NCBI GenBank assembly: GCA_000708835.1
Contig: DF237589.1
Span: 1 to 51,134 of the forward strand
Source of the DNA: Klebsormidium nitens
Lineage: Eukaryota; Plantae; Klebsormidiophyceae
Length of the DNA stretch: 51,134 bases
Direction: 5' to 3'
This document shows, in pieces, positions 1 to 51,134 of the stretch; the first letter of the stretch is position 1, and every line of letters starts with the position of its first letter. Made by a program: the position numbers and the translations under genes. The notes beneath the pieces are model-generated. The model ran no database searches, was not told where the DNA came from, and was given only the letters and a program-made list of their open reading frames with translations.

Positions 1-310
1 CCACGTACATGGTCACGGGCTCACCCGACCTCATCTTGAGGGAATGCAACTCTTGCATGAGCTCCATCTTTCCTTGCATTGAATTTGCTCTTGTAGGTCG
101 TCTCAAGGAGATCCCAAGCCTCTTTGTGGTCTTGCACGCCTCAATCGTCCCCAAATGTTGGTCCTCAACCTTCAGCCCTATGATGGACAACGCCTTCCTC
201 GATTAAGATGCGTGCACCTCGTCACTCCGTCCCATAGATCCTTGGATGTCAACAAGAAATTGATCTTGCGACTCCAAATGATGTAGTTGTCTACACCAAG
301 TGCCACTCGT
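1..310 (-). pseudogene. Ty1/copia gag N-terminal remnant (frameshifted)
   Basis: Minus-strand translation across frameshifts gives LGVDNYIIWSRKINFLLTSKDLWDGV...RKALSIIGLKVEDQHLGTIEACKTTK/EAWDLLETTYKSKFNARK/MELMQELHSLKMRSGEPVTMYV, a typical copia gag pattern. It runs off the window start. Confidence 0.75.
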
Positions 311-312
311 TT

Positions 313-1001
313 AAACTTAACACGTATGGCCAGACTCTATCGGTATCGTACCGCCGAATATTCCGGAAAGCTTTGGAAGATTGGTATGTCGGACAAATGC
401 CAATTTATGAACTCGGACCGGATTTTCAACTACCTTTCTGTATGGTCGTCTGTATGGTCGTTTTTACCGCGTGCATTATTTGTCGCGACGCGTTTCACCG
501 GTGATACAAATCTCTGACCGGACCGTCGCGTGATCGAAACCGCCGATACCCACCATAGATTGCTTATGTACGGAGTACTATTCCGTACTGAGTACAAAGT
601 GCGGATGCAAAGTCCGACTAATCAGCACACATTGCTGCGGCGAAGCTAGTAGTAGTGGTCGTGAAAAGGGTGACACAAGCAACCTAGGGTGGGTTTCGGT
701 CCGTACGGTTTCCTTACAATATCGTGATTTTCCGCGACGATTTTCCGACGGTATCGCGACACGTCGAGCCTGCCCAGTGTCACAAATTACTACGTACAAT
801 TTTAGAACCGAGTCCCAGGATTCTAAATTGCAATTTGATATCGAAATTCGTACGGCCGGTGACCGTTGGATTCAGTCTCTTTCGGAGGTACGGTACCGGA
901 TTGCGACGGCTCCAGTCTGTCGCGCGAGAAAATTTGAATTTAATGGTCTGACTCGGAAGTTCGGACCGGGACCGCGCGAATGTACCGCGGTACCCTAGGT
1001 T
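313..1001. mobile_element. Putative non-autonomous DNA-transposon-like insertion(s) rich in ACCG/CGGT motifs
   Basis: Non-coding stretch dense in GACCG/TACGG/CGGT words. A 10-bp inverted pair lies at 681-690 (AACCTAGGGT) and 992-1001 (ACCCTAGGTT), containing hAT-like TAGGG. No TSD found. Confidence 0.3.
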
Positions 1002-3135
1002 GAAAAGGAGTGCTGGAGGAAGAAAGAGAAGTGTCAAGGAAAGCTCCTTCAAGAAGCTTTCCATGCCGGCGCCATGGCGGTCAACTTCAGCACCTTATAG
1101 CACCTATCTCCGATTTGCCCCAGCTAAAACAAAGCTTGGGCAGTCTACAGGACACCTTTTGATGTCGTTCTAGACTATTTATGCGGTTGCCATTTGCAGG
1201 CCGTAGGCACATAGGCTGCACACATAAGAGGCCTTTCAGAACCCTAATTTGAGTGTGAGTTGTGACACTGCTCTTACTAACTTTAACACTGGGTCACGTT
1301 CGGCGGTTCCGTCGATACGAAATACTCGCGTAAATGTCAGTCGGCGTCACGGGAACCGTCAGTTTCACTGTCAGTTTTCGATACAATTTGATACAGAATC
1401 TGGACAATACTGAAGGCGTTGAGTACCCACCGTAGGTAGCTTGTGGATTTTGACGGCCGTTCTGTTTCACGAATGCGGCCGTTAGCTAGCCCATTGGTTT
1501 GAAGGTGTTGGCAATATGCAAGTGGTACTAGGCACTGAGTCGGAGCCCAGTCAGCCGGCCACTTGCATCCGTCCAACCAGGCGTCCAAAGCGCGAATTCC
1601 AATTACAGACCTTCGAAAAGAAAATAGAGTACAGCGTGGAGACTAGTGCTGAACGCCATGACAACCAAGAACTACTCCCGAGTTAGTGCTGTTCATGGCA
1701 AACGTGCGAGCATGTAGCTCTGAAGCCAGCTGCAGTACTGTCTCTCTCGAGAGTGCTGCCTACCCGGGTTGATGACCGGGGAACCGTTGAGTGTGCCTCC
1801 ACCAGCTTACTGGCTCGGACTGTTTGGGAACCTGGCCAGATACACACACCATGGCTATGAGACTTCCGAACAACGCACGGCACACGAATATAACAAGTAC
1901 TCAAATTTGCGCACAGGCGAGTACTCGAATTGGCCAAGTACATTCTTCCTCTTATACCTCCAGAGGGACGGAGGGTTGCGGAAGACGACACTGTTCAGTA
2001 CGACTCGCCTTTCTTGTCTATAATCTGCAACGGCCATCAGCTGTGAGGTTGTGGTCAGCCGAACAGTCACCCCTTTTCTATTTTTGATTGACCCGAAACA
2101 AACCCGTAGGGACTGTAAGGCAACTGCTCTCTCCGCCTCTGTTAGGGGTGCGTTCAAAGTATGCCGGCTCGTCCATAAAGGGAGGGCCTCCTTGCGAATT
2201 TATCTTTCGCACGAAATCTCTTCGTTTTGTCAATTCTTCCTCTCAAAAGCGGCTGATGCGGACGTGCCACAAACCCTGGGACCGTCGCCTGCTCCGACTT
2301 TCCTCAATCAAGGTAGAGTGGTGCTGATAGCAGACGTCGTTAAAACCCGTACCAACTTACGAGCGGAAAGCACGCTTGAGGTCATTGAGGGTTACGTAAA
2401 GTGCTATTTTTACTTGCTTACTTGCATCTACATGCGCGCAATTCTCGGGTCATGTGACAATTGATCTGTGCCATTGGACCAACACACGAGTTGCAACGAG
2501 AATGAGAGCCACGACTTCCGCATTGTTGCCATGGGGGGGGGAAGACTTTTTGCACCAGGCTTTCTACAACGAGGACGGTGAAGCAGGTGGGGAAGGGTCG
2601 CTGCTCCGCATCACGCAGCCCCAGCTTAGGGCGGTGGATCCTAAGGAATTCAAGTAAGTCGCAGACCAGCCGATCATTCGTGCTCTCTAAACTCAATTGT
2701 AGATATGAGCTACACTGCTTGTGGAAAACGTTTCGTCCGTGTTGAAGGCAACAATCAAAAAACGTTTTTTATTGAGCTTTTCGTCTTAAAATCTGAAAAT
2801 TGCGATTTTCCTTTAGCTAGTAATTTGCAAACATCAAAATTCAAATCGTGTCCAGGTGTCACATTTAAATTTGAGTATTAACAATATGAGACGTCGTAGC
2901 TGAGCATTTGCCGGAAAGGGTCGTTTTGCCCGGTTGACACTGGGGGAATGTTGTGTTCTGTCCCTTCCATCAGCCATCGTGACCTTCGTTGTAAGCTTTT
3001 CGAACTTCACCCATTGTACCTGTCCTCAGAATCGTCATATCCAACAATAAATCGTGGGAATGTAACTTGAACCAGCCTTATCCTTCTTGATTGAGGGCAC
3101 ATGAAGACCCCTGCTCTCTATAATACCGCAACGTT

Positions 3136-4079
3136 GATGCGAGCCGCACTGGATGCACCATCAGCGTGATTTCCCTGGCATTTTCGAGGAGCCCTTGCTT
3201 CCTGACCTTCAGCGATTATCAAGACGCCACAGCATTTGATGGCAGGTAACACCTCAGGCACTTACGTTGTATAGACAACTCCAAATACCTGCATTTTTCC
3301 AGGTGGGACATGCATTGTAGCCCGTGCGATGTGTGCGTAGAGGACGAGCCTTTTCAAGCACGCCCTTTGAAAGCGTTTGAACAGGTGTAAATGGATGTTT
3401 TTGCGATATGTTTGTGTGTTCCCGTATGTTGGAATCTAGTCAAACAAATTCCGATTAAGTTGTCTTCCTACCAAAAAGACTCCACTTGATTTCTCACGAC
3501 AATTCTCGGTCGGGCGTTGGTATCGTGAAATTGTGATTGGAGCTTCTCGACCGACTCACCCTTGGTGGTTACGGGCGACTTTGCGATCGAATCGCCTTGC
3601 AAGCAGCCAGCGCGCGCGCGCATTCTAAATTGAAACGTTGGTTTTACATCTCCGTGAGGCAACTTAGCCTTGAGAAGTGAAAGTACTTCCGATTGTCCGC
3701 ACGGCATGGCTGTTGATCTTCGCCACGACTCTGGCTAAAGTGGATTTTTTCCTTCTTGCAGATGGTGCATCTGGCCGGGAGCTTCAGGTCCCTTGGGAAC
3801 CCCGTCATTTACAACAACCCCAACACACACGAAAGCGTTTGGTACGCCGACCTCATCCTTGACTCGCCCGATTGCGCAGAGTTCACCATCCGCCTCAAGC
3901 AAGCCGCGCTCGACAAGTTTGGCGCTCTTGGCAACGTGACGGCTGGCTCTCCCCTCTCTGTGACTCACCTCCGTTTCAAAAATACTACAACAACGTCAGC
4001 AGCACCAACAGATTGGGTTATCGTACCAGTATTAGAGTTTTTGCTCGAATATCCGTCGAATCTGCCCAGCTCGAAATAG
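3136..4079 (+). pseudogene. Decayed spliced gene of unknown function
   Basis: Phase-compatible GT-AG exons 3136-3245, 3303-3384 and 3762-4079 join to DASRTGCTISVISLAF...FDGRWDMHCSPCDVCVEDEPF...FEQMVHLAGSFRSLGNPVIYNNPNTHESVWYADLILD. An in-frame TAA at 3121-3123 has no acceptor after it. Confidence 0.3.
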
Positions 4080-4199
4080 GTCAGCGTGGTGCGACCGCCT
4101 TCAATCAGTCCATTGCGTGTTGGCCGACAGCGACGAACTGAATGCAACCGGACTGATGTGATGTTCATGCACTTTCGACGCTCGTTGATAAGATTTGCA

Positions 4200-4790
4200 A
4201 CAAAAAGCTAGCCTTCAGGTGTTGCCGTAATTTCCTTGCTAGGTTGATTAGGGTACGTACGGAAAGCTTATTTACATTGCGTCTCGTTGCTTTTTTTACT
4301 TGGTCGAATAGTGCAAAACTGGAAGAACTCCTATCTTTACCGAACTCAGCCGTCGACCTTCCGCTTCTAACACTCAAAAGCCTTCTTCGCAGTACCACCG
4401 TATTCTCTGCATGGACAATCACGTCCTCGAGCACTGGCCCGGTTGAAAATTTCGACCGGGCGCTTTGTTTGGATTGTATTGAAAAGGGTCAGGTCCCCCA
4501 TTCGTATGACCAGCTTCTCCAATCGATGCCGCTTCTTGGATCCAAAAGTTTGCTGAACAATCTGCTCGTCCCACGTTTGTAATAGTGGTCCTCAACATTC
4601 AGCCCGATGATGGACAACGCTTTCCTTGATTGAGCTGGGTGCGCTACGGGATTTTCTTGCGCTATGGGATCTTCTCCATCCCATAGAATCCTTGGACCTT
4701 ATAAGAAACTTAATCTTCGAACTCCACGTTCTACAATTTTCCACATCCAACTTATTAATGTGGATCGTGTATCCGTCGGCCATTTTAGGG
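4200..4790 (-). pseudogene. Second Ty1/copia gag remnant
   Basis: TIHINKLDVENCRTWSSKIKFLIRSKD and RKALSIIGLNVEDH. Nucleotides ~4585-4630 are similar to ~157-205 of the first gag remnant. Confidence 0.6.
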
Positions 4791-5060
4791 ATTGCGTTCC
4801 TTTTCTCTCCTTCTCTAGACCAAGGATGGAAAATCTCCTTTTTTGCTTTCCCTGCCATTTTATCCCCCTTACGGGCTTTCAAATGTCGCTCTGCTCAAAG
4901 AGCATCCACGATAAAGTAGACAGCCCCCACCGATGCCTTCATTGAACAGGAGAGAACCATTGGCCGACTTTGGTCATATCGATTATCGCCCTGTTGGAGG
5001 CCTACTATTGAATGCTTGCGCCCTCACTCCCTAGGCGCCGTAGTGCGCCGTAGTGCGCCG

Positions 5061-5073
5061 TGGGCCCATAACC
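5061..5073 (-). other. Copia-type primer binding site (GGTTATGGGCCCA)
   Basis: Reverse complement of TGGGCCCATAACC matches the half-tRNAiMet PBS of copia/Osser-type elements. It sits directly after an LTR-like CA end and upstream of the gag remnant. Confidence 0.7.
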
Positions 5074-5533
5074 TGCTGAAACACGGCGTTGTTGGGAATG
5101 AATGATTGAATGATCAAGTTCACACAACACATATTGAGTGTTTGGGATCTAGCGGCGCTAAAACTATGTAGTCCGTGTGCTATGCTAGACACACTCAGGT
5201 AGAGTCACACTCATAGTCTAGGTCTATATTGATAGCCTAGTAGGTTCAGTTGAAGGCGGATACGCAAATCCGAAAGTTTCGCGCAAATATGAGTAATGGC
5301 TATTATCGAACCTACCATCACGGCGGTTACCTCAATAAAGCATACGCTATAACCTGCGCGCATTTAATCGCCAACCGCTCACTACCGGTTCTCGTCGACT
5401 CCCGTTGACAAAACTCACCCAGGAGATCGCGCATACTAAATGCCCGAATCTCAACAGGCTACACAACGACGAGATCAATGGAGTGACTGACAAAGCCTTA
5501 AGCATCATGTTGGTTTCCTTGTACGGAATAACA
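5074..5533 (-). repeat. Probable 5' LTR of the degenerate copia element
   Basis: On the minus strand it begins TGTTATT and ends TTTCAGCA, immediately followed by the PBS. It shares the AGTCACACTCA word with the LTRs at 6215/9028. The partner LTR was not found. Confidence 0.5.
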
Positions 5534-6214
5534 TCGAAGCACACAGAATCGGGCGTGGTCGTCGCAATGGCCTGGCTCACCAATTCGAGCAGCCCCTTGC
5601 CTTGGGTTTGACAATACCCATCCCTGATGTGCGCGTTCCGAAACTCGTTTCAAAGTGGGTTAGATGCTACTAGTCCATCTTATACAAAAGCGTGAGACAA
5701 GTTTCTTGTTTTATTTGACCTTTTTAGTTTCAGCTTGAGAAACCTTGGGGAACTCGATAGGAAGTGAACAACGGAGACTTGATGCTCTCTTCTACTAGAC
5801 CTGACGAGCTATGAATGCTATTGACCATTGTAGCTTTGCTGTAGAATCCGCGTTGATCGATGCTGCCCTGTTTTTGATTGTGGAAAGAACCTCCTTATCC
5901 AACTCCGGAGAAACCATTTACCATGTGTCAACAGGGTAGAGACCGCTAGCGAATAGATTCGGGCTCAAATCTTTGATAACGCATAGGGAAATGAACTGCT
6001 GCGCATCTGCGTCGGTGTCGCGCATGTTAGAAAGACTATAGCTCTATGCCTAAAAAAATTGGTCACGCGGATAAAAAGATGCAGATACCTACTGCGGCTC
6101 AACGTTCTCTTTTTCCAATCGTGCAACGTGCTGCAACAAGAGGGTTTCAATCATGAGAGAAGCCTTTATATAGTACTTGTCCAGATAAGTAGCCCGTCAC
6201 ATTCAAACGGAATG

Positions 6215-6967
6215 TGTTGAAACTCGTGGTAGGGAGTCGTAGTGTAGTTGAGTTACTCGTCATCGGGTCTTATCGTGTTGCTCGGCACCCATGCTCATCA
6301 CTCATTGATGGCAGCCANNNNNNNNNNNNNNNNNNNNNNNNNNNNNNNNNNNNNNNNNNNNNNNNNNNNNNNNNNNNNNNNNNNNNNNNNNNNNNNNNNN
6401 NNNNNNNNNNNNNNNNNNNNNNNNNNNNNNNNNNNNNNNNNNNNNNNNNNNNNNNNNNNNNNNNNNNNNNNNNNNNNNNNNNNNNNNNNNNNNNNNNNNN
6501 NNNNNNNNNNNNNNNNNNNNNNNNNNNNNNNNNNNNNNNNNNNNNNNNNNNNNNNNNNNNNNNNNNNNNNNNNNNNNNNNNNNNACACGAAGCGCCTCAC
6601 AAGCGGCTTCCTTCTCTCCACAAACTTCCTTTGAAATGATGTATCACATTAGTGGTTTTCACCACCATATGTCTTACGGGCTCTTCCGTTCCACTAGGCT
6701 CACTAGCCTACTAGACTTACTAGTTTAAATTACACACTACTAGAGGCTCACTAGCCTAGCTCACAGTCACACTCAATCTTAGCCTTCGATATTGTCATCA
6801 ATGGCTTACACCGACGGCCGCCCTCAACCGTCTAAATTCCAAACCGCCTAGCGATTTAACTCTCCAACCGTCGTACACACGCACGCCGGCGCTCACTAGT
6901 CCAAACCCTACACGGGTCGAACCCTAATCACATAGTAAGTCGGCTGACTGATCACCGGATTCTATCA
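6215..6967 (-). repeat. 3' LTR (contains N gap 6318-6584)
   Basis: Aligns end to end with 9028-9530, e.g. TGGTAGGGAGTCGTAGTGTAGTTGAGTTAC and CACGCACGCCGGCGCTCACTAGTCCAAA. Confidence 0.9.
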
Positions 6968-6977
6968 CTCGCACTCA
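6968..6977 (-). other. Polypurine-tract-like site
   Basis: Minus strand TGAGTGCGAG directly precedes the TG of the 3' LTR and resembles the copia TGAGGGGGAG PPT. Confidence 0.5.
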
Positions 6978-6996
6978 GAGGAATCACTTTAAGCCT

Positions 6997-8906
6997 CTAA
7001 CTCGTCATGCTTCTCTTGCGGGCTGTCTTCTTCGCCTTTGGCGTCACCCACTCGCCTCCACTGTCGCCACCGTCGCTCTCATGGTAGCGCACCGCGTCGC
7101 TCTTCTCCGACGACGTCTTCTCCACTCCGTGCTCCGGCTCTTTGGCTCCCACGGTTACCTGTATTGCTCCCACATTTGCCCAATACCACTCGGCGGGCTC
7201 CCATCGCACTTGCGGAATATGTTCCCAACTCTTGGGATTTCGCTACAGGCTTCTTCGATGCCTGTTCCACACCAGTGGGCTTGCTCTCTATCACCGTCTC
7301 TGGGCTTTCCTTGCCCTTACCGATCTCTTCGGACACTCCCACAACTTCGCGCACAACTTCCACAATCGGCCCACGTTGGCCCCTCTTGAAATCGTGCGCG
7401 CAGCGCGGCCGCTGTCTGTCGCGGGCGCGTGCGCGACTCCTTCGCGCTTCACTTCAAACTCCGCCCCTTTTTCGACCACTTTTGAACGTCTCGTCCGCCC
7501 CCACAAAAAATCTCATCTTTCGTTCGACGCCCCCATTCCCGTCGTCCGAATCGTCTAGGTCGATCTTCACAACCTTCACCGTCTTTTTCACCACGCTTTG
7601 CGCTCTTACCGGCCTCTTTGCTGTGGCGCACACCCGGTTCCCCTTGACCGGACCCCTCGCCAAGAATGCCCTCTGCTTCCCCACGGTCTCAATCTCCCAC
7701 AATCCTCCACGCTTACCTGCCTCCATATGGACCACGCCGTCCGTCTCTATCTGCACGGTTCTCCCCTCGAGCATTACTCGTGCTCCCGCGTCGGTCGCCC
7801 TCTTCGGAGCGAACAAACTCGCTTGTGCCCCCGGAGCGTGCCGGACCTCCTTCTACCGTACCCACACCACTTGGGGTCTTACACTTAAGCTCCACTTCTC
7901 CGATTCCTAGCGCAATCAAAGGCTTACCGATGATCCCCATGATTCTCTCTCGTCACGCAGAAGCTCTTTGTAGCTCGTGAATTGGCTTCGATCGGCCGTG
8001 ACATGCTGGGTGCTGCCCGAGTCGACTATCCACACGCCTTTGCGCACATCCCCATCGTCGCCCCACGCCGTAAAGGCTACTCCTTTTGCATCCCCCGCAA
8101 ATCCTCTATCTTCTGCGCGGCCACTTGCGCGCGTGCTCTGCCTACACACTGCCTCTGTGGCTCCTCTTGCCGCACTTGCGGCACTCCGCATCGCGCAATC
8201 CGCACTTTGCCTTCATGTGGTCCACTTTGCCACAACAATAGCACGTTGGCGGATTTGNNNNNNNNNNNNNNNNNNNNNNNNNNNNNNNNNNNNNNNNNNN
8301 NNNNNNNNNNNNNNNNNNNNNNNNNNNNNNNNNNNNNNNNNNNNNNNNNNNNNNNNNNNNNNNNNNNNNNNNNNNNNNNNNNNNNNNNNNNNNNNNNNNN
8401 NNNNNNNNNNNNNNNNNNNNNNNNNNNNNNNNNNNNNNNNNNNNNNNNNNNNNNNNNNNNNNNNNNNNNNNNNNNNNNNNNNNNNNNNNNNNNNNNNNNN
8501 NNNNNNNNNNNNNNNNNNNNNNNNNNNNNNNNNNNNNNNNNNNNNNNNNNNNNNNNNNNNNNNNNNNNNNNNNNNNNNNNNNNNNNNNNNNNNNNNNNNN
8601 NNNNNNNNNNNNNNNNNNNNNNNNNNNNNNNNNNNNNNNNNNNNNNNNNNNNNNNNNNNNNNNNNNNNNNNNNNNNNNNNNNNNNNNNNNNNNNNNNNNN
8701 NNNNNNNNNNNNNNNNNNNNNNNNNNNNNNNNNNNNNNNNNNNNNNNNNNNNNNNNNNNNNNNNNNNNNNNNNNNNNNNNNNNNNNNNNNNNNNNNCCAC
8801 TGACCTTGGCCTTCCACGTTGACCAGTTCTCACCACACAATTGCGGGATCGACACCTTGTCTCCCGCCAATTCAACTACACTCTCCCTTAAACGCAAAGA
8901 AACCAA
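6997..8906 (-). pseudogene. Copia gag-protease, frameshifted; no integrase core, RT or RNase H
   Basis: KVSIPQLCGENWSTWKAK (gag N-terminus); CYCCGKVDHMKAKC and CRKCGKRSH (knuckles); WIVDSGSTQHVT (protease); LGIGEVELKC and LFAPKRATDAGARV spacer; RWEPAEWYWAN post-integrase linker. Gap at 8258-8797. Confidence 0.85.
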
Positions 8907-9016
8907 ATCCTCCGCTCCTTTTCCTCACAAGCCCACCGGCCCGCGAGCATTCAAATTCTGGCCCTATAGACAGGCAAAATTGAATCTGTGCTTCCTCTTC
9001 ACAACCAAGCGTTGTA

Positions 9017-9027
9017 GGCCCATAAGC
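9017..9027 (-). other. Primer binding site GCTTATGGGCC
   Basis: Directly follows the 5' LTR on the minus strand, with one mismatch to GGTTATGGGCC. Confidence 0.7.
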
Positions 9028-9530
9028 TGTTGAAAATTATGGTAGGGAGTCGTAGTGTAGTTGAGTTACTTGTCATCGGGTCTTATCGTGTTGCCCGGCA
9101 CCCATGCTCATCACTCATCAATGGCAGCCATGCATCCCAAGAGGAATACACAAAGCACCTCACAAGCGGCTTCCTTCTCTCCAGAAACTTCTCTTACTAA
9201 TGATGTATCACATTAGTAGTTTCCACCACCATATGTCTTACGGGTCTCTCCCGTTCCACTAGGCTCACTAGCCTACTAGGCTTACTAGCCTAAGTCACAC
9301 ATCACTAGGCTCACTAGCCTAGCTCACAGTCACACTCAATCTTAGCCTTCGATATTTTCATCTGCGGCTGACACTGACGGCCGCTCTCAAGCACAGGTAA
9401 CCGCCAAACCGCCTAACGGTTGACTGTCCAACCGCCATACACGCACGCCGGCGCTCACTAGTCCAAACTACACGGGTCGAATCCTAATCACATAGTAACT
9501 CGGCTGACTATAATCTTCGAACTTCTAACA
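9028..9530 (-). repeat. 5' LTR
   Basis: TGTTGAAA...TCTAACA on the + strand, flanked by the PBS and the TSD. Confidence 0.92.
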
Positions 9531-12500
9531 GAATGCAATGACGAAATTCAAACGAAGCGTTTACTGCTCAACATAGAATATTGATCCGCCGACAGATGTT
9601 AATAGACAAATTGGGAGTCAAATATACGAGCTTAATGCTTCAGTTAGTGGGGTTCTAAGCTTTCGTTTCAGCTGCAATCGCTTTGAATCACCTTTTGACT
9701 GACGATCGGCAGCGCATGCACGGGCAAGACCAGGGCCAACAGAAGATGAAGGTTGGTGCACAGGTGCAAACGACATTTGCCACACCAGTGAAGCAGGTGG
9801 GTCTCGCACTGTAGTTTGGAGCCTTCCGCATTTTCCACGAGGCTCAGGTTCCAAGTGAACCGCTTGTTAAACGCTTTGTTATTGCTGGGCATAATGTGAG
9901 CGCACCGCGTGACGCAACCGCTAGCTTTCCTTGGCCCTTCAATGAGATCTTTCAGTCAGTGAGTGTGGGCATGTCGGCGTTTGGCCATTTGGGCACTGAT
10001 TATTTGTTGCAGACGACCCTTCATACACATCCGCGGGGTTTTGAGGCATGTTGCCATCGCTATGCAAAATCGGGACTGGTCTTCCAGAATTGCCAGTCCC
10101 GGAGGTCGCTCCGTAAAAGATGTGGCCCCATCGAGCTGTCTCTGTGCTTGTGCATTATTTTTCCAAAAATTATTGAATCACTTACATCGCTTGAAAGTAA
10201 GTCTGAAGCAAATACATATGGTTCGGCTCCCGCTCAGTGTTCAACAGCGCAACCGCGCTTCCGTTTGGTGGGCACAAACCTCTGTGGCCGTTGGTATATC
10301 AAACTCTGACCCTGCTCTCGTTCGTCCGCAAGCAGACGACGACTTTGAGGTGCAGGTGGCGAACTTAGGTTCCGTGGGTTCACAAGACGTCGTCCATTTG
10401 CACCCCGTATTTGAGGTCGACCAAAACCCAGAAAGCAGTCAGGACTGCAGGCGCGAACAATGGGGGCAAAGGTGCGTGTCCTCTCTTTTCTCTAAGCGGA
10501 CAACGTTCCCTCTGCCAGCTAAGCCGCCACAGCGGGCGCTGCTGCCTTTTGCATTTAGTTGCGGCATGCAGCCTGCTTGCAATGCGTTGCTGAGTATTTT
10601 GGAGCTGTGCTGCCAAAAATCAAAAGAAGGAGTCAGGCCTTTCGTGGTAAAGCTTGCTTCTTCCGACATGATTCTCTCGCTGTTGGACCAGGTAAAGAAT
10701 AACCACGATGCCTTCGGGCGAGTCTTTACTCAACTGGCAAATTGTAGTATTGCCCATTTTTATTCCCCAGGAGCGCGTCATCTGCTTGACACGGATTCGG
10801 GGCATGCTGGCGCTGCCGTGCCAGCATCTGTGCATCTGTAGAATTGCGCCAAGACGCTGCAATACCAAAGCAACAACTTTGCTGCCTTGCTTGCTTCTTG
10901 AGTTGCTGTAGGAGAGTCCGTAAGTTGATTTTCCAGATTTTTTAGAGAGGGTCCCGTTTTGAGGGGATTTAGAGCGGCCCACTAATGGTAGCACCATTGT
11001 CATCACTTTGGGCCTTCATCGGATGACTTCACATGCCATGTTGCAACTTCGGGGACCTATTGCTGACGTTCGTTTTCCACGTGCAGCCGCTACCATGGTA
11101 AAGTCGCTTTTTGTGATCCGAGTCTCAAACGGCAGAGCAGGGACGGCAACCGAGCGATATGGAGAAACGAGCGCGGTGGGAAGAGGCTCCAAGGGGCCTG
11201 TCACTGCCTGTAAAGCAACAGCACGGGCACACCCAGCCTGGCCTTGCATGCTCAGGCTCTGAGGCTCCTAGAAACTGGATGGCGTTAACTGTGTAAATAA
11301 AATGAATCCCACGAGTCCAATTGGCTACACCAGGATCGGATTTTAGACTCTTGAAAAACATTGAGAGCAACTTCCGATGCAAGTCGGAAGTCGGACGGGG
11401 GTTTGTGCTTTAGCAGTAAAGAAGGCATTGGTACAGAGAAGCAATCGTCACCCTTATACCGATTGCATGTCGAGCTTTCGAGAGATTGCCGCAACCTCTC
11501 GAAAGGTTGCTGACGAGAGAGTCTGTAAAGTACACTGAATTTGACAGCTTACTTATAGGATGATATAGAGAACGAAGGAGTTGCCCACGTAGGCTTGAGA
11601 AGCGCTCTCAAAGCTTAAAGCCAGAAACAGCTCAGCTGTGCGTGTGCATTCCGCAACGACCATTAAGTAGATTCTGCAGAGTAGGTAGTTATGATTGACA
11701 TGAGATTGAACGTGTTGAAGTTGAATTTAGGCTAGCCCATCGCCGTTTGATGACCGATGCGTCAACTTCCCGAAACATCTGGTACATGTCACACGAGGTC
11801 GATCGACACGACGACAACTCGTTTCATTTTAGCTCTGACGAGTCTTGTGCTGCAATGACACAAGAGAACTTTTGAGCTAGACCTAGCTTTCGCATGCATG
11901 CAATATGGACTCATCAAGGTATGTACGGTTCAGTATACATGCCGTGCTTACGTGTCCGGCCGGCCCCCGGGTACATATACACGGCAAGTGCGTGGGCATA
12001 TATGTCACCACGCATGCTGGTACTAGGATCGAACCGTGATCCAGTGTTATAGTCGAACATCCAGCTGGGCAATACATATAATGCATAAAGCTGATTTCAT
12101 AGCGCGTATTCATGTTTCGCTGTCAACATATCATACTAGCGCGCGTCATCATTCAACTGCAACGAGCGAGCCATTTGCTTAACATCAATTACAAGCACTA
12201 AGATCGATCTTATATTCCATGCAATGCATGGAAATTGTGATGATTATCATTGTTGCAAGTGATGGGCACATCGATCAGTATGTGCACGTAACTGATAATG
12301 GCTTGCATCGAAGCTGGCGTTTTTTCTAACAGCGCTCGCATCCAGTTTTTGAGCCACCTACACCATGCATGACAAGGTAACTAGGCTGGAATTGCATAGC
12401 CAATATGAGAGAGCTGCCAGCAACGCACCATTTCTTGTAACAGGGCGTCCAAGCAATCTGCTTTATTATTTGCGGATTGAAACAAAATCATAACCATACT

Positions 12501-12801
12501 TTGTGGCCCATTAAGATCCAGCCCGTCTGTCAAGCGGCTCCGTAGAATGTTGTGTGCAACGCTACAACAACAACAACCGGGGTGACCAAGGATCTAGTGA
12601 CAGCCAGACAATCTCTGCTGAATCGGCCTGTCAATCCAACAAGCATGGCGCACAACTCTACAGCCAACTTCAGGTCCAAGATTGACAAAGCTTTTCCGCT
12701 TCCCACCCAATTGGCAGGAACCAATGGAAGTCAATACAGCTGGTTGCTCCGCAACAATAGAGATCAACAACACCGAAGTTCCGTGCTTAGGATCCCGTTC
12801 A

Positions 12802-15800
12802 CTAGTGCACATTTCGGCTCTCGTCAATCCGGATCTGCAGCGTCGCCTCCGGCTTCGCTCCGGGGGGTCCGTCCTTGTAGAGCCCCGGAAGGTACGCTTT
12901 GTACGCCGGCTGGAAGCGGGCGCAAAAGTCCTCAATCTGGAGGAGAAGGTGGAATCAGAGGAAGAAAGAAACGAAGCACACTTCCGTGACAGAGCAGCAT
13001 TCGGAAAGGCACACGATGTTCCCAGTTGGGCAGTGACAGGATCCCACCGCGGATGACCATCGCCAACGACTCCCAATGCTGGCAGTGCGAGCCTGAGACT
13101 TGCCGGGAGTGATTCCACTGAAGTGCGCAAGATCCGAGAACTCGCATTGTTGCCCGCGTAATGCTCACTGCCATCACCAAACATCACATACCCTGTCCTC
13201 GTAGGTATTCTAAGAATTCCGCAATGGCTTTGGCTAGGTGGTGGTCTCAGTTCCAACAAGCCCGGCTGCAATTACGGCAGCTTTTGAGCTACTTCTGACG
13301 CTTAGTAACATTCTGCGAACAGTGCTCGCTGACTTCTTCTCACCTGTTCGTCGGTCATCCCCGTTTTGCCTTTGGCTCGCATGGCATGCTCGGCCTGCCG
13401 CAGATGACGGACGCATCAGGTGTGTTCAACTTCTTACGTCTACTCATACTTTTCCCTCTCTTTGATATTTTGTTCTTTCTTTGCTTATGTCTTTTACAAC
13501 ACTGGATCCCGTCAGCATGATAGTGGCAGCAGTAGATCAATAGTTGATCCCGGAACGAATCATTTCTCGAAATTATGCAACGACAGTCTTCTGTTGCCTT
13601 GCATGCACCCTTCGCGTCAAGGTACTGGGACAAGTCCGCGGCCAGTGGCCAGACTTTGCGAGGGATGTGCAATGCTCACGCAAACAGCCGAGTCTGACAT
13701 GTAAGCAGAACAGCAAGATATGGAGGACGGCCTGGAGAGCGCGTAAACCTGGAATATCAATCCGAAAAGCGGAGCGGCGCGAACGGGAATGCACGGCACA
13801 AAACGAAGTGCCCCCGTGCAACGAGGTATCACTCCACTATGTCAGACATTGCGGCTTGACCGGACTCCTAATCTCGACGATACCTAACGCAGAGCCTGAC
13901 CTGTGTCCAAACCATAGCCGACGGAGGGCTCGCATTCTGTGATCAGCACTGATCGGACGGATTCAAGGCAGCCAAGGTTCACCAAGAGTACCAAAGGGTT
14001 TGGAAGTGCGCGGACGGCCATTCACGACACTGCCAGCCAACCCCCATCCCCTCCCTTCCGGGGAAACAGCACGGCGCTCCTATGCGACCGAGAATGCAAT
14101 GGGGTTGCGCGCGCGCACCTGGAGGCGCCACTTGAAGACCCAGCGCGGGTCCGCCACCTGGATGACCACCCACGCGCCCACCAGGGTGTCGAACGTCTCC
14201 GCGTAGTGCTCCAGGAAGGCGTTCACGGGGATGAGCTGGAGGGGAGCAAAAGGGGGGCTTGGGTTTTCAATACTGAAAGCAGAAGCATGCTTAAAGATGT
14301 GCATCCCAGAGGCAAGTCTGGCTTCTGAAGGGTCGAGTCGTTGGCGAAGCCTGGGCCGAGTATGAAGGAGGTGCAGTAAGCGACCATCGGAAAGAAGAGG
14401 ACGGACAAAGTGCAGAATCCTTTTGACACCAGGCCGCTTGAACAGAGTCCTAATTTGGACGCTTAGAAAAACTTGGGCTTTTGAATAGATCAAGCGCAGC
14501 AGCAGGACGGTTTACACTCTGATAGCAGCACAGAACGACTTTGATCAAGGTGGTCAGATTTGGTTCATGGAACGGTATGGTCGCGGGATCGTTGTGATCA
14601 CTCGACGACGAATCACGACATTGCGGTCAAGGCCCGCGCTGGCTGCCAGACAGCGCTGGCAAAAGATTCCTCTACATCGAGAGAGGAAGCGCCGCCTTCC
14701 AAGGAGGGCGCGCAATGGCGGCTCAGCTTGGGATGAGGCCTCGCACAATCAGGCTTCAACTCTGACAGCATCATGGCAGCTCTTCAAAAGGCACATGTCC
14801 AGTGACTTACGAGAGGTGCTCGGGCGACGGGTTCACTCTGGGGTTACAGTGGATGCGGGTGCACAAGTCCGGGTTTCACGTTTCACTTTTGGTGCCCGGC
14901 TTCTTTGAAGAAGAAGTCATTGATGATCACCGGTATGCCAAACGCTGCCGGGTCAATGTCCTCACCTGCTGGTCCACGTCTGCCACTTGCTGCGTTGGCA
15001 CCGGCCGGAAGCCAAGCATCCAGCCCTCGAACAGAATCACCTCCAGCGGGCCCTTCACCTCCGGCCACGTGGCAGGATCTGCGCGGTCCCCTCGGCCCTG
15101 GTTCGCGGACTGGATTGTGGCGAAAGAGAGATACGGGTCAGTGAACGCTGATGTAGGAATGTGACGGCAGAGTTGGACTACTAGGTGGTTGGAGGGGATA
15201 CAAGTGCCGCGGGGGAGCAATCCCCTCTTTCCGGTTTCGGGATCTTCTCTTTCAATTGAGTATTGCACGACGTTGTATGCAGTGTGATTTAGAAGGAGAA
15301 AAGGAACCGGTTAGGTGTTATTTTCTTCGACAGGGGAGTTGAAGGGGGAAAGCAAGGACGATGCCGGTCCTTAATCGCATCAACACAAGATCCTAATTTG
15401 ATCGGCCATGCTCAGGGCGTCAGAACGTGTGCACCTTTTATCCAAGAAACAGCTCAAGGCTGGTCTTGGAGAACGTACCTTGTCGTATCTTGGTACCTTC
15501 GCCGTCGAACCTGCGAAAAGAGACCAATGCTGTTAGGCAATATTCCTGGCTTACTCTAGCAACGAATGCCCGGAACTTTCAAGATTCCTACCGTGTAGCA
15601 ACAACGTCCGAAGCTGTCCGCTTCTCGAGGCATCCTTTTGACGGAACGTGAAATCCGCCGGCTTTTAAAAAGCTATCACCGGCACATCTAACCGTGTCCA
15701 GCTCTGATTTGGAAAAGGCCAGTGCCAGAAACTATCTAAGAGTCGTGCCATCATTGCGTTTGATCCCCTACCTCTTTCCGTGAGCTTGAGCAGCGTCTCT

Positions 15801-17997
15801 ATGCTCTGACGGCCGAACTCCATGTCATGCGACCCAGCATTGCCCCGGAACTGCGCAAACGAACGGAATGTTTGAATTCTTGTGAGCACACAGGAAATGA
15901 AAGAGTGGGAACGTCGGAGGATCCACCACTGACTCTCCATGTACAGACGCCCGTACGCATTCAGTTGAGCCGAAAAGGCAACCGGCATCTGCTAAGGCTC
16001 AACCCTGCTGAATGACAGTCCTTAGCAACCAACTCCCATACTCATCCGTGGAACCTGGAACTTTGAAACGGGACCTTCGACTGTCGAGCATTGTGCCTCT
16101 CGTTCTCGCGTGAATCCGCTCATGATAAAGTCTGTATCTTAACATCAAGGTCAATCCTCCACACTCAAAAGGAGCCCAATACGAGTCTACGAGGACGTCG
16201 GAATTGCATAAGCGGGCAGAGGCCCAGCTCGAGCCTGCCGAAGCACGTGCCTGGAGCAGCTTGTTCCCCTCGTAGAACTCGGCCATGCGGGACTGGTCCA
16301 CGGCTGTCAGGTAGAAGTCGTCCAACGAGATGCCCGCGCAGTGGCTGCGCAAGGAAGCGCGCGTGTCGGCCAGAACAATCTCAAATAACCAGCTTGATCA
16401 TATACTCGACCGCAGGAACGGACCCTTGATACAGTAGTTTTACGTTCTACGGCAGCATGTCATGTGGAGGCAGATATGTGCTTACCTTCCGACGTACTCA
16501 AACAAGGAGGTGAGCTCTTCGACAATGGTCGATTTCCCGCAGCCCTGGGGAGCGCTGATGCCAATCTGCATCATACAAAGAGGAGCCTCACACAGCTGTC
16601 CGGGCAGGGCGGAAGCAGCAACACATTGGTCCTAGAGAATCGACCAGGTCTCTACAAGTCTGAAAAAAGCAAAGCGGACTCCGAACAGTTGGGGGCCGGA
16701 AGACGTGTCCCTCTTCGATTGCAGTAACGCTAGCCACTTTTGGGAGCCTGTTGAGAAGCCGCCAATATCAAATCCTTATGGCAGGATGTGAAAGCCGACT
16801 GTAGAAGATGGAAGCATCTACAGCAAGAGTAGCCTGCAGGCTCCTTCAATATCAGACTTTCAAACTCAAGAACCTCAGAAAAGGCTGCTTCAGCGTCCTC
16901 ACTACGAGTGGGGGCGGGCTGGCGCCATCGGGCGCCTCATGCCTCTGCCGGTGCTGCTCCAGCTGGGCTCGACACCAGAAGAAGGTGGGGAGGTAGTAGT
17001 GGAAGATGCGCGACTTCTGAGCCTCGTCCAGAGCGGCGGGGTCAAAGCCCAGGTCTGTGCACACTTTGACCCCAAGGTCAACCCATGATGATAGGCCCTG
17101 CAGCAAGATAAGAGGGAGCGTTGAGCGAGTTAAAATCCTCAGACGATCATGATTGAGTTGTGGGAGATGCTAGCTGGTGCAGGGTACAGCCTCCGACCAA
17201 TCTGGTGATTTGTAGTGCGGGGTGTGGCGCGTTTTGTTTGAGTTCTGGCTACATTGGAGTGGCCAAGCTTCAAAAGAAGGGTCAACAGAAAAGATTGCAA
17301 CGAAGGTGCATTCAAAATGCAATGTGCTGGGATAAAGTAGCTTTAAGATTGAAAACTTGTGACAAAGAGAGAGCTTCTGAAGCATAGATACATGGATGGC
17401 CTCACGGCAGGCTCGCGGCATGTTTTCCTGATTCCATACCACTGGCATCAACCAACAATCAGCTTGACCAGCCAACCAATGTGACAAGGCTGCAGAAGCT
17501 GTCTGCAGTTTGTCTGCGAGCAACGCCGCAACGATTGGTGCAAGCTGAGGTTCTGCTGCGCTTACCTCTGTGACACTCCTCTGATTTGCCCCAACCTTTG
17601 ACAGCAAGGGCCCCTGGCAAATGTAAGCTACCAGGTCTGGTACCGTTTGGAACACAGTGGATATATCTGGCGTTCGCTCAGGATTGTCGAGGGCTTCGAC
17701 TCGACTTAGGCATAACCTTTTATTCAGCCCCTCAAAATGTCTTCGCTGCCAACTTCTTCCGCTAACACCTTTGACTGGCCACGCTTGACCGGGCAGTCTC
17801 AAACCAGCTGCTTGCTTTGGATTTGTAAGCGAAGTATACAATTGGAGAGGTGAGAAGCACTCAATGCTGCCAGGGTTGCAGGTGGATTGTTGAAGGGTCA
17901 ATGGCTTTCCGAGCACGAATGTGGGGCCCAGCTGAGCAGATAATGAAGCCTTCATATCTGGATAACAGCACTTCCTTCCCAAGAATGCGCTGTCCAC
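12802..17997 (-). CDS. GLYK: D-glycerate 3-kinase (photorespiration), spliced, probably plastid-targeted
   Basis: Exons ~17997-17566, 17097-16903, 16565-16486, 16344-16251, 15850-15772, 15510-15479, 15109-14966, 14235-14119, 13394-13344 and 12936-12802 join in phase. They give ICQGPLLSK, HYYLPTFFW, IGISAPQGCGKST, ISLDDFYL, FRGNAGSHD, KVPRYDK, GRGDRAD, ILFEGWMLGF, WVFKWRLQAEHAMR and PAYKAYLPGLY. The start codon is uncertain and may lie upstream to ~18365. Confidence 0.95.
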
Positions 17998-18649
17998 TCC
18001 TTAGAAAGGAATGCAGTGTGCACCGAATCTGCGGCCAATGCCACGGAGCCTCATGACGATGCTACAAACTCTCTCGTCTCCTTAGTACACGGAGCTTCTA
18101 GGATTATACCAGCAATATGCGGGCAGTACAACAAGAAGACGGACCTTAAGAAACGCACAACCATTGAAGTGCATTTGAAGCATTTTCACAACTTTGGCAG
18201 CCTGGACCCAACGCAAGAACAGCTTGATCTGGAATTCTCAGTAGGTCTGTACAGCAACTTCACTGACATCAGTTCCCCAGTGGCGGCAGCCCAGCGCAGG
18301 CTACCTACATCATCATGCTGGCAGTGGAGATGCTGGCGAGATGCTGGCCGGCACGATGCATTTTAAATACCATGTGGATACCGTGTCGTGCCGGCTCTTT
18401 GGCCGGGCAAGCAGAGGGGCTGTCGAGTAAGGGCCTCGAACAGTGCCGCTTCGTCAGGTCATGACTTACGGTATGTTACCGTCGTGCACCGCATTGGCGC
18501 GACACCCCTGGGCGCTGTGAGATGATTGAGTGAACTAGTAGGGGTGAGATCGGATTCAGCTTTTGCATACATGCGATCCTTTCTCATTGGAGGAGCCCAG
18601 GGCCATGGCGGCGAGCAGCTGATTGAGCTCATTCCTCATTTCAAGCAGG

Positions 18650-21245
18650 ATGGCCACCTCCTCGAGTCTATTGAGAAGCACTCTTGCTCAAGCCTTTGCC
18701 ATTGGCCCCTCTCGTCTTTCTGATGGGATTTGCGGCCACAATGGTACCCGTCCTGTGCTCCCTCAGCTGCCCCCCTCCACACCCCGGCGTGCTCCGCACG
18801 GGCTTTCGCCGCTGCCCAGTCGAGGGGGCCCATGTTGCATGGCGGGGGATGCAGCGCAGGGGCTGACGTACCGGGACGCTGGCGTGGACATTGATGCGGG
18901 GGCGGAGCTGGTGCGCAGGATTGCCAAAATGGCCCCCGGGATTGGCGGTTTCGGGGGCTTGTACCCTTTTGGTGAGCAACACCAGGCCTTGGGCCACTGA
19001 CGCGCATCCTTGCGTTGGGGCGCACTCTTTGATTGTATGGTGGCGCCAGCTGCAAAGGGGGGCCGTGACTTGCATTTAAAGCGGTAGTGCAGGGCACTGC
19101 AATGGAGGATGCTGGCGGGTGCAGGACTGCTTGGAAGGTGTGTGTTCCGTGCTGCTTGCGCGTGGGGTGACCCTGGGGGCGGTGGTGGCGCGTGTGCAGG
19201 CGACTCGTACCTGGTGGCGGGCACGGACGGCGTGGGCACCAAGCTGAAGCTGGCGTTTGAGATGAACAAGCACGACACCATCGGCATCGACCTGGTAAGG
19301 CCCGTGCCGTGCGCACGCTTTGCCCGCGCACATTGGGGCATGAGCTGGGCTGTTCAAAGGCGGATGTCGGGGTGGTGTGTATGGATCCTGGACTTTTGGC
19401 AGGTGTATCTGCGTCCGAGCGCTAGCTCTGTGCCTTGAACAGGGGTGTGCTGATTTGATGCAGGTGGCCATGAGTGTGAACGACATCGTGACCAGTGGGG
19501 CGCAGCCTCTCTTCTTCCTCGACTACTTTGCCACCAGCCACCTCGATGTTGATCAAGCGGAGCAGGTGCACCCCCCCCCCCTCCCTCGCCCCACCCCCTG
19601 CTTGCTGCCAGCTCCCCGCTTGGACTGCACGTGTGCACAGTCGACTGCCTGCCGGCCCCGCCTGCCCGCCGCGCCCTGCCCCTTCTTGCCCTGACCCATG
19701 GCTGCCGTGCAGGTGATTGCGGGGATTGTGGAAGGCTGCCGCCAGTCTGAGTGTGCCTTGCTGGGAGGGGAGGTGAGCAGCCCGGCATGCTTGACCTGCT
19801 CTCCCGGTGCCTCATCCCTGCCTTTGTGGCCCCCTGTCTCTGCCAGATCGCTCACTTCCTGGGGCCGTCTCTCCTCGTGCCCCCCCCAGGCTACTCCGTC
19901 TCGCGAAGGCCGCGCACTATAACTGTGTCGCTGCGTGTGCAGACCGCGGAGATGCCCGACTTTTACAGCCCCGGGGAGTACGACCTCAGCGGCTTTGCCG
20001 TGGGCTCTGTGGCCAAGGCGGCTCTGATTGACGGCTCGCGCATTGCTGCGGGGGACGTCCTGCTGGGGCTGCCCTCCTCGGGGGTGCACTCCAACGGCTT
20101 CTCCCTCGTGCGCCGGTGCGGGGCCCACGCCCTGCCCTCCTCTCCCGCCACTCTGCATGGGCCCCCTTTGGACTGCTACGCTGCCTGCTGTGTCCTTCTC
20201 TGGCGCTTTCTGTGAGGGGGGCCAGAGGGCCTTGCCTCGTGCGCTTTGCCGGGCTGCCCCTCACACGCCTGCTGCTGCCTGCTGCAGGGTGCTGCAGGTG
20301 GCAGGTGCGTCCCTGAGCGACCCCCTCCCGGGCGCCGAGCCGGCGTGTACCATTGGGCAGGCCCTGCTCGAGCCCACCAAGATCTACGTCAAGCAGGTGA
20401 GCTGCCCCCCAGGCGCATCCCGTGGCCCTCCCCCATTGCCAGACGCCGCCGCGCCTCTTAACCCCTGGCAGCTGGGTTGGCTGCTTTGCTGGAGGCTGGT
20501 TGGCAGGGTGCCCCTCTTGGCGTGGGCTGCGCTGGCCGCGGGCTGATCCTGGGCGCGCTGGCTGCGCGGCGCGGTGCAGGTGCTGGGCTACCTGGCTCGC
20601 GTGCCCATCAAGGGCATCGCCCACATCACGGGCGGCGGCTTCACCGACAACATCCCGCGTGTGCTGCCCGCGAGCCTGGCCGCCCAGGTGGACATGGCGG
20701 CCTGGCAGGCCCCGCCCATCTTCACGTGGCTGCAGCAGGTACGCCCTCTGCCCTCGCCCCCTCTGGTGCAAGACCGTGTCAGCAGGGAGCGGCAGGGAAG
20801 GGTGGTGGCTTCGCTGGCCACTGCTGATGGGCAGTCGGAGAGCCCCGTGACAAAAGATGAGGCAGGCTGGGTGGACCCAGCGACCACCCAACTTCAACTT
20901 CCCCGCCATTGCATAGCTGCGGCTAGCGTCCGCGGCCAGGGAGCCTTATGGAGACTTTGGATTGGTCGAGGGGGAAAGGATCGTCCAGCCGAACCAAAGC
21001 CTTGCAGTCGGGCAAAGCAGGAGTTCTCGACTGGCCTACCCTAAGAGCTTCATTGTCCTGATTGTCCCAGAACGCTTCGACCTCCGGTAAGAGCGGACGG
21101 TTACAGGTGTGATTGACCAGATTCTCGATTGCCATCTCGCAAGCCTGGGCTGTCGATCGATTGGAAGCCTCGGCCAGCACGTGTGAAGGCAGTCTAACTT
21201 TCGTGCTGGCGCGCAGGCGGGCGGCATCTCGGATGCGGAGATGCG

Positions 21246-21278
<33 letters not shown>

Positions 21279-21393
21279 CGTCGTGGATGCGGCCGCCGCG
21301 GCTGACCTGCTGGCGAGCAGCAGCGCCGCCGAGCCGGTGGTGCGCCTCGGGGAGGTGGTGCCGGGGGAGGGCGTCCTGTACGCGCCATGGTGA
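18650..21393 (+). CDS. purM: Phosphoribosylformylglycinamidine cyclo-ligase (AIR synthase), spliced, with transit peptide
   Basis: Eight exons giving [100 protein letters not shown] and [16 protein letters not shown]. Stop TGA at 21391-21393. Confidence 0.97.
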
Positions 21394-22616
21394 CAGCCAG
21401 CGGAAAGGCGGCCTGGCAAGCGTGAGTAGCGGACAGCAGCACACGAGCGTCCATCGCATACGGCGAATTAAGCGGGACCATAGGACTCTAGCCCCTGCCT
21501 GGAGCGTCTGTAAGCGAGCTGTTGTGGACCTCTGTAATAGGCAGCTACAGAGTCTTCAGCACCTGAGGAGAACTAGGCAAACGTTATAGACTGGCTTTGA
21601 CATGCTTTTGGAACGTCCCGTCAAAAATCGAGCGCTGCAGTCCTCAGCTCTATTTTGTATCTCCGCCACAGTTGACCTGCCAGCTGCACGCCGTACCTCA
21701 TGCCTTACCTCAAGTCCATCCACTTATCTCAGTGGGCTGTGACGGCTTAAGCCGCCGTTTCGCAATTGAATTGCCTACAGTGTAGCAGCGGAGCTGTTAT
21801 CTGCTATTCCGATGTGAGACGGTCGGATCAATCGTCCGCTCGCATTATTCTGGATCATACTTCTTTGCCGCAGAGACAAGTGCATGTACCTTGCATCCTC
21901 CAGTAGATGCAGGCCTGTGCAACAGTCTTCAATCCATCCGCTTAGATGTGAGCTGCGGTCATCGAGTTATGAAACAGCATATGAAGTACTGTAGCGTTTG
22001 CAGAGCGACGGTTGGTCGATCATGCACACAGTCGCTGGGGAACTGAAAGAATCAGGCATGGATGCACTTGCACGCGTGAATGCATCGGCAACTTTCATCC
22101 GTCAGCATGGTCAGGAAGACCATGTTGCCGACGATGTGAAACGAATTTAAGATTTTGCACGCGGATATCGTGCACGTGATACCATAAACTATATACGAAT
22201 CCAGAATTGCAATTTGTGTCCCAGGACCTGCATGAGCAACTTGTTTCAGCAAATGGGCTGCACTAAGCGTACTTCATCCCGGTTCTGTGTGTGCTGATTC
22301 GAGCTAGGAGAACGAAAAGCTAACGGCGATCCGAGAGCAATGGAATGATACCTGGTGGTTTAGTCAGTCGAGCTGCTTGCCTATAGTTTAGCCTGGTTGT
22401 CTGTCCAAGCGTTCGCCAGATTACCCAATGGCCTACTGCGTTCGGGATGCCAAGGTAGAAGGCTTCCAGCTTGCGCAAACTCCACCAGCATAGACGGCAC
22501 TGATCTTGCACAAGATCCAAATACATTGCGAGCTGCGTCGAGTCGCTGCCCTTCTTCGTCCGCTGCCAGCCTTCTCTATGTTCTTGCTCGGTGGTGCCCT
22601 GCGCGCGCTCTGGCCG

Positions 22617-24489
22617 CTAGTCCAGCACGGGGAAGCACTTGACCAGGATGTCCACTGCGCGGTCCAGCTCCTCGTTGGTGATCACCAGCGGCGGCGCTAA
22701 TCGCACGACGTCGCCCGCCCCCGCCGTGATGACCAGCAGGCCTGCGTCCAGGCACGCGCTCACGAGCGGCCCCGCGGCCACGTCGAGCTGCACGCCCACC
22801 AGCAGCCCCGCGCCGCGCACCTCCTTCACGTGCGGGTTGTCCCCCAGCCGGCTGCGCAGCGCGGCGCGCAGGCGCTCCCCCTTGGCAGCCACGTTCTGCA
22901 GGAAGCCCGGCTCGAGGATGCGCTCCAGCACCGCCAGCGCGGCCGCACACACGAGGGGGCCCCCAGCAAACGTGCTGCCGTGGTCGCCCGGCTTCATTGC
23001 GTCCGCCACCTTCTGCTTGAGCAGCACTGCGCCAATGGGCAGGCCCCCCGCCAGCGGCTTGGCTAGGGTCATCATGTCCGGCTCCACGCCGTAGGCCTCG
23101 TGCGCAAACAGGCGCCCCGTGCGGCCCAGGCCACACTGGATCTGCAGCACGCAGGCGAGGCCAGGGTCAGCAAGCACATTGGGAAAGGAAGAGAGGCTGC
23201 ACCAGTATCCTGGGCAACCTGCCACGGAGAACAGTCCTGCCTCCATTGATCGTTGACGCACACAGGGCCCCTTGGGATGTCCCCGCCTGCAACAACATTC
23301 AAACAACGTGGGGGCAGGGCTGCCCCGCAGAGCCCAGCTGCTTCTCCTGCTTCAATGAGACTCTCCCCAGCTGCTTCCCAAAGGCGCAGCTGGCAAACAT
23401 GCCATCATCACTGTTCTGGGCCCCTGCTGGGCCTGATACTGTCATTGGCCAGCACTCCACGCGCCCCGCTGACGTTTCGCTGTCTGTCTCTGCCTGCTGG
23501 CGTGGCCTCACCTCATCAAACACGAGCAGAGCGTTGGCGTCGTCGCACAGCTTGCGCAGGCCGCGTAGGAACTCTGCGGTGGCCGTGTTGACGCCGCCCT
23601 CCCCCTGCACTGGCTCCACAAACACAGCCGCCGTGTGGCCCTTGCGGATGGCAGCCCCCGCGGCGGCCAGGTCCCCGTACTTGACAAAGTCCACGCCGGG
23701 CATGACCGGCTCAAACGGGGTGCGGTAGTGCTTCTTGCTGGTCAGCGCGAGCGCGCCCATGGTGCGCCCGTGGAAGCTGTTGCTGAAGCTCACAAAGTGC
23801 GTGGCCGGCTCCAGCTCCGTCAAGCGCAGCCAGCGCTTGGGGCCCTCCTCCTTGGCGACGCCGCGCGCGTACTTGCGCGCAAACTTGATGGCCGCCTCGT
23901 TGGCCTCCGTCCCGCTGTTGGCCAAGAACACGCGGTCTGCAAAGCTGTGGCGCACCAGCGTCTCCGCGAGCTGCACCTGCGGCACGCTGTGGTACAGGTT
24001 GCTCACGTGCGTCAGCAGGCCCGCCTGCGTTGTCACCGCCGCCAGCCACGCCGGGTCGCTGTGCCCCAGTGCATTTACCGCGATGCCCGCGGCCATGTCC
24101 AGGTATTCGCGCCCCGCCAGGTCCACCAGCGTGCTGCCGTAGCCGCGCGCAAACACCACCGGCGCGCGCGCATATGTGCCCACGAACAGCGCCTTCTCCT
24201 TGGCAATCACCTCCTCCGCTTGCCGGCTGCCGCTCGCGCTCTGCGCCTCATCTCGCGCCAGCTCGTGCGCGGCCTCTGCGGCTAGGGTGTCAGACACAGG
24301 AGCCGCACTGCTCTGAGGGCACAGCAGCCGCGGCACCTGCGGCCGCCGCACCGGGGCAACAGAGAGCAGCGGCAATTGACGCAGCCCGCTGTGCAGAGGG
24401 AAGGGAGCAGAAGGGGCAGCAAGATCAGCAGCCCCCGCACCGAACCCTGCGAGGCTACCTACCGAAGAGGCCCTGGACACCACAGCCAT
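22617..24489 (-). CDS. argD: Acetylornithine aminotransferase (class III PLP), two exons, with transit peptide
   Basis: Exons 24489-23512 and 23141-22617: [49 protein letters not shown]|[34 protein letters not shown]. Confidence 0.97.
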
Positions 24490-25739
24490 GACGCGCGGGC
24501 CCTGCACAGGCGAAACACTCCGGCCCTGCAAGTGACTTTTGCCCGTCCCTGCTTCGCCGGCGGAGCTGCCAGAATGGGCCTCCCTGTCGTCTGCCTCGAG
24601 CAATTCTTGTCCGATGGCCGTCTGATTTTATGTACGCGCAGATCGCATGCTCGATGGCCACCTCGAAACGCTAGCCTATGCTTGGCAAGGGAGTATACGG
24701 TATACGGTAGCCTGTCCTGCACAAGCTGCAACTCCGACTTCTGATTCCGAGCTACGGCTGCTACCGCCGCCGGTTCACCTTTTCCTTTGTCTTTGAGGTC
24801 CGATCGCACCGGAAGTTTGTTTGCTGTTGCAGCTCCTGGTTGGCTGCCCCGGCAGGACGACCCAGCTGAACGTAGCACTTGAAAGAGAGCACCAGGGCCC
24901 GGAATGCAAGAACGGACCGCCCAGCGCCGTATGTGAACGCGGCCGATNNNNNNNNNNNNNNNNNNNNNNNNNNNNNNNNNNNNNNNNNNNNNNNNNNNNN
25001 NNNNNNNNNNNNNNNNNNNNNNNNNNNNNNNNNNNNNNNNNNNNNNNNNNNNNNNNNNNNNNNNNNNNNNNNNNNNNNNNNNNNNNNNNNNNNNNNNNNN
25101 NNNNNNNNNNNNNNNNNNNNNNNNNNNNNNNNNNNNNNNNNNNNNNNNNNNNNNNNNNNNNNNNNNNNNNNNNNNNNNNNNNNNNNNNNNNNNNNNNNNN
25201 NNNNNNNNNNNNNNNNNNCAATCCGAATGCCCTATGTTCCCAGTACGAAGGGGATTTTCATGCTGGTTTTGGCCGTTTTTCGGGCTTCCCAGGACCATTC
25301 TAGAAATATTTAACCTTTCCGAATTTTCGCTTTCCGAATGAGAAACCCGAATTTATGACTTTCCGAATGCAGTTAATTAATTATTTATTCGGAATCATTA
25401 CCTTGGACTAGGTACCAGTTGGCGCGACCTTGCATTCCCACCCAACTCCACCCGGGGGATCGCATGTGACGTATAAGCTATCCGCCATAAGGACCCGAAT
25501 CTGCCCAAAGGGCCTTGGCACTTACCATTACCGTTCTTCTGCGAACCGTTCCCAGGTCCCCTCCCATCCATATCACATCACATCCCATCAAACGCTGGTG
25601 TGGATGGCCCTTGCTTGAGGGCAATTTGCAAGCAGACCTGTGCAATTGTCGTCTGAGGTGCTTTAATGCTCGACTGCTCTTTTGGATGCTTCCATGCAGA
25701 CTATTCCATCCTGACTTGAGGCGCTGCCGATACTTAGTC

Positions 25740-28700
25740 ATGGGTGAGGAGCAGCTCGATGAGGCGTTCATGCGGCGCCTTTGGTCGCTCGCGAATTTTG
25801 CAGAAGACCAGATTGGGGCCATCTCAGCGCTTCTTATTAACAGCCCTCAGAATCTCCGGGTCGCTAAAATTATGCCAAATGATGCACAGCTGGGGGGCTT
25901 TTTGCGACAACTCCTGAAGATGCAAGGTGAGCGGGTCTAGTTGCAATCCCGTTTCTTCCTTCTCGCAATCTCCAGGCAGTGACATCTTCAACATAGAATC
26001 CTCCTGCATCCCCTTCTGGTTGCGCGATGAAGACCTAAAAGGAACTTCAGCAAAGTTTTCTTGACTGCTTTTGCGATGTACAGAAGGAAGGTAGGACAGG
26101 CATAGTTGACTCTTTGTAAGAGCAGAGCATTCCACACAAGAGTTGGGCCCCTGCAATAGCAATCATGCATGCCTGCATATGGGCAGAGCGCTGGAGCTCT
26201 TTGGTTTATGGTGGACGCCGTGATCCACACCATTCCCCTTGTGTGTTGGTGCCCGTTCGGAAACTGTCCCATTGCTTACCGGGTTCTTGCACCTGTTGGG
26301 CCAGAACGAGTTGACATGATCCCTGAGCCGGGTGGTCTGCTGAAAAGCTGCCTGGTCGCAGCATCCAAAGCAGCCTCTGCTCAATGTAGGGAAATGCTCA
26401 GGAAGTTGCTTGAAAACCTCTGTTTGTTGCCACTAAATGTGCGATACTAGTAAGCACGCTGGAGGTCATGTCAGGGTGGTCTTATTTGGTTCACCAAGCA
26501 AAGCTCCTTTGCAGGCTTGATCTCCGCCAGCATATTTCAAGGGTTTCTGCAATTGCCAGCTTGGATTCGTACTTGCCTTGATCTGAGAGGTAGTTCAAAT
26601 TGCTGATTGCAATGCAAGGGTGTGAAGAGATCTTTGACAAAGTCGTTGGGTTTCTGTAAGATTGGCGCATCTTAGAGCACGTTACTGCTTTTGGTTGTTG
26701 AGGCTCACATTCTGAACATGCAAGAAAAGTCAGCTGCCTGCGACTCTCGTCTATTTTCTCTCATGAACAATTTTCCCTTGAGATTTTCCACAGGGATCCA
26801 CGGGTGTGCACTGAAAGTATTGGGCCTGGGTCGCTGCTTGGGCTGGACAATGTGTCTGCATCTTCATTGATCAAGCTGTCTTTAAAAGATTGGCTCGAAG
26901 GAGGACCCCGCTAGCGACTCAGGACACGGGTTGCCTGAGGATCTTTCTCTGCCCGCTTTGAGCATGAGTCGTTGAGCCCGATGATTTAACTAGAACGCTT
27001 TGCAAGAGCTGCGAAGAAGATGGAGCGCGTCTCAGTCAGTGCAGAAAGGCAAGAGTTTCTGATTGCTGCAGAGCCGCAGAAGGAGGCTGTACGAGTTGAG
27101 GAATTCCTCCAGCTGAAGGGATCAGTCGCTGACCTGCAACTCAAGTATGACGCATCTACTCGGTCATCAAGGACAGACGCCAGTGTTGGCAAGGTAGGTT
27201 TTCGCATCAGGTCAGGTGCCGGATATTGATTTGGAGTCGCTGAAGAATGTACTCAGCAGATTACATCTTTGCGAATTTGTGAGCTAGTGTGATGCAGCTA
27301 ATCTGGTATGGCTTGGTTGTTGCATCCGAAATCGAGCAACTGTGCAGAAGCTGAGTTCTTCGCTTTTGCTTGCAGTTCTGGCGTGCAAAGGCCGTTAAGA
27401 TCAAGGACTTGCCGTTTCTAGCTGCTGTTGCCGACTCCGAACTGGATCAAGTAGCCAACGCCGTGCTGGAGAGGTTTCCAGAGAAAAAGAAGACGGGCCT
27501 GGAGTATGCCCCCGTCAAGTCCCTCCAGACTGGCGAAGAGGAGGCTGGACTTTCTTCTCCTTCCAGTGAGTCATTAACTGTTGCTGTCATGTCAGAGACG
27601 GAAATCATGAACTTGCTGTGGTTAGTTGCCTGCTTTTCTCATGAAGGTTTGTCATGATCTGCGCCAGGAGGCTGCAGTTTTCCCAGTTGCGGTAGTACAC
27701 GGTCCTCTGAGCGGGTTTGTGATGAATTTTTGTCGTCAGGAGACAGCACTTTTCCCCTTCTTATGACTGAATATGGTCCTCTGAACACTTGGCTCCATTC
27801 TTGTTTTGCCTGAGCCTCAAGTTCTGTCTTGAAAAGGTCTGCTCAGCGTATCTAAAGCCAATGTTTCGCTCTCGACAGACAAGAAAAGAAAAGGGCCCAG
27901 CCCCTCATCCCCGACGCAGCCAAAATTGCCCGGTTACACCCTAGCTGACTGCATTCCAGCCGCAAGACTGCCAAAATTCAAAGAAGACGCCCACATGCAA
28001 CCAGCAGTAATCAAGATGGTTGAGGCAGCCCTGGGAGTGCTGAGGTCAAAGCTCATCCTCAGAGATACACACGACTCCAGCAACCAGTTCATCCACCCAG
28101 TCGGCAGACCGGATCTGAGCCTGCTAGCAGCAGCGCTTATTGCGTGGACGCAGCTTGTCTCAGTAGGCGAATTCAAGCTTGGGGAGGGCACGGATGACAT
28201 CGACAGCATGTTCGGCCAGCTGATCAATCGCACGGCGGCGATTCTCGACAGTCAGCCTGACAGGCAGCGGGTCGTCTCCTTTGGGTTGACAATGAATTCG
28301 ATTGAGGTCGTGCACGTGCATCGGGGTCAAGACAGGACCTGGGTCGTGCAGACGATAGGGCCTTTGCCTTTCAGCATCAGCCGCGAGTCCGCAGGATTCA
28401 AGATCCTGATCAGGCTCTTAGCAACAGAGCTCACCGATCTTGGGTTTCTGCAACCAGAGATTCCGGAGGTGCATCTGAGCAGGGAGCTCTGTAATCTGGA
28501 GCTACTCAGGAGGGGCCAATTGCAGGCTCCACAGGGCACAGCGCCGAACAGGGTGGGGAGTGTTGTCTTTCAAGCCTCAACTGCTGGCCACAACAACTGC
28601 ATCCTGAAGCTCTGCCACTCGGGAAAAGAGGTAAGCATTTTGTGTACCGAGCACATAAAGCCTTGGGTGGCTCTTCAGACCCTATCCTGCTTCGCTTGGA

Positions 28701-31054
28701 GCTGTTTCCAAGATGTTTAGTGTGCCCTCAGCCGCCGTCCTCGTGATGTAGCTTACTTGAAGTTCCCTTCCCTTCCCTTCCTTGCACCATTTCACGCTCT
28801 CCCATTTACCATTTTAGGCCCGCACTTCCATGTCCTGAGAGAGAGCAAAGATTGATTCTGACTTGCTTCCGAGACAGCTTTGACATATCAAGACTGGAGA
28901 TCACCACCAATTTAGGATCGGACTCTCAGTCCTGAAGTCAGTGGTCATCAACATGTCGAGATTTCAAGCTTCGAGTTTTCTGAGTGTCATTGCAAGATTG
29001 TAGAGAACGAACCTGCAACGGGTTGAGATGCGAAGAAGGCATCAACAAACGTCGACCCGTTGCAAGGAAAGGGCACCAGTATGGGATTTATCCACGTGTC
29101 CAAGTAGCACTTCTATTGTAGCTTTTCTACCCTAAACGCTCAAGATGCTCTCCTCTGACTGCAGGGCGACGTCCTCAACTATCTTGGGCAGTGCGAGGAG
29201 GTCTCTAATGTCGTGGAACTTCTCGAGCGTGGCAAGTGCACGTACAATGGTCGCGACTGGGACGCGCTGCTTCTCATTCCTGTCGCCGTCCGACTGACCC
29301 AAGAGCTGCCAGTGCAGGTTCTGGCGCAGGTGCGTGACGGCAACATGCATGAGTCTGACATAGTCCAGACTGTGCCTTGCTACTTGCAGAGTGGAGGTGC
29401 AAAATGACCCGTGAAGCTGCCAAAGGTCTTGATTGTGTGTTGGGCATCTTCTGTGATTTGTGCCGTATCTCTCTGTGCCCTGGAAGTGCTGCCTGCTTTA
29501 GGAGTCCGACATTGGCTTCAATATCTGGACAATCCGTTTTGGGTATTTCTAGAGCTTTTCCGTGGGTGGCAGCAGCTTGGTCTCCGTGGCGCACTTATGC
29601 GCATGACTTTGAGCAGCACTGTTACGGGGAGAAAGCGTGTGACAGATTCGGCCCGCACTCCACTCCAGAAAGCAAGTTGCGCAGGAGTGGCAAGCCCTTG
29701 AGAAATTTTGGCGCTCTGCGCGTCGATCTGATCGAACGTGCTGAAGTGTCTTCGCTTGTTACACCAGGCTATTCGTTTTCTTGTTATACCTGCGCGCAAC
29801 CCTGCACAGCGCCTTTCAGGAGGTGCGGATGGGATGATGTATGGGCACTTTGTCCACCCTGCGTGTCGGTGCTGGCAATTTTGCATTTCGTCCGTGCAGG
29901 AGAGCTTAAGCACTCTCTATGCTGCAGCTTATAGGCACCTGTTGTAATCATGCCTTCTCATTTGGTAGCTGTTGATGATTCTTCAAGCAAACGCTCGTCG
30001 TGCAGGTGACGCTTGACCTAGCTCATGCGATTGACGCGTGTTTGAAGGTTGGAGTAGCGCATCGCGACATTTCGTTGGACAACATCGGCATCATGGACGG
30101 CCGGGGAGTGCTGTACGACTTCTCAGCTGCCAAGGTACGTGTGGTTCCTGATCTGTTGAGTCTTAAGAACATTCCTGCAGGTGCTTCTGCGGATCTGCAC
30201 GTACAATATATTGCAAATCCCAGTGGCTCCTACATTCATCGACATCTCCGTGTGCAAACAACTGTCGCAATCTCATTTTTCAACAACTCTGTTTCCCGTT
30301 GACTGAGGCCAGAACGCGTGGGCAATGCCTTTTCGGGGCGGTGACCAATAAGAGTTATTGTCAGTCCGTTCGGGGAAATTTCGTTACGAGTCGGGCCCAA
30401 GTGGAAAGTTCTCCATCGGGCGGAGATCAACTTCACTACGTGTACATACTGTGTATCATTGTTGGTTGAAGGCCGGGCGACCGTCAAAATCAGGCCGTAA
30501 CCTGTGATTAGTGTAACAACCAAACAATGTGGACGAGATCTCATGCACATCCTTTACAGTCGCTGTCCTAGTTCCGTCGTCCCCTATTCACATCTGTCCT
30601 CTCTGCCTTTTTGCAGTTTATTGACCCAAAGGATCGCGACACAATGGAAGCCGCCAGCCCTTCGGGCAAGTTGGAGGCCATCACTGGAACCAGCCGGTAT
30701 GCGGCCCTCTCGGTCTTGGAAGGGCGAAGTCACACAACGAGCTCGATGTTGGAGAGCCTCTACTTGAGTATCCTTTCGGCCTGCTGTGATGAGAAGTTGA
30801 CGGGTCGCCACGATATGAAGATCGAAGACCTCCAAAAGTGCCAGATAGTTAGGCGAGGAAGCATGCTTGCACTGCGACCCCCGGACTTCTCGAAGGTCCC
30901 GTCCTCTCACTTGGGCTTTGTCAGGGAGATGCACGAGCTGTTCTACCCGTTGCAGTCCGGATCGGCTGCAAGAATGTACAATGTTGCAGTAGCGCTGGAC
31001 AAATTTGAGGAGGTTTGTAAGATGTGGATGCAGCCTCTCACTGCTGCGAACTGA
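25740..31054 (+). CDS. Crinkler/CR-effector-like protein: N-terminal header + PD-(D/E)xK REase-fold domain + FunK1-like protein kinase
   Basis: Phase-consistent exons 25740-25926, 26994-27192, ~27376-27565, 27879-28630, ~29165-29328, ~30006-30134 and ~30617-31054. REase motifs: MQP...DTH...RPDLS...WTQLV..GEFK...GQL...ILDSQPDRQRV. Kinase motifs: ILKL..KE, HRDISLDN, YDFS, TGTSRYAALSVLEG..H....LES. Confidence 0.75.
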
Positions 31055-32904
31055 GAAGGTGGATGAACAAGGAAACCTTGAAGTACTCCTGATCTAAATT
31101 GCCTCCTGCTGATTTTGTTGTGCTTCTTTTATTTCTTTCAAATCAGCACCAAGTAGGGATAATCATCTCTTATAAGGACATGTGCGCAATCGGATGATGC
31201 TATACAGACGGGTTGGATCGAACATGGCCTGAGTCAATACACTTTATGGAACGCACAGTGGTTGACAACCCGCATGCATCAGCCCTTTGCGGATCGCAGC
31301 TCAAAACCGTGCATTTTCATTCAATCGCATGGATACTTTCCCTCCACAAGTGGCGCAACTTCGGGTTGCCTTGCATGGCATATTGCACAAGTCACGGTGG
31401 ACACTCAGCATGATGGTCTCTTTTCGAACGCTTTAAGAAGGCATATTGGAATTCCGTCTTTAAAGGTGAAGGCCTACCTACCTTCGGAATCAGAACATCA
31501 TGCATCCACGTAAGGGAAAACCCGAGGTCCTGTAGTATGTAAACAAAACCGGAGATTCTATAGTATGTGAACGAGATCGCAGTGCTTATTGCACGCATAG
31601 GGCCTATGCTATGGATTGCTACTCCTCCGCCGCACGTGCCTATCTGTCCATGATTGACATTAGCAATACTTGAAATCAGGATCAATACGCAAGTGTCGAT
31701 GATGACAAGGTGTGAACCGGCGCGCAAGTCTTGCTAGCCATCATCGCGATCCTGTATATATACATCCCACTACAAGGACCATGATCTTTCAATAATCTGG
31801 ACGATGATGGCCAGGGCATGGACGTTAGCTTCTTCTGTTTAGGAGCTGGACAAATGCACGAGTGCTGTATGTCGCTAAACCCTCAAACCCCGCACGCAAC
31901 GGTCCAACTGCAGTGCAACACGGCCGGCCGCCGCATCCGCCCCAACCCTGGGGACCCAACCCAGCTCGGTCAGTCTACCGGGCACCTAGGGGTCCCGGGG
32001 CATAGGCTATGTGCCATAAGGCCCAGGACCTGTTGTAAAGACACCATTACCATCCGCACCGTGACCGTTCCCGCCCGGTTCGATACACAGTCTGCATGGC
32101 CGAAGCTGCCACCTCTAGTCTCGAGCTCCCATCATTCTGCAACTTCAGTCGGAAAGCCGAGTAGGATAGCGATAACTCAGCTAGCGACAGGCTGACCTCG
32201 CAAGTTGCATGGGCGGACTTGGAGCTGCAAGCCGTGACCAAGCGCCAACCTAAGTGTTTTCAGGCATCAAGTAAGTGATTGTGCTGGCAGCTCATGCTCT
32301 TCATACTGCGGAACTTGCATGTTCGACTGTCCTATTTACAGCGTTTGCAAAAGTGCCGTAATGGTCCACTGCTGGCATTGCAAAAGGAAAGCATGAGTGG
32401 TGTGCTATTGGGATTTCTGACCCGGCGGATTGCGATAATCCTCTGGGGTTCGTTGCGCGCAACATCAAGGATCATATAGTGTTCGAGATGGTTCGCCAGA
32501 GGTCGGAGATGCCGGCACGGGTGCACCGCGTCAATCAAGGAAGAGGGCGACATGGGTTGTGGGGATTCATGGTTGCGATTGCGGACCGCGCAGTGTCCCC
32601 TGTTGCGGCCTTTAGTACAAGCACCAGCATGCCTCATGTTGATCGTGTCTTCGATGACAAGATTTGCCAGATTGTGATCAAACGGCGATCTTGACTTGTA
32701 ACACGTGACAAGTGGCAGCTCGAGAAGAAGCTGGATATTGAATTCTTTTGTGCGCCGTAATTTAACAATCAAATGGATACAATCTTTGGGTACTGCCCGC
32801 GGTCGCGCTCTGCAATTCTTGAGATGGATCGTTCTGTGCTACAGAGCGCTCGGTGTGCTATCATAAGAAGCTTTCAAGAATTTGGATTGCTTGAAATGGT
32901 TCTT

Positions 32905-33397
32905 NNNNNNNNNNNNNNNNNNNNNNNNNNNNNNNNNNNNNNNNNNNNNNNNNNNNNNNNNNNNNNNNNNNNNNNNNNNNNNNNNNNNNNNNNNNNNNNN
33001 NNNNNNNNNNNNNNNNNNNNNNNNNNNNNNNNNNNNNNNNNNNNNNNNNNNNNNNNNNNNNNNNNNNNNNNNNNNNNNNNNNNNNNNNNNNNNNNNNNNN
33101 NNNNNNNNNNNNNNNNNNNNNNNNNNNNNNNNNNNNNNNNNNNNNNNNNNNNNNNNNNNNNNNNNNNNNNNNNNNNNNNNNNNNNNNNNNNNNNNNNNNN
33201 NNNNNNNNNNNNNNNNNNNNNNNNNNNNNNNNNNNNNNNNNNNNNNNNNNNNNNNNNNNNNNNNNNNNNNNNNNNNNNNNNNNNNNNNNNNNNNNNNNNN
33301 NNNNNNNNNNNNNNNNNNNNNNNNNNNNNNNNNNNNNNNNNNNNNNNNNNNNNNNNNNNNNNNNNNNNNNNNNNNNNNNNNNNNNNNNNNNNNNNNN
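32905..33397. other. Assembly gap; other gaps at 6318-6584, 8258-8797, 24948-25218, 41561-42307, 45725-46145
   Basis: Runs of N. Confidence 1.
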
Positions 33398-33948
33398 GCT
33401 GTGAAAGTGAGTTGGCGAAGCGCCTTGAATCGCGCCACTCAAGCACGACGCCGTGCACAGAAGTTGCCAGTCAGATCGGCACATACAAACGAGCATGATA
33501 CGGAGGCGTCATCTCCCAAGATTCGTGCAACACCAAGAGCAATCTCCCCGTCAGGCTATTCGTGTCGTGCCCCAAGTATCATTTGGGACGACAACGAGCC
33601 GCTTTTGGGGCTCGAGATGCTTGCAAATCCGGAGAAGGCTCGAGTGGCTCACGAAGCCTCTGTAAAAACGTCGCCCAGATAACGGGAATGTGCTAAAAGT
33701 CCTCATTTCTCATTTTTGTACACCTCCAGTCACAGTATCCAGGGCCAGTGTATTTTGCTAGCAAAATGAACCGGCAGCTAGGACCCCAAGTCGGGTTTTG
33801 GAGATTGCTATAACCGTTTTCACTGTTAAAAGCTGCTACCCATCTCAATTTCGTACGATCGATTTTGAACGTGGTCATTCATGGTATCTGGGGTTGAGGA
33901 CGTTTGGATGGTCAAAAAAATCTTAGCAGTATCCAGATAACGTGAAAC

Positions 33949-35004
33949 ATGCAAGGGCCTATTGAAAGCACGAGACATATAACCATCGTAATTCAAGGGG
34001 AAAGGCTACTGCGCTCGGCCTTCGAGGATGGCACTCGAAAGGATTTGACGACTCAACAATATATCAACCATGTCATGCGCTTGTTTCAAGGGTTCAAACA
34101 ACAACAAGACTTTACCAGCTTCGATTGGATTAAGGATGCCGACGGGATTATCAAGTATTTTCAAGAAGCGTATCCCACAAAGCTATCGATGCAGGTCACT
34201 GGAATAAATCCGCTTCTTGTGATAGCTCGCAAAGCATTCCCCGATGACAAACAGCTCTATGATGCTTATTACAAGCGGTATATAGAGGTTCGAAAGCTCA
34301 TGGAAGATGCAAAACCTCCTCCCCAGCAGTTGACAGAGCGGGAAGCGGCCAATTGGAAGACCTTGGACCAGATCAATGAACGCCGAAAGGAGCTGCAAAG
34401 GCAAGTGAATCGCAAGATTCTAAACAAGAATCCAAAAGATTTGTCCGATGAGGACAAAATTGTGCTTTTTCGCCACCTCATCCTGTGCCTTTATAGCTAT
34501 CAAGCTGCAATTCGCAATGATTACAGCGATTGCCCCATCGTGCGCTTGAAGGACACCAAAACGGCCGAGGCACGTGACATCATGTCCGGTTCCGGGAACT
34601 ATCTCTTGGAGATTGCACAAGACCACTTTCGATTGGTTTTGAACAATTATAAGTCTGTCAAGCACCACGGACCCACTTCGATAGACATGTCAACCCGATG
34701 CAACAATGTCATTGCCGAAAGCCTTCAAGTCTTTCCCCGAAAGTTTCTTTTGTCTCAAATTAAGTCGCCTGACAAGCCAATGAGTCGAAACTATTTGACC
34801 AAGTTTTGCAGCACGGGCCTTTTCAAGGACGCGAGTGTGGGTTCATGTCTCCTTCGCAAAATATGTATAAGCAACCTCTTCAAAGATGCTCCAAGCATTG
34901 CCGAGCGCGAAGACCTTGCGCGGAGCATGTTGCATACGGCAGCTATGGCACAGCGGACATATGAGAAGAAATTTAACCCGGATGGAACTCGGATCAAGTT
35001 TTGA
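33949..35004 (+). CDS. Tyrosine recombinase/integrase, virophage/Polinton-like-virus type (351 aa)
   Basis: Catalytic pattern R189 (LYSYQAAIRNDY), K235 (LNNYKSVKHHG), R303 (LLRKICIS), H329 (ARSMLHT) and Y338 (QRTYEK), preceded by a helical N-terminal region. Confidence 0.85.
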   Translation: MQGPIESTRHITIVIQGERLLRSAFEDGTRKDLTTQQYINHVMRLFQGFKQQQDFTSFDWIKDADGIIKYFQEAYPTKLSMQVTGINPLLVIARKAFPDDKQLYDAYYKRYIEVRKLMEDAKPPPQQLTEREAANWKTLDQINERRKELQRQVNRKILNKNPKDLSDEDKIVLFRHLILCLYSYQAAIRNDYSDCPIVRLKDTKTAEARDIMSGSGNYLLEIAQDHFRLVLNNYKSVKHHGPTSIDMSTRCNNVIAESLQVFPRKFLLSQIKSPDKPMSRNYLTKFCSTGLFKDASVGSCLLRKICISNLFKDAPSIAEREDLARSMLHTAAMAQRTYEKKFNPDGTRIKF

Positions 35005-35036
35005 ACGGTTTGCAATTTGCCACTTGGGAGCTGCTT

Positions 35037-35387
35037 TCAAGACACTTGGATGCCTGTGAATGCGCCTAGATGTAGCGAGGGCACTTCAATTCCATCTGAC
35101 GTTTCTGAAGACCCAATTCGATTATCATCGTTCTGCCATGCATTATACGGAAGCTTCACCGGAAAGCCGGCATCAAGAAGGCGCTTTAGAGTCCTTCGTT
35201 GACACGTATGCCCATTCTGGTAGCGCGCGAAGGCTTGGGCCAAAAGGATCGCGCCCCTATGTCTTTGGTAGTATCTCTTCGTGTAAGTCTTTCGAGCATT
35301 CGGATGCTTTTCGTAGAATTGCTTGATACTTTTGCATACTTTGCAAGGGCAACAATCGTTCAAAGCGCTTTCTTTATGCGACTCCAT
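35037..35387 (-). CDS. Small basic protein (116 aa) with CCxCxxC and a basic helix
   Basis: MESHKESALNDCCPCKVCKSIKQFYEKHPNARKTYTKRYYQRHRGAILL... It fills the gap between YR (convergent) and Prim-Pol (divergent) almost exactly. Confidence 0.6.
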   Translation of the reverse strand: MESHKESALNDCCPCKVCKSIKQFYEKHPNARKTYTKRYYQRHRGAILLAQAFARYQNGHTCQRRTLKRLLDAGFPVKLPYNAWQNDDNRIGSSETSDGIEVPSLHLGAFTGIQVS

Positions 35388-35478
35388 GCTGAGTACTAAT
35401 ATCAAGGTAAGAAAATTTGCTTGACCCAATAGCCGAACGCACATGCGTTTGAACGGCCTCATTTAAAATCTTGTCAGA

Positions 35479-38250
35479 ATGTACGAAGAAATGGCGGACG
35501 CCCAAGCTAGCCTCTCAGGACCTCAGGCCGCTCATGTTCCTAGGCCCGCAGGTGCCCAAGCCGTTGCAGACGAGATCCAACGGCTCTCCAACGTTGGGCT
35601 ATATGCAGTCCCTGTGCGCATGTTTTGGAATAAAATGGAGGGTAAGAAAGATGCCAACTTTCCATACAAGTATGCGCACATCACAACACCAGAGTTGTGG
35701 AAACATTCTATCAACAAAGCAAAGCAAGAAAGGAAGGACGCCAACGGCATCGCAATTTTGACACGTCCCAGTCGGATCTTTGTGGTCGATATTGATGTGT
35801 CCTCCAAAGATGGAAGATCACCGGGGCTCCAGCTCTGGAACCAACTTGTCAAAGAACACGGTGAGCCTCAAACATTAAAGGCACAATCAGGGTCCGGAGG
35901 GTACCATTACTATTTTAAGGCAGCTACACCCGGCCTCAGATGCACCCGTAACTTTGCAGGCATCAAGGTTGGTGACATCGAACATGGTATTGACGGTCGA
36001 GCCGGTGGAGGGATCGTTTTTGCTCAGCCTGCAAGCTACGTCAAGCCTCAGGGCAAACTTGCGACCTACAGATGGCTCAATGGGCCCGCCAGCTTTGAAG
36101 CATGTCAAGACATGCCTTCGTGGCTCGTAAAATTTCTCAACGATTACGTTCAACAAACTGCAACCGACGAGATCAAAAAGCACAATTCATGCAAGAGTGA
36201 CTTGTCGGATGCTACCCCATCTGTTGTTGACATGTCAACACCTCTTCAAGATGTGCAAGGCACGGAGGCCCTCCCTGGATTGGAGGGTGCACTTCAAGAG
36301 ATCAAGAGATTGATGCGTGATGAAGTGCAAGACGAGAATAGCACTTTCAACGGGATCGAGGAGAGGACCCCTAATGGGTGGCGAATCATAAAGTTTAGGA
36401 CGAACGGCGTGCGAACTTGCTTAAATGGTCACCAACACGATTCGAATCAGTTTAGTATCTTGAGTAACGGGGGCATTTTCGTGTACCGTTGTCTGAGTCC
36501 AGGGTGCATTGACCGGCCAAAGCAACTGCTAGGCATTCACTTTTGGCCCGAGTGTCTGCCACTGAGAGCGGATGGGAAAGTCATCAAGGACTGTGAACGC
36601 TATCTGCTCCCCTTTGAAGCACCGAACAATGGGGACGCCGATAAGAAGAAGAGCAAAGAAGATGACGACCGCACCAAAAAAGCAAAAGTGGATCTACAAG
36701 ATCTCGTATTACGCATCATGAATCACTACTTTGCAGTGGTTGTTGAAACGACGAGAACAGTCTACCTCGAGACCATCTACGCACGAGACGCAACCGGCCA
36801 TCTTCAGCGAGAGGAGACAATCAATCGGTCCGGCCATAACTTTCTCGAGAGATGCAAAAACTTGCAGCTCTACAGTATGCCCGGCAGAGCAAAGGATGTG
36901 GCAAAGTGGTGGGAAAGCAGTCCAAAACGCCGCGAATACGATCAAATCGTGTTTGAGCCGGACCTCTCTAGAGTTCCTTCTCGACACTTCAATCTGTTTT
37001 GCGGGCTCAATTTTGAACCGGTCACGTGCAAGTTGACCGATGCCGAGCTCATCGAGTGTGAAGGCAAGATGCCAAAGCTTATCTGGCACATTCGCAATGT
37101 TTTAAGTGATCAATCCACCGAACGCTTTGAATACAACATAAAGTGGATGGCGCATGGAGTTCAAAGGCCCTGGCGGAAGATCCAAGTGGCTTTTGTGTTT
37201 CGCGGCCCGCAAGGGTGCGGCAAATCGACGTTGTGGGATTTCTACGGCCTCAAGATACTTGGAGGCAAAGTTTACTTGTATTGTAATGAAATCGAAAAGG
37301 TCATTGGACGGTTCAACTCTCTTGGAGTCAACAAGCTTCTGATTGTTCTGGACGAGGCGGGCTCATGGGGCGGAGCGTACAAAATGAACGATCGGATGAA
37401 GTCCGCAATCACGCAAGAGTTGACGTGCCTCGAACTCAAGGGGCAAGACGCAATCATCGTGCAAGACAAGTGCAATTTCGTATTTACCACCAACAATGCT
37501 TGGCCAGTAAAAAGAGAAGCGGATGATCGTCGATACTCCTGCCAAGATTGCTCGGGAGTCAAAGTTGGAAACAAGAAGTACTTTGACGAGCTTCTGCAGG
37601 AGCTGGAAGATCCGCAAACTGCTTTTCATTTTCATCAATATTTGTCGTCGATCGACATCTCCGATTGGGATCCCAAAAAGATGCCAGTTACCACGTGGGG
37701 TGAAGAATTGAAGGACCATTCGATCCCCCCCTATGTTCAAATGGTTCAAGCTCTCCTCGAGAATGGTTGCTTCCATCCACATTTGGAGACGTGGGTCGCA
37801 TCTGTGGATATCAAGCGTACATACGACACGTTCTGTGCACAAATGGACATCAAAGAGGATCGCCATATTGATGTCAATGTTTTGATGCGCTCCCTGAAAG
37901 GCGTCTTTCACATGAGGGCACAAGCGCGTACCATTCAAGGGAAGCGAACGCACAAAGGTTGGTGGTTCCCCCCGCAAAGCGCTGTTTGCAAGGCGCTTCA
38001 TGATGGCAAGCTGTTGAGTTCGACCGTCGAATGGGTCGATACTTGGCAACGAATTGAGTACGACGAAGACAAAGAAGGGCCGTGGATTGCAGCTGCCAAA
38101 TCGAGTGATAATTTGAAAGACCCTCAGAAGCTGAACGTCGATGCTCCTTGCTCGTGTTGTGGAAACAATCATGGGTGGCGGGTGCGAAGGGATAACGAGG
38201 GACATATTGAGACGCGTAAAGAGACAGAAGATGGATCGTCTGATGCTTGA
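35479..38250 (+). CDS. Bifunctional primase-polymerase (AEP Prim-Pol) fused to a D5-like superfamily 3 helicase (923 aa)
   Basis: Prim-Pol: GIAILT...FVVDIDV (D104/D106), SGSGGYHYYF (H143), IDGRAGGGIVFAQPAS. Zn-like CLNGHQH...CLSPGC. Helicase: Walker A GPQGCGKS, Walker B LIVLDEA, motif C FTTNN, DDRRY. Confidence 0.93.
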   Translation: MYEEMADAQASLSGPQAAHVPRPAGAQAVADEIQRLSNVGLYAVPVRMFWNKMEGKKDANFPYKYAHITTPELWKHSINKAKQERKDANGIAILTRPSRIFVVDIDVSSKDGRSPGLQLWNQLVKEHGEPQTLKAQSGSGGYHYYFKAATPGLRCTRNFAGIKVGDIEHGIDGRAGGGIVFAQPASYVKPQGKLATYRWLNGPASFEACQDMPSWLVKFLNDYVQQTATDEIKKHNSCKSDLSDATPSVVDMSTPLQDVQGTEALPGLEGALQEIKRLMRDEVQDENSTFNGIEERTPNGWRIIKFRTNGVRTCLNGHQHDSNQFSILSNGGIFVYRCLSPGCIDRPKQLLGIHFWPECLPLRADGKVIKDCERYLLPFEAPNNGDADKKKSKEDDDRTKKAKVDLQDLVLRIMNHYFAVVVETTRTVYLETIYARDATGHLQREETINRSGHNFLERCKNLQLYSMPGRAKDVAKWWESSPKRREYDQIVFEPDLSRVPSRHFNLFCGLNFEPVTCKLTDAELIECEGKMPKLIWHIRNVLSDQSTERFEYNIKWMAHGVQRPWRKIQVAFVFRGPQGCGKSTLWDFYGLKILGGKVYLYCNEIEKVIGRFNSLGVNKLLIVLDEAGSWGGAYKMNDRMKSAITQELTCLELKGQDAIIVQDKCNFVFTTNNAWPVKREADDRRYSCQDCSGVKVGNKKYFDELLQELEDPQTAFHFHQYLSSIDISDWDPKKMPVTTWGEELKDHSIPPYVQMVQALLENGCFHPHLETWVASVDIKRTYDTFCAQMDIKEDRHIDVNVLMRSLKGVFHMRAQARTIQGKRTHKGWWFPPQSAVCKALHDGKLLSSTVEWVDTWQRIEYDEDKEGPWIAAAKSSDNLKDPQKLNVDAPCSCCGNNHGWRVRRDNEGHIETRKETEDGSSDA

Positions 38251-38264
38251 CAGGTACCTCTCTT

Positions 38265-38695
38265 CTTATTACCCCTTCATTACTCTATTCTATTACACAC
38301 AACACACATGATCGAACCTATGAACAGCTTAACAACGCAGATGTGCATGACTTCATTACCTTATTACCCCTTGTATTTGTATGTGTGCATTTCTTTCGAC
38401 TTTTGCAATGCCCAACCACGTGTTTTGATAAAAAGAAAGCGACTTGACAGTGGGGGTAATGGTGTCACGAGTGATGGGTACATACGTATGCTTATTACCT
38501 TCTTATTACTCTTCTTAACACACAACAACACACATGATTGAACCCATGAGCAACCCAGAAATCGCCGGCGCAGTTACTCCATGATTGCATTATCCCTCAT
38601 TTCCAAATACTTGTGAACATCGTTTTCCAACATTTCAAATGCCCAACATGCTGTTCTCCAAAAAGAAAAGGACTTAAAAAGATGGGTAATACGGT
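38265..38695. repeat. Two imperfect ~200-bp direct repeats, each bounded by inverted ATTACC(C)...GGGTAAT
   Basis: 38265-38463 vs 38491-38695 share CTTATTACC, ACAACACACATGAT.GAACC.ATGA, AATGCCCAAC, AAAAAGAAA..GACTT and GGGTAAT. Confidence 0.8.
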
Positions 38696-38719
38696 TGCAA
38701 GGTATGAAGGACTTCAAAG

Positions 38720-41700
38720 TCAACAACGCCCCCTCTTGATCGAGTCTCTCAACGGATTGCTAGCCTTGCTCCAGTAGACTGCGTACTTTGACCGTTCGAA
38801 CAATGTATCAAGGATCGTTGTGACTCTACTCAGCAGCCGTTTGATGCTCGTGATCTGTTGGAGGCTAGGCGCGCATCTCTTCAAGCCCGAGTTGATGCCC
38901 TCCGATGCCGTCGTGATCGTCTGGGCATGTTGGGGAAAGGAATCGATGAAGAGTGTCGGCGAGCACGTGTGCGTTGCATAGCGCTTGGCCCCCGAGGGAG
39001 CGCAGCTGATTGGCCCCGAGTGAAAGCGGTCCACCACAAACAACATGAACTTAGCTATCTGTGGCACCCGGTTGAGGAACCATTCCTGGGCATTGCAGGC
39101 AGCGTCCTCGACAATTGTGAGCCCCCGCAGCGCCTTGAAAGGGAACCGCGTGAGCAGCACGGTTCCCAAGTCCGACACGGACTCGCCCCCCTTCAGCCAA
39201 TGATAACCGAGGGGCGCCCGATCTTGGCAGCACGCGATGAAAACCCCCGCCCGGCCCTTTGACGACCGCGGATTTGGAGCGCTACAGTGCTGGGTGAGAC
39301 GCTCCTCCGATCCCTTCTTTCCACGCCCAGTGCCATCCTCCCAATCCAAAAATTGAGGCCGCCCGTACAACAGAGGGTGGAAGTCGTACGAGGAAACAGC
39401 TTGGACTCGTTCAGCATAAGCCACGGAGGGCGCTGAAAGGAACCCCCCCTCCCCATAGCACTGAGGCTCGCGCGTTTCTAACTCGAACAGCAGCGAGTTG
39501 GCGACCCTCTTCAGAGCCGCCGCGTGCCTTTCCGCGTACCCCATCGCCGCCGGCTCCGGTTGGCCCACGAGCCTCAGCTTCTCGCCCTCAATCGTCCACA
39601 AATGCTCCGTAGCATCATGGAGGGCCGCCAAGGGCGACCGAGGGGACGAGGTTGGCCGGTTCGCGCTCGGCTCGAAGCACAGTAGGTTCGTGGCGTAGAT
39701 GTCGCGCAAGAGGGGCCGCAGAGTTGGGGGGCAGATGTACAACCCTCCAGCGACCGGATGCAGGCGCAAGATGGTTGCCAGCATTGGGGCGTCCTCGGAG
39801 AGGTATGCCATTCCACGCTCGTCCAACGGCCCCTCTAGCAGGAGGTGTCGAAGCAACTTCAGCCCCACCACATGCCCAAACACCCACGAGTAGCGAGGGA
39901 TGAGGAGCGCGTGAAGGAGGGCCCCATACGGCTGCCAGTGGTTGGGGCACCATCCTGTCGCCCCGACCCGCCCGTCTTTCAGATGCCCTTGCATCCAAGG
40001 ACGCCGCGGGATTCCCTTGCATACCGCGCACGCGGTTGGATCCGCACATCCGACACCCGACTCCGTCACGAAGTCAATCAAGGCCCGCACGTTTGCTGGC
40101 AACCCCTCCCGCATGGCGACGAACTCCTCCGGCTTCAGAGGCGCATTGCTCCCTTGCGCTTGCGCTTTTCGAAAGTTGCACCAACGTTGCGCCAGAGCAC
40201 GCACGGCCGGCCGCAGCTCCGAAAGCCCGTTCCGATACTTCCACTCGCAATCGATCCCCTCTGACGGCACGACAGAGGGCCGCACCCCCCCAACGCTCAG
40301 AGGAGTGAAACCCCCAGCCACTCGAGACGCCTCTGGATCCGGCTCACAGACGCTATGAAGCGACGCCTCCGTCTGAGAGTCCCTCATAGCGCTCGAGTTG
40401 GCGAAGAAGGTGCCATCAAAAGTGACGACTTTGTCCCTCCCAAAAGCATAAGTGGCCAGCTCAGATTTTGCCCCCTCCGTTCGCTCCTGCCGCAAAGGCG
40501 TTCCGGCCGAGCGCGCCTCCGTCTCAGCCGCCTCGACCTCGCTCGAGTACAGGTGCGCGCAATCGGCACGCGCGAGCACACGTGCTGGATGCGCGAGCGC
40601 GCAGCCAGATCATTGAAGGCTTGCATGGCCGAGTCGAAGACCCGGTCGTCCAACCGTGGGACGGTCGGGCCCTCAAGGCACCGCGAGGCCATGTCGTTGG
40701 CCTCGAAGTTCAGGCTGTGAGAAGCGCCGAGCGCCGCCGCAAAGTGATTCCGAAGCAGCAGGCCGTGGGAGATGAGGGTGGTCCCCGAGAAGTTGAAGAT
40801 ATCATCTTCCTGCAGAGAGGTTGAAGAGGACGGTCAACTATCATGGTCTTCAAAAAGCACTTTCACATCTTCCAAGTATAGCTGCTGAAGACACTCCTTT
40901 GCTCTGACCTGACTCTGTTTGTACTCTGCGCAGAACGTTTCTAGATCCTTCTTGTAAAGCGTCATCATACTAACGAATGCATCCAACGTCCGAGAATCTG
41001 GAAAGAAGTCCTTCACCATCTCTGAGTCGGGCCTCATGTCATAGTCCACTTGGTCTTCGCAGTCCGATGTTTCAGAGGAGTTGGGATCCTCGTCCGAATT
41101 GCCTCCGGGCGCGTCCTCGTTGAAACACCTCAGATCAGATATACGGCCAGCTTTACCCCACGATCCTCTCACAAGGATACTGTACAACATGTTCAGAGCT
41201 TGCTTCTCTGATATCACACTGACATCCAACTCATCAAAGTAGACGTCATCAAAGTAGAAAGACATCTCCGTCGTGTCTGTGAACCTAAGGCAAGAGTAGT
41301 GTGTCTTAGCATACCAGCATATTTCGGTTGGAACATATGTGACGTGGTACATGTAATCAAAGTCGTACACGTCATGCGAGTACGCCCCATTTTCGGGCAG
41401 AACGAGGAGCTCTCTCTCAAACAGCCGTTTCTGATTGCAGATCCAATGATAGTGCACCGTGATTTCCCTTCTCTTCACGCGATCGCCAATGTCTTTTGCA
41501 ACGTCGAGAGGCAGCATCATGTAGACCTCTCTCAGATGTATAGGCTCCATCACAGACCTANNNNNNNNNNNNNNNNNNNNNNNNNNNNNNNNNNNNNNNN
41601 NNNNNNNNNNNNNNNNNNNNNNNNNNNNNNNNNNNNNNNNNNNNNNNNNNNNNNNNNNNNNNNNNNNNNNNNNNNNNNNNNNNNNNNNNNNNNNNNNNNN

Positions 41701-43675
41701 NNNNNNNNNNNNNNNNNNNNNNNNNNNNNNNNNNNNNNNNNNNNNNNNNNNNNNNNNNNNNNNNNNNNNNNNNNNNNNNNNNNNNNNNNNNNNNNNNNNN
41801 NNNNNNNNNNNNNNNNNNNNNNNNNNNNNNNNNNNNNNNNNNNNNNNNNNNNNNNNNNNNNNNNNNNNNNNNNNNNNNNNNNNNNNNNNNNNNNNNNNNN
41901 NNNNNNNNNNNNNNNNNNNNNNNNNNNNNNNNNNNNNNNNNNNNNNNNNNNNNNNNNNNNNNNNNNNNNNNNNNNNNNNNNNNNNNNNNNNNNNNNNNNN
42001 NNNNNNNNNNNNNNNNNNNNNNNNNNNNNNNNNNNNNNNNNNNNNNNNNNNNNNNNNNNNNNNNNNNNNNNNNNNNNNNNNNNNNNNNNNNNNNNNNNNN
42101 NNNNNNNNNNNNNNNNNNNNNNNNNNNNNNNNNNNNNNNNNNNNNNNNNNNNNNNNNNNNNNNNNNNNNNNNNNNNNNNNNNNNNNNNNNNNNNNNNNNN
42201 NNNNNNNNNNNNNNNNNNNNNNNNNNNNNNNNNNNNNNNNNNNNNNNNNNNNNNNNNNNNNNNNNNNNNNNNNNNNNNNNNNNNNNNNNNNNNNNNNNNN
42301 NNNNNNNGAAGACTCGCACCTGCCGCCCGCCGCGCCACGCCGCCGCGTCTGACCCTCTGAGAACCGCCCCAACCAATCCGCTCTGATCGATTGGCAAGAC
42401 CCACGAGACGCCGCTTGTGACCTCTCGAACGAACGGACGGCTTCCGTCAAAGGCCGTGAAGATGGCTTCCCCGCCCTGCCACCAGCCGCCCATAGAACGG
42501 GTCCCCTCCAGGAACCCCATTTCGTGGTCCCGGCACGCCTTTTGACCGCAGAGGCACTGGAAGCTGACCGTGTGGTCGACCTTGACGAGCCGGGGGACGT
42601 TACTGAGCCCTCGATCCGTGGCAGAGATGTCCAGGAGGCGCCCACTGGAGGCGTCGAGCAGGGACACAAGAAAGAGGCCGGGGGCGACGGCGATCGGGGG
42701 GATCTTGCTTCGGGTGAGCTCCGAGAGGAGGGCAACCGAGCCGAGCTCTCGTGGGCTCGGCCCCTCATCGAGCGCCCTCTTTACCCCCCGCTTCAATGGA
42801 GCAGCCGTTCTAGATTCGCGGCAGAATGGGCAGGCGGCAAGGTCCCTCCTCTGCACGAAAAACTGGTGGCCGCCCTCGCTTGCCTCCTCCCCTGACTGTA
42901 CCTCTCGAAGCTCCTTCGTCCCATGGAAGGTTTCATACTTGGTAAAAAGCTCTTGCTGAGGAACGGGGCATCCGCTCGCGCTCGAGACAAAGGGGCGTCC
43001 AGCTTCATACTCGGCTTCTACGCACCGCAAGCACAGGAGGTGCCCTCCTCCACCCCGACAGATCAGTGCTCCACCCCTGTTCCGTTTCCGCTCCCAGACA
43101 AAGGGTTCGCTGCCCCGCGTGTAGACCGCTCCTTTCCCGCTGCACGTGCGTCCAATGCACGTCGAGCCGAATCCGCCTCGAGCAAAAGCTCCAGCAGGCT
43201 GCAGACTGAAGGCAAACCCATAGTCGAACATAAAGTCCGTGCCCCCCTGCTTGGCTGCATAGGACGGGCGCCCTCCTCGCACGCCCCCAGCATTTGGCAG
43301 GGGCGGGACGGCAGCCGGGACGCTTCTGACGTCGCGGAAAAGTGGAGCCGAGCCCTGGAAGTAGACTGCCGCGTAGCTCCGAACGGCTTGACCAAGGGCT
43401 AGCGCCTCATGCAATTGTGCGTTGGCGGCGGGGTTGGTTGAGGCGAGGAGCACGACATTGGAAGGCTCTTTCACATCTCGAGAGACCGTCGCAGGGTCCA
43501 TCCTGCCACGGGAACGAAAGAGAAACTCTGAGTTTTGGTCGTTCTCAATCTCCCTAAGCTCTTGCAAGATTCTAGTGGGTTCTCTTGCATCTTGGAACAG
43601 CGCCATCAGCATCCACCTCACGGCAAAGCAGATCCTGGCATTCTGAGCCCGAATCTTATCCCTAAGCTCTTGCAA
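38720..43675 (-). mobile_element. KDZ-superfamily (Kyakuja-Dileera-Zisupton) transposase gene, spliced, one apparent frameshift
   Basis: Core motifs: VTFDGTFF; GVFIACC...GYHWLKGGESVSDLGTVLLTRFP; IVEDAACNAQEWFLNRVP; VVDRFH...HTC; TASEGINSGLK. Upstream: DDIFNFSGTTLISHGLL and Cys clusters (CLRC, CPFC, FQCLCGQKACRDH). Predicted intron 42319-40810; frame change near 40565-40585. The 5' end is uncertain and may extend to ~44000. Confidence 0.8.
40834..41550 (-). CDS. Hypothetical intronless ORF (at least 238 aa) nested in the predicted KDZ intron
   Basis: Stop-free frame from the gap edge (41560) to 40834: MEPIHLREVYMMLPLDVAKDIG... aromatic-rich, with an acidic tail. Less GC-rich than the flanking transposase exons. 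Confidence 0.65.
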   Translation of the reverse strand: MEPIHLREVYMMLPLDVAKDIGDRVKRREITVHYHWICNQKRLFERELLVLPENGAYSHDVYDFDYMYHVTYVPTEICWYAKTHYSCLRFTDTTEMSFYFDDVYFDELDVSVISEKQALNMLYSILVRGSWGKAGRISDLRCFNEDAPGGNSDEDPNSSETSDCEDQVDYDMRPDSEMVKDFFPDSRTLDAFVSMMTLYKKDLETFCAEYKQSQVRAKECLQQLYLEDVKVLFEDHDS

Positions 43676-44139
43676 AAACGCATAATTCTACTCATAGTGA
43701 TCGATGCGAGAATTGAAGGATCGTTGGCTAATCTCACGGGCAAGAAAGGAGCATGTTGGCACGAGCTGGCGGTGCTTGCTGGAGGTTGACAAGGTCCGGA
43801 GAGGCCCGTGCTGGTGCAACGCGGCAAGGTTTGGCGAGAACTGGCAGCATGTGGGCCAAAAGTACCATGGACCAGACTCGAAGTCGGCATAACCCCTTGA
43901 CCGTTGCCAGCCTGCAGATAAGATGTTGTCGTAAAAAGCATAAGCGCTGAGAGAGTCGCGGCAACCCTGTGCAAGACATGGGCGCTCACACGGGCAGCCA
44001 TTTTCAAACTTTCAGTGGCATTTCCAAATTGTCAGTGGCAACCAGTCAGAACTTCCTCCATGAGTAGAAGCTTTGTATACCTCTAGGTCAAAGCTTTTGA
44101 CTCATAGGCAAGACCGTCTTTCTCTGGAGAAGGCTGTGA

Positions 44140-44950
44140 GTGATAGTGCACACCAGTCAAAGGTTCCTTTGTATGTATAAGCTTTTCATCCCTTGAGGAC
44201 GAATCTTTTGACTCGTGAGACATTTCGTCCATTTTCCCAGAAAGTTGTAAGTGATAGCGCAAGACAGTCAAAAGCTCCCTCGTGAGTATAAGCTTTTCAT
44301 CCTCTGAGGTTAGGAATTTTGACTTGATTGTAAGGCCGACCATTCCACCAACAATCCAACAGATGTTGTGAGTGATAGCGCCCGCCAGTCAAAAGTTCCC
44401 TCCTAATATAAGCATTTGAGCTTTTCAAGACAGAACTTGTGACTTCTCCGCAAGGTCGACCATTCAACGCAAGATTCTCAATAGCTGTGGGTGATAGCAC
44501 CCACCAGTCAAAAGTTCCCTCTTGATATAAGCATTTGAGCTTTTCAAGATCGAACTTCTGACGTCCTCGCAGAGCCGACCATCCCACCAGCGATTCGACA
44601 GATATTTTTGACTCGCTGCAAGGCCGGGCCGACCATGCATTCTACCAAGAATCCGACAGATGTTGTCAGTGATATGGTGATAGCGCCCACCAGTCAAAAG
44701 TCCCCTCTTGATATAAGCAATTGAGCTTTTCAAGATAGACCTTCTGACTTCCTCGCAAGGCCAACCATTCCACGCAAGATTCTCAAACGCTGTGGGTGAT
44801 AGCGCCCACCAGTCAAAACTTCCCTCTTGATATAAGCAATTGAGCTTTTCAAGACAGATTTTTTGACTTCCTCGCAAGGCCAACCATTCCACGCAAGATT
44901 CTCAAACGCTGTGGGTGATAGCGCCCGCCAGTCAAAACTTCCCTCTTGAT
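44140..44950. repeat. Tandem array of ~119-bp units (7 copies, degenerating leftward)
   Basis: The anchor GTGATAG(C/T)..cc.CAGTCAAA starts at 44140, 44251, 44372, 44491, 44677, 44796 and 44915 (spacings 111, 121, 119, 186, 119, 119). Confidence 0.92.
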
Positions 44951-46531
44951 ATTAGCTTCTAAGCTCTTCACAACAAGAGTTTTCACTTTCAGCCTCTGAA
45001 GACACTATGTCCACGATAGTAAAGACCACTGCTAATAGCGGCGACCAGCGACGCGCACGCAAGGGAGGCATCACAACCTGATTGTGTGGCATGATAAGCG
45101 CCGCTATGTGTCAAAGTTGAACGCCCTGCCCCAATGAGTTCCATTTAAATTCAATCCGTTTGAAAGTACAGCACCACCCTCCTCTTGCAAAGCGAGCGGC
45201 ACATGCTGGAAAACATCCAAGAAGCTCAGCAGAGCAAATGCCCCCAGCTAGTTGTCAGTACTTCAGTTGAATGCGATCAACAAGAGAGTTGTGCACTTGA
45301 ATGATGATTGCACACGCAAAAATACCAAGGTCCACCGCGTATTGCACACACACCTTGATCCGGAGTTGCGACGCGACCAGATCATTGTAATGGTCGATCT
45401 CGCCTCTCGCTCACCATAGCGCTGCTGAATCCTTGCGCAATCTTTGAATCCAGAAGTCCACATACATATGGTGACACAGTTCGTGGAACAGAATGTATGT
45501 CTTTGGCTGAGTGCACTTGGGGGAGGGCCAACGCGTAGACTTGGGGCCGCTCAGCCGAGTGGCTTAGCTCAGTGTACATAGTGACACTGACAGGGAAGGC
45601 TCGCGGCTTGCCAGAGCCTTGCAAGGGGTCTTGCGAGTCAGGCAGCCTTCAGTGTGGCTTTTAAGGTTGCCTAGGCGCATAGCTTATGGGATTTGGGGCC
45701 AGACCGGGCACTTTCACTGCTTCCNNNNNNNNNNNNNNNNNNNNNNNNNNNNNNNNNNNNNNNNNNNNNNNNNNNNNNNNNNNNNNNNNNNNNNNNNNNN
45801 NNNNNNNNNNNNNNNNNNNNNNNNNNNNNNNNNNNNNNNNNNNNNNNNNNNNNNNNNNNNNNNNNNNNNNNNNNNNNNNNNNNNNNNNNNNNNNNNNNNN
45901 NNNNNNNNNNNNNNNNNNNNNNNNNNNNNNNNNNNNNNNNNNNNNNNNNNNNNNNNNNNNNNNNNNNNNNNNNNNNNNNNNNNNNNNNNNNNNNNNNNNN
46001 NNNNNNNNNNNNNNNNNNNNNNNNNNNNNNNNNNNNNNNNNNNNNNNNNNNNNNNNNNNNNNNNNNNNNNNNNNNNNNNNNNNNNNNNNNNNNNNNNNNN
46101 NNNNNNNNNNNNNNNNNNNNNNNNNNNNNNNNNNNNNNNNNNNNNATGATTTATCGACGGCGCTCACAGAAGCCCTGCTCATCGGACGGCCGAGAGAGTT
46201 GGGTGGTTTTTGAGACTCGCGCCGCCCCACTAGGTACGGTACATCGCGCACCCAGCATACCACGTGACCTGCTCGGCAGGTGTGCTGCCAGGAAGCTCCA
46301 GTCTGGATTCTGGGAGGGGAAGCCTAACGTAGGTAGCACTCGACGTCGCGTCACGAATGTCAGGGGCGCAGGAGGACTTGATTGCCGTTGACCCCGCACA
46401 TTGAGGACAGCCTGGAGGAAGACAGTCAAGACTAGTCCAGTGTTTGTTGCTTGGCTGCTGTGCGTTTGGGCTGCCCACACGGTGCGGTGGACGGGTTGCT
46501 TTGGCTGGGGTAAGCGCTGCTCGTGGGCACA

Positions 46532-48915
46532 ATGCCCCGCGCGGAGCCTGGCATGCGGCCGCCTCCGGGAGAGTCGGCGGGGCAGAATAGCCGGGGAGTG
46601 ATGGCCAAGCACAAGGCAGCCGGTGGGGGGCACTCCGTGAGCAAGTCGGAGGACTGGTCCCCTGCTGCCGGGGCGGGGAAGGCCAAGCGCGTCGACTGGG
46701 GCGCATACAGCGAGCGAGCAGGCAAGGGGACACTGCCTCCCGAGTCAGCCCCACGCGGCGCGCCAGGGCACAACCCCTTTGAGGGCGACAGGAGGACGTC
46801 CAGTGCAGAGAATGACGACCCCACAGTTCTTCAGACAGACTGGTTCAAGCTGCTGACGCCGCAGGTGAGGACTTAATGGAAGATTTGCAGCTGTGGGAGC
46901 GGGCTGGCAGGGGGTGCAGAAAACAGGAGGTGCCCTTTGCATTCCTGCCCTGACCCCGAGCCTGAGAGCTGTGCCGCACAATGCCGTGGTGGTCTTAGCA
47001 GAGGGTTTTCTTGGGATTGTGTCGGAAGGGGCCCCATGTTTCTGAAAGATAGAAAGTGCCCTGCCTCAGGCGGGCCAGCACGAAGGTGCCCACTCCTTTG
47101 GAAGTTGTTCTTCGAGACGGTCAGCCCCTTGGAGATTTGCAACCCCCGCTTCCCTGCACTCCATTGCCCGTAATGGCTGGTGCACGCCCCCCTCTTGCTC
47201 TCTGACACTGTCGTTCCTGACCACGAGTCGGCGTTCTGCTCTGCCGCTGCCTTCAGGAGCAAGAGGCTGCAATGCTGCGCGTGGCGGAGAAGACGACGGC
47301 GGATGCGCGGCGCGTGCTCAAGATTGCTGAGGACACTCGCGACATTGGCGCCAACACGCTGGTGACGCTGCACGAGCAGGGGGAGCAGATCCGGCGCACG
47401 CACCAGACGGCCGTGCAGGTCGACCAGGAGCTGTCCAAGGTGACCCCGCCACGCACCGCAGCGCCCCAGCATTGGCCTCAGCAGCTGGACAAATACATGT
47501 TGTGTGGACGACACAGGGATCCCCCTGGCCCAACCGCGCTCAGGGTCTTGTCTGCCATTCGAGAGCTGCCCTGTTGAAGTGTCGGCTCTTGTCTGTTGTG
47601 CCTGGCTCCCCCTGCCGCTGAATGCGGAGGTGCGCGCGTGCAGGGCGAGAAGATGCTGGGCAAGTTGGGGCCCATCTTCAGCCGCACCTGGAAGCCCAAG
47701 AAGGGGCGAGCCATTGCGGGGCCGCTGGACGCACCAGGTGAGCCACCTAGACCACTGCCCGCAGCAGGCAGTCTACGCACTGGACACGGCCAAGTAGCAT
47801 CCCTTCGGCACTGGTCCCCCCTTTGTGCGCTTGTCCTGAGGCTGACCTCGGGGCAACGGGCGGCGTGCAGAGCTGGCGGTGCAGGGGGGTCCCCGGGACA
47901 AGCAGCAGCGGGCTGCGCTGATGCAGCAGGGGAAAGGCAAGGGCCGCGACACGGCGGCGCTGTCGGATTCGGAGGCGGAAATACGGCGGCCAAAGAGCGT
48001 GGTGGAGGTGAGCCCCCCACTCCCGCAGCAGGCGGCCCAGGAGTGTGCCAGGCAGGGTGGCCCCTTGTGTGCTTGCCTGCGTGTGGGGGGAACATGGCGC
48101 ATCCACCTTATGTGGATCCACCCCCGGGAGCGGCCCCTGTGCAATGTTGCGGCGGTGGCCTGCCCTCATCAGTTGTGCTGCATGGCTGCCCTGGCTGCAC
48201 TAACACGCGTGGAGGCTCATTGCTGCAGCTAGAACACGAGAAGCAGGACGAGATCTTTGACGGGGTGAGCAAGGCGCTGGACGACATGAAGAAGATGAGC
48301 ATCGACATGGGCCGCGAGCTGGGCAGGTGAGGCCGCCCGCACAGCACAAGCAGCACATCCCCAGATTGCTTTGGTTCTGAGCGACCACCAAATTGCTACC
48401 AGAATATACATTTGATTCTAATGGGAGCGGTTTCCTTGGGGTTTCTATGGCTCGAGAGAAGGAGTCGAAAGGAGTCGAGGGGTTGAGGCGGGTCGTTGGT
48501 GACATAATCGGTGTCTCATGTAAGATCTTATACTACTTTGCGACCTGCACACCTGCGGCCGAGTAGCCTACTGAAAAGCTCACTCTCTAGGGTGTTACAC
48601 CTGCACTGGGCTTGGGAAAAGCCCTGTTTGTGCATTGTTTACTTGTGCGTTGTACTTGTGGAGCAGGCAGAGATTCTATTCTCACGCTTTGGAAGAGGCG
48701 TCATCATGAAATGGTCAAGCTTCTTCCCCAGCGCCAGGAGAAGAAACGTGCCTTTGCCATGCCGACTTGTGACCAATGGCTGGTCCTTGGTCTCTTCTTG
48801 CAGGCAAGAGCAGGGCGTTGACCATCTGACAACAGACGTGACCACTCTCAACAAGAGGCTGGAGGGCACCCATAAACGGGCCGTGAATCTAATGCACAAG
48901 GGAATATTCTACTAA
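46532..48915 (+). CDS. SNAP25-family (Qb+Qc) t-SNARE, spliced
   Basis: NPF motif, then VLKIAEDTRDIGANTLVTLHEQGEQIRR (Qb), GEKMLGKLGPIFSRTWKPKK, EKQDEIFDGVSKALDDMKKMSIDMGRELGR|QEQGVDHLTTDVTTLNKRL (Qc). GT-AG exons. Confidence 0.92.
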
Positions 48916-50522
48916 GTGGGGGTTGAGTTCGAGACTTGTCCGTCTATTTGGACCGGGACTAAGTGCAATGCAACCGGTTCCGAAGAGGTAATATGAACGT
49001 GGTTTGAGATGGGAGCGCTGCAGCGAGTGGATTCACACCCTTTGCTAGTTGCACATACGCGGAGCCCATCGTGGTGGGCAACCCGAAGTGCGTGCACACA
49101 AGTAAAGTGGCAACCAAAGTTTTAGGCTGGAAATCTATTATGTACATAATCGTTCTTGTGGTTTAAACCCTGAGGCATTCCCGAATTCAATTGTACTGTC
49201 TTCCTTTGTTCACAATTTAGAGCCCAGATTCTGCAGCGATCCTTTTCAGCCAGTCAAACAAACTTCGAAACAACGTGCAGCAGGAGACCATGAGAGCTGC
49301 AGTATCCAAGGACAGAATCTGGTTTTTACTTTGCCAAACATCCTGACGGTTGCGAGCACGTGGTCACATCAGGCCGGCAGATGGCAGCTCTGTACATATC
49401 GAATAAGATCGTTCACTATTGTGATCCGCAATTGCAAGCACTGCTGTGGTACTGCACATAGGTGTATGGCAGGGTGCAGGGCACACATGCCAAACGATAG
49501 CCGCGGTGGCGCTCCCATGCTAATTGACATACTGACGGCTCAATCATTGGCAAGTGCACACATACTCGGGCCCCTTATCGAAAACTTTGCACCCAATCAA
49601 GATATATATGTTGATTTCGGTACGGAGTGTTCGAATTAGGTCCCATGCAGAGGCGTGGGAGTACATGTGATATTTCGCGTCGATTCCATAAATTTCAAGG
49701 CTTATGAATTGCGACTGGCCACGTGCGACGTTTTGGGTGCCCAAGATATGCATGATACGTCAGAAGTGATCATGTACCTAGCTCACCACTCGGCTGGCAT
49801 GAGTGGTTCAATGGCCCATGGTGAATATACTCAAGCTACCTGCATGCAATTGTACGTAAAGAGGTAGCTTGATCTCGCAATCTTCATGACCGCTGATGGC
49901 AGCTTCGGAGGATTCAAGGCCATCGTGTACATTGCCCTAGCTGTCGACTCCAGCTTCACCTAGAGGCGGCTATAGATGGATACAAAAACATGCAGTCGCA
50001 AACAAAGCTAGTGGATATCCCCACCTCAATCACTGGCTACATTTCTGGGAGCTATCATTGCAAAAGTTGGTGCCCATGCTGCCTCCGCACATGCTGCTTT
50101 TGGCCAGCACTGCCGCCGGATCTAACATCGAGTCTCCAAAATCTTGAATGTACAAGCACCCGAAGGACCTCAGGTTAAACAACCCGCTCTTATGAGATTG
50201 AAAAGCTGCATCCTAGCAAAAGATACACTTTGGGTTTGGTTCCCTCAACACAATTCCCCAACTGCATGCCAAATGTTTGGATACGGACTTTGTTGCCTTA
50301 GGATCAGTGGGCCAGCTGGTCAGCGTTTGTTAGGATTATGTAACGTGCAGCCATAAATTAGTAAGGCAGTCCCTGTAACTGTTTCTTATACAAATAATGA
50401 AGTCTGCTTAAGACACCAACCTTCTACCTCGGTTAGTAGGACAATTTGCGGACGTCTGACTATCAACGTGTTTGAATAACGAGAACTTGGAGGCAATGCA
50501 GAAAGTTGGCAAGAAAGGCTTC

Positions 50523-50840
50523 TCAGCAGGTCACCAGAAATGCGGAGGTGTCAGACTGCAAACGAGAAAAGGAGGGATACTTAGTATGAAACGGTGTTAC
50601 CAACATCCGCTGTACATATGACACGGAAGAAGCGAGCGGAAGAGCTTGGACGGCTGTATCAGCGTGCCTTCGTAGTATCACTGGAGGATGTGTGATTCCT
50701 CTACAAGAGAAAATAAATTGCGTTTCCTCGAACCAGAAGGACTCACCCGATGTTGGCACCACAGCAACAATCCTGTCTCCAACAGGGGCCCGACATACAG
50801 GGCACTCTTGCCGGCCTTGTGAGCACTCCCTGCACACTAG
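50523..50840 (-). CDS. Probable terminal exon with the C-terminal half of a RING finger
   Basis: CRECSQGRQECPVCRAPVGDRI follows a TTTTATCTAG acceptor. The rest of the gene was not identified. Confidence 0.45.
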   Translation of the reverse strand, partial: LVCRECSQGRQECPVCRAPVGDRIVAVVPTSGESFWFEETQFIFSCRGITHPPVILRRHADTAVQALPLASSVSYVQRMLVTPFHTKYPSFSRLQSDTSAFLVTC

Positions 50841-51134
50841 ATAAAACAAAGGAAGGCAGAATCAAAAGACACAAAGAAAACCCGTGGAGGAGCCTTTCAA
50901 CATAAACGCGGCCAATTGGCCGCCAGCCCTAAGAGCCAGATCTTGACGGTACGTGATTCCCAAGCGGCCATCACCCGTGATGCAGCCACCCGTACTGGGT
51001 CACACGACCTTGCTGGAGTGACAGGCCGTTGGGGCGTAGCGCGTGACTCCCACTCCTCCCATTTGCATAGACTATGTTCATTGTGTCATTTGAATAGAAT
51101 AGAGGACGAGGACCATTTCGTTTTCGAGTGCCCA

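What the first reader, a model, noticed from the sequence alone, without database searches (positions are those of the whole stretch)
33949..38250. Capsid-less integrase + primase-helicase element in an algal nuclear genome (candidate eukaryotic satellite or self-replicating integrative element)
Seen: three intact, intronless, tightly packed ORFs. They are a tyrosine recombinase retaining R189/K235/R303/H329/Y338, a 116-aa basic protein, and a 923-aa AEP Prim-Pol/SF3 helicase fusion with all core motifs. No capsid, packaging ATPase, PolB, RT or DDE integrase ORF is visible in the sequenced flanks. Established: YR plus a primase-helicase occurs in Polinton-like viruses and virophages, which normally also carry capsid genes. 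Integrase plus primase-helicase without a capsid is the core layout of bacterial phage satellites (P4, PICIs). Cryptons have YR only and DIRS have YR+RT, so neither fits. Inference: this is a ~5-kb element that could excise as a circle, replicate itself, and rely on a helper giant virus or PLV for spread. Intact catalytic sets amid otherwise decayed mobile DNA suggest recent or ongoing activity.
Basis: partly seen in the sequence, partly recalled or inferred. Interest (0 to 1): 0.88.

Follow-up and report, generated by a model that had tools for sequence, protein, structure and literature searches.

The report
Viral replicon joined to algal transposon
Three intact virus-type genes for DNA recombination and copying sit tail-to-tail with a likely transposase gene, an arrangement repeated at several places in the alga Klebsormidium, so this is likely one larger, capsid-less mobile element that would both copy and insert itself, not a stand-alone 5-kb satellite.

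Summary
The three ORFs are real and intact: a tyrosine recombinase (YR) of a family also found in Polinton-like viruses and virophages, a small basic protein, and a Prim-Pol/DUF5906 primase-helicase. No capsid gene was found in the sequenced DNA. The link recurs: in 6 of 8 Klebsormidium nitens helicase gene models seen, YR pieces precede the helicase and the KDZ-like gene follows; 14 of 20 helicase-bearing contigs (matched by length) also carry it. The region is multi-copy, between host genes, so contamination is unlikely. The unit is therefore probably 12-14 kb, but its ends, target duplications and any circles were not found. Best reading (0.5): a composite transposon in which KDZ inserts, the primase-helicase copies and the YR resolves. 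Main rival (0.3): a YR replicon that inserts itself beside KDZ transposons; GC content and sequence divergence of the two halves differ. Nothing supports a helper virus. My literature searches found no such combination; each part and pairwise combinations are known.

The parts
33949..35004 (+). Tyrosine recombinase, 351 aa (P0001), PLV/virophage/giant-virus-type family; R189, K235, R303, H329, Y338
   Evidence: 23 close homologues at 35-93%
35037..35387 (-). Small basic protein, 116 aa (P0002); weakly like the basic tail fused to some distant YRs, so likely a DNA-binding accessory (inferred)
   Evidence: profile of 14 YR tails scores it 11.9 bits against at most 4.2 for 200 shuffles; Atlas 0.89-0.90 to unnamed viral clusters, a lead only
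35479..38250 (+). Prim-Pol (AEP) + DUF5906/NrS-1-type helicase, 923 aa (P0003)
   Evidence: 13 homologues at 46-90%
38262..38700 (.). Spacer with two diverged 226-bp direct repeats, each with ATTAC-rich left end and an inverted GGGTAAT near its right end; candidate origin or recombination site (inferred)
   Evidence: (ATTAC/GTAAT 9 copies in 469 bp, 0.4 expected); no stable hairpin
38720..43612 (-). CxC4-KDZ-like transposase gene, about 1,300 codons in relatives; 5' exon 43612/43501-42308 running into gap 41561-42307, intron acceptor at 40811/40812, 3' exon 40812-38720 with a 2-base insertion near 40570 relative to relatives
   Evidence: a near-identical contig (1 mismatch) is 2 bases shorter over 40126-41300
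40834..41559 (-). Open frame of at least 241 codons nested in the KDZ-like gene's intron, same strand, 47% GC; no family found
44041..44988 (.). Array of about eight 119-bp tandem repeats upstream of the KDZ-like gene; candidate subterminal region of the element's right end (inferred)
32247..33948 (.). Repeated left arm of unknown nature, including gap 32905-33397 and interrupted reading frames; probably holds the left end (inferred)
   Evidence: summed contig depth 70-129 against 19 in unique flank; no family hits

Best explanation
The three genes are the replication-recombination half of a multi-copy element that also carries a likely KDZ-type transposase gene, and the whole probably moves as one capsid-less unit of about 12-14 kb. 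Shown: the gene order YR, small ORF, primase-helicase, repeats, convergent KDZ-like gene, and its recurrence. Inferred: the KDZ protein would join the element's ends to new chromosomal sites; the primase-helicase would prime and unwind from the 226-bp repeats to copy the element; the YR would resolve the resulting dimers or cointegrates, as proposed for recombinases that accompany DDE transposases elsewhere (Tn3-family resolvases, recalled; ciliate Tec and Sardine carry both enzymes, PMC3464196). The YR-primase half most likely came from a Polinton-like virus or virophage end module.
For: Six of 8 K. nitens helicase models seen begin with YR pieces in the same orientation; those six have the KDZ-like gene at the adjacent locus tag (5: 008920020/030, 002740170/165, 013830020/010, 011360030/040, 003240020/015) or read into its antisense strand (1: 014570010). 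14 of 20 helicase-bearing contig lengths are shared with a KDZ-like homologue, across helicases 46-90% identical to P0003. Other copies diverge at 38720 into GTAAT-rich sequence like this spacer in two runs (table 7). KDZ-like motif residues E466 and D492 are kept in 13 of 13 rows that cover them, E560 in 9 of 10. Tandem repeats lie upstream of the KDZ-like gene, host genes beyond. Distant YR relatives sit in PLV/virophage contigs with capsids and Prim-Pol or DUF5906 helicases; PMC11296320 and bioRxiv 10.64898/2026.10.13.758929 describe this YR-primase pairing.
Against: No ends: no terminal repeat between the flanks and 7-bp duplication candidates at chance level (3 found, 2.0 expected). Divergence of helicase and KDZ-like genes across 8 linked copies is uncorrelated (rho 0.08, p 0.44), and GC differs (46-50% against 62%). 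18 of 32 KDZ-bearing and 25 of 31 YR-bearing contig lengths have no listed helicase (lists are length-filtered and clustered, so this is not absence). KDZ identity rests on the Atlas and sub-threshold Pfam hits; the fold prediction failed (pLDDT 35). The window's KDZ-like gene carries a frameshift. Contig-length matching is indirect, and JGI and NCBI records may be the same loci counted twice.
Confidence: 0.5

Rival explanations
1. A hitchhiking replicon: the YR, small ORF and primase-helicase form their own ~5-6 kb element that excises as a circle, copies itself and integrates site-specifically just downstream of KDZ transposase genes, riding along when those transposons jump (a satellite of a transposon rather than of a virus).
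For: GC 46-50% and intronless against 62% and intron-containing; uncorrelated divergence of the halves; on the 38,474-bp contig a 75%-identical KDZ-like gene shares the contig length with a 46% helicase and a 30% YR of a sister clade; summed depth is higher over YR/primase than over KDZ; 26 of 31 YR contig lengths have no listed KDZ homologue.
Against: The helicase is itself mosaic between copies (87% then 67% to P0030), so recombination among composite copies explains the incongruence too. No joint skipping the module among the 15 of 80 joints shown. No att-like repeat pair around the module.
Confidence: 0.3
2. A remnant of a Polinton-like virus or larger endogenous virus whose capsid module was lost or lies unseen, amplified passively as cargo of a KDZ transposon, with no role in its movement.
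For: The YR family occurs in capsid-encoding PLV/virophage contigs; half of close YR homologues lack one or more catalytic residues or are cut short (12 of 24); left flanks of other copies were not seen; three gaps remain.
Against: No capsid match from 247 ORFs of 19 viral loci; gaps are 493, 747 and 421 bp as given, and the 747-bp one must hold about 200 KDZ codons; intact catalytic sets persist across YR subfamilies 35-93% identical, which argues for selection.
Confidence: 0.13
3. One reading: a stand-alone ~5-kb satellite packaged by a helper giant virus or PLV.
For: Layout like P4/PICI cores (recalled); YR family shared with virophages and algal giant viruses.
Against: KDZ link in most checkable copies; no close relative in IMG/VR, JGI metagenome or prokaryote contigs by pattern scans; no packaging or helper-interference gene identified.
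Confidence: 0.07

Closest known systems
YR + primase-helicase 'end module' of Polinton-like viruses and virophages (PMC11296320; PMC4642659; bioRxiv 10.64898/2026.10.13.758929)
   Same: Same YR family (OLV11-like label recalled from PMC4642659, not tested against OLV11 itself) beside an AEP primase-helicase, with repeats next to the helicase; autonomy of such modules has been proposed.
   Different: No capsid module in the sequenced DNA; joined to a KDZ-like transposase; only 22-27% identical to the viral proteins tested.
KDZ (Kyakuja-Dileera-Zisupton) DNA transposons (PMC12730594; 10.1101/2025.05.19.654958; PMC8226300)
   Same: Large CxC + KDZ-like protein, multi-copy, similar overall size (KDZ1 about 11 kb), known to carry extra genes such as TET/JBP.
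   Different: Cargo is a YR and a primase-helicase; TIRs and 7/8-bp target duplications not found.
Ciliate Tec, Sardine and Thon transposons (PMC3464196)
   Same: DDE transposase and tyrosine recombinase in one element.
   Different: Tc1/mariner transposase, no primase-helicase reported in the passages read.
Amoebidium 'Plavaka giant repeats' (PMC11244446)
   Same: Intron-poor YR genes flanked by a DDE-type transposase in a eukaryote genome.
   Different: Plavaka is EnSpm-related, not KDZ (PMC12730594); tandem clusters up to 50 kb; no primase-helicase in the passage read.
Teratorn (piggyBac-herpesvirus fusion, PMC5601938, listing only), Polintons and transpovirons
   Same: Transposase joined to viral replication genes; transpovirons are capsid-less replicons.
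   Different: Different transposase and replicase; no PolB here, and no capsid.

Membership tests
Polinton-like virus / virophage | Double jelly-roll major capsid gene | tested here: not met
   No hit in the window from 247 ORFs of 19 IMG/VR loci that include Capsid_N and Sputnik-type capsids; 12 frames of 150+ codons in 31100-46500 are the known genes, their antisense shadows, the intron ORF and one 168-codon frame. Gaps and other copies' left flanks untested.
Polinton-like virus / virophage | Packaging ATPase | tested here: inconclusive
   No Pfam/PHROG hit in flanking frames, but no confirmed ATPase was among the query ORFs.
Polinton-like virus / virophage | YR + primase-helicase module (common, not defining) | tested here: met
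KDZ transposon | KDZ transposase domain with acidic triad | tested here: inconclusive
   Atlas 0.95-0.96, 21 of 30 hits in clusters where about half the members carry PF18758; Pfam KDZ only E 0.038 in 1 of 22 homologues; E466/D492/E560 conserved, their role recalled; fold model unusable. Likely, not proven.
KDZ transposon | Upstream CxC cysteine cluster | tested here: inconclusive
   CxC4 below cut-off in 3 of 22 homologues (best E 2.5e-4) and 2 of 3 full-length models; in the window this part falls in gap 41561-42307.
KDZ transposon | Defined ends: TIRs with 8-bp TSD (Zisupton, Dileera) or CA..TG with 7-bp TSD (Kyakuja), PMC12730594 | tested here: inconclusive
   No TIR above shuffles; 3 seven-base and 1 eight-base candidates against 2.0 and 0.5 expected; ends may lie in gaps.
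Phage satellite (P4/PICI) | Prokaryotic host and helper-phage packaging | tested here: not met
   Eukaryotic intron-containing flanks; no close relative in GTDB contigs by pattern scan; best phage helicase hits 24-29%, no phage hit for the YR.
Crypton / DIRS | YR alone (Crypton) or YR + reverse transcriptase (DIRS); definitions recalled | tested here: not met
   YR is linked to primase-helicase; no RT hit in the window frames scanned.
Self-replicating element | Extrachromosomal circles or replication from its own origin | not testable with these tools
   Only assembled contigs were available; none of the 15 joints shown goes back, which cannot show absence.

The most novel reading that the evidence does not exclude
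A new class of self-synthesizing eukaryotic DNA transposon that pairs a KDZ transposase with its own primase-helicase and a tyrosine-recombinase resolvase, born by capture of a Polinton-like-virus end module and spreading without a capsid by replicative transposition.
Probability: 0.35. Interest if true: 0.9.

Novelty: new variant of a known kind. Interest (0 to 1): 0.72.

Why it matters
Autonomous, capsid-less YR-primase replicons of Polinton-like viruses have been proposed (PMC11296320; bioRxiv 10.64898/2026.10.13.758929) but, in the passages read, not shown as a multi-copy family in a host genome. This family in a cultured streptophyte alga makes that idea testable. If the composite moves as one unit it is a second route, besides PolB Polintons, to a eukaryotic transposon that makes its own copy; if the module inserts beside KDZ genes it is a satellite of a transposon. 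Either shows viral replication genes being taken up by a transposon.

Tried and rejected
No whole genome was held, so copies could not be aligned at DNA level. Pattern scans for neighbourhoods of close relatives found none: viral contigs, metagenome contigs (18, 45), prokaryote genomes (111); only the distant YR P0066 gave loci (64). Foldseek of the YR model: no PDB match at E<=0.001 (best Cre, E 0.03); the catalytic half of the model is low-confidence. KDZ-domain model unusable, not searched. Rfam: nothing in 25-47 kb. Spacer folds worse than shuffles. One TSD candidate (32045/44998) lies at the end of the tandem array but in register with the repeat unit, so I do not count it. No RNA holder listed; no evidence on expression either way. 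Run X5 has a strong C>T/G>A excess and was not used for counts; X1 matches the unique flank with 0 differences and may be the window's source, so it is not independent. The right-hand part beyond 41300 has no depth profile, so the right end rests on sequence alone. Contamination rejected: X1 contigs and K. nitens gene models place the family in the algal genome. The YR tree is a quick tree of 80 rows and names no donor. Iyer et al. 2014 was not held. No complex prediction was run.
Full report
Observation. P0001 has no family hit alone, but a profile of its 23 close homologues finds 2,771 proteins at E<=0.001. In 37 aligned members R189, K235, R303 and H329 are invariant and Y338 is kept in 36; 7 of 37 hit Phage_integrase, the profile hits a solved integrase, and the modelled N-terminal domain aligns to YR core-binding domains at Z 8-9. 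The position of the usual HxxR histidine is C300 and is variable in the family. P0003 carries Prim-Pol and DUF5906 above Pfam cut-offs with the expected motifs. P0002 weakly matches a basic tail fused to some distant YRs, which suggests a real gene.

Host and copy number. All named close homologues are Klebsormidium nitens gene models, so the window is likely from this genus; that is inferred. Flanks hold intron-type host genes: AIRS-domain, aminotransferase III, kinase-like and SNARE. In run X1 the unique flank has depth 19, while summed contig depth is 166-323 over 33678-36539, 37-106 over 36540-38447 and 46-220 over 38448-41300. The tool warns that this is no copy number; I take it only as showing repeats. 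X1 may be the window's source.

The missed gene. ORF 38720-40579(-) ends 469 bp after the helicase. Its C-terminal part falls among KDZ transposase clusters in the Atlas (0.95-0.96); Pfam CxC4 and KDZ hits among its homologues are all below cut-off, and the fold prediction failed, so KDZ is likely, not proven. Full-length K. nitens models of 1,254-1,306 aa map to 43501-42308, 40812-40570 and 40579-38723. The window has a 2-base insertion near 40570; an X1 contig with one mismatch over 40126-41300 is two bases shorter, so this may be an assembly error. The intron holds an unrelated open frame of at least 241 codons, and about eight 119-bp repeats lie upstream.

Linkage. Eight K. nitens helicase models were seen. 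Six start with YR pieces in the same orientation; five of these have the KDZ-like gene at the adjacent locus tag and the sixth reads into its antisense strand. The other two (009390050, 002940120) show neither link in my lists. By longest-contig length, 14 of 20 helicase contigs also carry the KDZ-like gene; conversely 14 of 32 KDZ contigs carry a listed helicase, and 6 of 31 YR contigs a helicase and 5 of 31 a KDZ-like gene, the six spliced models not counted. The lists are length-filtered and show one contig per protein, so misses are not absences, and JGI and NCBI records may be the same loci.

Against a fixed single unit. Helicase and KDZ divergences over 8 linked copies do not correlate (rho 0.08, p 0.44), the halves differ in GC (46-50% against 62%), and the helicase is mosaic between copies. 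One contig length is shared by a 75% KDZ-like gene, a 46% helicase and a 30% YR. No terminal repeats or above-chance target duplications were found. Kyakuja elements lack TIRs (PMC12730594, passages), and the gaps may hide ends.

Origin. Distant YR relatives (22-27% to P0001) lie in 19 IMG/VR loci. Of the 8 loci whose ORFs I scanned, 3 have capsid hits and 5 have Prim-Pol or DUF5906 proteins; in L011 the YR directly precedes a DUF5906 helicase. None of 247 ORFs from the 19 loci hits the window near the element except YR and primase-helicase. This fits the YR-primase end module of PLVs (PMC11296320, passages and section 9 part 1; PMC4642659, passages) and the proposal that such modules can be autonomous (bioRxiv 10.64898/2026.10.13.758929, passages). 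The tree groups the 15 close YRs and names no donor.

Mechanism. Best reading (0.5): a composite capsid-less element of about 12-14 kb, from roughly 32 kb to 45 kb, in which KDZ integrates, the primase-helicase copies from the repeat-rich spacer (ATTAC/GTAAT 9 against 0.4 expected) and the YR resolves dimers or cointegrates. All three roles are inferred from protein families. Rival (0.3): the YR module is its own replicon that inserts downstream of KDZ genes. Less likely: passive PLV remnant (0.13) or a helper-dependent 5-kb satellite (0.07).

Novelty. DDE + YR is known from ciliate Tec and Sardine (PMC3464196, passages); a transposase beside YR genes from Amoebidium (PMC11244446, passages); KDZ elements from fungi and Chlamydomonas (10.1101/2025.05.19.654958, PMC8226300, passages); transposase plus viral replicon from Teratorn (PMC5601938, listing only). 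Searches for KDZ with YR or primase, and for Klebsormidium with YR, found no description of this combination (judged from listings plus passages of the papers named, and PMC5890265 and PMC10288648). Repbase, subscription papers and supplements were not seen and may hold it. Earlier scan notes had no look-alike. Verdict: new variant of a known kind, interest 0.72.

Noticed in passing
window 40834-41559 (-): Open frame of at least 241 codons inside the KDZ-like gene's intron, 47% GC, no family; other copies diverge at the intron boundary (40814), so intron content varies between copies.
   Followed up: partly
window 25700-31100 (+): Single-copy intron-type gene with a weak Pkinase_fungal hit (E 0.002); a related sequence in run X1 aligns over its exons at 29997-30948.
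   Followed up: no
window 31953-32021: Short repeated stretch with a GC-rich inverted repeat; contigs from three runs (X1, X6, X7) end about 34 bases from variants at 31987/31988, suggesting a conserved repeat boundary near the possible left end.
   Followed up: partly
window 6215-6949 and 9028-9509: Direct repeat pair about 87-93% identical, about 2.8 kb apart, enclosing ORFs and a gap; LTR-like layout, no Pfam hit inside.
   Followed up: no
window 19344-21041 (+), 22576-24603 (-), 47221-48912 (+): Host genes: AIRS-domain exons, class III aminotransferase, SNARE-domain gene.
   Followed up: no
proteins P0010, P0012-P0018, P0020: At least two further YR subfamilies (51-62% identical) on contigs of 37-53 kb with no listed helicase or KDZ partner; their neighbourhoods are unknown and could be other element types.
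   Followed up: no
L017 (IMG/VR): Virophage-like contig with Sputnik-type capsids, Prim-Pol/D5 helicase, a YR of this family and a ribonucleotide reductase small chain.
   Followed up: no
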